The notes under the pieces: generated by a model
What the model saw: the letters and a program-made list of their open reading frames with translations, nothing else
What the model was told of the DNA's origin: nothing
Databases searched by the model: none
Shown: one piece after another, positions 1-64,000 of the stretch
How positions within the stretch are numbered: the stretch's first letter is position 1
Layout: each line of letters opens with the position of its first letter
Made by a program: the position numbers and the translations under genes
Assembly (NCBI GenBank): GCA_963815215.1
Contig: CAWFFU010000012.1
Location: 64,001 to 128,000 of the forward strand
Length of the DNA stretch: 64,000 bases
DNA from: an uncultured Trueperaceae bacterium
GTDB taxonomy: Bacteria; Deinococcota; Deinococci; Deinococcales; Trueperaceae
Reading direction: 5' to 3'

Positions 1-308
1 ACCTGGCGCGCGCCTTCGAGGGCGCCGATCTGCTGCTCACGCCGACCGCGCCGAGCGCCGCCTACCGGTTGGGCGAGAAGGTCGACGATCCGCTGGCGAT
101 GTACCTGGGCGACGTCTGCACCTGCCTGGCGAACCTCTCCGGCCTGCCGGCCGTCAGCGTACCTGCCGGACGCACCGAGGAGGGCTTGCCGACCGGCGTG
201 CAGCTGATGGCTCCCGCGCTGCAGGAGGCGCTCCTGCTGCGTGTGAGCGCCGCGCTCGAGGCGCGCGCGGGCGACGCCTTCGCGCCGCTGGCGCCGCGCG
301 CCGCCTGA
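1..308 (+). CDS. gatA: Asp-tRNA(Asn)/Glu-tRNA(Gln) amidotransferase subunit A, C-terminal part (5' truncated)
   Basis: Frame 3 reads ...DLLLTPTAPSAAYRLGEKVDDPLAMYLGDVCTCLANLSGLPAVSVPAG...GLPTGVQLMA, the typical GatA C-terminus. Confidence 0.9.
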   Translation, partial: LARAFEGADLLLTPTAPSAAYRLGEKVDDPLAMYLGDVCTCLANLSGLPAVSVPAGRTEEGLPTGVQLMAPALQEALLLRVSAALEARAGDAFAPLAPRAA

Positions 309-334
309 GGTCGCCGCGCGCGGCGACCTCAGGC
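303..334. terminator. Perfect 32-bp palindrome between convergent genes (probable bidirectional terminator)
   Basis: gcctgaggtcgccgcg|cgcggcgacctcaggc; contains both stop codons; no U-tract. Confidence 0.6.
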
Positions 335-1486
335 CTCGAACAGCTCCCTCGGGAAGTCGGTCAGCACCTCGCAGCCGTCCTCGGTCACGCGGACGGTCTC
401 GCTGCACCCCACGCCGCCCTTGCCCGGGATCTGGACCCACGGCAGCAGGTGGAAGGTCATGTTGTGTTGCAGCGGTCGCCCCTCGCCGGGCTTCATGCTG
501 AGGATCTGCCCCTCGCCCCAGTCGGGGGGCACCGCGATGCCGATGGAGTAGGCGGTGCGGGACGCCTGGTTGTCGCCGAAGCCGGCGTCGGCGATGAGGG
601 TGCGGCACACGCGGTCGACCTCGCCGGCCGGCACGCCCGGACGGATGGCGTGCGTAGCGGCCTCGACGGCTTGCACCACCACCTCGAAGGCGCGCTTCAG
701 CTCCGGGTCGGCGTGCCCCACCACCACGGTCCGCATCATCGCGGCGTGGTAGCGATTGCGGCAGCCGCCGACCTCCAGGAATACGCTGTCGTGATCCTGG
801 ATGGTGCGCCCCTTCCAGGTGGCGTGGCCGATGGCGCCGCGCTCGCCGGAGGCGATGAAGGGCACGATCGACGGCCAGTGGCTGCCTCCGCGGATGAGCG
901 CGGCCATCAGCTCGGCCGCGACCTCGTCCTCGGTGCGGCCGCTCGCCACGGCGTTCACGCCCGCCCGCATGGCGACGGCGGCGGCGGCCGCGGCGTGCCG
1001 GATCTGCTCGACCTCCACGTCGGACTTGACCAGTCGCAGCCGCTCGACGAGCCCCGAGACGTCCACGAAGGTGGCGGCGGGAAGCGCGCCGAGCAAGCGC
1101 CGCTGCTGCGAGGCCGTGAAGAACCAGCAGTCCTGTTCGTAGCCCACTCGCGCGTTCGCCAGACCGCTCTCGATCAGGCGTGCGGCCAGCGTGGCCATGT
1201 TGTCGTCGCTGTCGAAGTAGCTGTAGTTGAGTTCGAGCCAGGTTCCGTCCTCGATCCCGCTCGTCTCCAACAGGCGCGAGAAGGTGAAGGGCTCGCCCCG
1301 GAGCGGCACCACCAGCGCTTGGAACCAGTAGTGGCCGGGCGAGTCGAAGCCGGTGAGGTAGGTGATGTTCTCCGGCGTGGTGGTCAATACGGCGTCGAGC
1401 TCCTGCACCGCCATCACGCCGCGCAGGGCGGCCAGCCGTCGCCGGTACTCCTGCATGGGAAAGACGAGGTCGTCGCGCTGACGCAT
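329..1486 (-). CDS. eutD: Ectoine hydrolase EutD/DoeA-like protein (M24 pita-bread fold)
   Basis: FPMQEYRRRL N-terminus, FLEVGGCRNRYHA, AYSIGIAVPPDWGE and MTFHLLP resemble DoeA/EutD; M24 metal ligands mostly replaced; ehu/eut genes adjacent. Confidence 0.8.
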   Translation of the reverse strand: MRQRDDLVFPMQEYRRRLAALRGVMAVQELDAVLTTTPENITYLTGFDSPGHYWFQALVVPLRGEPFTFSRLLETSGIEDGTWLELNYSYFDSDDNMATLAARLIESGLANARVGYEQDCWFFTASQQRRLLGALPAATFVDVSGLVERLRLVKSDVEVEQIRHAAAAAAVAMRAGVNAVASGRTEDEVAAELMAALIRGGSHWPSIVPFIASGERGAIGHATWKGRTIQDHDSVFLEVGGCRNRYHAAMMRTVVVGHADPELKRAFEVVVQAVEAATHAIRPGVPAGEVDRVCRTLIADAGFGDNQASRTAYSIGIAVPPDWGEGQILSMKPGEGRPLQHNMTFHLLPWVQIPGKGGVGCSETVRVTEDGCEVLTDFPRELFEA

Positions 1487-1516
1487 CCATCGGTCCCTTC
1501 CGCCCGCGGCCCGAGG

Positions 1517-1546
1517 TTGACAACCTCTCGGCGGGGCGCGTACACT
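1517..1546 (+). promoter_or_regulatory. Sigma70-type promoter for the gntR-lyase-ehu-eut operon
   Basis: TTGACA (1517-1522), 18-bp spacer, TACACT (1541-1546). Confidence 0.7.
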
Positions 1547-1550
1547 CTCG

Positions 1551-1573
1551 ATGTCTACAACTTGTATACAAGT
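1551..1573. promoter_or_regulatory. GntR/FadR-type operator
   Basis: Perfect 14-bp palindrome ACTTGTATACAAGT (1560-1573) preceded by an imperfect copy ATGTCTACAA; AT-rich in a GC-rich background; next to a GntR gene. Confidence 0.7.
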
Positions 1574-1587
1574 GCTCTGTCACCCGC

Positions 1588-1617
1588 ATTCTAGGTCTCT
1601 TGTTCCCTGCGGGTCAA
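1588..1617 (-). promoter_or_regulatory. Sigma70-type promoter for eutD
   Basis: Minus strand TTGACC (1617-1612), 18-bp spacer, TAGAAT (1593-1588). Confidence 0.65.
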
Positions 1618-1679
1618 CCATCATCGGGGCAAGCGGCCACCCGCCCCGGTCCTCGCTGAGGGAAGGCATTCGCAAGACT

Positions 1680-2366
1680 ATGCATCCACGCGAAACCGTC
1701 GAGCGCCCTCGCGGCGTCGTCATCATCTACCGCGAGCTGCGCGACCGGATCTGCCTGCTGCATTACCCACCGGGAGCGATGCTGAGCGAGAACGCGCTGG
1801 CGGAGGAGTTCGGCGTGAGCCGCACGCCCATCCGGCAGGCGCTGCAACGCCTGGAGTTCGAGGGTCTGGTGGTGAGTCGGCACGGGGTGGGCACCATGGT
1901 CACCACCGTCGACCTGCGGTACCTGCGGGAGGTCTACGCCCTGCGCCTGAAGCTGATCGACCTGATCGGTGAGATCCCTCCGGCACGCATCACCCACGGC
2001 GACCTCGACATCCTGGCGGAGCTGGCGGCCGAGGCGCGCGAGCTGCGGGGGAAGCGCGGGCCGCAGGCTCTGGCGCGCGTCTACTACCGCTTCAACGAGG
2101 AGCTCTCACGCGCCACCGGCAACCAGCCGCTGCGGGAGATCGCCGACCGGCTGTTCTGGCAGACGGCGCGGGTGTGGCTCCAACTGCTGCCGGAGATGAC
2201 CTGGGAGAACGAGGTGGACATCATCGTGGACGAGATCGAGAGCGTGCTTCAGGCGCTCAGGCGCGAGGACATGCAGGGTGTGGCGGCGGTCCGCCGCAAG
2301 CACATGGTGCTCTGTCTGGGTCGCGTCAACAGCTATCTGGAAGGTCCTATCTTGGCCCTGCCGTGA
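1680..2366 (+). CDS. GntR-family transcriptional regulator (FadR/FCD type)
   Basis: LSENALAEEFGVSRTPIRQALQRLEFEGLV winged HTH plus an all-helical FCD-like C-terminus; ATG 1680 preferred. Confidence 0.9.
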   Translation: MHPRETVERPRGVVIIYRELRDRICLLHYPPGAMLSENALAEEFGVSRTPIRQALQRLEFEGLVVSRHGVGTMVTTVDLRYLREVYALRLKLIDLIGEIPPARITHGDLDILAELAAEARELRGKRGPQALARVYYRFNEELSRATGNQPLREIADRLFWQTARVWLQLLPEMTWENEVDIIVDEIESVLQALRREDMQGVAAVRRKHMVLCLGRVNSYLEGPILALP

Positions 2367-2411
2367 GGCGGGCCGAACCGACGGCAACAGAGTTCGACTG
2401 GGAGGTCAAGG

Positions 2412-3626
2412 ATGACGAAGCGGCGTGAACCGGCGCTGGAAACGCTCGCCGTGTGGGCGGGCGAGGATCGACCCACCATGCAGAGGGCGACGCAGGTGCC
2501 CGTGGTGCACAGCGTGTCCTTCGGCTACGACGATCTGGACGAATGGCGCGACGTCGCGCTCGGCAGGCGCGAGGGCCACATCTACGGCCGCAACACCAAC
2601 CCCACGGTGCAGGCGTTCGAGGAGAAGGTGCGCCAACTCGAGGGAGGCGAAGCGGCGACGAGCTTCGCCACCGGCATGGCGGCGATCAGCAACACCCTGT
2701 TCACGCTGCTGGCTCCCGGCCGGCGGGTGGTGTCGGTGAAGGACACCTACGGCGGCACCAACAAGATCTTCACCGAGTTCCTGCCGCGCTTCGGCGTCGA
2801 GGTGCAGCTCTGCGACACCGCCGACGTCGACGCCATCGAGGCCGAGGTGGCGAGGGGCTGCGACGTGCTCTACCTGGAGACCCCGACCAACCCCACCTGC
2901 AAGATCATGGACATCCGGCGGCTCGCCGACGCCGCCCGGCGCGTGGGCGCCACGGTGGTGGTCGACAACACCTTCGCCACCCCCATCAACCAGAACCCGC
3001 TCGCGCTCGGCGCGGACCTGGTCATTCACAGCGCGACCAAGTACCTGGGAGGTCATGCCGACGCGCTCGGCGGCGCCCTGGTGGGGTCGAAGGAGCTGGT
3101 GCACGACGTGTACCACTACCGCGAGATCAACGGCGCCACGCTCCACCCGGAGGCCGCCTACCTGCTTTTGCGCGGCATGAAGACGCTCGGCCTGCGCATC
3201 GCTCGCCAGAACGCCAGCGCCCTGGCCGTCGCACGGCACCTCTCCGACCATCCCGCCGTCACGGCGGTGTTCTATCCGGGCCTGGAGAGCCACCCCAACC
3301 ACGACGTGGCCGAGCGCCAGATGCGGGGCTACGGCGGCATGCTGTCGTTCCAGCTCGAGGGCGGCTTCGAGGCCGTCAAGATCTTCCTGCCGCGCCTGCG
3401 TTTCGCGCATCGGGCGGCCAACCTGGGGACCGTGGAGACCGTGGTGGCGCCTCCGGCGACCGGCAGCCACGTCGAGTTGACGGCCGAGGAGCGTGCCGCC
3501 ATGGGTATCCCCGAGAGCCTGGTGCGCTACTCGGTGGGCATCGAGGACGTCCACGATCTCATCGACGACCTGGATCAGGCGCTGGCCCATACCGTCGAGC
3601 GGATCGGTGCAGGGGCGGCCGGATGA
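2412..3626 (+). CDS. PLP-dependent Cys/Met-metabolism family gamma-lyase/synthase
   Basis: YGRNTNPT, TGMAAI, YGGT, ETPTNP, VDNTFATP, HSATKYLGGH (PLP lysine), RYSVGIED; RBS ggagg. Confidence 0.9.
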   Translation: MTKRREPALETLAVWAGEDRPTMQRATQVPVVHSVSFGYDDLDEWRDVALGRREGHIYGRNTNPTVQAFEEKVRQLEGGEAATSFATGMAAISNTLFTLLAPGRRVVSVKDTYGGTNKIFTEFLPRFGVEVQLCDTADVDAIEAEVARGCDVLYLETPTNPTCKIMDIRRLADAARRVGATVVVDNTFATPINQNPLALGADLVIHSATKYLGGHADALGGALVGSKELVHDVYHYREINGATLHPEAAYLLLRGMKTLGLRIARQNASALAVARHLSDHPAVTAVFYPGLESHPNHDVAERQMRGYGGMLSFQLEGGFEAVKIFLPRLRFAHRAANLGTVETVVAPPATGSHVELTAEERAAMGIPESLVRYSVGIEDVHDLIDDLDQALAHTVERIGAGAAG

Positions 3627-4654
3627 CCGTCACCCGTCTGGCCCTCATCGGTTTCGGTACCGTCGGGCAGGGGTTCGCGCAGATCCTGGCCGAGCGCGGT
3701 GAGGCGCTGGCCGAGCGCCACGGGCTCGAGTTGAGCATCACCGCGGTCAGCGACTTCAAGCGCGGCAGCGTCTACCGGGCGAAGGGCTTCGACCCCCGAG
3801 AGCTGCTGGACGCCGCCGACGCGCTCGAGGCGCTCGACGCCGACGCCAAGGGCTGGGACGCCATGACCACCATCCGGGAGTCGGGTGCCGACGTCGTCGC
3901 CGAGCTCAGCTTCACCGACCTGAAGACCGGCGAGCCGGCTCTGACCCATGTGCGCGAGGCGCTGACGCGCGGCATGGACGTGGTGACCACCAACAAGGGG
4001 CCCATCGCCCTGCGCTTCGCCGAGCTGCGCCGCCTCGCGGCCGAGCACGGCGCCGGCATCGGCGTGGAGGGCACGGTGATGAGCGGGACGCCCACGCTGG
4101 CGCTGGGCGCGGGCCTGCTGGCGGGCGCCGGCGTCAGCCGCATCCAGGGCATCCTGAACGGGACCACCAACTTCATCCTCACGCGCATGGAGGCCGGACT
4201 CGACTTCGCCGCCGCGCTGGCCGAGGCGCAACGGCTGGGCTACGCCGAGGCCGATCCCAGCGGCGATGTCGATGGTGTCGACGCCGCCGGGAAGGTGGTG
4301 ATCCTGGCCAACCTGGTCATGGACGCGCCCCTGGCGATGGACGACGTCACGCGCCAGGGGATCGGCGACATCACGCCGGCCGACATCGCCGCCGCCGCCG
4401 CTGCGGGTGAGCGCTGGAAGCTGCTCGGCAGCGTGGAGCGCGCGCCCGACGGTAGCGTGCGTGCCAGCGTGGGACCGCAGCGCGTGCCGCTGTCGCACCC
4501 GCTGGCGGGCATCGGGGGACCGACCAACGCCTGCACCTTCACCACCGACCTGCTGGACGACGTCACCATCGTCGGTCCCGGAGCGGGCCGCCTCGCCACG
4601 GGCTACGCGCTCGTCGAGGACCTGATCGCGCTGCGGAGCGGCGGGAGGCGCTGA
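3623..4654 (+). CDS. hom: Homoserine dehydrogenase (short form, no ACT domain)
   Basis: ATG overlaps the lyase stop (ATGA); GFGTVG, VVTTNK, EGTVMSGTP, GILNGTTNFIL, GYAEADPSGDVDGVDAAGK, GPGAG. Confidence 0.9.
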   Translation: MTVTRLALIGFGTVGQGFAQILAERGEALAERHGLELSITAVSDFKRGSVYRAKGFDPRELLDAADALEALDADAKGWDAMTTIRESGADVVAELSFTDLKTGEPALTHVREALTRGMDVVTTNKGPIALRFAELRRLAAEHGAGIGVEGTVMSGTPTLALGAGLLAGAGVSRIQGILNGTTNFILTRMEAGLDFAAALAEAQRLGYAEADPSGDVDGVDAAGKVVILANLVMDAPLAMDDVTRQGIGDITPADIAAAAAAGERWKLLGSVERAPDGSVRASVGPQRVPLSHPLAGIGGPTNACTFTTDLLDDVTIVGPGAGRLATGYALVEDLIALRSGGRR

Positions 4655-4657
4655 GCC

Positions 4658-6073
4658 ATGGAGATGTTGCTGGCAGGGGAATGGGTCACGCGCGACGCCG
4701 TGATCGAGGTGACGGATCCCGACGACGGTAGGGTCATCGACACCGTCCCCCAGGGCACCACCGATGACATGGAGCGAGCCCTGGACGCCGCCGAACGCGG
4801 CGCTGCGCTCGCCCGGGCGCTGCCGACGCACCGGCGCATGGCGGTGCTCGCGGAGGCGGCGCAGCGTCTCGAGCGCGACCAGGAGTCGTTCGCGCGACAG
4901 ATCGCACAAGAGGGCGTCAAGACCATCCGGGAGGCGCGCAAGGAGGCGAGCCGGGCGGCGGACACGTTGCGCCTCAGCGCCGAGGAGGCCCGGCGCGTGC
5001 ACGGCGAGACGCTGGCCTTCGATCAGCGCCCCGGCAGCGAGGGGCGCTTCGGCTACTACGTTCGCGAGCCGGTGGGCATCGTCGCGGCCATCACCCCCTT
5101 CAACGACCCGCTCAATCTGGTCGCCCACAAGGTGGGGCCCGCCATCGCCGCCGGCAATGCCGTCGTGCTCAAACCCGACTCCAAGACACCGTTGAGCGCC
5201 CTGAAGCTCGGCGCGCTGCTGCTCGACAGCGGCCTGCCGCCCGACCTGCTGCAGATCATCACGGGCCGCGGCAGCGTCATCGGGGATGTGCTGGTGCGTG
5301 ACCCGAGGGTACGGGTGGTGTCGTTCACGGGGGGCCGCGACGCCGGCGAGGCGATCGTTCGCGCGGGCGGCCTCAAGCGCTACAGCATGGAGCTCGGTAG
5401 CAACGCGCCCACCATCGTCATGGACGATGCCGATCTCGACGCTGCTGTGCCGGCCATCGTGTCCGGCGCCTTCTGGGCCGCCGGGCAGAACTGCCTGCAC
5501 GTGCAGCGCCTGCTGGTGCAACAGGGCGTGTACGACGAGGTCCGCGACCGCATGGTGGCGGGCGCGGAGGCGGTCCGTAGCGGCCCGAAGCTCGACGAGA
5601 CCACCGACATGGGGCCCATCATCGACGCGGCCAACGTCGTGCGAATCGCCGCCATGGTACAAGAGGTCCGGACCGCTGGAGCCCGCCTCCTCACGGGAGG
5701 TGGCCATGAAGGCACGCACTTCGAGCCAACGCTGCTCGAGGGTGTCCCGACCGATAGCCGGCTCGCCCGCGACGAGGTGTACGGCCCGGTCACGATCCTC
5801 CAACGCGTCCACGACCTGAACGAGGCTGTCGCCGTCGCGAACGATGTCGACTACGGCCTTCAGGCGGCCGTCTTCACCCGTGACCTCGACACCGCGCATC
5901 GCGCGGTCTCCGCCCTCCACTACGGAGGCGTGATGGTCAACGACAGCACCGATTACCGCATCGACGCCATGCCATTCGGCGGCGTCAAGGGTTCGGGGCT
6001 CGGACGTGAAGGCGTCGAGTTCGCGATCCACGAGATGACCGAGCTCAAGCTCGCGAGCTTCGTCCTGCATTGA
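4658..6073 (+). CDS. NAD(P)-dependent aldehyde dehydrogenase
   Basis: [26 protein letters not shown] (catalytic Cys), [19 protein letters not shown]. Confidence 0.92.
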
Positions 6074-6104
6074 CGGAGCCGGCGGAACCCATGAGGAGGG
6101 ACCT

Positions 6105-6944
6105 GTGGCCGCGACCACCGAACGCGAGGCAACCCAACACGACGAGGTCGCCCGGGCCGAGGCCCTGGAGCGTGCGGAGCCGATGGTGCGCTTCGAGAAG
6201 GTGCGCAAGTCCTTCGGCTCGCTCACGGTCCTGCGCGATCTCGACTTCACGGTGCGGGCGGGGGAGAAGGTCGCGATCATCGGTCCGAGCGGCTCAGGCA
6301 AGACCACCATCCTGCGCGTGTTGATGACGCTGGTGAAGCCCAACAGCGGCAAGGTCTTCGTCGGCGGCGATCCGTTGTGGCACCGCGAGGTGGACGGCAA
6401 GGTCCTCCCCGCGCCCCAGAGCCAGCTCAGGAAGGTGCGCAATCGCATCGGGATGGTGTTCCAGCACTTCAACCTGTTCCCCAACATGAGCGTGCTGCGC
6501 AACGTCACCGAGGCGCCCATCCACGTCAAGGGGGTGGCGCGTGCCGAGGCGGAGGCGCGCGCCCGGGAGCTGCTCGATATGGTGGGTCTGGGCGACAAGT
6601 TCAAGGCCTTCCCCTCGCAGCTCTCCGGCGGGCAGAAGCAGCGCGTCGCCATCGCGCGCGCACTGGCGATGGACCCCGACCTGATGCTGTTCGACGAGGT
6701 CACCTCCGCCCTCGACCCCGAGCTCGTCGGCGAGGTACTGGGCATCCTGCGGCAGCTCGCGCACGAGACCAACATGACCATGCTGATCGTGACCCACGAG
6801 ATGGGCTTCGCCCGCGACGTCTCCGACCGCGTTGTGTTCTTCGATGCCGGTCAGGTGGCCGAGGAGGGCCCGCCCTCCAAGATCTTCAGCGAGCCCGAGA
6901 ATCCCAGGACGCAGAGCTTCCTCAAAGCAGTCCTGGAGCACTGA
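6105..6944 (+). CDS. ehuA: Ectoine/hydroxyectoine ABC transporter ATP-binding protein
   Basis: [33 protein letters not shown]; polar amino acid ABC type; eut context. Start codon uncertain. Confidence 0.85.
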
Positions 6945-7199
6945 GCAGCAGGACCGGCGGCTGCGAGGGCGCGGCCGCGACGCACACGGGCCGGCACCGT
7001 CCCGGCCGCGGAAGGATGTGAACCTATGTCCGAAGGGCCGCCGTCATGGGCCGAGGCCCCGCGCCGGAGCGCGGGGCGCGGCCGACCGACCGGCACCGGT
7101 CTGGCGCCTCCCTGGCGCCGACCGGTTACGCCACCAGGGCGCGCGCATGTGGCCACGTGCCCGCCCGAAGACTCGATGTTCGAAACACAAGGAGGAACC

Positions 7200-8063
7200 A
7201 TGGCCAACCGTACGCTCAAGACCCTCACGCTGACTCTATTCGCCGTTGTGGTCGGTGCTCTGGCCTTCGCCCAGGGCGACCTCTTGCAGCAGGTCCAACA
7301 GCGGGGCTACATCCGCGTCGCGACCGCCAACGAGATCCCCTACGGCTACATCGACCAGAACGGTGACGCCAAGGGCATCGCCCCCGACGTCGCCACCGCC
7401 GTCCTGAAGAGGATGGGGATCACCGACGTCCAGTGGATCGTCACCGAGTTCGGCTCGCTGATCCCCGGGCTCAAGGCCAACCGCTTCGACATGGCGGCCG
7501 CCAGCCAGGCCATCCTGCCGGCCCGGTGCCAGCAGGTGATCTACTCCAAGCCGAACTCCAGTTACGGTGAAGGGCTCATGGTCCCCGCGGGCAACCCGAA
7601 GAGCATCCACGGGTACGACGCCTTCGTGAACGACTCCAGCCTCAAGCTCGGCATCGTGTCGGGTGCCGACGAGCTCGATTTCGCCCACGCCATGGGGATC
7701 TCGGACAGCCAGATCGTGATGATCCCGGCCAACACGGACGCCCTGTCGGCAGTCACGACCGGTCGCATCGACGCCTACGCCGGTACCGGCCTGACGGTCG
7801 ATCGCCTGGCGAAGAAGTCTGACAAGGTCGAGCCGGTGGACCCGTTCAACGACCCCGTCGTCAACGGCAAGCCGGTCCGGAGCTGGGGCGGTTTCACCTT
7901 CAACAGCAACAACACCGCCTTCCGCGACGCCTACAACAAGGAGCTCGCGGCCTTCCAGCAGACCCCCGAGTACGCCAAGATCCTGACGAGCTACGGTCTG
8001 TCCAACACCGACGTTCAGCAGGCCCTGGCGAAGACCACCCAGGAGCTGTGCAGCGGACAGTAG
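7200..8063 (+). CDS. ehuB: Ectoine/hydroxyectoine ABC transporter substrate-binding protein
   Basis: RBS aaggagg; signal peptide; ANEIPYGY, APDVA, EFGSLIPGL, PARC, GNPK, C-terminal ELC resemble EhuB. Confidence 0.88.
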   Translation: MANRTLKTLTLTLFAVVVGALAFAQGDLLQQVQQRGYIRVATANEIPYGYIDQNGDAKGIAPDVATAVLKRMGITDVQWIVTEFGSLIPGLKANRFDMAAASQAILPARCQQVIYSKPNSSYGEGLMVPAGNPKSIHGYDAFVNDSSLKLGIVSGADELDFAHAMGISDSQIVMIPANTDALSAVTTGRIDAYAGTGLTVDRLAKKSDKVEPVDPFNDPVVNGKPVRSWGGFTFNSNNTAFRDAYNKELAAFQQTPEYAKILTSYGLSNTDVQQALAKTTQELCSGQ

Positions 8064-8073
8064 CTTCTGAACG

Positions 8074-8105
8074 GGCGGGCGGGTGCCTCGAGGCACCCGC
8101 CCGCC
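8074..8105 (+). terminator. Perfect 32-bp palindrome after ehuB (attenuating or mRNA-stabilising hairpin)
   Basis: ggcgggcgggtgcctc|gaggcacccgcccgcc followed by tccttatcttcttt. Confidence 0.65.
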
Positions 8106-8184
8106 TCCTTATCTTCTTTCGGGCCGCGGCGCGGGAGCGAGGCTCCTGGCGCACGCACCACCTCTGGAAGGGGGGAGGACGGGC

Positions 8185-8853
8185 ATGGACCTGAGCACCC
8201 TGCTTCCGCCGTTGCTCAAAGGCGCGCGGCTCACGGCCGAGCTGGCCCTGATGTCGACGGTTCTCGGAGGCGTGATGGCCTTCGTGGCCGGCATCGGGAA
8301 GCTCTCGCGCTTCTGGCCGGCGCGCATCCTATCGATCGTGTACGTGGAGGTCTTCCGCGGCACCAGTCTTCTGGTGCAGATGTTCTGGCTCTATTACGCG
8401 TTACCGCTGCTGGGCGTCAGCCTCAGCGCGACCCTGGCGGGCGTCCTGGCGCTCGGCCTCAACATCGGCGCCTACGGTGCCGAGGTCGTACGCGGCGCCA
8501 TCCTATCGGTGCCCACGGGCCAGTACGAGGCGTCGCTGGCCCTCAACTTCACGCGCCGCCACACGCTCTGGAACGTGGTGCTGCCGCAGGCGGTGGTCGA
8601 GATGATGCCCCCGTTCGGCAACCTGGTCGTGCAGAACCTCAAGGACACCGCGTTGGTCTCGTTGATCACCCTCAGTGACCTGACCTTCCGCGCCCAGAGC
8701 CTGCGCAACCTGACGCTGGAGACGGTGCCGATCTACAGCGCCACGCTGGTGCTCTACTTCGCCATGGCGCTGGTGTTGATGGTCGGCATGCGCTGGATCG
8801 AGCGCGCCGTCGCGCATCGCGTCGGCGTGACCGCGGCGAGGTCACGCTCATGA
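8185..8853 (+). CDS. ehuC: Ectoine ABC transporter permease
   Basis: RBS ggagga; YVEVFRGTSLLVQMFW, AYGAEVVRGAI, GQYEAS. Confidence 0.85.
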   Translation: MDLSTLLPPLLKGARLTAELALMSTVLGGVMAFVAGIGKLSRFWPARILSIVYVEVFRGTSLLVQMFWLYYALPLLGVSLSATLAGVLALGLNIGAYGAEVVRGAILSVPTGQYEASLALNFTRRHTLWNVVLPQAVVEMMPPFGNLVVQNLKDTALVSLITLSDLTFRAQSLRNLTLETVPIYSATLVLYFAMALVLMVGMRWIERAVAHRVGVTAARSRS

Positions 8854-9542
8854 TGTTCGGCATCCACTGGGACCTCAGCTCCAACGGAGCGTTCGCAGTG
8901 TCCATCCTCCCCATCCTGCTGCGCGGCATGATCATCACCATCGAGGCCACCGCGCTCGGCTTCCTGGTGGCGCTGGTCCTCGGGCTGGTCTTCGCGCTGT
9001 TGCGCGCCGTTCCCATGAAGTTGGTGGCCTGGCCGACGGCCTTCGTCATCGAGTTCGTGCGCGACACGCCGCTGCTGGTGCAGCTCTACTTCCTGTACTT
9101 CGTGCTGCCGAACTTCGGCATCGTACTGCCGGCCTTCCTCACGGGCGCCCTCGCGCTCGGCGTGCAGTACAGCGCCTACACCTCGGAGGTGTATCGCGCC
9201 GGTCTCGAGGCGGTGCCCCGCGGCCAGTGGGAGGCGTCGTTGGCGCTCAACATGCCCACCTGGCTGGTGTACCGCGACGTGGTCGTGCCCCAGGCCGTAC
9301 CGAGGGTGATCCCCGCGCTCGGCAACTATCTCGTGTCGATGCTCAAGGACACCCCGATCCTTTCGGCGGTGACGGTGCTGGAGATGCTGAACCTGGCCAC
9401 CATCATCGGCGACCGCACCTTCCGCTACCTGGTTCCGCTGTCGATGGTGGGTGGGCTGTTCCTGGTGTTGACGCTGTTCAGCTCCTGGCTGGTGCGGGTG
9501 CTGGAGCGTCGCATGCCCAACGACGGCATCCCGCTCCGGTAG
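8850..9542 (+). CDS. ehuD: Ectoine ABC transporter permease
   Basis: ATGA overlap; EFVRDTPLLVQLY, YSAYTSEVYRAG, GQWEA, LGNYLVSMLKDTP. Confidence 0.85.
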   Translation: MMFGIHWDLSSNGAFAVSILPILLRGMIITIEATALGFLVALVLGLVFALLRAVPMKLVAWPTAFVIEFVRDTPLLVQLYFLYFVLPNFGIVLPAFLTGALALGVQYSAYTSEVYRAGLEAVPRGQWEASLALNMPTWLVYRDVVVPQAVPRVIPALGNYLVSMLKDTPILSAVTVLEMLNLATIIGDRTFRYLVPLSMVGGLFLVLTLFSSWLVRVLERRMPNDGIPLR

Positions 9543-9551
9543 GCTGATCGG

Positions 9552-10571
9552 GTGGACAGGCCCACGTTACGGGACGTCTACGCTGCCGCGCAGGCCTTGC
9601 GAGGCGTCGCGCGGCGCACGCCGCTGGTCGAGAGCACGGCGTTGACGGCCGTCTCCGGCGGCCCCGCGCACCTGAAGCTGGAGAATCTGCAGGCCACCGG
9701 CGCGTTCAAGATGCGCGGGGCGACCAACGCCCTGGCGGCGCTCGACGATCGCGCACGGGCGCGCGGCGTCGTGGCGGTCTCCACCGGCAACCACGGGCGC
9801 GCGGTGGCCACAGCGGCGCGCCGGCTCGGGGTGAACGCCACCGTGTGCGTGTCCGACCGCGTGCCTGCGGGGAAGATCGCCGCGCTTCGGGCCACCGGCT
9901 GCGAGCTCGTGATCGCCGGCGCCAGTCAGGACGACGCCGAGGTCCAGGCCCGGAAGCTCGTCGAAGAGCGCGGGCTCACCCTGATCCATCCTTTCGACGA
10001 TCCGACGGTGATCGCCGGCCAGGGCACGATCGGGCTGGAGATCCTCGAGGAGCTCGCGGGCGTTCGGCGGGTGGTCGTTCCGCTGTCAGGTGGTGGGCTG
10101 ATCGCCGGGGTGGCGCTGGCCGTCAAGTCGGCCGATCCCGCGATACGCGTTGTCGGGGTCTCGATGGAGCGGGGGGCCGCCATGGCGCGCAGCCTACGCG
10201 CCGGGCGGCCGGTTCCCACGCCCGAGGAGCCGACGCTGGCCGACAGCTTGCAGGGCGGCATCGGCGATGCCAACCGTTACACGCTGGAGATGGTCGCCGA
10301 GTTCGTCGACGACGTGGTGCTGGTGGGCGAGGAGGCGATCGCCCGCGCCATGCGTTTCGCGTTCGTGCAGGAGCGGCAGGTGCTGGAGGGGGGCGGGGCA
10401 GTGGGCATCGCGGCGCTCCTCGAGGGGGCGCTGCCCAGGATGGCGGGGCCGACGGCGGTGGTGTGCTCGGGTGGCAACATCGATCCGGAGCGATTCCTCG
10501 ACGTCATCGGGAGCGTCGGGTCCGCGGACGATGAGGACCCGATGGCATTGCACGGAGAGGAGCCCTCATGA
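9552..10571 (+). CDS. eutB: Hydroxyectoine utilisation dehydratase (threonine dehydratase family)
   Basis: KLENLQATGAFKMRGA, STGNHG, PLSGGGL, TLADSLQGGIG; followed by eutC. Confidence 0.85.
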   Translation: MDRPTLRDVYAAAQALRGVARRTPLVESTALTAVSGGPAHLKLENLQATGAFKMRGATNALAALDDRARARGVVAVSTGNHGRAVATAARRLGVNATVCVSDRVPAGKIAALRATGCELVIAGASQDDAEVQARKLVEERGLTLIHPFDDPTVIAGQGTIGLEILEELAGVRRVVVPLSGGGLIAGVALAVKSADPAIRVVGVSMERGAAMARSLRAGRPVPTPEEPTLADSLQGGIGDANRYTLEMVAEFVDDVVLVGEEAIARAMRFAFVQERQVLEGGGAVGIAALLEGALPRMAGPTAVVCSGGNIDPERFLDVIGSVGSADDEDPMALHGEEPS

Positions 10572-11548
10572 GCCAGCCCACCGATCCCCAGATCCTCTAC
10601 GAGCACGAGCTCCGCGCCCTGGTCGACCTCGATGGCGAAGGTCTCGATGCCGTGCGCGAGGCGTTCCGTCGGCTCTCGGGCGGCGACGCGGTGCAGCCTC
10701 CGGTGATGCGCATCGACGTGCCGGAACACCACGGCGAGGTCGACGTCAAAGGTGCCTACATCCGTGGGCTCGACAGCTTCGCTGTGAAGATGTCCTCGGG
10801 CTTCTTCGACAACCCCCGGCGCGGCCTGCCGACGGCCAGCGGCCTGATGGTGCTGATCGACGCCGAGACCGGCGTGCCGCGGGCCGTGCTGCTCGATAAC
10901 GGCTACCTCACCGACGTGCGCACGGCGCTGGCGGGCGCCGCCGCTGCCGACGCGCTCGCCCGGGCGGCGGTCGACACCGTGGCGGTGCTTGGGGCCGGCG
11001 CGCAGGCGCGTTGGCAGCTCCGCGCGCTCATGCTGGTCCGCTGGCCGCGCCGCGCGCTGGTGTGGGCGCGACGGCGGGCCGAGGCCGACCGGCTGGCTAC
11101 GGAGATGACCGAGCAGCTCGGCATACCGGTGGCGGCGGTCGCCGAGGCCGAACGGGCAGTGCGCGAGAGCGACCTCGTCGTGACCACCACGCCGGCCACG
11201 CAGCCCATCGTGCAGGCGGGGTGGCTGCACCCCGGGTTGCACGTCACCGCGATGGGGTCGGACGCCGAGCACAAGCAGGAGCTCGAGCCTGCCGTACTCC
11301 GCCGGGCCGACGTCCTGGTGAGCGACCGCCGCAGCCAGGGCCTGACCATCGGCGAATTGCGCTCGGCCCACGAAGCGGGCGTCGACGTGAGCGAGGAGCG
11401 CGTCGCCGAGCTCGGCGAGGTGCTCGCCGGCGCGCGGCCGGGGCGGACCGCAGAGGACCAGATCACCGTCTGCGACCTGACCGGAACCGGTGTGCAGGAC
11501 ACCGCCATCGCGCGGCTGGCGGCGGCGCGGGCGGCGACCTCGGGCTGA
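10568..11548 (+). CDS. eutC: Ectoine utilisation protein, ornithine cyclodeaminase/mu-crystallin family
   Basis: GEVDVKGAY, SSGFFDNPRRGLP, DNGYLTDVRTA, MGSDAEHKQE, DLTGTGVQDTAIA. Confidence 0.88.
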   Translation: MSQPTDPQILYEHELRALVDLDGEGLDAVREAFRRLSGGDAVQPPVMRIDVPEHHGEVDVKGAYIRGLDSFAVKMSSGFFDNPRRGLPTASGLMVLIDAETGVPRAVLLDNGYLTDVRTALAGAAAADALARAAVDTVAVLGAGAQARWQLRALMLVRWPRRALVWARRRAEADRLATEMTEQLGIPVAAVAEAERAVRESDLVVTTTPATQPIVQAGWLHPGLHVTAMGSDAEHKQELEPAVLRRADVLVSDRRSQGLTIGELRSAHEAGVDVSEERVAELGEVLAGARPGRTAEDQITVCDLTGTGVQDTAIARLAAARAATSG

Positions 11549-11565
11549 GGCCGCTCGGCCGGAGC

Positions 11566-14500
11566 TCACGGCCCCGAGGCGCGCACGGCCAGGTGGCCCT
11601 GTGCGAGCTGTTTCCCGTCGGCCAACAGCGTCGCGGTGAAGGTTCCGGCCTTCGCCGGCGCCAGCATCGTACCCGTGAACGCGCCCGGGCCCGTCCGCGT
11701 GAGGGCCGTGGAGGTGCCCTGGAGCCTGACGTCGACATGCGCTGCCTTCACCAGCACGTGGGCTTCCACGCTGACGCGCTCGCCCGGGGTGGCGAAGCCG
11801 GGCGTGAGGGTGAGGGTGGCCAAGGGTCCCGAAGTGACGATCACCGTCTCGTCCTGCGTGACGCTGTGCTTGGCGCTGCGTGCCGTGATCTGGAGCGTCT
11901 CGGCGCCGTCCGAGGCGTGACGGCCGTGGCGATGAGGCAGGGGCGGCAGCGTGACCGTGCCCTGGAAGCGTCCACCACCGAGCGGGCTCAGGGCGACGCT
12001 CGGACCGTTCGCCCAGCGGGCGTTGACGCCGGACGCGCCGGGTGCCGTCGCCGTGATCGTGAGCTGCGCGCCAGAGGGCGCCGTGGAGGGTGACACCCGG
12101 GCGTGCAATGCGAGCGACCCGGCGGTGAGCGTGGTCGTCACGACGGTCTGGGGCGGGGTGACGCCGAGCTCGACCGACGGTGCGCTGTTGGCAGGGCCGA
12201 GGTCGACGCTCACGGAGCGCAGGTTCGGGTGGTAGCCCGCGGGGAGGCTGCGCTGCACCAGCGCGAGCAGGTAGTGGCCGGGGGCGAGCCCGTTGAAGAC
12301 GAAGTCTCCGCTGGCATCGGTATCGGTGGAGCGCTGCTCGCCGTTGGGCCCGGAGAGCTGTACCGTCACGAAGGTGAGGCCCCTGGACTGTGCAGTCGGG
12401 TGCCGGCTGCCCGGCGCGGCGCTGTACACCTGACCGGACACGCTGAAGCTGCGCTTCACGACGATCGTGGTGGTGGTCGTGCGGTGAAGCCGCACGGTGA
12501 CGCGGGGCGAGCCGACGACGGTGAGATCGAGTGGCAGGTTCGCGAGCTGTAGTGCAGTGGTGCCCAGTGGCAGCCGGAGCGTGAAGTCACCATGCTGATC
12601 GGTGCGCGCCTGGCGGTTGGCCGCGGCCGCCACGACCAGCACCCCCGGCAGGCCCTGAGCGCCGGAGGCGGTGTGCAGGACGACGCGGCCGTGCACGGTG
12701 CCGAGGCGGAGGCCGCCGAAGGCCGCCACCACCGACGGCGGGACCTGGAGCCCCGACAGCACGTCCGCGCTGAGCCCCACGCGGTACGTGACGGCATGGT
12801 TGGGGTCGACGCCTACCGTTCCCTGCAGGGCGATCGCGTGCGTGAGCTGGTAGCTGAGCTGGGCGTTGCCGAACAGGCGTCCGGTTGCCGTCTGGTAGTC
12901 CAGCGTCACTCCGGTGGCGACGGGACCGAGGTGAAGGCCGCCGTGTGCGTCCACCACAGGCTCCACGGGTGTGGAGATCGGCGCCGAGGTGCCGGCGCCG
13001 ATGCTGAAGCCGTTCCCGACATAGGTCTCGTCGAGCGACGCGTTCCACCCCCCCGCTTCGGTGACTCCTACCCGGGTCACCCAGGGGAGCGGGGCGACCA
13101 CGGTGAACAGGCTTCCCGAGAGTTGGACGTGTCCCTGTTCGAGCTGGCCCCGGATCGAGGTCCGGACGCTGCCCAGGTGCCCGGGTATCAGGTATACGAC
13201 CGAGAAGTGGCCGGAGCCGGCGCGCAGGTCGCCGGTCGCGGTGTAGCGAGCATGCTGGCTCGTGACGACGGCGGGGCCGAGCGTCTCGTACACCGACAGG
13301 GTGCCGTTCGACCCCTTCGGAGTCACGGTGGCGCTCGCGCCGAAGCCGATGGGACGGATCGCCTGGCTGTAGAGATCGAGCGTCGCTTGCCACGGTTCCG
13401 ACCCGCGGGGCGTGTAGACGCCGCCCACATCGCCCAGCAGCCCGATCCCCGACCCCTGCAGGGTGGCACCCACCAGGGGTCCGACAAGGTAGCCGCTGGG
13501 CGAGTTCTGGCCCGTGACGCCCACGTGTCCGGTGACCTGGAGCCAGGGGGTCAAGGGAGCGACGTACGAGACGGAGAGCGCGTCGGTCGACGGGTTCGTC
13601 CACGCGTGGTCGTAGGCGACGTTGAAGGCTCCGACGGTGTAGCCGACGCCGGTCCTGAGCGCCCCGGAGGCCGAGGTCGCCAAGGTCCCCGAAACGCCGC
13701 GATACCTGCCCGTCAGGTCCTGGCCTCCGAGGGGCTGATAACGGTACGAGACGCTCCAATCGTTGCCCAGCAGGCCGACGTGGCCTCCGACGCCGCCGCT
13801 GTAGGAGACCCCGCTGTCCGTGCGGACGAAGTCGGACAGACTGCCGCGGATGCCGGCGCTCGCCCGGGCCTCGAGGCCGGTGGTGCCGTAGGACACGGAG
13901 AAGGGAAGGTTCAGGTCGAGGAGCGGAGCCGAGGGGTCCGCGCCGGGGAAGGGCAGGACGTCGTAGTCGTAGACGAGTCGCTGGTCGTAGGAACTTCCTA
14001 TCGCGGCGGCGGTCACGATGGCGACGCGATGCCCGAAGGCGCGTGGGGTCACCTGGAGGCGCGCCGTCCCTGAGGTTCCGGGAGCCAGGTGAAGGTGCCC
14101 CGGTGCGACACTCGCCGAGTCCTCGCCGCTGACCGACAGCGCGAAGGTCTCAGGCGCATTGCCCTGGTTGACCAGGGTCAGGGTCGTTTCGAACGACGTG
14201 CCGGCCACCGCGGCCACCGGCGGTGGAGAGCCGTGCAGCGTGGCCTGCAGGACCGTAAGCACGACGATCGTGACGGTGGTGCTGGCCGTCACGGTGCCCG
14301 CATGGTTCAGGGTCACCTGGACGCGATGCGGGCCCGCCCGCGCGGAGGGGTCGACCAGGACCGTTGCCAGCAGCTGTCCGCGCTCTTGCGCGCTCGTCCC
14401 CAGCGCGGTCAGGCCGGTGGCCGGGTGGAGTTCGACCGTCCCCGGACCGTGCGTGCGAAGGGGGATCGCGACCACGTCCCCCGGCATCGCCGGCGCGAGG

Positions 14501-14607
14501 CGGCCCGCGCCGATGGACGCCGCCTTCGCCGGCGGCCCCAGGAGGCTGCCAAGGACGGCGATGACGGCGACCGCCAGCGTGCGCCATCCGTTGCGGCCCG
14601 GGATCAT
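11566..14607 (-). CDS. Large exported protein (~1013 aa), putative usher-like outer-membrane protein
   Basis: ATG 14607 overlaps the upstream stop; signal peptide; Ig-like N-terminal domains (NQGNAPETFAL); long Gly/aromatic amphipathic beta region; two TDxxGxF carboxypeptidase-regulatory-like modules. Confidence 0.6.
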   Translation of the reverse strand: MIPGRNGWRTLAVAVIAVLGSLLGPPAKAASIGAGRLAPAMPGDVVAIPLRTHGPGTVELHPATGLTALGTSAQERGQLLATVLVDPSARAGPHRVQVTLNHAGTVTASTTVTIVVLTVLQATLHGSPPPVAAVAGTSFETTLTLVNQGNAPETFALSVSGEDSASVAPGHLHLAPGTSGTARLQVTPRAFGHRVAIVTAAAIGSSYDQRLVYDYDVLPFPGADPSAPLLDLNLPFSVSYGTTGLEARASAGIRGSLSDFVRTDSGVSYSGGVGGHVGLLGNDWSVSYRYQPLGGQDLTGRYRGVSGTLATSASGALRTGVGYTVGAFNVAYDHAWTNPSTDALSVSYVAPLTPWLQVTGHVGVTGQNSPSGYLVGPLVGATLQGSGIGLLGDVGGVYTPRGSEPWQATLDLYSQAIRPIGFGASATVTPKGSNGTLSVYETLGPAVVTSQHARYTATGDLRAGSGHFSVVYLIPGHLGSVRTSIRGQLEQGHVQLSGSLFTVVAPLPWVTRVGVTEAGGWNASLDETYVGNGFSIGAGTSAPISTPVEPVVDAHGGLHLGPVATGVTLDYQTATGRLFGNAQLSYQLTHAIALQGTVGVDPNHAVTYRVGLSADVLSGLQVPPSVVAAFGGLRLGTVHGRVVLHTASGAQGLPGVLVVAAAANRQARTDQHGDFTLRLPLGTTALQLANLPLDLTVVGSPRVTVRLHRTTTTTIVVKRSFSVSGQVYSAAPGSRHPTAQSRGLTFVTVQLSGPNGEQRSTDTDASGDFVFNGLAPGHYLLALVQRSLPAGYHPNLRSVSVDLGPANSAPSVELGVTPPQTVVTTTLTAGSLALHARVSPSTAPSGAQLTITATAPGASGVNARWANGPSVALSPLGGGRFQGTVTLPPLPHRHGRHASDGAETLQITARSAKHSVTQDETVIVTSGPLATLTLTPGFATPGERVSVEAHVLVKAAHVDVRLQGTSTALTRTGPGAFTGTMLAPAKAGTFTATLLADGKQLAQGHLAVRASGP

Positions 14608-15188
14608 GGCGCAGCGCTCGAGAGGATCCAGCGTAGCGCCCCGCGGTAGTGGCCGGGTGCCGCCCCCGCTCCCCACGACCACCGCAGGCGTACGCGCAGC
14701 CGGCACACACCGGGGCCGTGGAGCACGGCCACGCGCGAGCCTTCCCCGACCGATCGCCATCCCGAGCCCTGACATCCCGGGGGACCGGGGGACCCGATGG
14801 TCTGGGTGGCGTAGCGGACGTCCGTGGCCGGGATGGACGCACCCGTCACCGCATCGATGATGTCGGCCACCATCCGCACGCTCAGGACGTAGGGTCCGGA
14901 TGCCGGTAGGTCCGCGACCAGCGTGAACCGGCCGCCTTGCGGCGGTAGCCGTGCCGGTCCCTGCGGGGTCGGGGTCGACCCGGGCGTGGGCACGAAGTCG
15001 ACCGTGCCCGAGGCCGGCGCGCCGAGGGAGAGCGAGGCGGGTGCCGGCGTAGGCACGGCAGCCGAGCCGCCAGGGGTCGGTGCCGTGGGCCCGCCGGTGG
15101 CTCCCACCCACGAGGTGAGCGCGGCCATGACGAGGACCAGCGCGGCTGTCCTGGCGTGCCCGTTGCCGGTGGCGGCGTCCTCCCTCAT
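14604..15188 (-). CDS. Exported beta-rich protein, putative minor pilin
   Basis: Hydrophobic N-terminal segment, Cys pair, C-terminal PGHYRGALRWIL resembling pilin last strands. Confidence 0.5.
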   Translation of the reverse strand: MREDAATGNGHARTAALVLVMAALTSWVGATGGPTAPTPGGSAAVPTPAPASLSLGAPASGTVDFVPTPGSTPTPQGPARLPPQGGRFTLVADLPASGPYVLSVRMVADIIDAVTGASIPATDVRYATQTIGSPGPPGCQGSGWRSVGEGSRVAVLHGPGVCRLRVRLRWSWGAGAAPGHYRGALRWILSSAAP

Positions 15189-15204
15189 GGGTCCGCGCCC
15201 CCCA

Positions 15205-16098
15205 TCAATGCACCGTCAACTGCGCCTGACCAGCGATCTCGCTGGAGCTCCCGTCCTTGAGGAGCGATGTCGCGAGGTAGGTCCCCGGCTCGAGCGGTGG
15301 CGTGACGGGCACCGCCAGATCGCGGGCTGAGCCGGGGAGCGAGGCGACGGTCTGCACCTTGTAGGTATGAACGAGCTTGCCGTCGAGGGACCTGACCTCG
15401 ATCCGGCCGTGCACGACCAGAAGCTCGTTACCGGTGTTCTGGAGGGCGATGTCGAAGTTCGGCGGGGCCTGGCTCCTGGCGCCCTTGAGCGTGAGGCTCT
15501 GGATCGATGCGGAGGGCGACGGCGTGCCTACGTTCAGGTACAAGATGTAGGCGTCTTGCGCGACGAGCGACAGGCCGATCCCGTTCTTCGAGAGGGCTTT
15601 GGGCTTCGACCCGGCAGAGCGGAACACGATGGCCGACCAGTGGGTTCCTGACTTGGCCTGTTTGGGCACGCTGGCCCGGTAACGGACGCTGGCCGAGGCG
15701 CCGCCGGCAAGCGTCAGGCTGTGCTCGCTCAGGCTCAGCCACGGTGCCGCCGAGGTCGGGAGGCTCCCGCTCGGGAGGATCAGTAGCCGACCGGAGGCCT
15801 TGATGGTGAAGTCGGCCGGGAAGATGCTGATGGTGAGCTTCGACTGGGTCGGATTCGTGATCGTGATCTTGCCGATGACGTGCGATCCCGGCTGCACGCT
15901 GCGCTCGAGGTTGACCGGGCTGATCTGCACGGCGGACTGGGCGGACGCGGCCGTGATGAGCACCAGCGACAGCACGACGAGCACGGCCGCCTCGAGGCGT
16001 GCTCGTGGACGTCTCGTCCGAGGGGGAATCGCGCCCGTGCGGGCTGCCCGTTGGAACGGGCAGCCCGCGGCGCGAGGGAGGTCGCGCACTCTCTCCAC
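15205..16098 (-). CDS. Putative periplasmic pilus chaperone (PapD/DUF916-like two-Ig-domain protein)
   Basis: Signal peptide; VQISPVNLE, ITITNP, WLSLS, GTHWSAIVF, LQNTGN, SLPG, LEPGTY. Start uncertain. Confidence 0.65.
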   Translation of the reverse strand: MERVRDLPRAAGCPFQRAARTGAIPPRTRRPRARLEAAVLVVLSLVLITAASAQSAVQISPVNLERSVQPGSHVIGKITITNPTQSKLTISIFPADFTIKASGRLLILPSGSLPTSAAPWLSLSEHSLTLAGGASASVRYRASVPKQAKSGTHWSAIVFRSAGSKPKALSKNGIGLSLVAQDAYILYLNVGTPSPSASIQSLTLKGARSQAPPNFDIALQNTGNELLVVHGRIEVRSLDGKLVHTYKVQTVASLPGSARDLAVPVTPPLEPGTYLATSLLKDGSSSEIAGQAQLTVH

Positions 16099-16106
16099 CT
16101 TTCAGC

Positions 16107-16937
16107 TCACGACCCTGAGGGCGTCGGGACCGAGTCGGCGAGCGTATAGGTGGCCTGCAAGGCGTAGGAGCCCGGCTGGGCGCTCTGCAGCCACAGCCAC
16201 TGGCTGACGTTGTCGTCGTAGAAGTTGCCGGGCTGGATGCTCGCCAACGGGTACGAGTTACTCGCGTCGGCCGTGGTGATCCAGCCCGTGCTCTGCGTTC
16301 CGCCCATGGGGGTGCCGTTGAGGCTCGTCGCGTCCGTGGCTTCGAAGGCGCCGTAGCCCGTGGGTGCGCTCATGGTGGAGTCGCCCGGCAGGTCCATGGG
16401 CTGGAGCGTCATGGTGAAGCTCGCACCGCTCGGGCAGTTGGTGTACTTCTCGACGAGGAAGGGGTTGTTGCACACCACGTTGCCCTTGGCCGGCGATCCG
16501 GAGATGTCGGTGCCGCCGAAGCTCAGGTAGGGGCTCCCCGACGCTCCGCCCGCGTACGCGTTCACGACTTGCTGCCAGGTCTCGACCTTACCGCTGTTGC
16601 TGAAGACCGCCGGGTACCCGGGGGCGGCGATGAGGCCGCCGCCGCCCGATTTCTCGGCGGCCGCGATGAAGGTGTTCAGCTGGCTCTGGCTCACCTGGTT
16701 GGGGATGGCGTAGCAGTTGCTGCTACTGCCGAGGGCGTTGTTCAGGTTGAGCGACCAGGTGCTCACGCCACCCAGACTGTTGTCGAGTACCAGCTTGAGC
16801 ACGGGCGGGACGGTGAGGTTGATGTTCTGGGTGACCGACGTCGAGCCGCTCGAGCAGGTCGGCGAGGCGCAGGCGAAAGCGGCGCCGGCAGCGGTGAAGC
16901 CAACGGCGAGGAGGCCGAGGGTCAGGAGTCGTTTCAT
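16107..16937 (-). CDS. Exported protein, putative major pilin subunit
   Basis: Signal MKRLLTLGLLAVGFTAAGAAFA; alternating N-terminal SVTQNINLTV; C-terminal PGSYALQATYTL; first gene of the operon. Alternative ATG at 16955. Confidence 0.55.
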   Translation of the reverse strand: MKRLLTLGLLAVGFTAAGAAFACASPTCSSGSTSVTQNINLTVPPVLKLVLDNSLGGVSTWSLNLNNALGSSSNCYAIPNQVSQSQLNTFIAAAEKSGGGGLIAAPGYPAVFSNSGKVETWQQVVNAYAGGASGSPYLSFGGTDISGSPAKGNVVCNNPFLVEKYTNCPSGASFTMTLQPMDLPGDSTMSAPTGYGAFEATDATSLNGTPMGGTQSTGWITTADASNSYPLASIQPGNFYDDNVSQWLWLQSAQPGSYALQATYTLADSVPTPSGS

Positions 16938-17055
16938 GGAAGCCTTCTTCCTCATGGACTAGCGCACGTGGGTGGATCTGCCGTTCGGTGGGAGTCGCGA
17001 TGGACGATCGGGCAGGTGCTCACCTCCTCTCCGACGCGAACCGCGAACCATGCAG

Positions 17056-17119
17056 ATGCTAGGTGGCGGCACGTTGCCGCCTCGTTCCACTCGTCTCACG
17101 CTCGTCTGCGGCGGGTCTC
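17056..17119 (-). promoter_or_regulatory. Putative pilus-operon promoter with periodic direct repeats
   Basis: -10 TAGCAT (17061-17056); repeats cgttgc/cgttcc/cgtctc/cgtctg/ggtctc at 17072, 17083, 17092, 17103, 17114. Confidence 0.45.
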
Positions 17120-17168
17120 ATGGCGTCGACCTACGATGCTGGGCGTTACGGGTACCCGGGGGTAACGC

Positions 17169-18989
17169 ATGAGCAACGTCTCGCACAACGCCTCAGCAAG
17201 GCTCGTGCTAACTGGAGAAGCTGCACTCGAGGTCGGAGGTCGACGCGTTCACGTGCGTCGGAAAGGGCTCGCGCTGTTGGCCTACCTGGCGCTCGATGGG
17301 CCGGCGCGGCGCGAAGCGCTGGCCGATCTCCTGTGGGGGACCGAGCACGGACGCGGCAATCTTCGGGTCGAGCTCCGGCGTCTCAACGTGGCGTTCGGCC
17401 GCGACCTCCAGGGGCGTGGCGCCGACCCGCTCGACCTACCGGGCTGGCTCGAGGTACGCATCGGGGGGTCCCCGCACGACTTCCTGCGCAGCATGGAAGA
17501 CCTCACGCCCCGCTTCGACGAGTGGCTGGTCATCCAGCGCGAGCGGATGGCTGCCGAGGCGGGACCGTTCGACGGGACCCACGCCTGGGTGGACAAGCTC
17601 GCCGCGCTGATCCCGGCCGCGGCCGTCGTCTTGCTGCGAGTCACGCCCGCCACGGATGGGCGTGCCGAGGCGCAGGTGCTGGCGACGGCCTTGAGGCGGC
17701 AACTCCTCGAAGGCGCCGAGGAGGGCGGGCGGCCCTCGGTCCGGCTGTTGCCGCCGCCGTTCGACGACGGCCAGGCGCGCGCCGTGGCGCGCGACGCCGA
17801 GAACACCTGGGTGGTGCCCCTGCCGGCGTACGGCGAGGAGCCGCTGTGTGTGCTCGAGATGCGTTCGATGCTGCGCCCGGAGAGGCTCTTCGAGGTGGAG
17901 GTGCCGCCGCTTGGCTGGGCGGAAGCCCGCAAGGGCGTGCTGAGCGGACTTCCCTTCGAGCGGGCGGCGCCCATCTACCTGCAGAGCGGCGGCAACGCCG
18001 GGTTCCTTGCCGAGCTCATGGAGTCGGGCCCGGACGTCCTGCCCCCGCGCATCCATGCCGCCTACATGTGGGAGGCTCGCCACGCCTCCCTGGAGGCGAG
18101 GCTCGCGCTCGAGCGCCTCTCGGTCCATCCCGGCCCGCTGCCCTGGTCGCTCATCGAGGTCTTCGAGGCGCAGGCGAGCCTGGACGAGCTCGAGAGGCGA
18201 GGCTGGCTGGCTTTCGACGCGGGCTGGAGGTTCGCCGATCCCGTAGCCCGCCGCGTGGTCGACCTCGGACTCCAACCCGGCCGCAGGCAGCACTCCCACC
18301 TCCTCGCCGGGGAGGCCCTGGAGCGCGAGGGGCTCGCCCTCGCGGCCCTCTACCACCGGCGCGAGGCGGGCGGTTCGGTCGACTGGGAGGGCGTGGAGGC
18401 CCGCCTCACCCCGTGGGCGCGCCAGGCGCTTCGCGTGTACAGGCACGGCGCGGCCGCCCCGATGCCGGAGGTCGGTTCGGTCGGGTGGGATCCTCCCGGG
18501 CCGCCGCTCGTCACCGGAGCGGAGATGGCGTTGCTGGAAGAGCTCCGGTACGGAGGTGCGATCTACGGCGACGGGGCGAGCTGGTCGATCGTTCGCACCG
18601 GTGGCGAGGCGTCGGCAACCGGCGCGGTGTTCGAGACGCCGCGCGAACCTCTCGTGCTCCACGTCCGGGGCCGGGGCTTCGTCGACAGCCCGCTGAACGT
18701 GGGGCTCGACGGCGAGTCCGCGGCGCTGTCGCTACGTCACGACGGCGTCCTACGCGCCGTGTTCGTCGCTGGCCTGCGCGCGCCCGCGGTCATCGATGGC
18801 GTGTCGGTCGTACCTCTGGGAACACCGTTCGAGACATGGCTACGGCTCGAACCGGGCAGCCGGCTGCGCGTGGAGAGCAGCGCGCTGATGGCGATCATCG
18901 AGATGGAGATGGCGATCTACCGGCATGGGGCCGGGGAACGCGAGCGCACCGGCCGCCAGGACCGGGCGTGGGGCGCTACCGGTGTGTGA
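17169..18989 (+). CDS. SARP/AfsR-like transcriptional regulator with degenerate ATPase region
   Basis: RKGLALLAYLALDGPARREALADLLW...NLRVELRRL winged-helix; FDEWL BTAD remnant; SGGNAGFL; beta-rich C-terminus. Confidence 0.75.
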   Translation: MSNVSHNASARLVLTGEAALEVGGRRVHVRRKGLALLAYLALDGPARREALADLLWGTEHGRGNLRVELRRLNVAFGRDLQGRGADPLDLPGWLEVRIGGSPHDFLRSMEDLTPRFDEWLVIQRERMAAEAGPFDGTHAWVDKLAALIPAAAVVLLRVTPATDGRAEAQVLATALRRQLLEGAEEGGRPSVRLLPPPFDDGQARAVARDAENTWVVPLPAYGEEPLCVLEMRSMLRPERLFEVEVPPLGWAEARKGVLSGLPFERAAPIYLQSGGNAGFLAELMESGPDVLPPRIHAAYMWEARHASLEARLALERLSVHPGPLPWSLIEVFEAQASLDELERRGWLAFDAGWRFADPVARRVVDLGLQPGRRQHSHLLAGEALEREGLALAALYHRREAGGSVDWEGVEARLTPWARQALRVYRHGAAAPMPEVGSVGWDPPGPPLVTGAEMALLEELRYGGAIYGDGASWSIVRTGGEASATGAVFETPREPLVLHVRGRGFVDSPLNVGLDGESAALSLRHDGVLRAVFVAGLRAPAVIDGVSVVPLGTPFETWLRLEPGSRLRVESSALMAIIEMEMAIYRHGAGERERTGRQDRAWGATGV

Positions 18990-19087
18990 GGCGCGCCGCG
19001 GTCGCGTGCGGCGCCCGCTTCATGTGCTCCCTCGGGCGCGGGCAGCTGCCCGCGTCACCCCTCCCGCGGAGCAGAGCGCGTATCGTG

Positions 19088-19117
19088 TTGGCGACGGTGG
19101 GAACGCTGTGCTATGCT
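19088..19117 (+). promoter_or_regulatory. Probable rpmH/rnpA operon promoter (extended -10)
   Basis: TTGGCG (19088-19093), 18-bp spacer, TGcTATGCT (19109-19117). Confidence 0.55.
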
Positions 19118-19245
19118 CTTACGGCTTGACTGCCTTGGCCCCCGCCGGCGGCCCAACGAGGTTTGACGCCGAACGAGGCCCGCCCCGTCGGCTGAACGTC
19201 GTGTCGATCCTTTCGTTCGGGGCGGCGGGTCCTTCGAAGGAGAAC

Positions 19246-19755
19246 GTGAATGAAGCGCACATATCAGCCGAACAAGCGCAAGCGCGCCAAGACGCACGGC
19301 TTCCGCGTCCGCATGGCGACCCCCGGGGGCCGCAACGTCCTCAAGCGCCGCCGTGCCAAGGGACGCAAACGCCTGTCGGTATCCGATCGCTGACGCCGGT
19401 TCCGGTCCTTCGCTCGCTGAAGGGGGACCGGGCCTTCCAGCGACTACGCAAGGGGCGTTCCAGTGGCGCGAAGCATCTCAGTCTGCGCTGGCGCCCCGCC
19501 CAGCATGGTGAAGTGCGGGTGGGCATCGTGGTGAGCGGCAAGGTCGGCAAGGCGGTGGTGCGCAACCGTGTCCGGCGGCGCCTGCGCGACGCCCTGGGCA
19601 TCCTGCTGGCCGACGGGGTTCGCGCCGAGGCGTGTCACGCCGGCGCGCCGTCGTTCGACCTGGTGGTCATCGCCAGGCCGTCGGCGGCCGAGGTCGGCTA
19701 CTGGGAGCTCAAGGCCTCGCTGGCTCGGGCGCTGGAGAGGGTGCGACTCACGTGA
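19246..19755 (+). CDS. rnpA: Ribonuclease P protein component, probably N-terminally extended across rpmH
   Basis: [38 protein letters not shown] (RNR motif); frame open from GTG 19246. Start is inferred. Confidence 0.88.
19250..19393 (+). CDS. rpmH: 50S ribosomal protein L34
   Basis: [47 protein letters not shown]; too short for the ORF track. Confidence 0.98.
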
Positions 19756-20111
19756 GCCGCCTCGCCCGGCGGCTGCTGACGGCGCCGATCCGCTTCTATC
19801 GGCACTTCCTCTCGCCTCTCAAGGGCGCGCCGAGCTGCCGTTTCCACCCCACCTGCAGTGCCTACGCCATCGAGGCGATCGAAGTGCACGGCGTCTTCAA
19901 GGGCAGTTACCTCGCCGTGCGCCGCGTGTTGAAGTGCCACCCCCTGCACCCCGGCGGATTCGACCCGGTCCCGCCGCGCCCGCCGGCGCGTAGCGACCGA
20001 CGCCGGCGAGAGTCCGCGAGCTTCGCCCCGCGGCTGCTGTCCGACCCATGGGCCGACGGGCTCGAGCGACCGGCACGGCCGCGCACGGAGACTCCCACGG
20101 AGGCATCTTGA
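19752..20111 (+). CDS. yidD: Membrane protein insertion efficiency factor
   Basis: GTGA overlap with rnp[31 protein letters not shown]. Confidence 0.93.
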
Positions 20112-21775
20112 AGACCGCTCGCTCTTTGACCCTGGCGCTGCTCCTGTTCGCGGCGCTCGTTTCCGGCGTGGCGCAAGCGCGCATCGTCTTCGGCGCCAGC
20201 GACTTCAACGTCTCGGACTTCAAGAACCTCGATAAGGTCACCGCGACCTGCAAGACGGCCGATCCGTCGTTCCTGTGCCGATTGCAGGACGCCACCCTCA
20301 CGCGCATCCCCACCAAGGGGGTCGATCTGTTCTTCGACGGCGCCGGCGAGTTGGTGGCGGCCTACGCCAAGCCCCAGAAGGGGCAGACGTACAACGACTA
20401 CCCCATCGACCGCCGGCAGAACCTGATCCCCTTCGGGTCCGGCGTGCCGGGCGGCGCGGTCTTCATCGACGGGGCCTACGACGTGCCGCAGGACCCCAGC
20501 GGGAGCTGGCAGCGCACCAGCAAGACCGAGTTGGTGGGGACCTTCCACTTCCGTGCGGGCGCCTACCAGGTCGAGCGGGTGGTGACGGTGAGCGCCGTCC
20601 GCGAGCACATCAACGTCCAGGTGAGCGTGCAGCCGGCGCAGGGGGCCGGTGCGGCCGCCGGCACCGCCACGTCTGGCACTGCCACGTCCGGCACTGCCAC
20701 GTCCGGCGCCGCCACGTCCGGCGCCGCCACCTCCGGCACTGCCACCTCCGGCGCCGCGACGACGGCTCCGAGCGGCGGCGCGCAGCCGACCGTCGCGATC
20801 GTCACCCCCGGGATCGCCGGCACCGCCAGTCCGGTGGCGAAGATCGGTCACGGCTCGGACTTCACGCTCGCCCCGCCGGCGGGCAAGAGCTACCCGGACC
20901 CCACCTACGCGTCGTTGCAGAACAACAACAACAACAACGGCGACGCCATCGTGCTGCGCCCGGTGCAGGGCGCGCAGAACGTCCAGGCCGAGTACCTGCA
21001 GCCCGATCGGGTGGCGCTGGTGAAGCCGATCGGGGCAGACGGGCACGCCTCGTTCCAGGTCCAGTACTACACCGGCAAGAACGAGCTGGTGCGGTACTAC
21101 CAGGAGGGCTACCTGGGTCTTCCCGGCCTGTTCCGGCCCAACATCCTGGGTCGGCTGTCGCTGTACATCGTCCAGCTCCTGGTCTTCATCCACAAGTATG
21201 TGGGCAGCTGGGGTCTCGCGATCATCGTGCTGACGCTGATCTTCCGCGCGCTGATCTGGCCTCTCATCGCCACCCAGACCAAGTCGATGTTCGGCATGCA
21301 GAAGCTGCAGCCCAGGATCAAGGAGCTGCAGGGCAAGTACAAGGACGATCGCGAGAAGCTGACGCAGGAGACCATGAAGCTGTACCAGGAAGCGGGCGTG
21401 AATCCCGCCGGCGGCTGCCTGCCGATCCTGTTGCAGATGCCGCTGTTCATCATCCTGTGGCGCGTGTTCGTCAACTTCGAGTTCAATCAGGGATTCCTGT
21501 GGCTGCCGGACCTGGGGCAGTCCGACCCCTTCTATATCCTGCCCGTGCTGTACGTGCTCGTGATGCTGGCCACGTCCTACTTCTCGGCCCGCGGGAACCC
21601 CCAGACGTTGCGGCAGTCGATGTTCATCAACTTGATCTTCGTCTTCGTCATCATCAACTTCCCTGCCGGGGTGCTGCTGTACTATGTGGTATCCATGCTG
21701 GTGCAGGTGTTCCAATACTGGCTGTTGAGCCGCAACCAACCCGTGGTGGCGGTGCCCGCCAAGCGGGTGAAGTGA
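20108..21775 (+). CDS. yidC: Membrane protein insertase YidC
   Basis: TTGA overlap; [51 protein letters not shown]. Confidence 0.95.
20660..20764 (+). repeat. In-frame 15-bp tandem repeat (G[TA]ATS) inside yidC
   Basis: Six copies of ggcRcYgccacStcY plus one degenerate copy. Confidence 0.9.
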
Positions 21776-21782
21776 GGGTTCG

Positions 21783-22382
21783 ATGGACGACCGTGATCTC
21801 GACAGGTATCTAGAGGACCTCGGCATCAATATGGATGAGGAGGACGAGCAAGAGGCGCTCCTCCCAGAGGCCGAGGCGGAGGAAGAGGGGTACGAGACCC
21901 CGCTCGTGGTGCCCGCCGCTCCCCTCGAGGGAAGCCCGCGGGAACGCTGCGAGGCCTTCCTGGTCGATCTGTTGCTCAACTTCGATCCGACCTACGCGGT
22001 CGAGGTGGAGGAGGCGGACGACGAGGAGTTGCGCGTCGAGGTCTATGGCGGCGACCCCGGGAAGGTGATCGGCCGCGCGGGTCGCACGCTGGCGGCGCTC
22101 GAGTACATCACCAACGCGGTCATCAATCGTGACGAGGGTTCGCGTGTGCGCGTCTCCATCGACGTCGGCGGCTACAAGCGGCGCCGCGACGAGCGTCTGC
22201 GGGGTGAGGCCCGTAAGGCTGCCGCGCGCGTTCGCAAGACCGGACGCCCGGTGGAGCTCGACGCCATGAGCGCGGCCGAGCGGCGCGTCGTCCACATGGC
22301 GCTCGCCGACGATCCCGACGTCATGAGCGAGTCCTTCGGTGAGGGCAAGGATCGCCACGTGGTGGTGAAGCCGGCGTCCTAG
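21783..22382 (+). CDS. jag: Jag/KhpB (EloR) RNA-binding protein, KH + R3H
   Basis: GKVIGRAGRTLAALEY KH loop, IDVGGYKRRR, MSAAERRVVH R3H; follows yidC. Confidence 0.9.
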   Translation: MDDRDLDRYLEDLGINMDEEDEQEALLPEAEAEEEGYETPLVVPAAPLEGSPRERCEAFLVDLLLNFDPTYAVEVEEADDEELRVEVYGGDPGKVIGRAGRTLAALEYITNAVINRDEGSRVRVSIDVGGYKRRRDERLRGEARKAAARVRKTGRPVELDAMSAAERRVVHMALADDPDVMSESFGEGKDRHVVVKPAS

Positions 22383-22399
22383 GCGGCGTAGGATGAGCC

Positions 22400-23350
22400 A
22401 TGCTTGATCGCATCCGCGACGCCTGCGCGCGGGTGGCGGAGCGTGCACGCTTCGTAAGGGTGGCGAGCGACGTCGAGGACTACCTGGCGACGTTGGATCG
22501 GTCGACGCTGAGCCGGCCCCGGTACGACACCGACTACCACTTCCGAGGGGATCGCGAAGCCACCGTCGCCTACGTGCTGGTGCTCGACGCCATCAACTTC
22601 GGCTCGGGCTATTTCCCGAGCCTGCGGCTTCCGCCGGGGGGTACGGGCTACGCTGCCGTGGCGGGCGCGCTGACACGGTGGTTCGAAGCGGTGGGACCGC
22701 CGTCGCCGGAAGGGCTGGCGCGGATCGACGCAGTGGTCGTGGCCGAGCTGCTCGAGCAGGACCTCGCGGATCCCCTTCGCGCCGAGCTCATGCATCTGTA
22801 CGCCGGCGCCCTCGCCGAGCTCGGCGCTCACGTCGCCGCCCGCTTCGGCGGGCGCTTCGAGGCCCTGGTGGCGGCGGCCTCCCACAGCGCCGAGCGGCTG
22901 GCGGCCCTGCTCACGGAGATGCCGTACTTCCGCGACGTGTGGCGCTACGACGGTCTGGAAGTCCCGCTGTACAAGCGTGCGCAGATCACGGCGTCCGACC
23001 TGGCGTTGGCGCTAGAGGGTGAGGGCTACGGCGCGTTCAACGACCTCGACCGGCTCACCATCTTCGCCGACAACGTGGTCCCGCACGTCCTGCGCGCGGA
23101 CGGGGTACTCGAGTACGCCCCCGTCCTGGCCCACCGCATCGACGCCGTAGAACGTCTCGAGGCCGGCTCCCCCGAGGAGATCGAGATCCGGGCGGTGGCG
23201 CTCCACGCCGTCGAGCGCCTGGTGACCGCCGCCCGCCGGCGTGGCTGGACGGTATGCGCACGCGAGTTCGACGTTGCGTTGTGGGAGCGCGGGCAGGAGC
23301 CGGCCTACCGCGACCGGCCGGCGCACCTCACGCTCAGCACCGCCTACTGA
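22400..23350 (+). CDS. Queuosine salvage protein (DUF2419/Qng1 family)
   Basis: LVLDAINFGSG, FRD, YKRAQI, LTIFADNVVPHVL, EIEIRA, FDVALW, HLTLSTAY. Confidence 0.8.
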   Translation: MLDRIRDACARVAERARFVRVASDVEDYLATLDRSTLSRPRYDTDYHFRGDREATVAYVLVLDAINFGSGYFPSLRLPPGGTGYAAVAGALTRWFEAVGPPSPEGLARIDAVVVAELLEQDLADPLRAELMHLYAGALAELGAHVAARFGGRFEALVAAASHSAERLAALLTEMPYFRDVWRYDGLEVPLYKRAQITASDLALALEGEGYGAFNDLDRLTIFADNVVPHVLRADGVLEYAPVLAHRIDAVERLEAGSPEEIEIRAVALHAVERLVTAARRRGWTVCAREFDVALWERGQEPAYRDRPAHLTLSTAY

Positions 23351-25347
23351 GCGCCGGCGGTGAGCACCAGGTAGCGCCAACTGACGGCCGGCAGGCTCAC
23401 CCGTCCCCGGAAGCTGCGGCCGCTGACGGCGTCCGTCCACATGCCTGCCGGGAGCTCCAGGGGCAACGCCGCGGTGCCGCTGTTGAACGCGGCCAGCAGC
23501 TGGCCCGGGTGAGGTGCGCCGCGCAGGAAGGCCAGGACCGGTCCCTGGCCGCGGTAGGCGAGCCACAGTGGGTCGGAGAGGGCCGGAAGGTCCGCCTTCA
23601 AGCGGGCGAGGAGCGCGTAGTGCGCCTGCATGCCGGCGTCGCAGGCGTTCCACTGCACCGGGTAGCGCTCCAGGTCGCCGGCCTTCTGCCCCAACTGAGC
23701 GCACTCGTCGCCCTGGAAGGTGACCGGCAGGCCCGGCATGGCGTACAGCAGCGCCGAAGCCAGGCGCTCACGCCTCAGCGCCGACAGCGACGGGGTATCG
23801 CCCCAATCGCCGCCGCCCAGGTCGGTGAGCAGCCGCGAGGTGTCGTGGGAGTCGATGACGTTGAAACCCATGGCGGCGACCGCCGTGGGCTGGCCCATCA
23901 TCCAGCGAGCGAGCTGGGTCTGCGCCCAGCGCCCGCCGAACAGCGGGGACGCCCCCTTGGCGTATTTCAGGAGCACGTCCCGCCCGAGCGCGTAGTTCAT
24001 GAGGCTGTCGAACTGGTCGCCCTGGAGCCAGCTCGGGTCGGCCGACCAGATCTCCCCGACCAGGTAGGCGTCCGGGCCCACGCTCTTGACGACGCTGCGC
24101 AGCGCACGGACGAAGGTGTGGCCGTCGACGAGCGCGTTGGGGGCGTCGACGCGGAGGCCGTCGAAGCCTACTGTGAGCCAGTAACGGGCTACTTCGAGCA
24201 GGTAGCGCTCGACGCCGGGGTCGCTGGTGTTGAGCTGCGGCAGGCTGGCCACACCCGACCACCCGGCGTACGCCGTCGGGTCGCCGGGCTCGAACGGCCA
24301 GCGGCGAACGACGTACCAGTTCCAGTACGGAGAGTTGGGACCGTAGCGCACCACGTTCCGGAACGCCCAGAACCCCAGGCCGGTGTGGTCCGGTACGAAG
24401 TCGAACAGAACGCGCATACCCAGGGCGTGGGCGCGGGCCAGCAGACGCCGCACGGTGGCGAGGTCGCCGAGGTGGGGAGCGACGTCGAGGAAGCTGCTGG
24501 CGTCGTAGCCGTGGGCCGACCCGGCGTCCACGATGGGGTTGAGGTAGAGCACGTCGACGCCCTCGGCGGCAAGGTAGGGGAGCTTGTCCAGGATGCCCTG
24601 CAGGTCCCCGCCGTAGTAGGCGTGGCAGCACAGGCTCTCGGGCGGAGGTGATGCCCACGAGGGCAGGACGACGGGTGGCGGGCCGCTCCAGCGCGGGTCG
24701 ACGTTGAACGCGTCGCTGGCCAGTGCCAGTGCGTCGTTGGTGGGGTCTCCGTTGAAGAAGCGGTCGGGGAAGATCTGGTAGCCGACCCCGTGCGCTACCC
24801 ACGGCAGGGCCGTGGCCACGCCGGAGGGGACCACGAATGGTCCGACGACGACGGGGTCGCCGGACACGGGCGCGAGCTCGATCCGGTAGCGACGCACGCC
24901 GACCGGGAGCGCGGCGATCCAGTCCGCGTGACCGTCCGCCTGCGCCTGCCGCACCATCGCGACGGCCGCGCCCGGCCCGGTCCGCGCCGGCCCGGTCCCG
25001 CCGGCGACGATCTGCACCGAGGCCGCGGCCAGCGCTCCGTCGTCGACGCGGATGCGCAGGTAGAGGCGGCCTTCGGCGATCGAGAGGTCGGTGGGGTCCG
25101 TCGGGACGTGCTGGAACCCCAGCGCGGCTACTGCAGGGGGCGTTGCAGGGCGGGTCGTCGCGGGCGGCGCCGCAGTCCCCTCGGCCCGGGCGACGGCGCT
25201 CGGCGCGCATGGGAGTGCGGCCGGCAGCAGCGCGGCCAGCAGGAATGCGCTCGTGAGACGCGTCCGAAGCGTGCGCGTGCGTAACGGGCGCGGCCGTTGC
25301 GCGCCCGACCCCGACGGGACCGGCGGGGGTGCGTCGCGACGCGTCAC
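23344..25347 (-). CDS. GH13 alpha-amylase/neopullulanase-like enzyme, probably exported
   Basis: YQIFPDRF, GGDLQG, HGYD, DGLRVD, VGEIW, DSHD; hydrophobic N-terminal segment. Confidence 0.88.
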   Translation of the reverse strand: MTRRDAPPPVPSGSGAQRPRPLRTRTLRTRLTSAFLLAALLPAALPCAPSAVARAEGTAAPPATTRPATPPAVAALGFQHVPTDPTDLSIAEGRLYLRIRVDDGALAAASVQIVAGGTGPARTGPGAAVAMVRQAQADGHADWIAALPVGVRRYRIELAPVSGDPVVVGPFVVPSGVATALPWVAHGVGYQIFPDRFFNGDPTNDALALASDAFNVDPRWSGPPPVVLPSWASPPPESLCCHAYYGGDLQGILDKLPYLAAEGVDVLYLNPIVDAGSAHGYDASSFLDVAPHLGDLATVRRLLARAHALGMRVLFDFVPDHTGLGFWAFRNVVRYGPNSPYWNWYVVRRWPFEPGDPTAYAGWSGVASLPQLNTSDPGVERYLLEVARYWLTVGFDGLRVDAPNALVDGHTFVRALRSVVKSVGPDAYLVGEIWSADPSWLQGDQFDSLMNYALGRDVLLKYAKGASPLFGGRWAQTQLARWMMGQPTAVAAMGFNVIDSHDTSRLLTDLGGGDWGDTPSLSALRRERLASALLYAMPGLPVTFQGDECAQLGQKAGDLERYPVQWNACDAGMQAHYALLARLKADLPALSDPLWLAYRGQGPVLAFLRGAPHPGQLLAAFNSGTAALPLELPAGMWTDAVSGRSFRGRVSLPAVSWRYLVLTAGAQ

Positions 25348-27188
25348 CGTGCCTCCCCTGGCACGTCGGGCCGGACGAGGGCGAGGCCGTGCACCCTGCG
25401 CTCCCCGGCCACGGCCGCGCCGGCGTCGAGGAGGTCGTGGCCGGGCGGCAGCAAGATGGTGGCCGGCTCAGGGGCCGCGAACACCCACACTTCGTCCTCC
25501 TGGTAACGACGGCGGTAGGCGAGCACCTGCGGCGGGTAGGCCGGGCCGCCCGTGGCGGGGTCGGCGCTGGGCAGAGGCGCCAGCCCGCCACGGCGCAGAG
25601 CCGCCGTCGAGTGGCGAAGGCCTATGAGCAGGCGCAGGTGGTCGCGTAGCTCGAAGTCCCACGAGGACCGGTCCCAGGGGAAGGTGGCGCGGCACAAGGG
25701 GTCGCCGCGGAAGTCGTCGTAGCTGTTGGCCTGGTCGAGGCCGATCTCGTCGCCGTAATACACGCTGGGGCTGCCGGGGAAGGTCAGTAGCACGCCGTAC
25801 GCCAGCTTGAGGCGTTCGCGGTCGCCGCGCAGGCGCCACAGCGCGCGCGGGACGTCATGCGAGGAGAGGAGCGTGAGCATGGTCTGGCGCACGCCCAGTG
25901 GCAGGGCGGCGTAGTGATCCCACAGAGCGTGCCAGGCGTCGGTCGCCGTGACCTCGACGGGAGCGCCGTACACGTCGTTGCCGCACAGCCACTCCATGAC
26001 CGGGTGGGTGAAGCCGGCGTAGTGCATGGACCCGTCCAGGGTGTGGCTACGCAGGGTCGGGACGGTGTCGAACGACAGCTCGCCGAAGACCCAGGCCTCG
26101 TCGTTCTCCTCGCGGGCCACGCGGTGGATGGTACGCAGCAGCGCGGCGTTGGCGCGCGCCGTGCCCCCCTCACCGATCTGGTGCGCGACGTCCAGGCGCC
26201 AGCCGTCGATGCCGCGGCGGAGCCAGTGCCGGACCGGGGCGTGGGCGCCCTCCAGGAAGCGTTCCCGCGCCAGCGGCGAGGCGTAGTCGATCTTGGGCAG
26301 GGTGTGTACGTCGTAGAACGCGGCGTAGTCGCCGCCGGGGCGGAACGTGAACATCTCCCGTTGCGGTGCCGCCGGGTCGGCGAGCGCGGCGCGGAAGTCG
26401 GCGTGCCGGTGGCCCGTGTGGTTGAACACGCCGTCGAGCACCAGCCGCATCCCGCGTCCGTGGAGCCCCCGTACCAGCGCGTCCAGGGCGGCGTCGCCGC
26501 CCAGGTGCGGGTCGACGCGGAGGTAGTCGACGGTGTCGTAACGGTGGCTGGAATCCGCCTGGAAGATGGGCGTCAGGTAGAGGACCTCGATGCCGAGGTG
26601 CTGCAGGTCGTCGAGGGCGTCGACGATGCCCCACAGGTCGCCACCGTAGATCTCGAGCTGACCCTGGCGCGGATCGGGCGGCTCGCCCCACGTCCTGGCG
26701 ACGATCGGACGGCCGTCGAAGGTCCAGGTGCCGCTCGCCGGCGCGGGCTCGGAGCTGCCCCTGCGGAACCGGTCGGGGAAGATCTGGTAGACGGTCGCGC
26801 CGACCGCCCACTCCGGCACGGTGGGCTGCGCAGGGAGGTGGAAGAAGCGGTCGTAGCGGGGGAGCACGGGCTCGAGCCCGTGGCTGCCTAGGTAGCCGTG
26901 CGGAAGACGGAAGACGTAGCGCAGCGGGGACGCATGCAGCCCCACGCTCGCCTCGAGGCCGCCATCGACCCCGCGCAAGGGCAGCCGCACCAGCTCGCCG
27001 TGGCGCTCGAGCACGAGCCATCCGCTGGACTCGCGCGTTCGCACTCGCAGCTGGACCGCGCCCCCCAGCTCGGGCCGCAACGGCTCGACGCAGAAGGGCT
27101 CCCAGTCGTGGTACGCGCCGGCGTCGTGCGCTTCGGGAGCGACGGTCGCGTGCCGGTCCGTGCGCGCGCGCGCCCGAGAACCGCTCAC
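25344..27188 (-). CDS. GH13 maltodextrin glucosidase/cyclomaltodextrinase-like enzyme
   Basis: GTG 27188 overlaps the malG stop; YQIFPDRF, HRYD, DGVFNH, DGWRLDVA, SSHD, YYGDEIG. Confidence 0.88.
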   Translation of the reverse strand: MSGSRARARTDRHATVAPEAHDAGAYHDWEPFCVEPLRPELGGAVQLRVRTRESSGWLVLERHGELVRLPLRGVDGGLEASVGLHASPLRYVFRLPHGYLGSHGLEPVLPRYDRFFHLPAQPTVPEWAVGATVYQIFPDRFRRGSSEPAPASGTWTFDGRPIVARTWGEPPDPRQGQLEIYGGDLWGIVDALDDLQHLGIEVLYLTPIFQADSSHRYDTVDYLRVDPHLGGDAALDALVRGLHGRGMRLVLDGVFNHTGHRHADFRAALADPAAPQREMFTFRPGGDYAAFYDVHTLPKIDYASPLARERFLEGAHAPVRHWLRRGIDGWRLDVAHQIGEGGTARANAALLRTIHRVAREENDEAWVFGELSFDTVPTLRSHTLDGSMHYAGFTHPVMEWLCGNDVYGAPVEVTATDAWHALWDHYAALPLGVRQTMLTLLSSHDVPRALWRLRGDRERLKLAYGVLLTFPGSPSVYYGDEIGLDQANSYDDFRGDPLCRATFPWDRSSWDFELRDHLRLLIGLRHSTAALRRGGLAPLPSADPATGGPAYPPQVLAYRRRYQEDEVWVFAAPEPATILLPPGHDLLDAGAAVAGERRVHGLALVRPDVPGEAR

Positions 27189-28501
27189 TCCTTGACCGCC
27201 CCCGCCGTGTAGCCCGACACGAAGTAGCGTTGGAAGCCGTAGAAGACCGCCAGGATGGGGAGCGACCCGAGCACGCTGGCCGCCGCGAACACCCCCCAAC
27301 GGGTGCTGAAGCTGCCGGTGGTGAAGTTGTACAGCCCGATGCCGACCGTCCACGACTTGACGCCGGTCAGCACCAGGCTGGCCAGCACGAACTCGGAGTA
27401 GGTGCCTACGAACTGCAACAGGAAGATGAAGACGAACATCGGCGCGGACAGGGGCAGCAGCACGCGCAGGAAGGCCTGCAAGCGGGAAGCACCGTCGATC
27501 ATGGCCGCCTCCTCCAGGCTCGGGCTCAGCGATTCGACGTACCCCTTGAACACCCAGGTGCCGAAGCTGATCACGCCCCCGGAGTAGGCCAGCAGCAGCC
27601 CGGTGAAGGTGTTGATCAGGTCGAGGGTGCTGAGCAGGTAGTAGATGGCGATGAGGGCGAGGAAGCCGGGAAACATCTGGATGAACACGAACACCATCAA
27701 CATGCCGTAGCGGCCCGGGAAGCGGAAGCGCGCGAAGGCGTAGCCGGCCGAGGCGGTCAGCACCACCGCCAGCATGCCGGTGGCCCCCGACAGCAGCAGC
27801 GTGTTCCTGGCCCACAGCACGAAGTGCGACTCGGTGCTCATGCCCGTGAACTGCGATGGCGACAACGCCATCAACCCTCCGAAGAGCAGCACGGCGAAGG
27901 TGAGCAGGGTACGGTTCTGCCAGCGCTCGAGGCGGTGCGCGCCGGGGGTCCAACGCCGGCCCACGCCGAGGGCCAGCGCGCCGATCAGCAGCGCCGCCAG
28001 CACCGCGATCAGGACCCACTGCCAGGCGGGCACGACCACGCCCTCGACCAGCTTGGCGTAGTTCTCCAGGCTGGCCTGCGACAGGTCGGGCAGGACCTTG
28101 GCCCGGACGAGCAGGTTGCTGCTCTTGATCTGGCGGAAGCTGAACAGGTTGTTGCGGGGGTCGAAGGAAGCGCCGACGACCTGCAGCACCGGGTAGTACA
28201 CGACCGCGATGAGGATCCACAACCCAAGGTGCGTCACGCTCTGGCGGAACAGCGGCCACGCGGTGCGGGTCCGTCCGCGCGCGCGGTTGGCGAGGGCGGT
28301 GTAGATCAGGCTGTAGGCCAGCAACGCCACCACTGCGCCGGCCAGCGACAGCGTGACGGTGAGCCAGCCGTTGGCGATGAAGACGCTTCCGAACGCCTTG
28401 CTGTGCGGCACGCTCGCCACCATCGAGCGGAACAGGAGCGTCCCGTAGACGAGCACGGCGAGGCCGATCAGCCAGCCGACGGCGCTGCGCGCGACCCTCA
28501 T
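27185..28501 (-). CDS. malG: Maltose/maltodextrin ABC permease
   Basis: AGYAFARFRFPGR, QMFPGFLA, SLEEAAMIDGAS EAA loop. Confidence 0.88.
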   Translation of the reverse strand: MRVARSAVGWLIGLAVLVYGTLLFRSMVASVPHSKAFGSVFIANGWLTVTLSLAGAVVALLAYSLIYTALANRARGRTRTAWPLFRQSVTHLGLWILIAVVYYPVLQVVGASFDPRNNLFSFRQIKSSNLLVRAKVLPDLSQASLENYAKLVEGVVVPAWQWVLIAVLAALLIGALALGVGRRWTPGAHRLERWQNRTLLTFAVLLFGGLMALSPSQFTGMSTESHFVLWARNTLLLSGATGMLAVVLTASAGYAFARFRFPGRYGMLMVFVFIQMFPGFLALIAIYYLLSTLDLINTFTGLLLAYSGGVISFGTWVFKGYVESLSPSLEEAAMIDGASRLQAFLRVLLPLSAPMFVFIFLLQFVGTYSEFVLASLVLTGVKSWTVGIGLYNFTTGSFSTRWGVFAAASVLGSLPILAVFYGFQRYFVSGYTAGAVKE

Positions 28502-29859
28502 CGCGCCTCCTCCTTGAACGCGCCGGTGAGGTTGAAGTTGATGAGGCTGATGCCCACGGTCACCACGAAGATGATCAAGGCGATCGCCGACCCGAGCCCG
28601 TAGGCCGAGCCGCCCTCAGCGCGGAAGGCGGTCTTGTAGGCCCAGGAGATCAGGATGTCGGTGGAGTTGGCGGTCGCCATCCCGCCGGGGATCGCCGGGC
28701 CCCCCTGCGGGAGCAGCAGGTAGATCAGGTTGAAGTTGTTGAAGTTGAAAGCGAACGACGTCAGCAACACCGGAGTGAAGGCGGTCCTCACCAGCGGCAG
28801 GGTGATGCCGCGGAACGCCTGCCAGGGGCTGGCGCCGTCGATCTGCGCCGACTCGTAGAGCTCGTTGGGGATGGTCGACAGCGCTCCCAGGGTGGCGGTC
28901 ATCATGAAGGGGAAGCCCAGCCACAGGTTCACCAGGATGATGCCGAGCTTGGCCCAGCCGGTCTGCGTGAGCCAGGGGATGGAGTAGATTCCCAGCAATC
29001 CCAGCAACCGGTTGACGGCGCCGAACTGCTGGTTGAGTAGCGCGTTCCACATCTGGATGGTGATGATGTTCGGCAGCGCCCAGCTGATGATCAGGGCGGT
29101 CCGGTAGAAGTTGCGGAAGCGCAACTTGGCGTCGTTGAGCACCACGCCCAGGACCAGCCCCATCAGGGCCGTGAGGAGCACGCTGGCGGCGGCGAACACC
29201 ACGTTCCAGCGGAACACCGGCCACAGCGAGGTGGCGGCGTTCGACAGGATGTACGTGAAGTTCTTGAAGCCGATGAAGCGGTAGTTGCTGATCCTCGCGA
29301 CGTAGAGCTGACCAGGCTGGGTCGAGGGAGCGAACGCCGGGACGCGGTTCAAGGTGAGCGTCGTCGGCCCTTCGCCCGTCACCGTCTGCCGCGCCCGGTC
29401 GTTGCCCCGGTACACCTCGAGCTGGGCCCCCACGCAGCTGTCACCGCACTGCAACGCCTGGTTCGGATCGGAGGGGAAGACCAGGGTGTCGGGCGCGACG
29501 AACGTCACCGCGGTCTCGGTGGCGCGATCGGGGCGCCCGTAGTTCTTGCCGGAGAAGTTCGTGAATGCCAGCGCCATCGTCAGCACGATGGGGTAGACGG
29601 TGAAGGCGAGCAGGAAGAGGGTGGCCGGCAGCAGATAATACCAGTCGGAAAGGAACGGGAAACGTCGCCGGAACAGCGCCAGCATGGGCAGCAGCGCCAG
29701 CCCGGTGGTGAGTAGCAGAAGATAGTTCGGCAGGTCGTGAGCCCACACGCGGACGAGCCAGAACAGCAGCACGCCCACCACCACCGCCAGGCCTACTGCG
29801 GCGGTGAGGGCGGCCAGCGCGAGCAGCAGACCGCGGAATCCCGGGGGATGTCGGTGCAT
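28498..29859 (-). CDS. malF: Maltose/maltodextrin ABC permease
   Basis: AFTN, LWLGFPFMM, ELYESAQIDGA, SFAFNFNNFNLIYLL, TDILISW. Confidence 0.9.
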   Translation of the reverse strand: MHRHPPGFRGLLLALAALTAAVGLAVVVGVLLFWLVRVWAHDLPNYLLLLTTGLALLPMLALFRRRFPFLSDWYYLLPATLFLLAFTVYPIVLTMALAFTNFSGKNYGRPDRATETAVTFVAPDTLVFPSDPNQALQCGDSCVGAQLEVYRGNDRARQTVTGEGPTTLTLNRVPAFAPSTQPGQLYVARISNYRFIGFKNFTYILSNAATSLWPVFRWNVVFAAASVLLTALMGLVLGVVLNDAKLRFRNFYRTALIISWALPNIITIQMWNALLNQQFGAVNRLLGLLGIYSIPWLTQTGWAKLGIILVNLWLGFPFMMTATLGALSTIPNELYESAQIDGASPWQAFRGITLPLVRTAFTPVLLTSFAFNFNNFNLIYLLLPQGGPAIPGGMATANSTDILISWAYKTAFRAEGGSAYGLGSAIALIIFVVTVGISLINFNLTGAFKEEAR

Positions 29860-29955
29860 CGGGGTCCTCCAGAGGGGCGGGCGGCGTACGGGAAGCGCCC
29901 CCGACCGGCGATCGGCCGGGCCGGGGGCGCTCGGAGTCCGTGCGGGGCCGGCGCG

Positions 29956-31158
29956 CTACTGCGAGCCGGCGATGCCCTTCTGGATCTGCGTGACGAAGTC
30001 GCTGGCGATCTGGGTGGTGTCCGAGTCCTGCTTGGCCTCGGCGAGCTTCAGGGCGTCGGCCATCGGGCCCCAGACCTTACCCATCGCCGGCACGTTGGGC
30101 ATCGGGGTGCCCAGCGCGATGGCCTCCGAGAAGCCCTTGACCACCGGATCGGACGAGAGCTGCGCGAGGGCGGTGGTGGAGACCGGGATGCGGCCGCCGG
30201 CCTGGTTGAACGACACCTGCGACTCCGGCGTCACCAGGAACTTCGCGAAGTTGACCGCCGCTACCTTGTCCTTCGAGTAGGCGTTGACGACGACACCCTG
30301 GACGCCCACGAACGGACCCCACGGCTGCTTGGCGCCCGGAGGCGTCGGGAACGGCATGACGCCGAAGTCGAGGTTCGCCTTCTTGTAGTCGCCCAGCGCC
30401 CACGGGCCGTTGAGGATCATGGCGAGCGCGCCGTCCTTGAAGGCCCCGTCGGCCACGCCGTAGTCGACGCCGTCGGGCACCAGCCCGTAGGTGTAGCGCA
30501 GCGCCTTGATGAAGTCGAGCGCCTTGGCGCCCGCCGCGCCGCCCATCCCGATGTCGGAGGTGTTGGCGCTGCCGTCGGCGTTCTTGCCGAAGACGTAGGC
30601 CCCCTCCATGCGGAAGAACCCGTAGTTGAAGTAGGCGTCGGTCTCGTTGTAGAGGAAGCCGAAGGTGTCGCCGGTGGTGAACTTCTTGGCGATCGCCAGG
30701 AACTCGTCCCAGTTCTTGGGCGGTTGCGGCACCAGCTTCTTGTTGTAGATCAGCGCGACCGATTCGGCGCTCATGGGCATGCCGAAGAGCTTGCCCCCGT
30801 AGGTGAAGGCGTCCACCGACACCGGCTCGAGCCCGGAGATGTAGTTCTCGGTGACGTACTTGTCCAGCGGTTCGAGAACGCCGGCCACCGCCATCTCGCC
30901 CATCTGGTCCTGGGGCAGGGTGACGACCAGATCGGGTCCCTTGCCTTGCGGCGCGCCCAGGATGAACTTCTGCTTGATGTCCGCGAACGGCACCGTAACG
31001 ATGTTGACGGTGGTACCGGTCGCCTTCTGGAAGCTCTGGGCCGCACTCTGCAGCCACTGCTGCTCCGGGCCGCCGAAATGGGTCCAGACGGTGATGGTGC
31101 CTTGCGCGAAGACGAACCCGAACAAGGCGAAGAAGAGCGTGAACAGCACCTTCCTCAT
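29956..31158 (-). CDS. malE: Maltose/maltodextrin ABC substrate-binding protein
   Basis: Signal peptide; GPD, ESVALIYNKKL, NGPW, PFVGV, PMPNVPAMGKVW; RBS ggagg. Confidence 0.9.
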   Translation of the reverse strand: MRKVLFTLFFALFGFVFAQGTITVWTHFGGPEQQWLQSAAQSFQKATGTTVNIVTVPFADIKQKFILGAPQGKGPDLVVTLPQDQMGEMAVAGVLEPLDKYVTENYISGLEPVSVDAFTYGGKLFGMPMSAESVALIYNKKLVPQPPKNWDEFLAIAKKFTTGDTFGFLYNETDAYFNYGFFRMEGAYVFGKNADGSANTSDIGMGGAAGAKALDFIKALRYTYGLVPDGVDYGVADGAFKDGALAMILNGPWALGDYKKANLDFGVMPFPTPPGAKQPWGPFVGVQGVVVNAYSKDKVAAVNFAKFLVTPESQVSFNQAGGRIPVSTTALAQLSSDPVVKGFSEAIALGTPMPNVPAMGKVWGPMADALKLAEAKQDSDTTQIASDFVTQIQKGIAGSQ

Positions 31159-31195
31159 GCGGATACCTCCCCTAAGGGATCTCCTGACGAGATCC

Positions 31196-31223
31196 TGTTA
31201 TCGTTATCGCTTCAAGCATACCA
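31196..31223 (-). promoter_or_regulatory. mal operon promoter with LacI-family-like operator
   Basis: Extended -10 TGgTATGCT (31223-31215); TGTTATCGTTATCG (31196-31209) resembles TGTTAnCGnTAACA. Confidence 0.55.
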
Positions 31224-31344
31224 AGCCGCTCGTGGCGCGCCGTGAGCGGATTCGCAGCGCTCCCTGGCGCCGCGGCGCCGGCCTCCGATGGCCGGGCCGG
31301 GGCATCGCGCGACGGGTCGGACGCGGCGTACACTACCGATCGCG

Positions 31345-32232
31345 ATGGACGGTCCGAACGATGTGCGCGGCGTGATCTCGGCGGTGGGCAGCCTGACTCT
31401 GGGCGAAGCGCGGGGGATCGTGATCCGCCGCCTGCAGGCGGCCGGGATCGATAGCGCGGCGCCGGAAGCGCTGGCGCTGCTGGAGGCCGCGACCGGGCTG
31501 GAGCGTTCGGTCCTGATGCTCCGCCCCGAGCGCGAACTGCACGGCGACGAGCGGCGGCGCCTGCGCGACAGCCTGCGCCGCCGCGTGGCGCGCGAGCCGC
31601 TCCAGCACATCCTGGGCACCGCCCCCTTCTACGGGCTCGAGCTCGCCGTGGACACGACGGTGCTGGTACCGCGGCCCGAGACCGAACGTCTGGTGGAGCT
31701 GGTGCTGGAAGGGCTGCAGGGCGTGGAGCGTCCGCGCGTGCTCGATGTCGGCACGGGCAGCGGCGCCATCGCGCTGGCGCTGCGCGCCGAGCGTCCCGAC
31801 GCCGAGGTCATGGCAACCGACGTGGTCCCCGAGGCGGTGGCCCTGGCGCGCCGCAACACCGAGCGGTTGCGCCTCGACGTCAGGGTCCTTCGCTCCGACC
31901 TGCTGGCCGAGGCCGACGTCGCCGCCTTCGCGGCCGGGTGCCATGCACTGGTCGCGAACCTCCCCTACCTTCCCGAGGCGGATGCCGGCACGCTACAGCC
32001 CGAGGCCGAGCGCGATCCGGCTCTAGCCCTGTACGCCGGCCCGGACGGTCTGCGGCTGGCGCGGCGACTGCTGAGGCAGGCCTCGAGATTGCTGTCCGGC
32101 GGTGCGTTGCTGGCGCTGGAACTCGACCCGCGCAACGTGCGCGCGGCCTTTCGCGAGGCCGGCGCCTGGCGCGATGCCCGCATCGAGCGGGATCTGACGG
32201 GTCGCGAGCGGTTCCTGCTGGCGCGTCGCTGA
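31345..32232 (+). CDS. prmC: Release factor glutamine methyltransferase
   Basis: EPLQHILG, VLVPRPETE, LDVGTGSGAIA, NLPY, ALYAGPDG, DLTGRERF. Start uncertain. Confidence 0.92.
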   Translation: MDGPNDVRGVISAVGSLTLGEARGIVIRRLQAAGIDSAAPEALALLEAATGLERSVLMLRPERELHGDERRRLRDSLRRRVAREPLQHILGTAPFYGLELAVDTTVLVPRPETERLVELVLEGLQGVERPRVLDVGTGSGAIALALRAERPDAEVMATDVVPEAVALARRNTERLRLDVRVLRSDLLAEADVAAFAAGCHALVANLPYLPEADAGTLQPEAERDPALALYAGPDGLRLARRLLRQASRLLSGGALLALELDPRNVRAAFREAGAWRDARIERDLTGRERFLLARR

Positions 32233-32326
32233 CTTCGTTGATGCTGTGGGGTCGATCAGTCGATGGCCCGGGGCGTGCGGCCTCGCCGCTACGGGCCGTC
32301 GCGCCAAGGGCCGGCGCTCCAAAGGC

Positions 32327-32965
32327 CTAGTCGCTGCGCGCCGACTCGCCGCGAGTGCCGCCGCCCGCCTCCTCGCGCCGGTCCGGACGAAGCGGGGGCA
32401 GGTCCGGGAAGTCCGTGACGGCGACGACTGAACGATCGGTGTGGGGATGGCTCGGCGCACGGCGTCGTGACGCCGTCGCCTCCCCCACGCCAGACGACAG
32501 CACGCTCGCGAGCAGCAGCAGCCCGGCCCCGATGACGATGCTGGCGTCGGCAACGTTGAAGACCGCGAAATCGAAGCCCCGTACGTGGAAGTGGATGAAA
32601 TCCACCACGTAGTGCAGGCGGAAGCGGTCGATCATGTTGCCCGTCGCGCCCGCCAGCACCAACGCCAGCGCCACGCGCGTTACGGTCGACAGACGGCGCC
32701 CACTGCGCAGCAGGTAGACCGCGATCACCAGCGCCACCACCGCCGACAGGATGCCGAGCAGGAAGGTACCGTCGATGGTGAGCGGTCCGAGTTGCAGGTG
32801 GAGGTTGCGCAACATACCGAACGCGGCGCCGTTGTTGCGGATGTGCACGATATGGAAGCCGAGGCCGATGGACACCTCGCGGCTGCCCTCCGGCAGCGCC
32901 GCGACCACCCACGCCTTGCTGATCTGGTCCGCGGCGACGAGCAGGGCCGCCAGGAGCAATGCCAT
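32327..32965 (-). CDS. lspA: Lipoprotein signal peptidase II
   Basis: DQISK, NNGAAFG, GNMIDR, VVDFI, FNVAD. Confidence 0.95.
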   Translation of the reverse strand: MALLLAALLVAADQISKAWVVAALPEGSREVSIGLGFHIVHIRNNGAAFGMLRNLHLQLGPLTIDGTFLLGILSAVVALVIAVYLLRSGRRLSTVTRVALALVLAGATGNMIDRFRLHYVVDFIHFHVRGFDFAVFNVADASIVIGAGLLLLASVLSSGVGEATASRRRAPSHPHTDRSVVAVTDFPDLPPLRPDRREEAGGGTRGESARSD

Positions 32966-33164
32966 CTCGCACAGTATAGGCGGGTCGCGGCGGCCGGGAG
33001 GTTCGCCGTGGCACGCCCACCGCTGAGGGGGCGGGCGGTGTCCCGGTCCCGTCGTGGCGCCAGGGACCCGCTTCTGGAGCCTTGGTTATAGTGGGGCGCA
33101 TACGTGCAAGCGTCTGCCGGCCTGGGGTGCGGTATGCCCACGGGCCGTTGAGAGGCGGCAGAAC

Positions 33165-36100
33165 ATGCCAGCAACCCTGGAACAGGTACGCAATCGGATC
33201 CGGCGCTCCGGCAGCCAGGAAGGCCCTCTCCTGACCCGGTTCGCCGAGATCCTCTTCGGCAAGGCTGACGACGCGTTCCTGGACGAGTTCGATTCCGACA
33301 GCCTGTTCGCCATGGCGGTCGACGGCCTCCATTTCCTGGAGGGCGGTCTGCGGGACGGTCCGCGCGTGCAGGTCTTCAACCCGCGGTTCGACACCGACGG
33401 TTGGGACGCCCCCTACACCGTGATCCGTTTGCTGCTCTACGATCGACCGTTCATCGTCGATTCGGTCCGGGCCGAGCTCGGCCGGCATGGCGTGGAGCTG
33501 TTCCACTTGCTCCACCCGATGGTCACTCCGGAGCGCGACCCTTCGGGGGCGGTCGTCGGCGTCGGCGTCAAGGGGGAGCGGGAACGGCGCGAAGCGGTCG
33601 AGATGTACTTCGTGGAGCGTCTGGAGAGTGAAGAGAAGCGGGCCGATCTGGCAGCCGCCATCCGGCGCGTGCTGCAAGACGTGCTCCTGGCCACCGGCGA
33701 CTACGCGGCGATGCGCGAGCGGGCGCTGGCGATGCGCGCCTACGTAGCCGGACTGCGCCAGAAGAGCGCGCAGGGCTACCATCGTGATCGCGGCGAGGAG
33801 CTCGAGGAGTACGGCGCCTTCATGGAGTGGCTCGACGACGACAACTTCGTGTTCCTGGGCTATCGCGAGTACGACATCACCACGGTGGACGGGGTGCGCT
33901 CGCTGCAGGTCACGCCCGACAGCGGCCTGGGCATCCTACGCAAGACCGAGACCAGCGCCTACGAACAGGCGGTAGCCATCGCGGACCTCCCCGAGGGTCT
34001 GCGGGAGCGCGTCACCGGCGGCCGCGTGTTCGTGGTGACCAAGACCAACGCCGAGTCGACCGTGCACCGTCCGGCGCGCATGGACTACATCGGCATCAAG
34101 AAGCTCTCGGACAGCTGGCAGGTGCTGGGCGAGCACCGCTTCCTGGGCTTGTTCACGTCCAAGGCGCACTCCACCCCGGTCGAGCACATCCCCATCCTCC
34201 GGCGCAAGCTGCGACAGGTGCTGGAGCTCGACGACGCGCTCCCGGGGTCGCACGACTACAAGGGCATCGTGGCGGTGTTCAACACCATGCCGCGCGAGGA
34301 GCTCTTCTGGTCGGATGCCGAACAGCTCCACCGCGACATCCGCACCATCCTCGGGCTCGAGCAGGAGCGGGGTGTCCGCGTGACGCTGCGCCCGGACCCG
34401 CTGAGCAGGGGCGTGGGCGTCATGGTCATCATGCCGCGCGAGAGCTTCAACTCCGAGGTTCGCCGCACTGTGCAGCACTTCCTCGCCCGCAAGCTCGTGG
34501 CCGACCATGTCGACTACAACCTGGCGATGGGCGAGGACCAGGCGCAGGTGCGCTTCCACTTCTTCTTCACCACTTCCCTGCGTGCCGACGAGATCGACCT
34601 GAAGGGGCTGGAACGCGAGGTCGCCGACCTGGCGCGAAGCTGGCGCGACGAGCTCCGCGAGCGCCTGGTGTCCGCGCACGGCGCGCGCGAGGGCCGCAGG
34701 TTGGCGGAGCGGTACTCGGAGGCGTTCGACCAGCGCTATACCGCCGACACCGGTGCCGCCCTGGCGCTGCGCGATATCGCGAACCTCGAGCGGCTCGGTG
34801 GCGACACCGTCCTGGCCGACGTGCTCAACCCACCCGAGGAGCGCGGCGAGGATGCCGCCAGCCTGGTGCGCATCTACCACCAGGGCCACGGCATGGCGTT
34901 GTCCGACGTGCTTCCCGTGCTCGAGAACGTGGGCTTCCGGGTGATCGAGCAGGTCCCCTACATGTTCACGCTCGAAGGCGGCCAGCGCGGCATCGAGGTG
35001 TTCCGGGTGCGGGATGCCGAGGGCCGAGCGCTCGACGTGCGTCGCCATCGGCAGCGGTTGGTGGATGCCCTGGAGAGCCTGCTGTTGGGTCGCGCCGAGA
35101 ACGACCGCCTCAATCGGCTGGTGCTCAAGGCCGGGCTCACGGTCCGTCAGGTTGCGCTGCTGCGCACCTACCAGATGGACTTCGCGCAGCTCAACGCGGT
35201 CACCAGCCGCCGCTTCGTCAACGACACCCTGCTGGCGCACCCGTCCGTGGCGGCCGATCTGGTGACCTTCTTCGAGGCCCGTTTCGACCCCGCCCGCGCC
35301 GATGGTCGTGACGAGCGCATGGAGCAGGCGCGGCAGGCGGTCCTCACCGGTCTAGCCGAGGTGCGCTCGCTGCCGGAGGACCGTTCCCTTCGGGGCCTGC
35401 TCGACCTCATGGAGGCGACGGTCCGCACCAACTACTTCCTCGACAAGGACTACATCGCCTTCAAGCTCGCGTCGGGGCAGGTGGCCAGCATGCCGGACCC
35501 GCGACCGCTGTACGAGATCGCCGTGGCCGGGCTTGGCGTCGAGGGCGTGCACCTGCGCGGCGGCAAGGTAGCTCGCGGTGGCATCCGCTGGAGCGACCGA
35601 CCGGACGACTTCCGCACGGAGATCCTGGGGCTCATGAAGACGCAGATGACCAAGAACGCCGTCATCGTGCCGGTGGGCTCCAAGGGGGGCTTCGTGCTCA
35701 AGCGGGCGCCGCTGGGCCGCGATGCGCTGCGCGCCTACGTGCGCGAGCAGTACCAGGTGTTCATCAGGGGCCTGCTCGACCTGACGGACAACCGCGTCGA
35801 CGACCGCGTGGTCCACCCCGAGGGGCTCGTCATCTACGACGAGGACGACCCCTACCTGGTGGTGGCGGCCGACAAGGGCACCGCGACCTTCTCGGACCTC
35901 GCCAACGAGACCGCCGCCGAGTACGGCTACTGGCTGGGCGACGCCTTCGCCTCGGGCGGCTCGCACGGCTACGACCACAAGGTCATCGGCATCACCGCCC
36001 GCGGCGCCTGGGAGTGCGTGGCGCGTCACTTCGACGAGCTGGGACTCGACGTCTTCGAGGACGCGTTCAGCGTGGTCGGGATCGGCGACATGTCGGGCGA

Positions 36101-37991
36101 CGTCTTCGGCAACGGCATGCTGTATACCGACCGCATCCGACTCCAGGCCGCCTTCAACCACCTGCACATCTTCCTCGATCCCGACCCCGACCCGGCGGCG
36201 AGCTTCGCCGAGCGCAAGCGGCTGTTCGAGCTGCCGCGCTCCTCCTGGAGCGATTACGACGGGCAGCTCATCAGCGCCGGCGGCGGCATCTTCGAGCGCG
36301 GCGCCAAGAGCATCCCGCTGAGCCCCGAGGTCCGGCGCATGCTGGGCGTCGATGCCGCGGCGTTGAGCGGCCAGGATCTGGTGCGCGCCATCCTGTCCAT
36401 GCCGGCCGACCTGCTGTGGAACGGTGGCATCGGCACCTACGTGCGCGCCAGCAGCGAGCGCGACGCCGACGTCGGCGACGCCACCAACGACCCGGTGCGC
36501 ATCACCGCTCCGGAGCTGCGCTGCAGGGTGGTGGGGGAGGGTGGCAACCTGGGGCTGACGCAACTGGCGCGCATCGAGTACGCGCGCGGTGGAGGTCGCA
36601 TCAACACCGACGCCATCGACAACTCCGCGGGCGTGGATACCTCCGACCATGAGGTCAACATCAAGATCCTGCTGCAGCCGCTGGTGGCGTCGGGCGAGCT
36701 CAATGCCAAGCAGCGCAACCGGCTGCTCAAGGACACGGAGGACGAGGTCGCGGGACTGGTGCTGCGCGATAACGACCAGCAGTCGCTGGCGCTCAGCCTG
36801 GCCGAGCGCCGCAGCGTCGAGGACCTCGCCCTCTTCGACTCGTTGCTGGAGGAGCTGACAGTGCGCGGCGGTCTCAACCCGCGGGTCGAGTTCCTGCCCA
36901 CCCGGCGCCAGCTCCAGGAGCGCCAGCGCGCCGGAGAGGGCCTGGCGCGGCCCGAGCTCGCCGTCACCATGGCCTACGTCAAGATGGGGCTCTATCGGAA
37001 GCTCCTGGAGACCGCGCTCCCGGACGACTCCTGCTTCGAGCACTACCTCTTCGAGTACTTCCCGGGCGCCTTGCAGGAGCGCTTCGCCGACGGCATCCGC
37101 CGGCACACGCTGCGTCGCGAGATCACCGCCACGCAGTTCACCAACACGGTGGTCGATCTGCTTGGAGCGAGCTTCGTGCACCGGGCGGCGCGCGACAGCG
37201 GAGCCGGCGACATGGACGTCGTCAAGGCGGCCCTCATGGCGCTCGAGGTCCTCGACGCACGCGGCGTGGGGGAGAGGCTGGAGCGGCACCAGCCCCGTCT
37301 TCCCGCGGAGGCCCACTACGAGGCCCTGCACCATCTGGTGCACGCCGTTGAGGGCGTGGTGAGCTGGATGCTGTTCAACGACCTCACGCGCCGTAACGTT
37401 GGCGACTTCGTCGAGACCTACCGGGAGCCATTGCAGACACTTCGCAACGGGATCGAAGGCACCTTGCCGCCGGCCGAGCGGCGCCGCTTCAAGCGGCGCA
37501 CCAAGCAGCTCGCCAAGCTCGGCTTCGGTGCCGAGTTGGGGGCCGAGATCGCCAGTCTCGACTATCTGCCGACCAGCGTGGGCATCATCGAGGTCAGCCG
37601 CCGGACCGAGATCGGCCTGGAAGAGGCCGCGACGCGCTTCTACGCCCTGGGCGAGCGTCTGGCGCTGGGATGGCTGCGCGATGGTCTGGGGCAGCTACCC
37701 GCCCAGGGGACCTGGGAGAAGATCGCGGCCGTCGGACTGGTGATGGACCTGCGCGAGGCCCAGCGGAAGCTCGCCACCGCCTTCATCGAGGCCCGCAAGC
37801 AGGAGGACGGGCTGTCGGCCGAGAGCTTCCTGGCTCGTCACCCGCATCTGCTCGAACGTTTCGACGAAGCGCTCGAGGAGTTGAAGCTGCCCGGAGCCCT
37901 GACCCTGGCCGGAGCCGCGGTGTTGGTGCGGCTGCTGGCGCAGGCGCAGCGGACGGGCGCCAACGGTGCGGCCGTGCGCGCCGCCGGCTGA
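33165..37991 (+). CDS. gdhB: Large NAD-specific glutamate dehydrogenase
   Basis: EGVHLRGGKVARGGIRWSDR, KNAVIVPVGSKGGF, YLVVAADKGTA, GIGDMSGDVFGNGML, NTDAIDNSAGVD; RBS gagagg before ATG 33165. Confidence 0.95.
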   Translation: MPATLEQVRNRIRRSGSQEGPLLTRFAEILFGKADDAFLDEFDSDSLFAMAVDGLHFLEGGLRDGPRVQVFNPRFDTDGWDAPYTVIRLLLYDRPFIVDSVRAELGRHGVELFHLLHPMVTPERDPSGAVVGVGVKGERERREAVEMYFVERLESEEKRADLAAAIRRVLQDVLLATGDYAAMRERALAMRAYVAGLRQKSAQGYHRDRGEELEEYGAFMEWLDDDNFVFLGYREYDITTVDGVRSLQVTPDSGLGILRKTETSAYEQAVAIADLPEGLRERVTGGRVFVVTKTNAESTVHRPARMDYIGIKKLSDSWQVLGEHRFLGLFTSKAHSTPVEHIPILRRKLRQVLELDDALPGSHDYKGIVAVFNTMPREELFWSDAEQLHRDIRTILGLEQERGVRVTLRPDPLSRGVGVMVIMPRESFNSEVRRTVQHFLARKLVADHVDYNLAMGEDQAQVRFHFFFTTSLRADEIDLKGLEREVADLARSWRDELRERLVSAHGAREGRRLAERYSEAFDQRYTADTGAALALRDIANLERLGGDTVLADVLNPPEERGEDAASLVRIYHQGHGMALSDVLPVLENVGFRVIEQVPYMFTLEGGQRGIEVFRVRDAEGRALDVRRHRQRLVDALESLLLGRAENDRLNRLVLKAGLTVRQVALLRTYQMDFAQLNAVTSRRFVNDTLLAHPSVAADLVTFFEARFDPARADGRDERMEQARQAVLTGLAEVRSLPEDRSLRGLLDLMEATVRTNYFLDKDYIAFKLASGQVASMPDPRPLYEIAVAGLGVEGVHLRGGKVARGGIRWSDRPDDFRTEILGLMKTQMTKNAVIVPVGSKGGFVLKRAPLGRDALRAYVREQYQVFIRGLLDLTDNRVDDRVVHPEGLVIYDEDDPYLVVAADKGTATFSDLANETAAEYGYWLGDAFASGGSHGYDHKVIGITARGAWECVARHFDELGLDVFEDAFSVVGIGDMSGDVFGNGMLYTDRIRLQAAFNHLHIFLDPDPDPAASFAERKRLFELPRSSWSDYDGQLISAGGGIFERGAKSIPLSPEVRRMLGVDAAALSGQDLVRAILSMPADLLWNGGIGTYVRASSERDADVGDATNDPVRITAPELRCRVVGEGGNLGLTQLARIEYARGGGRINTDAIDNSAGVDTSDHEVNIKILLQPLVASGELNAKQRNRLLKDTEDEVAGLVLRDNDQQSLALSLAERRSVEDLALFDSLLEELTVRGGLNPRVEFLPTRRQLQERQRAGEGLARPELAVTMAYVKMGLYRKLLETALPDDSCFEHYLFEYFPGALQERFADGIRRHTLRREITATQFTNTVVDLLGASFVHRAARDSGAGDMDVVKAALMALEVLDARGVGERLERHQPRLPAEAHYEALHHLVHAVEGVVSWMLFNDLTRRNVGDFVETYREPLQTLRNGIEGTLPPAERRRFKRRTKQLAKLGFGAELGAEIASLDYLPTSVGIIEVSRRTEIGLEEAATRFYALGERLALGWLRDGLGQLPAQGTWEKIAAVGLVMDLREAQRKLATAFIEARKQEDGLSAESFLARHPHLLERFDEALEELKLPGALTLAGAAVLVRLLAQAQRTGANGAAVRAAG

Positions 37992-38017
37992 GCGCGCCGG
38001 TTGAGCGGCGCGGCGCG

Positions 38018-39121
38018 TCAGGTCGAGCGCACGTACGCCCGCAGGAGCGCGTCGAGACGGGCGAGGCCGTCGTCGGTAGCGCGCAGCTGGCTGCCGTCGA
38101 GGGTGAGCAGGCGGTGGCGCAGGGCTTCGTCGAGCCAACGTGGCGCGGTGGTCTCGGGTCCCAGCCCGGTGACGGCGCGCAAGTTGGCGAGGTCGACGCC
38201 CTCGCGGGTGCGCAGGCCGGTCAGCAGGCGCTCGAGTACCACGCCCTCGGCGTCGAGCACGTCGCGCTCGGGGGGCGCTCCTTCGAGCCAGGCGCGGATC
38301 GGCGGGTTGCGCAGGCGGGTGCCGTAGGCCCCGCCCTCCGGCAGGTAGGAGGAGGCGGAGGGGCCGAGTCCGAGGTAGAAGCCTCCGCGCCACGCCGCCA
38401 GGTTGTGGCGCGCCTCCTCGCCCGGGCGCGCGTAGTTCGACACCTCGTAGCGTCGTAGGCCGTAGGCCGCCAGCAGCGGGGCGGTGGCCTCGAAGTCGTC
38501 GGCCTCGCGTTCCGGGTCGACGCGTACGCCGCGACGGGCGAACGGTGTGTTCGGCTCGATCGTGAGCGAGTAGACGCTCATATGGCCGACCCCCGTGTCC
38601 GCGACGCGCCGCAGGTCGAGCGCGGCGTCCTGGCCCGGCACCGCGGTGATCACGTCGGCGTTGACGCGCAGGCCCGCCTCGAGCGCCCACGCCACCGCCT
38701 GCAGACCCTGCTTCCCGTCGTGGACGCGGCCGAGGAAGCGCAGCACGGCGTCCTGCGTCGACTGCAGGCCGATCGACAGCCGGTCGAAGCCGAACTCCCG
38801 GAAGCGTCGCAACCGCTCGGGCGTGAACGTCAGCGGATCGGCCTCGAGGGTCGTCTCGAGCTGGGCAGGCAAGCCGAAGGTGCGCTGCAGGAGGGACGCG
38901 ACCTGGGACAGCTCGTCGTCGGTGAGGTGCGACGGGGTGCCGCCTCCGAAGTAGAGGGTGTCGAGCGGTCCGGGGTAGCGCTCGGCCAGGTCGTGGGCTT
39001 CGCGTTCGAGTCTGTCGAGGTAGCGCGCCACAAGTCCGTCGTTCCGGAGCATCTTGTGGAAGTCGCAGTAGGGACAGACGCTGGGGCAGAAGGGGACGTG
39101 CAGGTAGATCGAGCGCACCAC
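38018..39121 (-). CDS. hemW: Radical SAM heme chaperone HemW (HemN family)
   Basis: YLHVPFCPSVCPYCDF (CxxxCxxC), YFGGGTPS, YEVSNYA, HNLAAW; start GTG 39121 inferred from a -10 box 6 nt upstream. Confidence 0.88.
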   Translation of the reverse strand: MVRSIYLHVPFCPSVCPYCDFHKMLRNDGLVARYLDRLEREAHDLAERYPGPLDTLYFGGGTPSHLTDDELSQVASLLQRTFGLPAQLETTLEADPLTFTPERLRRFREFGFDRLSIGLQSTQDAVLRFLGRVHDGKQGLQAVAWALEAGLRVNADVITAVPGQDAALDLRRVADTGVGHMSVYSLTIEPNTPFARRGVRVDPEREADDFEATAPLLAAYGLRRYEVSNYARPGEEARHNLAAWRGGFYLGLGPSASSYLPEGGAYGTRLRNPPIRAWLEGAPPERDVLDAEGVVLERLLTGLRTREGVDLANLRAVTGLGPETTAPRWLDEALRHRLLTLDGSQLRATDDGLARLDALLRAYVRST

Positions 39122-39297
39122 CAGGCAAGGGTAGTCCACGGACGGGGCATGCAGGGTGGCGCCATCTTGCGCGTTGCACCATGAGCGAGCTCGTGGCTGT
39201 GGAGTGAGAAAGCCCCGGCAGCCCGGGACGTTTGTCCTATGCGTCTGGGATGTCCGCGCAGCCTCATCCGTCGCTCACATGAAGGAGACCGAATTCC

Positions 39298-40856
39298 ATG
39301 AAGCGAATGTTCCTCGGTGCTGGCTGCGCTCGTGCTCACGGTGCTCCTGGCCGTCGTGCAGCCAGCAGGCCAGCCTGTCGGTGGCGCTCGGTAGCGCCAG
39401 TGGTTCGGTGGTGCGCGGTGACCAGGTGAGCGTGCCGGTCACGGTGAGCAACGCCTCCGGGAGCGTGACGCTGTCGGTTAGCGGCGCGCCCGCCGGTGTG
39501 ACGGCGAGTCTGGCGAGCACCACGTTGAGCGGTGGGGCGACGTCGACGACGCTGGACGTGCAGGTCTCGGCGGCGGTTGCCGAGGGCGCCACGACGTTGA
39601 CGGTCGATGCCACGGAAGGCAGCAACGCGGCGTCCGCGACCTACGATGTGACGATCACCAGCCTGTCGGTGCACGGGAAGGTCGTGGGCCTGCTCGACAT
39701 CCCCGTGGCGGGAGCGGTCGTGTCGATCCAGGGGACCAACGCCTTCACGGCTTCGGACGGTAGCTTCACGGTCGGCGGGGTCGCCGTTCCCTACGATCTC
39801 GCCGTCATCCAGCACGGCACGACCCCCTCGACGGGCTACGCGCACGTGTTCCAGGGGCTCACGACCTCCAATCCGACGGTCCTGCCCGTGTCCGTGCTCA
39901 GCGGCACGGGAACCCCTCAGAGCGCCACGATCACCGGAACGCTCGGATCGGCCGTGGCGACGGGCTACACGGCAAAGGTTGCGTGCAAGCGGTGTCTCGG
40001 TGGTGGTGTTCGGTTGCGCGACCGTGCCTGCCGGCGGCACCAGCTTCTCGCTCCCGGCGGCCTGGGGGTCAGGGCCGACCGTTGTCGCGACGGTCCGGGT
40101 GCTCGAGGTGCAGACCGATGCCAGCGGGGTCGCGACCGGCTACGGCAGGTACGGCACGGCCAGCGTCACCCTGTCCAACGGCGGCAGCACGCCGGTCACC
40201 GTGAACCTGGGCAGCGGGGCCCGCGCCAGCGACGTTGTCGGCGAACGTCACCGTCCCTTCCGGCTACTCGCTCAACAGCATCTCCGTGAGCGCCTCGCTC
40301 GATGCGATGAGCAGCCTCTCGCTGTTCGGCAACGACCTCGGTGTCCAGTTTCAGCGGGGTGGTCCCGCAGCTCGCGGGGGCCAGCTACGCCGTCGTCGCG
40401 AATGCCTATTCCTCCGGCACGGGCGGCGCGTCGATCGCCTGGAAGACGGGGCTCGCGGGTGGCGATAGTGCCACGCTGGGCCTCCTCGCGCCGCCGGCAC
40501 TGATTGCGCCGGCCGACGGGGCCACCGGCGTAGGCGTCGGCTCGACGCTGAGCGTAGCGGCGTCGGGGGGCGGAGCGGTCACCTTCTTGGTGCAGCGGTC
40601 TGGACAGGAGTTCGCGGTCACGACCATGAGCACGAGCGCGACCATCCCGGACCTCAGCGCACTGGGATTCACGCTCGCCGCCGCCACCAACTACACTGGG
40701 AGGTGATCCTCGACTACGGCCACCACGGCCGACGACGCGGCCGACGGTTGGATCAGCGGCTACCTCGATGCGCTTATCGCGGCAAGCGGCGGCCCGGCGC
40801 CGACTGCCGACGGCGCGATCGTGTCGACGGCGACGAGGGGTTTCACGACGCCCTGA
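39298..40856 (+). pseudogene. Frameshifted Ig-like lipoprotein, paralog of 41131-42705
   Basis: Colinear similarity to the downstream gene from MKRMFLG...SCSQQASLSV to RGFTTP, split over about seven frame changes; could be an assembly error. Confidence 0.75.
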
Positions 40857-40888
40857 GGACGGTGCGCGCGACGCTCATCACGCGTCCG

Positions 40889-40916
40889 GCGGGGGCGGCC
40901 TTCGGGCCGCCCCCGC
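40889..40916 (+). terminator. 12-bp GC hairpin with C(UUCG)G loop
   Basis: gcgggggcggcc-ttcg-ggccgcccccgc after the frameshifted gene; no U-tract. Confidence 0.6.
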
Positions 40917-41130
40917 TGCATCGTTGGCGGACCCGGAGAGCCGGTGGATGTGCGTCACGACGCCGGAGCGCGAGCCCAGGGATCGCGGGACGGCGCACGA
41001 GGTCGCGCCGAGGTGTCATGAGCTTCGCGTGGGTTTGCTGTGAGAAACGTCATGGGGCGCCGGGACAGATGTCCCTATGGTCGAGAAGGGACCGAATGTC
41101 CGCTCCGCTCTACGATCAGGAGGACCCGCC

Positions 41131-42705
41131 ATGAAGAGACTGCTCTTCGGCGCCAGCGCGCTTGCGCTGGCCCTGCTGCTGGCGTCGTGCAGCCAGCAAG
41201 CAAGCCTTTCCGTTCAGCTCGGTAGCACGACCGGATCGGTCGTGCGCGGCGACCAGGTGAGCGTACCGGTCACCGTGAGCAACGCCTCCGGGTCGGTGAG
41301 CCTGTCGGTCACAGGTGCTCCAGCCGGGGTGACGGCGACGCTGGCGAGCTCCACGCTGAGCGGCGGGGCCACCTCGACCACCCTGGACGTGCAGGTCTCG
41401 GCCGCCGCCGCCGACGGTAGTGCGACCCTGACGCTCAACGCCGTGGAGGGCAGCAATGCCGCCTCCGCCACGTTCGACCTGACGATCACCAGCCTGTCGG
41501 TGAGCGGAGCGGTGGTCGACGCGCTCGGGAGCGGCATGGCGGGCGCCACGGTCGCCATCCAGGGCACCACGGCGACGACGGATGCCAACGGCGCCTTCAC
41601 GATCGGGGGGGTCGCGGTCCCCTACGACCTCATCGTGAAGCAGACGTCCGGAAGTACTCCCGTAGCACAGGTGTTCGAGGGCCTGACGAGCGCGTCGCCG
41701 ACGGTCAATACCTTTGTCGGGGCCCTTGGCATGAGCGCACCGCCGTTGTCGGCCACCATCAGCGGGAACCTTTCCGCGGCCGTCGCGACCGGTTTCACCG
41801 CTGTGGTCTGTGTACAGTCCACGACGACCTGGGTGCAGGGGTGCACGAGCGTCGGCGCTGGCTCGAGCGGCTATTCCTTCACCCCACGCTGGGTGACGGG
41901 GGCGAGCGTTCCGGTGACGGTCCACGCCCTCGAGGTGGCGACGGACAGCAACGCCATGGCGACCGGCTACGGCCGGTACGGGACCGCAACGGGCACCGTG
42001 TCCAACGGCGGGACGCCCACGATCGACGTGACGTGGGGGAGCACGCCGAGCACCGGGACCATCGCGACGAGCGTGAACGTTCCGGCCGGCTTCCAGCTCG
42101 AGGACGTCTACGGCGCTGCCGGCCTCGCCTCCTCGACGACCCTCCCGCTGTTCTCCGCCTTCAACGGCTCCGGTCTTCCGAGTAGTTTCAACGCCGTCGT
42201 CCCGCAGATCTCGAGCTCGGGTTTCACGCTGGCGGTCACGGCCTACCCCGGGACCACGGGTTCGGCGATCACCATCGGTTGGAAGAGCGGCCTGATGGCC
42301 GGGAGCAGCGCCACGCTCGATCTGCCGGCGCCGCCGACGCTGACCGCGCCGGCCGACGGGGCGACCGGCGTGGGGGTCGGGTCTACCCTCAGCCTGTCGG
42401 GTACGGGTGGTGGAGCCGCCACCTTCCTCATCTCCAATCCGAGCCTCGCGATCATCGTGACCACGACGAACGCCAGCATCACCATCCCCGATCTGACCTC
42501 GGTGGGAATGGCACTGAGCTCGGGCGGCAGCTACTCCTGGGGAGCGATCATCACTCCCTCCGCGTCCACGCCGGAGGACGCAGCCGCGCACTGGATCGAC
42601 GAGTACTTCCGGTCCTTCAATGCAGTCCAGAACGGCGGTACCCTCTCGAGCCAGACGAGCGGCGCCATCATGCAAACCGATAGCCGGGGCTTCACGGCAC
42701 CCTGA
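41131..42705 (+). CDS. Ser/Thr/Gly-rich multidomain Ig-like surface lipoprotein
   Basis: RBS aggagg; lipobox LLLASC; TTDANGAFTI carboxypeptidase-regulatory-like module; PTLTAPADGATGV. Confidence 0.85.
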   Translation: MKRLLFGASALALALLLASCSQQASLSVQLGSTTGSVVRGDQVSVPVTVSNASGSVSLSVTGAPAGVTATLASSTLSGGATSTTLDVQVSAAAADGSATLTLNAVEGSNAASATFDLTITSLSVSGAVVDALGSGMAGATVAIQGTTATTDANGAFTIGGVAVPYDLIVKQTSGSTPVAQVFEGLTSASPTVNTFVGALGMSAPPLSATISGNLSAAVATGFTAVVCVQSTTTWVQGCTSVGAGSSGYSFTPRWVTGASVPVTVHALEVATDSNAMATGYGRYGTATGTVSNGGTPTIDVTWGSTPSTGTIATSVNVPAGFQLEDVYGAAGLASSTTLPLFSAFNGSGLPSSFNAVVPQISSSGFTLAVTAYPGTTGSAITIGWKSGLMAGSSATLDLPAPPTLTAPADGATGVGVGSTLSLSGTGGGAATFLISNPSLAIIVTTTNASITIPDLTSVGMALSSGGSYSWGAIITPSASTPEDAAAHWIDEYFRSFNAVQNGGTLSSQTSGAIMQTDSRGFTAP

Positions 42706-42799
42706 GGTAGGGACGGTCGACGACAACTCGCTCGGAGCGCGCCGGGGGCGGCCCCTAGGCCGCTCCCGACGCGTCGGTCGACGTGCGTGGGCTTCTTCG

Positions 42800-44152
42800 T
42801 CAGTTCTTCGGCAGGCCCTTGAGCTGGTCGGCCAGGATCTCGTTGGCCGTGGCGTTGGCGGTCTTCAGGGTGTCGGCGACCGGCGCGCCGTCCATGATGG
42901 CGGCCATGTCGCTGGCGACCTCGTCGCGCACGAAGTCGTAGCCGGGCACCGGCGGCTCGGCGATGCCGTAGGGCAACAGGTCGAAGGCCGTCTTGTAGGC
43001 CGGGTGGGCGTCGAAGTAGTCGGTGAGCTCGTTGGCCACGCTCTTGCGCACCGGGAAGTACTCGCTCGCCTTGGCCCACTGAGCCTGCACCGTGGGGCTG
43101 GTGTAGTACTTGATGAAGATCCAGGACGCCAGGTTGGCCTCCTTGGAGTGGCCGGTGGGGATGCTGACGCTGGCGCCGTAGATGTTCATGACCGGGTCGG
43201 GCGTGGTGTGGGGGATGGCGGCGACGCTCCAGTCGAACTTGGCTCCCTCGTCGACGGCACTCTTGTAGAAGGGCAACCCCGAGGAGGAGCCGATGGTGAA
43301 CAGCGTGCGGCCCGCGCCGAAGTCGGTCTGGTCCCCGTAGTTCTCGGTGACGATGGTCGCGCACTTCTCGTCGAACAGGCCCTGCAGGAACGTCATCGCC
43401 TGGTTCGCTGCCTCGGAGTCGTAGGTGAAGCGGTTGGCGGCGTCATCGAAGATGTTGCCGCCGAAGGCGAACGTCCAACTCGCGAAGCGGCTGGCGTCGA
43501 TGGACAGCTCGTAGCCGATGGCGCCGCTGGTGGTGGCTTTGCCATAGGGGTTCTTCGTGGCGGCGCAGGCGGCCTGCTGGAACTGCTGCGGGGTGACGGG
43601 AGGCCCGTCGAAATCGATCTTGCCGGCCGCGCGCAGCTCCTTCAGCCAGTCGATGTTGTAGTACAGGACCTCCATCGAGCGGTTGGGCGGGAAGCCATAA
43701 CGCGCGCCGCCGAAGCTGGGGAAGACGTCGGCATTGAAGAAGCCCGGGAAGAAGTCGGCCTTGTCGGCGGCGCTGATGCCCCACTTGGGCGAGTCCACCA
43801 ACGGCCGCATGTCGGTGACGCCGTTGCCGAGCGCGTACGTAGCCGACTGGTTCTGGTAGGCGACGACGATGTTGGGGGCGTCAGCGGTATCGAGAACGGG
43901 TAGCATCTTGCGGAAGATGTCGTTGTAGCCGCCCTGGTACTCGGCCTTGACGGTGATGTGGTACGGGTTCGAGCTGTTGAACGCCGCGACGATCTGCTGC
44001 AGTGCGGTCTCGCGATCCAGCGTGTGCTGGTGCCAGAAGGTGATGGTCTGGCCGCTAGGGTCGACGTTCTCGTAGTCGCCCTGGGCGGACGCCGTGGCCA
44101 GCGTCGCGAACAGCAACGCGGCCCCCAATAGGACGAGCGGACCTCGCTTCAT
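42800..44152 (-). CDS. Carbohydrate/glycerol-3-phosphate-type ABC substrate-binding protein
   Basis: Signal peptide; ITFWH, YQGGY, FPPNRSMEVLYYN, YFPVRKS. Confidence 0.88.
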   Translation of the reverse strand: MKRGPLVLLGAALLFATLATASAQGDYENVDPSGQTITFWHQHTLDRETALQQIVAAFNSSNPYHITVKAEYQGGYNDIFRKMLPVLDTADAPNIVVAYQNQSATYALGNGVTDMRPLVDSPKWGISAADKADFFPGFFNADVFPSFGGARYGFPPNRSMEVLYYNIDWLKELRAAGKIDFDGPPVTPQQFQQAACAATKNPYGKATTSGAIGYELSIDASRFASWTFAFGGNIFDDAANRFTYDSEAANQAMTFLQGLFDEKCATIVTENYGDQTDFGAGRTLFTIGSSSGLPFYKSAVDEGAKFDWSVAAIPHTTPDPVMNIYGASVSIPTGHSKEANLASWIFIKYYTSPTVQAQWAKASEYFPVRKSVANELTDYFDAHPAYKTAFDLLPYGIAEPPVPGYDFVRDEVASDMAAIMDGAPVADTLKTANATANEILADQLKGLPKN

Positions 44153-44183
44153 ATGTACTCCCTTCCCTCCTGAGGAATGGCGA

Positions 44184-45092
44184 TCATCCCTTCAGCCCCG
44201 AGGTGGCGATCCCCTCGGTGAACTGACGCTGGGTGAAGAAGTAGACCACCATGACGGGCAGGATGGTGATCACCGCGCCCGCCATGAGGTAGTGCGTCTG
44301 CGGACCCGCCTCGGTGATGAAGGTGTACAGCCCCACGCCGAGCGGGCGCCAGGTGGGCGTGGTCGTGACCAGCAGCGGCCATAGGAACTCGTTCCAGGTA
44401 CGGACGAAGGTGAGCAGGGCGGCGGTCATCATGACCGGGCGGCTCATCGGCACCACCACCGCGGTCAGGAAGCGAAGGTGCCCGGCGCCGTCGATGCGCG
44501 CGGCGTCCCACAGCTCGTCGGGGATGCCCTGGAAGAACTGCCGGAACAGGAAGATGATGAACGCCGTCGACAGGAACGGCACCGTCAACGCCGGCAGCTT
44601 GTTGATCCAGGAGCCCCAGGGGATGATGTCGCCCCGGATCAGCAGGAAGTTGGGGATGAAGGTGACCGTGCTGGGGATCATCAGGGTGGTGAGCAGCACC
44701 ATGAAGATGATCTCCCGCCCCGGGAAGCGGATCTTGGCGAAGGCGTAGCCCGCCAGCGTACAGGTGACCAGCACCCCCAGGATCACGATGGCGCTGATGA
44801 CGACGCTGTTGCGGAAGTACAGCGCGAAATCGGCCTCGGTCCAAGCCCGCTGATAGTTGATCCACTGAGGATGGGCGGGCACCAGGCGCCGGTTGATGGT
44901 CTCGCCGAGTGTCATCAGCGAGGTCGAGGCCATGTAGAAGAACGGCGTGAACGAGACCAGCGCGCCCACCAGCAGCAGGAAATAGACGGGTAGTTGAGAG
45001 AGCCTGAACTCGAAGGGCTCGCTGCCGGCGCGGGCCGCCCGGGCGCCGGCCCCGCGCGCGGAGCGGACGGCGTCGGACGGGAGGCTAGCCAC
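44184..45092 (-). CDS. Carbohydrate ABC permease (UgpE/MalG type)
   Basis: AGYAFAKIRFPG, LFRQFF, ELWDAARIDGAG, WNEFLWPL. Confidence 0.9.
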   Translation of the reverse strand: MASLPSDAVRSARGAGARAARAGSEPFEFRLSQLPVYFLLLVGALVSFTPFFYMASTSLMTLGETINRRLVPAHPQWINYQRAWTEADFALYFRNSVVISAIVILGVLVTCTLAGYAFAKIRFPGREIIFMVLLTTLMIPSTVTFIPNFLLIRGDIIPWGSWINKLPALTVPFLSTAFIIFLFRQFFQGIPDELWDAARIDGAGHLRFLTAVVVPMSRPVMMTAALLTFVRTWNEFLWPLLVTTTPTWRPLGVGLYTFITEAGPQTHYLMAGAVITILPVMVVYFFTQRQFTEGIATSGLKG

Positions 45093-46263
45093 GGAACACG
45101 CTCCTCCCGAAGAAGCGGCTCTGGTAGAGCGTGAGGATCAGGATGATGGCGAACAACACCACCGACTGCGCCGCGGCCAGGCTCCAGTTGTTGCGCTTGT
45201 AGAAGGTATCGAAGATCACGATGCTGGCCGTATCGACGGCGTCCCGCACCGCCAGCTGGCGCATGACGTAGATGTGGGTGAAGGCCTGGAAGGTGCCGAT
45301 GAAGCCGAGCACGGTCAGGTAGAACGTCACCGGCGACAACAGCGGCACGGTGATGTGGCGGAAGCTCTGGATGCGGTTGGCGCCGTCGATGGCGGCGGCC
45401 TCGTAGAGATCCTGGGGGATGTTGCCCAGGCCCGCCAGGAAGATCACGGCGTTGTAGCCCGTGAAGGTCCAGATGCCGAACAGGATGATGGTCACCAGCG
45501 CCAGGCTCGGGCCCGCCCAGAAACCGGTGATGTGCTCGACGCCCAGGCGGTGCAACAGGCCGCCGAAGAGCACCTCGGTGACCGGCTTCGTCTCGAACAG
45601 CCAGCGCTGCGGCGGGATATGCAGCCACGACAGCACCGTGTTGGCGAGGAACTCGGGGCGCGGACTGAAGATGGCTCGGAAGACCGCGGCGCCGGCGACG
45701 GCGGGAGCGACATAGGGCAGGAAGTAGAACATGCGGAAGAACTCGCGCCCGCGGATGCGCTGGAACAGCAGGCTGGCGATCACCAGCGCCAGGGCGATCT
45801 GGATGGGCACCGATCCGAAGCCGTAGTAGACGGTCCGGACCAGTCCCTGCAGGAACGCGCGGTCGCCGCTGTGGGCCATCAACTGCCAGCCCAGGGCGAC
45901 GCTCACGCCGCTGGCCAGCAACAACAGGGCGCCTCCCGCCTGCAGGTAGCGCCGCGCCTCGGCCCGGCCGCCGCGGAAGGCGTCGGTCCACAACCAGTGC
46001 GCCACCAGCACGAGCAACAAGCCCCCGAAGAAGGCCGCGACCCCGCCGGCGTGCCCGAGGGTGCGGGCGTAGTTCGACAGACCCACGAACGCACCCTGGC
46101 GTACCCGCCAGGTGTACAGGCTCATGTAGACGGCGTAGGCGATGGGGAAGAGGCCGAAGATCGCGATGATCACCACCGCCGGAAGGATGAACACATAGCC
46201 GGTCATCCACTCGCGCCACACCCGCTTGCGGAGGCGCTCGCGTGGACCGGTGTTGACCGTCAC
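45085..46263 (-). CDS. Carbohydrate ABC permease (UgpA/MalF type)
   Basis: YFLPYV, GYNAVIFLAGL, LYEAAAIDGA, ITVPLLSP. Confidence 0.9.
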   Translation of the reverse strand: MTVNTGPRERLRKRVWREWMTGYVFILPAVVIIAIFGLFPIAYAVYMSLYTWRVRQGAFVGLSNYARTLGHAGGVAAFFGGLLLVLVAHWLWTDAFRGGRAEARRYLQAGGALLLLASGVSVALGWQLMAHSGDRAFLQGLVRTVYYGFGSVPIQIALALVIASLLFQRIRGREFFRMFYFLPYVAPAVAGAAVFRAIFSPRPEFLANTVLSWLHIPPQRWLFETKPVTEVLFGGLLHRLGVEHITGFWAGPSLALVTIILFGIWTFTGYNAVIFLAGLGNIPQDLYEAAAIDGANRIQSFRHITVPLLSPVTFYLTVLGFIGTFQAFTHIYVMRQLAVRDAVDTASIVIFDTFYKRNNWSLAAAQSVVLFAIILILTLYQSRFFGRSVFRG

Positions 46264-46360
46264 GGCCGCTTCACCACCCCAAGTATAGGTGTCCGGGCCG
46301 CCACTGACACGGGCACCCGTCCCGCCGGCAGGACACGTTGCCCGGACGGTAGAGTGCGGC

Positions 46361-47386
46361 GTGTCCGATGGGTACGAGATCGAGGTACTGGAGGGCCTTC
46401 AGTCGTTCGCGCGGTCGGAGGCGGAGGCTGCCGGTGCGACCGTCGTGGCTGAACATGCCGACGGACTCACGGTTCGCGCTCCGGATCCCGAGGCGCTGTT
46501 GGCGATGAGGCTCGCGGCCGCCGTGTACCGCCGTCTGCACTTCGAGGTGCCGCGTCCCAAGGCGCTCCTGGGCGACCGTCACTTCCGGCGCTTGCTCGCC
46601 GCAGTGAGCGACGTCGCGCGCCGCGCTCCCTTCCGGGGCTTCCGCTTCGCCGCCGCCGGGGCCGACTCGACCGTGTTCCGGCGTCTGGCGGACGCCCTAC
46701 AGGAGGCCACCGGTCTGCCGTTCGACGCGGCGGAGGGCGACCTGCTCCTGAGGGTGCGGCCGGTGCCGGAAGGGGTCGGCTGGGAGGTGCTGGTGCGGTT
46801 GACGCCGCGTCCGCTGTCGGCGCGCACCTGGCGCGTGTGCAACCGCGCCGGCGGCCTCAATGCCACGCTGGCCGCCGCCATGGTGGTCGAGGCCGGGGCG
46901 CGCCCCGGCGATCGCTTCCTGAACCTCATGTGCGGCTCGGGCACGCTGCTGGTCGAGCGCTACCTGGCGGGCCCCGCGGCCGAGCTCACGGGCCTCGACG
47001 TCGACGGTGAGGCGCTCGCCTGCGCGCGCGCCAACCTGGAAGCGGCCGGCGCCGCCGAAGGGTGCCGCCTGGTGCGTGCCGACGTGCGCGCGGCGCCGCT
47101 CGACGACGGGGCGTACGACGTGATCGTGGCGGATCTTCCCTGGGGGGACGCGGTGGGCAGCCACGCCGACAATCGCTCGCTCCACCCGGCGGTACTGGAG
47201 ACGATCGAGCGGCTGGCTGCCCCCGGAGCGCGCGTGGTGCTGCTGAACCACGAGCTCAAGCTCTTCCGGCGCCTGCTGGCGGAGCCGTCGCGCTGGCGGG
47301 TGGAGGCGGAACGGAAGGTGGAGCATGGCGGCCACTTCCCCCACCTCTACCGGCTCCGGCGCGACGCACCGGGAACGGGGTCATGA
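46361..47386 (+). CDS. Class I SAM-dependent RNA methyltransferase (UPF0020/TrmN-like)
   Basis: LSARTWR, LNATLAAAMV, NLMCGSGTL, DLPWG; GTG 46361 lies 5 nt after TAGAGT. Confidence 0.75.
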   Translation: MSDGYEIEVLEGLQSFARSEAEAAGATVVAEHADGLTVRAPDPEALLAMRLAAAVYRRLHFEVPRPKALLGDRHFRRLLAAVSDVARRAPFRGFRFAAAGADSTVFRRLADALQEATGLPFDAAEGDLLLRVRPVPEGVGWEVLVRLTPRPLSARTWRVCNRAGGLNATLAAAMVVEAGARPGDRFLNLMCGSGTLLVERYLAGPAAELTGLDVDGEALACARANLEAAGAAEGCRLVRADVRAAPLDDGAYDVIVADLPWGDAVGSHADNRSLHPAVLETIERLAAPGARVVLLNHELKLFRRLLAEPSRWRVEAERKVEHGGHFPHLYRLRRDAPGTGS

Positions 47387-47504
47387 GCCGCGCATCGCGC
47401 GCCCCTCACGCGGCGAAGTCGCCGACAGACGCGTGATAGACTCGCCCCGTGAAGAACGGTCGGCGCGCTCAGGGGCCGCACCCGCGGCCTAGGATGGAAC
47501 GGTC

Positions 47505-48284
47505 GTGAGCCGCTTGTCGCGCGTCCGGCCGGGGTGGTACCTGCTCCTGGCGCTGGCGGTCTATGCCCTGGTGACGACCGTGCTACTGAGCAGTAGTCGG
47601 GCCGAGATCGGCCGGCTGCGGGCGCAGCCGGCCGCCGCCGCGGCCGCCGCGGCGCCGGCGCCCGTTGCGGCGCCCGCGAGCACCGCACGAGCCTCGGCGG
47701 GCCCGAGTGGCGGCGCGACCGCGCCGGCCGGGCTGTGGTTCCCGTTGCCGGGCGCCGGCGTGCCCAAGGACGCCAACGATCTGCCTGGAGCGCAGCGCCC
47801 CTACCGCCACGGCGTCAGCCAGGGGTTCGACTTCGTCGACGGTGACGCAGGCATCCCCATCGCCTACGGACAGCCGGTCATCGCCTCCGCCGGCGGCGAG
47901 ATCGTGCGTGCCGATACCAATTACGTGGAGATGACGCAGGACGCGTGGAAGCAGCTCCTGACACAGGTAGGGAGCGGCGGGGCGGACGCCAGCCAGCTCG
48001 ACAAGTTGCGGGGGCGGCAGGTGTGGGAGCGCCTCCCGGACGGCCGTGTGCTGCGCTATGGGTTCCTCTCCGGCGTCCGTGACGGCATCACCACCGGCAT
48101 CCGGGTCTACCGCGGCGAGGTGATCGGCTACGTCGGCAACTCCGGCACCGGGGACGGCATCGCCGGGACCAGCCTCCACCCCCGCCTGCACTTCGAGATC
48201 TGGCAGGGCGATCGGTTCTTCGGTGAGGGTCTGAAGCCCGATGAGGTCCGCATGCAGGCAGCTTCGCTGTTCGTGGGGCCCTAG
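47505..48284 (+). CDS. Membrane-anchored M23/LytM-domain protein with altered zinc motifs
   Basis: N-terminal TM segment; GEVIGYVGNSG and LHFEI; zinc motifs read SQGFD, YGFL, PRLH. Confidence 0.8.
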   Translation: MSRLSRVRPGWYLLLALAVYALVTTVLLSSSRAEIGRLRAQPAAAAAAAAPAPVAAPASTARASAGPSGGATAPAGLWFPLPGAGVPKDANDLPGAQRPYRHGVSQGFDFVDGDAGIPIAYGQPVIASAGGEIVRADTNYVEMTQDAWKQLLTQVGSGGADASQLDKLRGRQVWERLPDGRVLRYGFLSGVRDGITTGIRVYRGEVIGYVGNSGTGDGIAGTSLHPRLHFEIWQGDRFFGEGLKPDEVRMQAASLFVGP

Positions 48285-48288
48285 CGTC

Positions 48289-49527
48289 GTGGCCGACGAC
48301 CCTCACTCTCGCGCGCCTGAGGGCCAGCGCGTCACCGCCGTGGAAGTGGTGTGGCGTAACGTGTGGGTGCGGGCCTGCAGCTACGTGGCGCTGGCCGCCT
48401 TCATCGTCTACGCGCTGTGGCGACTGCGGGGCGGCTACGCCTTCGCGCTGCAGGTCGGGGTCGTCGGGTTCATCATCGCCTACATCCTCAACCCCGTGGT
48501 GGAAGCGCTCGAGCGTCTCCGCATCCGGCGCCCGGTGGCCGTGGTCATCGTGTTCTTCCTGCTGCTGAACCTGGTGGTGCTGGGCTCGGTGCTCGTCAGC
48601 CAGGTGGTCACCGAGATGGGGCGCTTCGTCAGCCTGGTGCCCAAGGCCATCGACAACCTGACCTCGCTCTCGACCCACGTACAGGCGTGGCTGGCCGGCG
48701 TGATGACCAACCTGCCCGACGCCATCTCCAGTCGCCTGGGGGTACCCGCCGACCAGACCCAGCTCAGCCAGCAGATCCGTCAGGAGCTGGTGAACTTCGC
48801 GACCCAGCTCGCGCAGAGCCTCAACCGGCTGCTGCAGCACATCATCACCGGCGGTCCCAGCCTGTTGGTCTCGGGCGCCACCGCGGTCATCTCCACCACC
48901 TTCCAGGTGGTGCTCATCTTCATCGCCAGCGCCTACTTCCTGTACGACTTCCCGCGCTTCACCTCGAACTTCCACCGCTTCGTGCCGGTGCGCTGGCGGC
49001 CCCTCTACGAAGATCTCACCGAGAAGGCCGATCGCGCGGTCGGCGGCTACCTGCGCGGCCAGGTCCTCATCACGCTGACGTTGGGCATCCTCATCTGGCT
49101 GGGGCTGACGATCATCGGCGTTCCGCTCGCCACCGCGATCAGCTTCCTAGCCGCCATCTTCAACCTGGTGCCGTACCTGGGGCCGATCATCGGAGTGCTT
49201 CCGGCGGTGCTTCTGGGATTGACGGTCAGTCCGCTGACCAGCGTGCTGGCCATCGTGGTGTTCCTGCTGGCCAATCAGCTCGAGGGGCACGTACTGTCGC
49301 CGTTGATCCTGTCGCGGTCCACCAATCTCCACCCCGTCACCGTGCTGCTGGCCATCATGGCCGGTCTGGGGCTGTTCGGGCTGGTGGGAGCGCTGCTCGC
49401 CGTCCCCCTGGTCGCCTTGCTCAAGGTGGTGCTGGAAGAATACCTGTTGACGCGCCCGGCCTACGCTACGGTGCCGCCCCCCCTGTCCGAGGGTTCGGAC
49501 GGCGCGACGCCCGATGGGGACGGATAG
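48289..49527 (+). CDS. AI-2E family transporter
   Basis: IAYILNPVV, GYLRGQ, NLVPYLGP, QLEGHVLSP, LHPVTV. Confidence 0.9.
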   Translation: MADDPHSRAPEGQRVTAVEVVWRNVWVRACSYVALAAFIVYALWRLRGGYAFALQVGVVGFIIAYILNPVVEALERLRIRRPVAVVIVFFLLLNLVVLGSVLVSQVVTEMGRFVSLVPKAIDNLTSLSTHVQAWLAGVMTNLPDAISSRLGVPADQTQLSQQIRQELVNFATQLAQSLNRLLQHIITGGPSLLVSGATAVISTTFQVVLIFIASAYFLYDFPRFTSNFHRFVPVRWRPLYEDLTEKADRAVGGYLRGQVLITLTLGILIWLGLTIIGVPLATAISFLAAIFNLVPYLGPIIGVLPAVLLGLTVSPLTSVLAIVVFLLANQLEGHVLSPLILSRSTNLHPVTVLLAIMAGLGLFGLVGALLAVPLVALLKVVLEEYLLTRPAYATVPPPLSEGSDGATPDGDG

Positions 49528-49697
49528 CCACCCGCGGGAGGGGGCGGTCACGGGCGCGACCCGGATAAGGGCCTCGTCACTGAGGGCGCCGGCGTCCTGA
49601 CCATGATCGGCAACCACGTGCAGGACGCGGAGGTAGCACCGCCGCGATGTCCCGATTTTCGCGTGCGGTGGTTCCGACGCGCGATAGACTACCTCAC

Positions 49698-52600
49698 GTG
49701 GCACGGCGAGGCAAAGGCAAACGCACTAAGAAGCGCGTCCAGCTCGACCTGGAGGCCATCGGTCTGGTGTTGCTCGCCGGCGGCATCTTCGTGCTCGGCG
49801 TGGTCCTGCCCGGGTTGCCGACCGGACAGCTGGGGCGCGGCGTCGGGAGTACGCTGACCGGCCGTTTCGGTTGGGGCGCCTATGCGCTGCCGCTGCCGCT
49901 GCTGGGTCTCGGCGGGCTGTTCCTGTTGCGTCGCAGCCCGGACTGGTGGCCGCGGCTGCTGGCCGGCTACCTGCTCTTCGTGGCGGGTGCCTGGGGCGTC
50001 GTGGTGGCGGTCGCGGCGGCGCATACCGGTCGCTACGGGATGGCGCTGCGGGCGTCGTTGACGGGGTCCTGGGGCGGTCTGGCGGTGCTGCCGGCGCTCT
50101 TCGTCGCCTCGCTCGGGTTGGATCTGATGCTCGGGCTCGTTCCCACGCACCTCACGCGCTCGCTGCTTCTCACCGTAGTGAAGGCGGTGCGGGGCACAGG
50201 CAGGGGCTTGTGGCGGGCGCGCCTGAGGGCCAAGGAGCGCGCCGCCTTCCGAGCCGACGTGGCCCTGGCGCGCAAGGCGTTGCAGGAGCTCGACCGCGAC
50301 CTGCACGCGCTGAGCAGTCTCTACCCGGGAAGTGCCGAGCTCGACCGTTGGCGCAACGAGGTCAAGGCCTCGATCCGGAACCTGTCCGGCCGTCCCGAGG
50401 CCCACCACCTCAGCGACGCCCGCGCCGACCTGAAGGCGTGGGAGAGCGCCGTGCGGGACTTCGCGCGCGACCGGGCGGCCGAGATGGTCGAGCTCCTCAA
50501 GGCAGAGGGCGCGCGGCCCCCGCAGGATACGTTCGGCGCCGGAGGCGACGGCGTCGTCGCGGTGCGCGCGACGACCTTCGACGGTTGGGCGCGCGGCCTC
50601 AAGGCTGCGCTCGACGATTCCGTTCCGGGCCGGGCGGCGTCCGCGCGCGGGCTCGACCGGATCCGCAAGACGCTGGCGCTCGACCTGACGGGCCTCACCG
50701 AGCGCTACCGGAGGGTGACGCGCGAGCGTGATCTTGACCAACGCGCCATGAAGGGCATGAGCCCGCGCCAGCTCGCCAGGGCCTCGGCCGACCACGGCCG
50801 CCGCCTGCAGGACTACGCCCGCTTCGAGGTAGACGCCGAGCGGCTGGCGGCGGACGCCGCTCGGTTGGAGCCGTGGCGTGGTCTTCTCGGGGAGCTCGAG
50901 CAGGTACGCGAGGCCCATCCCGACTTCGAGGAGATCGGCGAGTTCGACGGCACGCTGGCCGCCGATCTCGACCGCGCGGGGGTCGAGGCGTTGGCGAAGC
51001 TGGCGGGCTGGCGCAGCGCGCTCAGCGCGGTCGCCGAGCGCGCCGAGGCGGCGGCGCGCGAAGCGCGCGACGCGGTCCCCGTCGGGGTGGCGGCGGAGGT
51101 GCTCGGCGGCGCTGCGGGACATGCCGAGCCCGCGACGGGTGGCTTCGAGGACGAGGACCTGCCGCCGTGGCTGGCTTCCGACGGTGAGGATCCCTTCCTG
51201 GTCGATGACGGCACGGACGGCGCGCACGAGGCTCCCGCCGTCCCCGACCCGGAGCTGGAGGCCGCGCTGCTCGACGACGGCGTCGATGCCGTGCGGGCGG
51301 CCTCCGCGCGCGAGGCCCCTCAGGTCGACGCCGTGCCCGAGGTGGGCGGCATCCCCATCCAGGTGCCGCCGTTGACGTTGCTGGACGAGCCGGAGTCGGC
51401 GGTGGAGGACCGCAGCGAGCTGGCGCGCGAGCGCCGTGAGCGTGTGAAGAAGATCGACGAGACGCTCAACAGCTTCAAGTTGGAGGGGCGGGTGGTGGCG
51501 GCGGTGCGCGGGCCGACGGTGACACGGTTCGAGGTGGAGCCGGCGCCGGGGGAGAAGATCGCGCGCTTCGCCAACCTGTCCGACGACCTGGCGCTGGCCA
51601 TGGCGGTGGGGAGCGTGCGTATCGAGGCGCCGATCCCCGGCAAGAGCGTGATCGGTCTGGAGGTCCCCAACGCCAACCGCGAGCTGGTGAGCTTCCGGGA
51701 GGCGGCCGAGTCGGCGAGCTACCGCCGCACCAAGGCGCGGCTCCCCATCATCCTGGGGAAGTCGATCGACGGCGAGATGGTGGTGGGTGACCTGGCGAGG
51801 ATGCCGCACCTGTTGATCGCCGGTTCCACCGGTTCGGGCAAATCGGTGGCGGTGAACACGCTGATCGGCAGCTTGCTCTACCGCTTCCTGCCGACCGAGC
51901 TGCGGCTACTCATGATCGACCCGAAGATGGTGGAGCTGACGCCCTTCGACGGCGTCCCGCACCTGCTGCGCAACGTCGTGACCAACCCCACCGACGCCGC
52001 GGGGGTGCTGCTCGGGGCGGTGGCGCACATGGAGCGGCGCTACAAGATGATGTCCAAGCTGGGCGCCAAGAACCTGGATCAGTACAACGAGAAGGCGCGC
52101 AACCTGGACTTGCCGGAGCTGCCGTTCATCGTCGTCGTCATCGATGAGCTTGCTGACCTGATGATCACCAGCCCCAAGGAGGTGGAGTCGGCCATCATGC
52201 GCCTGGCGCAGATGGCGCGCGCCACCGGCATGCACCTGATCCTGGCCACCCAGCGCCCCAGCGTCGACATCCTGACCAGCCTCATCAAGGTCAACGTGCC
52301 GGCGCGCATGGCGTTCGCGGTGTCGAGCAGCCACGACTCGCGCACCATCCTGGACAGCATGGGCGCGGAGCGGCTCATCGGGTTGGGCGACATGCTGTAC
52401 TACCAGCCGGGGCTGGTGAAGGCGGTGCGCTTGCAGGGGCCGTTCGTCAGCGAGCGTGAGGTGGGACGCATGAGCGACTTCCTGCGGCGCGAGTACTTCG
52501 ACGACGACTTCGTGGAGGCCTACGGCGCCGACTTCGACCCGCCCAGCTCGTTCGAGTCCGACGCCAGCGGCCTGATCGACTGGAACGACGACAAGCTGCG

Positions 52601-52799
52601 CGTTGCCGCCGAGCTGGTGATCAACGAGGGACAGGCCAGCGTGTCGCGGCTGCAGCGCCGCCTGCAGGTCGGGCACGCCCGGGCCGGGAAGCTCATGGAC
52701 TCGCTCGAGGCGCTCGGGGTGGTCGGCCCGCACCAGGGCAGCAAGCCGCGCGAGGTGCTCATCGACTTCGAGGAACTGCCGAACGTGTTCGGGAAGTAG
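49698..52799 (+). CDS. ftsK: DNA translocase FtsK/SpoIIIE
   Basis: N-terminal TMs; [38 protein letters not shown], gamma domain [13 protein letters not shown] 49698 lies 7 nt after TAGACT. Confidence 0.95.
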
Positions 52800-52964
52800 C
52801 GATCCGGGTTCGGGGCCGATAGGCGGGCCCTCCGGCAACGAACCGACGGGGGCCAGGGAAGGGACGTCCCGGCGCGGAACGGTCCGGCCATCCCCGGCGT
52901 GTCACGGCCCGAGACCTCTCGCCGGCCGGTCCGTCCCGGCGGAGGGTGCTTCCGCTGACGGGCC

Positions 52965-54131
52965 TCAGGGGTCGCCGGTCGATGGGGCGGGGCCGTGGTC
53001 TGCGGTGGCGAGAGCCTCCCGGATGTGGGTGCCCAGCCGTTGTCCCACGGCGTCCCAGTTGTAGCGCTCACGCGCGAGCACCCGCCCCCGAGCGCCCATC
53101 GCGCGGCACGTCTCCGGCTCGCCGAGCAGCGTGATCAGCCGCTGCGCCAGCGCCGCCGCGTCCCAGGGGTCGACCAGGTAGCCGTTGACGCCGTTCTCCA
53201 CCATGTCCGGCAGGGCACCGACGTTGGTGGCAACCACCGGCAAGCCATGGGTCATGGCCTCCACGAAGACGATGCCGAACGCCTCGCGCTGTGTCGGCAT
53301 GCAGAAGACGGTGGCCCGGTCGTAGATCGCGGACACCTCGTCGACGGGGACCTCCCCGAGCACCTCGACGTTGGGTTCGGGCACGGGCGGACCGGAACCA
53401 ACGATCGTCAGCTGCGCGTCGGGATGGGCCAGGCGGACCTGTCGGAAGGCCTCGATCAGCATCGGTCCCCCCTTGCGCTCCCAGTCGATCCCCACGAACA
53501 GGATGCGCTTCGCCTCGTAGCGCCCTTCGACGTCTCGAGCGCTGCGCGGTGCGCCGGCGTTGCTGCCGGCGAAAACGCAGCGGATGCGTTCTGGGCGGAT
53601 GCCGTAGTGCTCCACCAACGACCGCTGCACGTGCGAGCTGCGGACGAAGAGCAGGGCGGCGTTGCGGTAGATGGAGGTCTCGAGCCGGCGCCACGCTTCG
53701 GGGTAGAGGACGTGGTCGTTCGGTCCCACGTACAGCAGGTTGGCCAGGTTCGTGTGGTCGGTATAGACGAAGTGGGGCAGGCCCGGTGTGCTGGCGTCGA
53801 AGAGCGACTGGATCTGGAAGCTGAAGCGGTACGGTCCGGAGTCGAGGCGTTGCCGGACGAGGCGGCGCGCCTGATGGAACACGAACGTGGTGTGGAAGAA
53901 CGAGGCGCGAACCTGGCGGCGCCCCCGCACGATCCCGGGCCCATAGGCCAGGAGCGTCTCGAACACGTTTCGCAGGAACAGCAGGGGACGCGCCCGCAGC
54001 AGATCCCGGACGTTGATGACGTCGACCGGGTACTCGGGGAAGTGCTTCTGGAGCTGCTCGGCGACCGAGGCGTTGGAGAGCGGGAAGGGCTCGATCTGTA
54101 CGAAGGCGATGCGCTCGCGCTCGGGGCTCAT
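52965..54131 (-). CDS. Glycosyltransferase family 4
   Basis: LFVGIDWERKGG, EAFGIVFVEAM (EX7E), PVVATNVG, GVNGYLV. Confidence 0.9.
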   Translation of the reverse strand: MSPERERIAFVQIEPFPLSNASVAEQLQKHFPEYPVDVINVRDLLRARPLLFLRNVFETLLAYGPGIVRGRRQVRASFFHTTFVFHQARRLVRQRLDSGPYRFSFQIQSLFDASTPGLPHFVYTDHTNLANLLYVGPNDHVLYPEAWRRLETSIYRNAALLFVRSSHVQRSLVEHYGIRPERIRCVFAGSNAGAPRSARDVEGRYEAKRILFVGIDWERKGGPMLIEAFRQVRLAHPDAQLTIVGSGPPVPEPNVEVLGEVPVDEVSAIYDRATVFCMPTQREAFGIVFVEAMTHGLPVVATNVGALPDMVENGVNGYLVDPWDAAALAQRLITLLGEPETCRAMGARGRVLARERYNWDAVGQRLGTHIREALATADHGPAPSTGDP

Positions 54132-54513
54132 GCGGCCGCGGTCGACCGTGGGACACAGGGGCCCTCGGCCAGACCCGCCACCGTTGCGCACCTGTTATCC
54201 AGCCGGTCGCGACGGCGGCGCTCTCTTCGCATCACACGATTATCGCAGGATTCCGTTCTCGTAGGGTGTGTGGCTCGTGGGCCCGGTGCGATCGCCGGCA
54301 CCGCATCCCGATCCCGCGGCGCAGCGAGGGCCGAACGTCACTGGCGGGCCCGTCCGCTTGGCGCTAGCCTCGTGGTGCACGAGGAGGAGCGCCTCGAGAT
54401 CGGCGTGCGTTCACCCATCGGTCTCGACTGCAGAGACGGGGCGACGGCCTCGGACCGCGGACCCTGGCCCGCACGGTCGGGACGTGGCCTCGAGCGTCAG
54501 GAGGAGCGTACAG

Positions 54514-55179
54514 ATGGAAGACACAGAGACCATGCGGCAACCCACGATGCCGAGGTTGAACGAACCGGCACCCTACTTCGAGGCGAACACGACGCACGGC
54601 AGGCGGACGTTGGCGGACTACACGGGCAGGTGGCTGGTGCTGTTCTCGCACCCGGCCGACTTCACGCCGGTGTGCACCACCGAGTTCCTTGGTTTCGCGC
54701 GGGCATACCCGGAGTTCCAGGCGGTAGGGGCGGAGCTGCTCGGCCTGTCGATCGACAGCATCTACTCGCACCTGGCATGGGTGCGCAACATCAAGCAGAA
54801 CTTCGACGTCGACATCCCCTTCCCGATCATCGACGATCTGTCGATGACGGTGGCCAACGCCTACGGGATGGTCCAGCCCGGCGCAAGCAGCACGTCCGCG
54901 GTGCGGGCGGTCTTCGTCATCGATCCGCAGGGCGTGCTGCGGGCGATGATCTACTACCCGTTGAGCAACGGCCGCTCCATCCCTGAGGTCCTCCGGCTGG
55001 TGAAGGCGTTGCAGGCGACCGACGCCTTCGGGATCGCGACGCCGGAGGGGTGGACGCCCGGGGACAAGGTGATGGTCCCGCCCCCAACCACCCAGGACGG
55101 GGCCCAGGCGCGTCTCGAAGAGGGCTTCGAGTGTGCCGACTGGTACTTCTGCAAACGGGAGTTGCCCACGTCGAAGTGA
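54514..55179 (+). CDS. Peroxiredoxin, Prx6 subfamily
   Basis: RBS aggagga; FSHPADFTPVCTTE, VRAVFVIDP, C-terminal CADWYFC. Confidence 0.93.
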   Translation: MEDTETMRQPTMPRLNEPAPYFEANTTHGRRTLADYTGRWLVLFSHPADFTPVCTTEFLGFARAYPEFQAVGAELLGLSIDSIYSHLAWVRNIKQNFDVDIPFPIIDDLSMTVANAYGMVQPGASSTSAVRAVFVIDPQGVLRAMIYYPLSNGRSIPEVLRLVKALQATDAFGIATPEGWTPGDKVMVPPPTTQDGAQARLEEGFECADWYFCKRELPTSK

Positions 55180-55292
55180 GCGCCGGACCCCGGGAGGCGC
55201 CTACGGTCGAGCGCCTGGGGTCGAAGCCGACGGGCCTGCGGTGCTAGCGCAGGCCCGTCTTTCGCCAGCGCGCGTCGGTCTCGGACGGCGGC

Positions 55293-55961
55293 TCAAGGGA
55301 AGGGTCGGGCCGAGATCCAGCGGACCTTCCCAGCGTCGACCCGACCGGACAGCAGCGTCCAGCCGTCCGCTGTCGGGGAGGGGGGCGTGAGCCCCGCCGG
55401 AAGGGTCGCCCAGGCGCCGTCCACGGCGCGCAGCAGGGCCACCGGCGCACGCTCCTGGACCGTCGTCCGACGGATCGTCAGCGCTTCGGCGTGGGCATCC
55501 GGTGTGGCGCCCTCGAACCACGCCTCCACCCAGCCCGCGCCCAACCCCAGGGGCGCGCCCGGGCCAAGGTAGTAGCTGAAGTAGGCGGGCCGCGCCACTT
55601 CGAGCTGGCTGACGCGGAAGGTCTCGCCTTCCCAGGCGCCTTCAAGGCGCAGCCACATGCCGGGCGCGAGGTAGTTCGACCAGGCGGTCGGTACGTCGAC
55701 GCTGCCCCCGTCGATCACCAGCGTGCCTCCGGAGGCGTAGCGCAGCGCCGCTACCAGCACGTGGTGGTCCTCCGCCGCGGGACGCGGGCGCGCTTCCTGG
55801 CTCGGCGCCTGCCCTCCGCCCCCGCGATCGGAGCCGCCCGACGGTCCTCCGTTGCCGTTGCCCCCGCCCTGAGCGCTGGCAGGAGCCATCGTCGCCAGGG
55901 CCATCAGCGCCACCAGGGACCCTCGCAGCAACGCGACTGCCCAGCGGGGGGCGGGATCCAT
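55293..55961 (-). CDS. Hypothetical exported protein
   Basis: Signal-like N-terminus, Gly-rich linker, beta-rich body; starts 1 nt after the kinase stop. Confidence 0.65.
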   Translation of the reverse strand: MDPAPRWAVALLRGSLVALMALATMAPASAQGGGNGNGGPSGGSDRGGGGQAPSQEARPRPAAEDHHVLVAALRYASGGTLVIDGGSVDVPTAWSNYLAPGMWLRLEGAWEGETFRVSQLEVARPAYFSYYLGPGAPLGLGAGWVEAWFEGATPDAHAEALTIRRTTVQERAPVALLRAVDGAWATLPAGLTPPSPTADGWTLLSGRVDAGKVRWISARPFP

Positions 55962-55962
55962 G

Positions 55963-57201
55963 TCAGCCTCCCTTCGGCAGCACCATGGCTGCCTCGAAAC
56001 CGTGCGGGTCGCGGTTGCGGAGCTCGAGCCGCCCCCCCATCCCCTCCGCCACCTGACGCGCGTAGGCGAGCCCCAGGCCGATCCCGTCCGGGCCCCGGGC
56101 GTACCTTCGGAAGGGGATCCCCAGTCCCTCGAGGACGTTCGCGGGCACGCCCGGACCGTTGTCGGTCACGGCCAGCCGCACCTGGCCGCCGGCGCCGGCG
56201 CCGCAGGCGATGCCGACCGGCCCGGCGCTGTAACGCAGGGCGTTGTCCAACAGGTTGCGCACCGCGCCCTCCAACGCGACGCGCGGGCCGCGGACGGTGG
56301 CCGCATCCGCCCGCAACTGAACGCGGGCGCGGGCGTCGGGCTCGAGCGTCTGCATGGCGGCTCGCGCCAGCCCCTCGAGCGCCACCAACTCGGTGGGACC
56401 GTGCGTCCGCGTCAGCGTCAGCAGGCCGTCCAGCGTGCGCTCCAAGCGCTCGGCGTTGCGCTCGGTCACCGGGAGCAGCTCGTCGTCGTCGAGCGCCCCG
56501 CGCCGCACCGCGTCGGCCGTGGCGCGTAGGTTGGCGACCGGCGTGCGGAGCTCGTGGGAGACGTAGCGCGTGAAGCTGCGCTCGCGATCGAGCGCGCGTC
56601 GCACGTTGTCGGTCATGGCGTTGAAGCTGCGGGCGAGGCGCCCGAACTCGTCCTCCCGGTCGATCTCCATCGGCTCCGGGAAGCGCTCGTGGGCGATCGC
56701 CTCGGTCGCGGCCTCCAGGCGGCCGAGCGGCCGCAGCAGCTGGCGCCGCAGAAGCAGTGCCAGCAGCACACCGAGGAGGACGTCGGCGGCGAGAGCGGCG
56801 GCGCTCGTGCGCAGGTACTCGCGTCGGGCCGCAGTGAGCTCGCTCGTGTCGAGCGCGACCTCCAGACGGGTGGCCGGGGACAACGGGACGGAGGCGCGCA
56901 CCCAGCCGGCTTCCCCGGCGGGGAAGCGGCCGCCGCCCTCCAGCACCACGGCGTCGCCGCTCAGGACACGGAAACGTCCCTCCTCTTCGGCCAGTACCGG
57001 AAGACGTTCGGCGATGGGGACGGGCACGCTGCCGCTGAGGTCGAGCGTGCTGCTCACCAGCGCCGCGTAGCGATCGAGGTCGGCGGAGCGGTCGCGCTGC
57101 AGGGCCGAGCGGAAGCTCACGTAGCCGAGCACGCCCTGCACGCTGGCCGCAGCGATGGCGAGGCCGACCAGGCCGATCAGGAGTCGTTCACGGAACTCCA
57201 A
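55963..57201 (-). CDS. HAMP-domain sensor histidine kinase
   Basis: Two TMs, DEFGRLARSFNAM, SHELRTP, NLLDNALRY, DNGPG, GIGLGL. Confidence 0.92.
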   Translation of the reverse strand: MEFRERLLIGLVGLAIAAASVQGVLGYVSFRSALQRDRSADLDRYAALVSSTLDLSGSVPVPIAERLPVLAEEEGRFRVLSGDAVVLEGGGRFPAGEAGWVRASVPLSPATRLEVALDTSELTAARREYLRTSAAALAADVLLGVLLALLLRRQLLRPLGRLEAATEAIAHERFPEPMEIDREDEFGRLARSFNAMTDNVRRALDRERSFTRYVSHELRTPVANLRATADAVRRGALDDDELLPVTERNAERLERTLDGLLTLTRTHGPTELVALEGLARAAMQTLEPDARARVQLRADAATVRGPRVALEGAVRNLLDNALRYSAGPVGIACGAGAGGQVRLAVTDNGPGVPANVLEGLGIPFRRYARGPDGIGLGLAYARQVAEGMGGRLELRNRDPHGFEAAMVLPKGG

Positions 57202-57847
57202 GACGGTACCCTCCCGGCAGCGTGCGGATGGCGTCCGGAGCCAGCTTGCTGCGGAGCCGGAACACGTAGGTCCGGACGACGTAGGTGCCGGACGAGGCGT
57301 TGGGGAAGTGGCGCTCGGCCAGCTCCTGAACCGGGTAGGCGCGTTCCGGGTGGAGGGCGAGCGTCTCCAACAGCGAGAACTCGCGATCGCTCAGCTCGAC
57401 CCCGACACCGCCCCAGCTCACCGAGCGCGCCCGGAAGTCGATCTGCAGCGGGCCCCGTTCCAGGAGCGCCGTTCGCTGCTCGCCGTCGCGACGCAGCAGC
57501 GCACGGACGCGCGCCAGCAGCTCTTCGGCGTGGAAGGGCTTGGCGAGGTAGTCGTCGCCGCCGAGATCGAGCCCTTCGACGCGATCCTCGATCGCGTCGC
57601 GGGCGGTGAGGAACAGGATCGGGATGCCCACGTGGGTCTCCCGCAAGGCGCGGGCGAAGCCGAAGCCGGCATCCTCCGACTCCGGGAACATGACGTCCAG
57701 CACGATCAGATCTGGCTCGTTCTCGGTGAGCGCCAGGTAGGCCTCGTCGATGCTCGGCGCCCACCTCACGTCGTAGCGTTCGGCGCGCAACAGCGCGCTC
57801 ACCGCACGGGAGAGGTCCACTTCGTCGTCGACCAGGAGGATGCGCAT
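57188..57847 (-). CDS. OmpR-family response regulator
   Basis: MRILLVDDE, LDVMFP, FLTARD, GGDDYLAKPF, LSDREF, LRSKL; alternative in-frame ATG at 57946 has an aggag RBS. Confidence 0.92.
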   Translation of the reverse strand: MRILLVDDEVDLSRAVSALLRAERYDVRWAPSIDEAYLALTENEPDLIVLDVMFPESEDAGFGFARALRETHVGIPILFLTARDAIEDRVEGLDLGGDDYLAKPFHAEELLARVRALLRRDGEQRTALLERGPLQIDFRARSVSWGGVGVELSDREFSLLETLALHPERAYPVQELAERHFPNASSGTYVVRTYVFRLRSKLAPDAIRTLPGGYRLGVP

Positions 57848-58326
57848 GCTCGCGCCTACCCTTCGCCCACGAGCGCCTGCGGTCGGCCGGTCGCGGCCAG
57901 GTCGAACACGGCCAGGCCGCTCCCCTCCATGATGCCACGCACGCATACACGGCTCCTATCCGCCTGCACCACCGGCATCGGCAGCGGATATGGCGTAGAT
58001 ATACGGGCCGGGTAGGCTGCTTCCCGGAGTTCGGCCGCGCGAGCGAGTCGAACCGGCATGACCCCCCCACCGAGGGTGGATGTGGCCCCCGGGCCCGCCC
58101 AGGCCCGCTGCGGTCCCCGCCTCCAGAAGGGCTCGGAACGATGTTCCGGGCCCTTCTTCCGTGGTCTCGAAGCACGCCGCAGGGAATCGGTCAGAACGAG
58201 CCCTCCCGACCCGCGCGGCGCAGCGAACGGGATACGTGCCGACCTCGCCCGGTGGCACGTGCCCCACTCGGAAGGCCGTGGACCGCTCCGGCGGTTGCGT
58301 TGAACGGACCGTACCCATCGTGGGAC

Positions 58327-59250
58327 CTACAGGGTCTCCACGACCACCCTGGGAAGCAGGGCCTCGACCTCCCCGCGATCGCAGAGCTCCGTGCCCGGCG
58401 TCATCGCCGTGGCGGTCCCGCACGCCACGCCGAGCCGCAGCACGGTCTCCCAGGGGTCGCCGTCGACCGCGGCGACCAGAGCCCCCGCAAGCATGGCGTC
58501 GCCCGCGCCTACCGCCGAATCGACCGTCACGCGCGGCGCGTAGGCGTGCAGGGCGCACTCCTCCGTGACCAGCACCGCTCCCTGCGCGCCCAGGCTGGTG
58601 AGCACGGCGGTGATCCCCTGTCGTATCAGCGGCTTGGAGGCGGCTACGGCATCCTCGCGCGTGCCCACCTGTTTGCCGGAGAGGCGCTCCAGCTCGTAGC
58701 GGTTCGGCTTGATGAGGTAGGCGCCGATCTCCACTGCCGCCAGGAGATCGTCACCGTCTGCATCGATGGCAACGCGGATGCCGTCGGCCATGGCGCGCCG
58801 GGCCACGTTCGCGTAGAAGTCGCGGGGGATGCCCGGCAGGCGACTGCCGCAGAGCGCGAGCACGTCGGGGGAGCGGAGGTCGAACAGGCTCTCGACGAGT
58901 TGCTCGACGTCCTCGGGCGAGGCGGACGCGCCCGGTCCGGACACCCGGATCTGGTGGTTGCTGGCGTCCTGCACGATGGCGTTGGTCCGGGTGGCGCCGG
59001 CGATGTGGGTGAACCAGGTGCGCACCGCTTCGGCCTCGAGCCGCTCGAGCAGCTCCTCGCCCGCGCGCCCCCCCACGAAGCCCATGGCCACGGTGGGGTG
59101 ATCGAGCCTGGCCGCCACCCTGCTGACGTTGATCCCCTTGCCCCCCGGGGACCGCAGCACCTCGTCCGCCCGCACGGTGTCGTCGAAGACGATCTCGGAC
59201 ACCCGGTAGGTGAGGTCCAGCGCGGGATTCACCGTCACCGTGTGGATCAC
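58327..59250 (-). CDS. 1-phosphofructokinase-family (PfkB) hexose kinase
   Basis: TVTVNPALD, PGGKGINVS, IKPNRYE, SLGAQGA, SAVGAGDA. Confidence 0.92.
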   Translation of the reverse strand: MIHTVTVNPALDLTYRVSEIVFDDTVRADEVLRSPGGKGINVSRVAARLDHPTVAMGFVGGRAGEELLERLEAEAVRTWFTHIAGATRTNAIVQDASNHQIRVSGPGASASPEDVEQLVESLFDLRSPDVLALCGSRLPGIPRDFYANVARRAMADGIRVAIDADGDDLLAAVEIGAYLIKPNRYELERLSGKQVGTREDAVAASKPLIRQGITAVLTSLGAQGAVLVTEECALHAYAPRVTVDSAVGAGDAMLAGALVAAVDGDPWETVLRLGVACGTATAMTPGTELCDRGEVEALLPRVVVETL

Positions 59251-59388
59251 GGGTCGAGCATAGCAGCGCCCCGACGGCGTTCCCAGGGACGTTCGCCCAC
59301 TCGGACGCAGGCCGGGGCCGTCGCCGACGGGGCTACCGGGGCCGCGTAGCGTCGATGGGCCCGCCCGTCGCGCGACCCCGATCCGGCG

Positions 59389-60279
59389 TCAGCCGCCGCG
59401 CATCACCCGGATGCCGGGCGCACGCGAGACGAGCTGCTCGCCGTCGTCGGCGTGGCGCCAACCCAGGGCCATGGACGCGCTGTTGAAGCCGAAGGCGAGA
59501 CGGCCGTCGGCCGCGACCAGGATGATGCCGCCCTCGCCGCCGAAGCGGACGAGCGCGTCGAGCTCCTGTCGCAGCGCCCGTTCGACATCGTCGCCGGCCG
59601 TGATCCGGTCCGCCAGCGACTTCGCCGTGACGCCGCGGATGAACGCTTCGCCCGTGCCGGTGCAGGACACCGCGACGGTCCCGTTGGCATAGGTCCCGGC
59701 GCCGATCAATGGGGTGTCGCCGATGCGCCCGGACCACTGGCCGAGCATGCCGCCGGTGCTCGTCACCGCCGCCAGCCGGCCGTCGTCGTCGAGAGCTACG
59801 GCCCCGACCGTGCCGCTCCCGCTGGGAGGAGCGTGGCGCGCGCGCCAGGTCTCCCAACGGGCGCGAGTGCGGGGGGTGAGCAAGCGCTCGTTGGCTACCG
59901 GGTCGCGCACCAGCGCCTCGGCGCCATGGGCCGCCAGCAGCACGTGCGGCGTCTCGGTGCGGACGCGATCGGCGAGTCGGGCGACGAACGGCGTGTTGCG
60001 CACCAGGGCGACCGCGCCGCTGCTGCCGTCGGACAGCATCACGGCAGCGTCCAGCTCCACCGTGCCCTCGCGGGTCGGGGCGCCGCCGACGCCGGCATTG
60101 AAGGCGTACTCATTCCCCTCCATCGCGCTCACCGCGTCCAGGGCGGCGTCCAGCGCGCTGCCGCCGCCCCCGAGGCGGGCATGACCCGCGTCGCAGGCGG
60201 ATGAGAGGCCGGTGACGGTGTCGTTCTCGACGTCGGCGGCGATGGCGCCGGCGCCGCCGTGCAGCAGGAGGATGGCCAT
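59389..60279 (-). CDS. iaaA: Isoaspartyl peptidase/L-asparaginase (Ntn hydrolase)
   Basis: HGGAG, FNAGVG, ELDAAVM, GTVGAVALD (catalytic Thr), TSTGG, GRIGDTP, CTGTGE. Confidence 0.92.
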   Translation of the reverse strand: MAILLLHGGAGAIAADVENDTVTGLSSACDAGHARLGGGGSALDAALDAVSAMEGNEYAFNAGVGGAPTREGTVELDAAVMLSDGSSGAVALVRNTPFVARLADRVRTETPHVLLAAHGAEALVRDPVANERLLTPRTRARWETWRARHAPPSGSGTVGAVALDDDGRLAAVTSTGGMLGQWSGRIGDTPLIGAGTYANGTVAVSCTGTGEAFIRGVTAKSLADRITAGDDVERALRQELDALVRFGGEGGIILVAADGRLAFGFNSASMALGWRHADDGEQLVSRAPGIRVMRGG

Positions 60280-60353
60280 GCACTACGTTACAACCGCGTT
60301 CCGGCTACCGTGGCCTCTGCGGTCGCGGGCCCGGCGACGGTAGACTGGGCGCC

Positions 60354-60845
60354 ATGCGGCTGCTGCTGTTCTACCTGGTGCTGGTCATCGCGCAAGGTTT
60401 CCTGGCGGCCCTGATGACCCCGATCCCCACCCCGGACCTGTTCATGATCGCCGTGCTGACGCTCCTGTGGCGCATCCAACCGTGGCAGCTGGTGCTGCTG
60501 GCGTACGGCGTCGGGCTTCTGCAGGACGTGATGGGTGCCGGCGTGCTCGGGATCCACGCCTTCGCGCTGGCAGGCGCGGCACTCGCCGCCAGCATCGTGC
60601 GCGCGCAGCTCACGCAGTCCGGACCGTTCGAGCGCAGCCTGGTGATCCTGTCGGCGGAGGCGGGCAAGTGGTTGGTGCTTGCGCCGCTGCTGGTCTGGCT
60701 CTCGGGCTCCGCTGAGTCGCTGGTGCGCATGGCGGCCGTGGCGTCGGTCGAGACGGTGCTGACGGTGGCCGCAGGGCTGCTGCTGCTTCCCTGGGGCTCG
60801 GCGCTCTTGCAGCGCAGTCGGTTGCTCCGCAAGGAACTGCTGTGA
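60354..60845 (+). CDS. mreD: Rod shape-determining protein MreD
   Basis: Hydrophobic; PDL and GLLQDV...LGIHA motifs; precedes PBP2. Confidence 0.82.
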   Translation: MRLLLFYLVLVIAQGFLAALMTPIPTPDLFMIAVLTLLWRIQPWQLVLLAYGVGLLQDVMGAGVLGIHAFALAGAALAASIVRAQLTQSGPFERSLVILSAEAGKWLVLAPLLVWLSGSAESLVRMAAVASVETVLTVAAGLLLLPWGSALLQRSRLLRKELL

Positions 60846-62647
60846 ATGGCCGCAGCCGCCTGATCCTGGCGGTCATCCTCACGGTGCTGGTGATCTTCAC
60901 CGCGCGGTTGATGTACCTTCAACTCGCCATGGCCGAGGAGTTCACGGCGCGCAGCGAGCAGAACGCCACCCAGCAGAAGCCCATCACGCCGCTCCGGGGA
61001 CGCATCCTGGCCGCCGACGGAACGGTGCTGGCCGACGACCGCATCGCCTACGATCTGATGTACCGGGGCGGGCCGATCCCACAGTGGCCCCGCTTGCGGC
61101 GCCTGCTGGGCGTCTCGGGGGAACCCAAGCAACCCGATCCCACCGACGCGCAACAGGTGAGGGACGGCGTCGCCCTGGCGTGGAACATCCCCGACCGGCT
61201 GGTGCCTGCCATCGAGGAACGGGTGGCCGGCCACCCCAACCTCTACCTGCGGCAGCGCATCGAACGCACCTACCCCACCAACCTTGCCGCCCAGACGGTG
61301 GGGTACACCACCCAGGCCGATCCCAAGCGCTTCCCGGGCTACACCGTTGACGATCTGGTCGGTGTGATGGGCATCGAGAAGAGTTACGAGAAGGCGCTGC
61401 ACGGCACCGCCGGAGCGCGCCTCATCGAGGTCGACAACCTCGGCAACGTGGTGCGCTCCACCCTGCTGTGGCCGGCGCGTCCGGGCGAGGACGTGACCCT
61501 GACGCTGGACCCCAAGCTGCAGCGACTCGCCGAGGACACCTTGAAGTCGGCCCTCAGCTACGTCAACAAGGATCGCGACCGCGTCGGGCTTCCGCACGCC
61601 AAGGAGGTCCACGGCGCGATCGTGGCGGTCGATCCACGCAACGGCGACATCCTGGCCCTGGCGAGTGCGCCGACCTTCGACGAGAACGTGTTCACCCACC
61701 TCCCGGTCGATGCCAACGCCGTCAACAGCATCCTCCAGGACGCCACCAACCGGCCCCTGGAGAACCGGGCTATCCAGGCGTACCCGCCGGCCTCGACGTT
61801 CAAGATCATCACCGCCTACACCATGCTGGAGGACCGCTTCATCAACCCCGGCACCACCTTCGATTGCGGGGCCGACATCCGCTACGGCGGCGTCACCTTC
61901 CACAACTGGGCGAACTACGACAAGGGGTTGTACAACGTCGCGCAAGGGATCGCCGACAGTTGCAACACGTTCTTCTGGAACGCTGCGATCACCACCCCGA
62001 ACTTCGCGGCGGGATGGAACGGGTTCATGCAGGACGAGGTCGACAACGCCCGACGTCTCGGCTACGGCAAGCCGGTAGGTGTCGGCCTGCCCAGCGAGGA
62101 GGCGGGTCGCGTCCCCGACCTGCAATGGGTGCGTTCGCAACCGCAGTACAAGCACGGCTGGCTCCCCGGCTTCACCCTCAACACCATCATCGGGCAGGGT
62201 GACACGCTGGCCACGCCGGTGCAGCTCGCCCAGCTCATCAGCACCGTCGCCATGCACGGAGCTGAGGCGAAACCGCACCTGGTGGCCAAGGTGGGTGACA
62301 CGGTGGTGCCGCCCGACATCCGCCAGATCGAGGGCTCGTCCTGGGACAGCCTGATCGGGGGCATGCGACTTGCGTTCACCGACTTCCCGGAGAAGTGGTT
62401 CCTGGGCCCGAGCGTGTTCCCCGATAACGTGAGCGTGGCGGGGAAGACGGGAACGGCACAGACCACGCGAGGCAACAATTGGACGCACGCCTGGTTCATG
62501 GGATTCAGTCCCGTCAAGGACCCGAAGATCGCCATCGTGGTATTCCTCGAATACGGCGGCGCCAGTTCCTACGTGTCGGTCCCTGTCGCGCGGGACTTCC
62601 TGGCGGGGTACTGGAAGCTGCACGGCGTGGAGGTGCACATCCCCTGA
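60842..62647 (+). CDS. mrdA: Penicillin-binding protein 2 (class B)
   Basis: RGRILAADG, STFK (SxxK), SCN, KTGTAQ, HAWF. Confidence 0.92.
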   Translation: MNGRSRLILAVILTVLVIFTARLMYLQLAMAEEFTARSEQNATQQKPITPLRGRILAADGTVLADDRIAYDLMYRGGPIPQWPRLRRLLGVSGEPKQPDPTDAQQVRDGVALAWNIPDRLVPAIEERVAGHPNLYLRQRIERTYPTNLAAQTVGYTTQADPKRFPGYTVDDLVGVMGIEKSYEKALHGTAGARLIEVDNLGNVVRSTLLWPARPGEDVTLTLDPKLQRLAEDTLKSALSYVNKDRDRVGLPHAKEVHGAIVAVDPRNGDILALASAPTFDENVFTHLPVDANAVNSILQDATNRPLENRAIQAYPPASTFKIITAYTMLEDRFINPGTTFDCGADIRYGGVTFHNWANYDKGLYNVAQGIADSCNTFFWNAAITTPNFAAGWNGFMQDEVDNARRLGYGKPVGVGLPSEEAGRVPDLQWVRSQPQYKHGWLPGFTLNTIIGQGDTLATPVQLAQLISTVAMHGAEAKPHLVAKVGDTVVPPDIRQIEGSSWDSLIGGMRLAFTDFPEKWFLGPSVFPDNVSVAGKTGTAQTTRGNNWTHAWFMGFSPVKDPKIAIVVFLEYGGASSYVSVPVARDFLAGYWKLHGVEVHIP

Positions 62648-63207
62648 TGAAAGCGCGAGGAATCCGGGGCGGGATCTTGCTCAGCCTCGAGGAGACGGAT
62701 ACCCAGGAGGCGCTCGACGCCACGCTCGCTTCCCACGCCGAGTTGTTGCAGGGGAAAGTGGCGCTGGAGGTCGCGGGGAAGGTGCCCTTCGACCTCGTCG
62801 AACACACCGTGGAGACGGTGCGCGAGGCCGGTGGCAGCGTCACCGACGTTCGCCCGCCCACGACCGTGATGCAGGCGCGTGGTGAGACGGTCATCGTCGC
62901 CCGCACGGTCCGGAGCGGGGGTCGCATCGAGTCGACCGGCTCGGTGGTGGTCCTGGGCGACGTCAACGCCGGGGCCGAGATCATCGCCAACGACGACATC
63001 ATCGTGGTCGGCACGCTGCGGGGGCTCGCCCACGCCGGCGCCGGCGGGAACGACAAGGCCGTGGTCTGGGCCGAGCGCATCCGGAGCCCGCAGCTGCGCA
63101 TCGGCAGCGCCGTGGCGCAGGCCGGGGAGGACACGCAGGCCGGCGACGGCCCCGAGGTGGCTCACCTGAAGGACGGCGTGATCCTGCTGCGGCCCTGGAA
63201 CAGCTAG
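62647..63207 (+). CDS. minC: Septum site-determining protein MinC
   Basis: TGATG overlap; TVRSG, GDVNAGAEI, LRGLAHAGAGG, QLRIG. Confidence 0.9.
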   Translation: MKARGIRGGILLSLEETDTQEALDATLASHAELLQGKVALEVAGKVPFDLVEHTVETVREAGGSVTDVRPPTTVMQARGETVIVARTVRSGGRIESTGSVVVLGDVNAGAEIIANDDIIVVGTLRGLAHAGAGGNDKAVVWAERIRSPQLRIGSAVAQAGEDTQAGDGPEVAHLKDGVILLRPWNS

Positions 63208-63268
63208 CGGGCCCCCCGCGGGGGCGTATCGATCCGCCCCCGGAGCGGGGCATGAGGGAGCATCAACC

Positions 63269-64000
63269 GTGCGTGACGTCGTGATCACCACCGCTATCCG
63301 GACCCCGGTGGGCCGCGCCCACAAAGGCCTTCTCAAGGACACCCGGCCCGACGATCTCGCCGGCCTGGTGCTGGCCGAGGCGCTGAAGCGCACGCCCGGG
63401 CTGGCACCCGAGCGGATCGACGATGTACTGCTCGGCAACGCCCATCCCGAAGGGGAGGCGGGCTACAACATGGCGCGCATCGCCGCCCAGATCGCCAACC
63501 TTCCCGACAGCGTGGCCGGGGCCACCATCAACCGCTTCTGCGCCAGCGGGCTACAGGTGATCGTGCAGGGAGTGCACTCGGTCGCCAGCGGCATGAACGA
63601 CGTGGTCTTCGCCGGCGGCAGCGATTGCACCAGTCGCGTGCCGATCGGCGGTCGTGACGTGGCCGTCAACCGCGCCCTGATCGGGCGCAAGCCGGGTGCG
63701 TATCACAGCATGGGGCAGACGGCCGAGGAGGTCGCCCGCCGTTTCGGGATCACGCGCGAGGAGCAGGACCGCTTCGCGCTGAGCAGCCACCGCAAGGCGA
63801 TCGCCGCCCGCAAGGCCGGCAAGTTCGACGGCCACGTCATCCCCGTTCCCACGCGGGTTCAGGACCCGGAGGGCGCCTGGCACGAGGTCGTTCTCGAGCA
63901 CGACGAGGGCCCGCGGGAGGGCACCAGCCTCGAGACGCTGGCCGGCCTGCGCACTGTGTTCGCCGACGACGAGGCGGCTACCGTCACGGCCGGGAACTCC
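63269..64000 (+). CDS. Acetyl-CoA C-acyltransferase (thiolase), 3' truncated
   Basis: MRDVVITTAIRTPVG, RPDDL, TINRFCASGLQ, MGQTAE, EQDRFALSSH, DEGPR, TAGNS. Confidence 0.92.
   Translation, partial: MRDVVITTAIRTPVGRAHKGLLKDTRPDDLAGLVLAEALKRTPGLAPERIDDVLLGNAHPEGEAGYNMARIAAQIANLPDSVAGATINRFCASGLQVIVQGVHSVASGMNDVVFAGGSDCTSRVPIGGRDVAVNRALIGRKPGAYHSMGQTAEEVARRFGITREEQDRFALSSHRKAIAARKAGKFDGHVIPVPTRVQDPEGAWHEVVLEHDEGPREGTSLETLAGLRTVFADDEAATVTAGNS

Follow-up and report, generated by a model that had tools for sequence, protein, structure and literature searches.

The host, a Trueperaceae bacterium of the Deinococcus group, comes from a salt habitat, and its genome of 3.32 Mb in 14 contigs is 97% complete. 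According to ORF, Pfam and NCBIfam assignments, the window (the whole 64-kb stretch of DNA that was analysed) carries an ectoine import and degradation cluster at positions 329-11548, and its remainder holds housekeeping genes only. All of the genes named in an earlier sequence-only reading were recovered by these assignments where that reading had placed them; the GntR/FCD regulator gene was absent from its gene list. The cluster comprises:

329..1486, minus strand: M24-family ectoine-hydrolase-like enzyme of the DoeA_2 type, divergent from the operon (Pfam Peptidase_M24 and Creatinase_N)
1551..2366, plus strand: GntR/FCD-family transcriptional regulator (Pfam GntR 75.1 bits, FCD 33.4 bits)
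2412..3626, plus strand: Cys/Met-metabolism PLP enzyme of the PRK08249 clade, a proposed gamma-lyase (PF01053, 435.8 bits)
3623..4654, plus strand: homoserine dehydrogenase (Hom) of the short PRK06270 class without ACT domain (400.8 bits, cut-off 373)
4658..6073, plus strand: aldehyde dehydrogenase (ALDH), proposed DoeC/Ssd role (PF00171, 504.1 bits)
6105..6944, plus strand: ehuA, ATPase of the ectoine/hydroxyectoine ABC importer (TIGR03005, 394.3 bits, cut-off 345.4)
7026..8063, plus strand: ehuB, substrate-binding protein (TIGR02995, 302.6 bits, cut-off 190.9)
8083..8853, plus strand: ehuC, permease (TIGR03004, 284.9 bits, cut-off 196.95)
8850..9542, plus strand: ehuD, permease (TIGR03003, 318.3 bits, cut-off 205.2)
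9552..10571, plus strand: eutB, PLP-dependent dehydratase of hydroxyectoine utilisation (NF005680/PRK07476, 427.2 bits, cut-off 413)
10568..11548, plus strand: eutC-like gene, ornithine cyclodeaminase/mu-crystallin family (NF006141/PRK08291, 459.1 bits, cut-off 408)

The lyase, Hom and ALDH genes are as tightly linked as had been described, with an ATGA overlap of the lyase stop and Hom start (3623-3626) and a 3-nt gap (4655-4657) before the ALDH gene, both read from the sequence. EhuA-D, EutB and the EutC-like enzyme each exceed an NCBIfam cut-off, and the closest PDB entry to EhuB is 2Q88 (144.8 bits; runner-up 62.5). Matches of EutB to TIGR02991 (391.5 bits, cut-off 413.35) and of the EutC-like enzyme to TIGR02992 (420.4 bits, cut-off 471.65) lie below threshold. 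For the M24 enzyme, both top NCBIfam models are ectoine hydrolases, and its scores fall below their cut-offs (NF038259 DoeA_2, 409.5 bits, cut-off 575; TIGR02993, 216.5 bits, cut-off 613). Its closest solved relative is the ectoine hydrolase DoeA (6TWK, 194 bits), with prolidases next (117).

Signals that may control expression were found between the divergent genes and within the operon:

1487..1679, no strand: divergent control region between the M24 gene and GntR (sequence reading and promoter scan)
1517-1546, plus strand: sigma-70-like promoter (promoter scan)
1617-1588, minus strand: sigma-70-like promoter, facing the plus-strand one (promoter scan)
1560-1573, no strand: perfect 14-bp palindrome ACTTGTATACAAGT, between the two -10 boxes
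8073..8106, plus strand: 15-bp G+C-rich hairpin directly after ehuB, 13/15 pairs G-C (terminator-like scan)

The palindrome is likely the GntR operator. It occurs once in the window, even when up to 3 mismatches are allowed, and 10 related loci (L009-L012, L014-L016, L021, L104, and L106) have its core TTGTATACAA between their M24 and GntR genes. The true start of GntR is probably the ATG at 1680, because in the longest ORF the GntR domain starts at residue 59 and an in-frame Met is residue 44, and because the promoter and operator overlap the 5' end of this ORF. Similarly, ehuC probably starts downstream of the hairpin, as the TIGR03004 match in its ORF begins at residue 39, and the hairpin may act within the operon as an mRNA stabiliser or as an attenuator.

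The lack of EutE and DABA (2,4-diaminobutyrate) transaminase equivalogs, previously noted for this stretch of DNA, extends to the whole 97% complete genome. A genome-wide search for EutE gave one weak match (116.5 bits, cut-off 402.7), and a search for an EctB/DoeD-type transaminase gave seven class-III aminotransferases, the best at 225.6 bits against a cut-off of 552.2; of the top two, one is a GabT equivalog and the other a PRK06917 aminotransferase. EutE was likewise found in none of 61 Trueperaceae-family genomes and in none of 4 cluster-bearing Bacillaceae genomes (positive control, 637 bits). Given that both equivalogs are missing, there is no candidate other than the lyase for removal of the gamma-nitrogen.

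None of the Trueperaceae operon versions examined contains a deacetylase gene. In Bacillaceae, 34 of 40 clusters have a gene for a DoeB2-like M20 amidohydrolase placed between those of the lyase and Hom, and six of the 40 loci (Gracilibacillus and Salipaludibacillus) have M24, lyase, Hom and ALDH genes only, with no deacetylase gene. Generic M20 enzymes are encoded elsewhere in the window's genome; the most DoeB2-like of these (303.7 bits, cut-off 550) is present in 54 of the 61 family genomes, with or without the cluster, and thus nothing ties it to ectoine. Stand-alone lyases that were examined often adjoin other amidohydrolases (M20, HDAC-type, S58, CN-hydrolase, and arginase-family), and lyases that have an M20 neighbour are 67-77% identical to those that lack one.

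The lyase belongs to the PRK08249 clade (NF006097, 687.3 bits, cut-off 600) and scores below the cut-off for methionine gamma-lyase (TIGR01328, 389.8 bits, cut-off 549.7). It looks catalytically intact, with Y58, R60, Y113, D185, K210, and R372 invariant among 79 clade members. Its genomic neighbourhood is conserved: among the 80 best related loci, an ectoine-hydrolase-like M24 gene is near the lyase in 51 (including all 40 from Bacillaceae), at least one ectoine-type gene in 54, and Hom together with ALDH in 42. In support of the sequence-only reading, the trio is kept with ectoine genes, both in several Trueperaceae genera and in 34/40 Bacillaceae loci. An M24 ortholog adjoins the lyase in seven of the eight closest Trueperaceae-type loci (L009-L016), the exception being L013, where the sequence breaks off 447 bases before the lyase. 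Of the 14 genomes in the family sample that encode a DoeA-like M24 enzyme, 12 carry this gene and the lyase gene on a single contig. The arrangement differs among loci. For instance, genome G007 has the lyase in one operon with EutD (725.9 bits, NCBIfam cut-off 613), genome G017 has it between ehuB and ehuC, inside the transporter operon, and in Gracilibacillus the M24-lyase-Hom-ALDH set adjoins ectABC (EctB, 679 bits). The M24 enzyme beside the lyase is DoeA_2-like in the window and EutD-like in Bacillaceae, the two types being 33-39% identical, and genome G013 has GntR-Hom-ALDH-EutB-EutC-EutD with no lyase. The lyase thus accompanies ectoine hydrolase genes in several gene orders and in no fewer than three phyla, and this recurrence in relatives and other phyla indicates that the arrangement is not due to chance. 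At the same time, 26 of the 80 lyase loci lack ectoine and Hom genes in their vicinity, and for 15 of these the sequence extends 5 kb or more in both directions; the function of the clade may therefore be broader than ectoine.

The operon Hom is the sole Homoserine_dh gene in the genome. Since ThrC and a MetX-like gene are also present, Hom must additionally serve biosynthesis, and these genes, together with its GFGTVG motif, indicate that its place in the operon is not purely catabolic; the NAD-only catabolic Homs have a GXGXXN motif instead. In phylogenetic grouping, the window Hom falls with cluster-type Homs and a canavanine-cluster Hom, split 100/100 from Trueperaceae housekeeping Homs, and four relatives encode a cluster Hom plus a separate housekeeping one. 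In the host genus, the operon Hom would have taken over the housekeeping role too. An oxidation-only member of the PRK06270 class has been described (preprint 10.1101/2021.02.09.430557). The ALDH exceeds the cut-off of no NCBIfam equivalog model; it is 54.6% identical to the Priestia cluster ALDH and 41.6% identical to its best paralog in its own genome.

Overall, the cluster may be a GntR-controlled operon for ectoine and hydroxyectoine uptake and catabolism with a non-canonical lower pathway, for which we judge the chances to be about even. Within it, the lyase, Hom and ALDH probably lead ectoine breakdown to aspartate via homoserine, a reading that, taken as a whole, is evenly poised. EhuABCD would import the solute, and the divergent M24 hydrolase would open the ring to N-acetyl-2,4-diaminobutyrate. 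The acetyl group would then be removed by an amidohydrolase outside the operon, for which a generic M20 enzyme elsewhere in the genome is a candidate; in most Bacillaceae the in-cluster M20 would do so. The PRK08249 enzyme would bind L-2,4-diaminobutyrate by its alpha-amino group, eliminate the gamma-ammonium to give a vinylglycine-ketimine, and add water to give L-homoserine. Hom would oxidise homoserine to aspartate semialdehyde and the ALDH would convert this to aspartate, while EutB and EutC would remove the hydroxyl of a hydroxyectoine-derived intermediate, which would then enter the same route. Each chemical step is deduced from gene content, the substrate and product of the lyase being the most conjectural; amine gamma-elimination by its enzyme family was not found in the literature searched. 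The homoserine route of the sequence-only reading is partly supported, by gene conservation, the missing EutE and Atf, and the canavanine parallel described below. It is weakened by the finding that Hom is the sole one of the genome and by G013, where Hom and ALDH occur without the lyase, and its preferred detail, direct use of N-gamma-acetyl-DABA, is less likely than use of DABA.

In that direct version, which we consider unlikely, N-gamma-acetyl-DABA from the M24 enzyme would be taken by the lyase as the amide analogue of O-acetylhomoserine, yielding homoserine and acetamide; no deacetylase would be required and four enzymes would take ectoine to aspartate. It would account for the Trueperaceae layouts and the six Bacillaceae loci without a deacetylase gene, and the gamma-acetyl isomer has the free alpha-amino group that PLP enzymes such as the lyase and EutB require. 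The lyase clade also has smaller residues, Gly115 and Ala336, at the positions of methionine gamma-lyase Cys115 and Val338, which presumably line the pocket. However, acetamide leaves far less readily than does ammonia from a protonated amine, and no acetamidase was found in the operon (an upstream amidase-family gene was considered for this role and rejected, being the genome's only true GatA). If the acetamido group always had to be removed in one step, the M20 enzyme in 34/40 Bacillaceae clusters would be needless. DABA is therefore favoured over acetyl-DABA by that enzyme, by the amidohydrolases beside stand-alone lyases, and by the high identity of lyases with and without an M20 neighbour. 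Gamma-ADABA builds up in ectoine-grown Ruegeria (PMC8739950), but the alpha isomer is the main or sole product of the characterised hydrolases, Ruegeria EutD (PMC8739950) and Methylotuvimicrobium DoeA (PMC7192451). A quite improbable alternative is that the lyase acts like methionine gamma-lyase, splitting DABA or acetyl-DABA by complete alpha,gamma-elimination into 2-oxobutyrate and ammonia, with no homoserine intermediate; Hom and ALDH would then use aspartate semialdehyde from another source or connect the operon to Thr/Met metabolism. Methionine gamma-lyases are the closest solved relatives of the lyase (318.7 bits), and in G007, G017, and 6/40 Bacillaceae loci the lyase occurs with M24, EutB, EutC and Ehu genes while Hom and ALDH are absent beside it. 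Canavanine gamma-lyase, moreover, makes some 2-oxobutanoate as a side product (PMC9533460). The alternative leaves unexplained both the Hom-ALDH pair in 42/80 loci, translationally coupled (ATGA) in the window, and its likeness to the homoserine-oxidising pair of a canavanine-type cluster, and no enzyme for 2-oxobutyrate was found in the operon by Pfam or NCBIfam.

It is less probable again that the trio represents ordinary Met/Thr metabolism placed in the operon by chance, with ectoine degraded by canonical chemistry through unlinked generic enzymes (an M20 enzyme for deacetylation, and GabT or a different class-III enzyme for transamination). Such enzymes are encoded in the genome, Hom is its sole representative alongside ThrC and the MetX-like gene, and 26/80 lyase orthologs lie outside ectoine context. 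Yet the lyase is kept with ectoine hydrolase genes in at least three phyla, even within an ehu operon; the genome has three other Cys/Met-family paralogs, one adjoining the MetX-like gene; four relatives have a housekeeping Hom besides the cluster Hom; and in Bacillaceae the cluster is additional to ordinary metabolism and, in Priestia, plasmid-borne. The least probable explanation is that the operon serves an imported compound related to ectoine but distinct from it, for example a different cyclic amidine, or DABA or homoserine in the form of an N-acyl or guanidino derivative. The below-threshold M24, TIGR02991, and TIGR02992 scores and the varied hydrolases beside stand-alone lyases are consistent with this, but EhuA-D exceed equivalog cut-offs with 2Q88 as the closest solved relative of EhuB, EutD is above its cut-off in a relative's operon, and the Gracilibacillus set adjoins ectABC.

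A Gram-positive version of the cluster has already been listed in a 2026 paper, without mechanism. For the homoserine route via DABA, the closest parallel is canavanine degradation, in which a gamma-lyase of the same superfamily as the window lyase forms homoserine, and Hom and an ALDH convert this via aspartate semialdehyde to aspartate (PMC9533460). The window lyase shares 36.7% identity with a rhizobial homolog of canavanine lyase and is no more similar to it than to methionine gamma-lyases, and the homoserine product is thus argued from gene context and not from orthology. That context is provided by a canavanine-type cluster of R. leguminosarum, whose gene content agrees with the published one and whose Hom and ALDH are 49.1% and 49.7% identical, respectively, to those of the window. 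The elimination and water addition proposed here for DABA would be the same chemistry as that demonstrated for canavanine gamma-lyase.

The gene set and layout that the sequence-only reading had described for positions 329–11548 of the window were borne out by analysis of open reading frames (ORFs) and of Pfam and NCBIfam matches. Eleven genes are present, with the M24 hydrolase on the minus strand and the other ten on the plus strand, in the following order:

Minus strand: M24 hydrolase; its top NCBIfam models are two ectoine-hydrolase HMMs (DoeA_2, 409.5 against a cut-off of 575; EutD, 216.5 against 613)
Plus strand: GntR/FCD regulator, predicted to begin, probably, at ATG 1680 rather than at 1551
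2412–3626, plus strand: lyase, a Cys/Met-family PLP enzyme (NCBIfam PRK08249, 687.3 against a cut-off of 600)
3623–4654, plus strand: Hom, a homoserine dehydrogenase of the short type (PRK06270/NF004912, 400.8 against 373)
Plus strand: ALDH, an aldehyde dehydrogenase (PF00171, 504.1 bits)
Plus strand: ehuA, ehuB, ehuC, and ehuD, each above its NCBIfam cut-off
Plus strand: eutB (PRK07476, 427.2 against 413)
Plus strand: eutC-like gene of the cyclodeaminase family (PRK08291, 459.1 against 408)

Lyase and Hom share an ATGA, in which the stop codon of the first overlaps the start codon of the second, and the gap between Hom and ALDH is 3 nt. The nearest PDB relative of the M24 hydrolase is the ectoine hydrolase DoeA (194 bits; prolidases score 117), and the top solved relative of EhuB is 2Q88 (144.8 bits; the next scores 62.5). 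Neither a DoeC nor an Ssd model is among the NCBIfam matches of the ALDH. Overall, the cluster is very probably a genuine operon for the uptake and catabolism of ectoine and hydroxyectoine.

The window has a G+C content of ~70%, and the cluster is flanked by housekeeping genes or by genes without an assigned family; no amidohydrolase or aminotransferase was found in the window outside the cluster. An amidase-family gene just upstream of the M24 gene (contig C12 of this genome, G000; G000:C12:62842–64266) was rejected as the missing deacetylase or acetamidase, as it is the sole GatA of the genome above the cut-off (530.7 against 481.1), with the other amidases scoring at most 227 bits on the GatA model. 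Similarly, the 1181-aa ORF downstream of eutC was rejected as a cluster member: it has no Pfam match and, outside the window, stands beside the cluster in just the nearest two loci, L010 and L011. It is one of four consecutive high-GC3 ORFs (1181, 297, 282, and 606 aa; 11566–18989) that are Pfam-negative at 1e-8. Positions 33054–37991 encode a 1645-aa large NAD-specific glutamate dehydrogenase of the Bac_GDH family (786 bits). Additionally, a second catabolic-looking cluster is present on another contig (G000:C2:19430–25491; loci L007, L002, and L114), with an amidase-family gene, an Ehu-like polar-amino-acid ABC system whose ATPase is 49% identical to EhuA, a PRK06917 aminotransferase, and a GabT equivalog.

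In the divergent spacer between the M24 gene and the plus-strand operon, a promoter scan placed two facing sigma-70-like promoters (plus strand, 1517–1546; minus strand, 1617–1588). Between the -10 boxes of both lies a perfect palindrome, ACTTGTATACAAGT (1560–1573), which has no second copy in the window with up to 3 mismatches allowed and whose core is found again in the equivalent spacer of 10 related loci. The palindrome looks like a single putative GntR operator that would close both promoters. A 15-bp hairpin with 13 G-C pairs (8073–8106) directly follows ehuB and overlaps the annotated ehuC start; it may raise the binding-protein mRNA over the permease mRNA. No Rfam family reached its gathering score in positions 1–13000 of the window.

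Family scans (Pfam and NCBIfam) found no EutE/DoeB, Atf/DoeD, or EutA in the operon. The sequence-only reading had treated the deacetylase and the transaminase as missing, and this also held genome-wide: no equivalog of eutE or atf was found in searches covering G000 (3.32 Mb in 14 contigs, 97% complete). The one EutE match, on contig C10, reached 116.5 bits where the model requires 402.7; Sinorhizobium fredii pNGR234b, used as positive control, reached 637 bits. The C10 gene was rejected as a hidden eutE, being an AstE/AspA-family relative far below the cut-off. EutE was likewise found in 0 of the 61 genomes of a Trueperaceae-family sample at E ≤ 1e-50 and in 0 of 4 cluster-bearing Bacillaceae genomes. 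(One of the 61 genomes in the tallies for EutE, lyase, Hom, M20, and M24, G033, is unpublished, and all claims stand without it.) With the EctB model TIGR02407 as the query for a 2,4-diaminobutyrate (DABA) transaminase, G000 gave seven class-III aminotransferases, the best at 225.6 against 552.2; the top two, both on contig C2, were rejected as a hidden atf, one being a GabT equivalog and the other a PRK06917 aminotransferase. The top DoeB2-like M20 protein of G000 (C8:49944–51041, 303.7 bits), which is a possible candidate deacetylase, found no support as a cluster-specific one, since a similar-scoring M20 occurs in 54 of the 61 family genomes, whether the cluster is present or not.

The proposed tie between the lyase trio and ectoine genes recurs beyond this genome. 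A scan of species genomes gave 463 lyase relatives, with orthologs 67–77% identical in many phyla and 82–97% identical in the closest Trueperaceae loci. Locus counts use the best 80 of the 463, and are therefore skewed towards close relatives; neighbours were scored by mapping the proteins of the window and of one Thalassobacillus locus onto these 80. An M24 hydrolase is near the lyase in 51 of the 80 best loci (40 of 40 Bacillaceae loci), and at least one ectoine-type gene in 54 (again 40 of 40). Hom and ALDH are both nearby in 42 of the 80 best loci (34 of the 40 from Bacillaceae), and a DoeB2-like M20 lies between lyase and Hom in 34 (34 of 40). The remaining 26 of the 80 best loci, none from Bacillaceae (0/40), have neither an ectoine gene nor Hom near the lyase, and 15 of the 26 have at least 5 kb on each side. 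We consider it probable that the lyase belongs functionally to the ectoine operon.

The layouts vary between lineages. For instance, the Thalassobacillus locus has the order eutB, PucR, EutD-like M24, EutC, PRK08249 (739 bits), M20, Hom, ALDH, in which the DoeB2-like M20 scores 237 bits against a cut-off of 550. The same set plus pdxS is found on plasmid pBMV_1 of Priestia megaterium ATCC 14581 (locus L097); pdxS, encoding a PLP synthase subunit (3081–3965), sits between eutB and the M24 hydrolase, which fits a cluster holding two PLP enzymes. Gracilibacillus has a reduced set, PucR-M24-lyase-Hom-ALDH, adjoining ectABC. In G. lacisalsi (L055, 3027–13756), ORFs in the places of ectA, ectB, and ectC (scored for EctB alone, 679 bits) are head-to-head with this set, so that ectoine synthesis and putative degradation would be neighbours. 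An Acidimicrobiia contig (L026) has the order GntR-lyase-EutC-EutB.

Within the Trueperaceae-family sample, the lyase is above cut-off in 23 of 61 genomes. A DoeA-like M24 was found at E ≤ 1e-60 in 14 of 61, with the lyase on the same contig in 12 of the 14, and in G059 such an M24 is also present by tblastn. The window gene order is repeated in G010 and G024, G041 and G059 have GntR-lyase-Hom-ALDH-EutB-EutC-EutD, and G007 has GntR-lyase-EhuBCDA-EutB-EutC-EutD, where EutD scores 725.9 bits (cut-off 613); in G017 the lyase is placed between ehuB and ehuC. The M24 hydrolases of the two types are only 33–39% identical to each other, and the layouts thus place two distinct M24 types with one and the same lyase. 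Hom and ALDH are not near the lyase in G007, G017, and 6 of 40 Bacillaceae loci. Conversely, G013 (L118, G013:C56, 8747–15298) has the order GntR-Hom-ALDH-EutB-EutC-EutD, where the lyase is missing from its place between GntR and Hom, and its best PRK08249-like match is a 378.8-bit paralog on a different contig; its operon may naturally do without the lyase or may employ another enzyme. In a relative of 47% GC (L105; G016:C279, 5715–12322), a 443-aa NCBIfam-negative ORF lies between lyase and Hom, and a threonine-synthase-like gene is found just past ALDH; the legend of Fig. 5B in the canavanine study lists a threonine synthase gene among those of canavanine loci (PMC9533460).

Stand-alone lyases from other phyla (L017, L018, L019, L027, L044, and L057) adjoin an HDAC-like deacetylase-GNAT fusion, a CN-hydrolase, an arginase-family protein, an S58 peptidase, or an M20. 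Amidohydrolases of these kinds (M20, HDAC-type, S58, CN-hydrolase, and arginase-family) were found in 6 of 12 inspected loci. This neighbourhood hints that the substrate of the PRK08249 clade may be an amino acid released by de-acylation or de-amidination.

The lyase is a full-length fold-type-I member of PF01053, and among solved structures it is most similar to methionine gamma-lyases (318.7 bits). PRK08249, generically named 'cystathionine gamma-synthase family protein', is the only model that it passes; it misses all functional equivalog cut-offs, including that of the methionine gamma-lyase model TIGR01328 (389.8 against 549.7). In common with methionine gamma-lyase, cystathionine gamma-synthase, and cystathionine gamma-lyase, it has the PLP lysine and the catalytic Tyr, Asp, and Arg: Y58, R60, Y113, D185, K210, and R372 are invariant in 79 of 79 clade members. 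In contrast to methionine gamma-lyase, all 79 have Gly at the position of Cys115 (Citrobacter numbering), which we take to be the active-site Cys of that enzyme. At the position of Ser339, described as conserved in methionine lyase (PMC9307983), the clade has Asn (74/79), and at that of Val338 it has Ala. Additional invariant residues, among them H56, D111, N117, E238, and E355, are seen in 0 of 5 outgroup sequences.

The operon Hom is the sole Homoserine_dh gene of G000. The genome has ThrC (235.8 against a cut-off of 167.1) and a MetX-like gene (480.1 against 500), and therefore the operon Hom must serve biosynthesis too. In 9 family genomes, lyase and Hom are no more than 3 kb apart; this Hom is the only one in G000, G027, G052, G006, and G024, and is accompanied by a second, housekeeping-type Hom in G010, G016, G041, and G059. 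It thus looks as if the cluster paralog has repeatedly displaced the housekeeping Hom. A 23-sequence Hom tree separates (100/100) the Homs of cluster type, together with those of canavanine clusters, from the housekeeping Homs found in relatives within Trueperaceae. The PRK06270 class includes a Hom reported to oxidise homoserine only, and GXGXXN is described as the NAD-only motif (Liang et al., preprint 10.1101/2021.02.09.430557). The window Hom is a member of this class but has GFGTVG, corresponding to the GXGXXG of dual-cofactor Homs, whereas the Hom of a rhizobial canavanine cluster has GFGGVN.

If the pathway contained a DABA transaminase, then aspartate semialdehyde would be formed directly and Hom would have no role. 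In contrast, if the lyase yields homoserine, then Hom is needed in the operon. Judged from gene content, this need would be the strongest argument for the route put forward in the sequence-only reading, in which the lyase turns N-gamma-acetyl-DABA or DABA into homoserine, and Hom and ALDH then give aspartate. In this reaction, the lyase would expel a nitrogen leaving group by gamma-elimination and then add water. Ectoine catabolism via homoserine, from either lyase substrate, is the best-supported reading, and we regard it as likely; the narrower version that starts from DABA and relies on an unlinked deacetylase has about an even chance. Counting against the reading are the biosynthetic duty of the sole Hom and its dual-cofactor motif, the lyase-less operon of G013, the lack of Hom and ALDH near the lyase in G007, G017, and 6 of 40 Bacillaceae loci, and the roughly one third of lyase loci that have no ectoine setting.

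Among homoserine-route readings, DABA is somewhat favoured as the lyase substrate over N-gamma-acetyl-DABA. Direct use of the latter would account for the lack of a deacetylase in every Trueperaceae layout and in 6 of 40 Bacillaceae loci; this isomer also resembles O-acetylhomoserine, and four enzymes would be enough. However, a DoeB2-like M20 lies inside 34 of 40 Bacillaceae clusters, stand-alone lyases often adjoin amidohydrolases of other kinds (half of the inspected loci), and ammonia leaves more readily. Moreover, characterised hydrolases are described as yielding mainly the alpha isomer (PMC8739950, PMC7192451), which counts for DABA because that isomer cannot bind PLP before deacetylation. 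With DABA as the preferred substrate, a broader proposal can be offered tentatively, at slightly less than even probability: PRK08249 would be a C-N gamma-lyase class not yet described, comprising L-2,4-diaminobutyrate ammonia-lyases that form homoserine and maybe also accept N-gamma-acetyl-DABA. It would define a second, transaminase-free ectoine route in Deinococcota, Bacillota, Actinomycetota, and probably other phyla, and in the genus of the window its Hom would have displaced the housekeeping Hom.

Few osmoprotectants are as abundant in microbes as ectoine, whose turnover supplies the carbon and nitrogen cycles of marine, marsh, and saline-soil environments. Should the proposed lyase step hold, the Cys/Met PLP family would gain gamma-elimination of a nitrogen leaving group with hydration as a reaction type, and a function would be found for a strongly conserved, generically named family (67–77% identity across phyla). 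It would also explain the presence of Hom in the 'Gram-positive' ectoine clusters listed in 2026, correct the 'atf' label used for them, and extend the predicted ectoine consumers to Trueperaceae. Culturable carriers of the cluster include P. megaterium ATCC 14581 (plasmid pBMV_1), Thalassobacillus devorans, and G. lacisalsi.

To our knowledge, only one ectoine catabolic route has been demonstrated experimentally (hydrolase, deacetylase, transaminase, and semialdehyde dehydrogenase), and only in Proteobacteria. This canonical pathway is described as ending in aspartate (PMC8739950). In comparison to DoeABCD of Halomonas elongata and EutABCDE-Ssd-Atf of Ruegeria pomeroyi and Sinorhizobium, as far as these are covered by the sources available, the window shares the EhuABCD importer, EutB, EutC, a putative M24 ring-opening hydrolase, a candidate terminal ALDH, and, as proposed here, the aspartate end product. 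Unlike them, it has no EutE/DoeB, Atf/DoeD, or EutA and has the added PRK08249 lyase and Hom; regulation is by a GntR/FCD protein in place of EnuR (MocR) or AsnC, and its hydrolase is a divergent DoeA_2-like protein below the cut-off of that model.

Putative Gram-positive ectoine clusters, 'pucR-eutBCD-atf / abgB-thrA-adh', have been listed recently (Appl Environ Microbiol 2026, PMC13188858). In the available text of that paper, the three extra genes are a Gram-positive feature without an assigned role, neither a mechanism nor a role for Hom is given, the clusters are provisional, and Deinococcota is absent from the phyla listed. In the annotated Bacillaceae loci, the place that the paper assigns to 'atf' is occupied by the PRK08249 lyase. 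Like these clusters, the window has an eutD-like M24, eutC, the PLP enzyme ('atf'), thrA, and adh together, with eutE absent. It differs in having no M20 (abgB) or PucR, whether in the cluster or elsewhere in the window, both of which are present in L041 and L097, in having GntR instead, and in its DoeA_2-like hydrolase. The gene content is thus partly noticed in print for other phyla and is new for Deinococcota. A literature search covering few subscription journals found no proposal of an ectoine- or DABA-to-homoserine lyase step, and as far as that search reaches, the homoserine mechanism for such clusters is unpublished.

The closest precedent for the enzymatic logic is canavanine degradation, described for Pseudomonas canavaninivorans and Rhizobiales (Hauth et al. 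2022, PMC9533460). There, canavanine gamma-lyase, of the Cys/Met PLP superfamily, expels hydroxyguanidine, hydration of the vinylglycine ketimine yields homoserine, and an NAD-dependent Hom, an ALDH, and an aspartase lead on to fumarate; the Hom, ALDHs, and aspartase of Pseudomonas and the lyases of both organisms were assayed. A Rhizobium leguminosarum plasmid locus (L096) contains a B3/4 protein, ABC transporter, PLP enzyme, SMR exporter, Hom, ALDH, dapA, and aspartase, in agreement with the published cluster. The window Hom and ALDH are 49.1% and 49.7% identical over nearly full length to the L096 pair, which was assigned by gene content, and 48.5% and 54.6% identical to the proteins of the Priestia ectoine cluster. 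Both systems have a Cys/Met PLP gamma-lyase (putative in the window), a PRK06270-class Hom, an ALDH, an adjoining ABC importer, and the same three-enzyme logic. However, the window lyase falls in a different NCBIfam family and is not an ortholog of canavanine gamma-lyase; it is 36.7% identical to the L096 homolog, which is no nearer to it than a second L096 paralog (36.8%) or methionine gamma-lyases. The window operon also differs from L096 in having no guanidine exporter, B3/4 editing protein, or aspartase, and its Hom has GXGXXG rather than GXGXXN. Finally, the leaving group proposed here is nitrogen (ammonia or acetamide), whereas in the canavanine pathway it is O-linked hydroxyguanidine.
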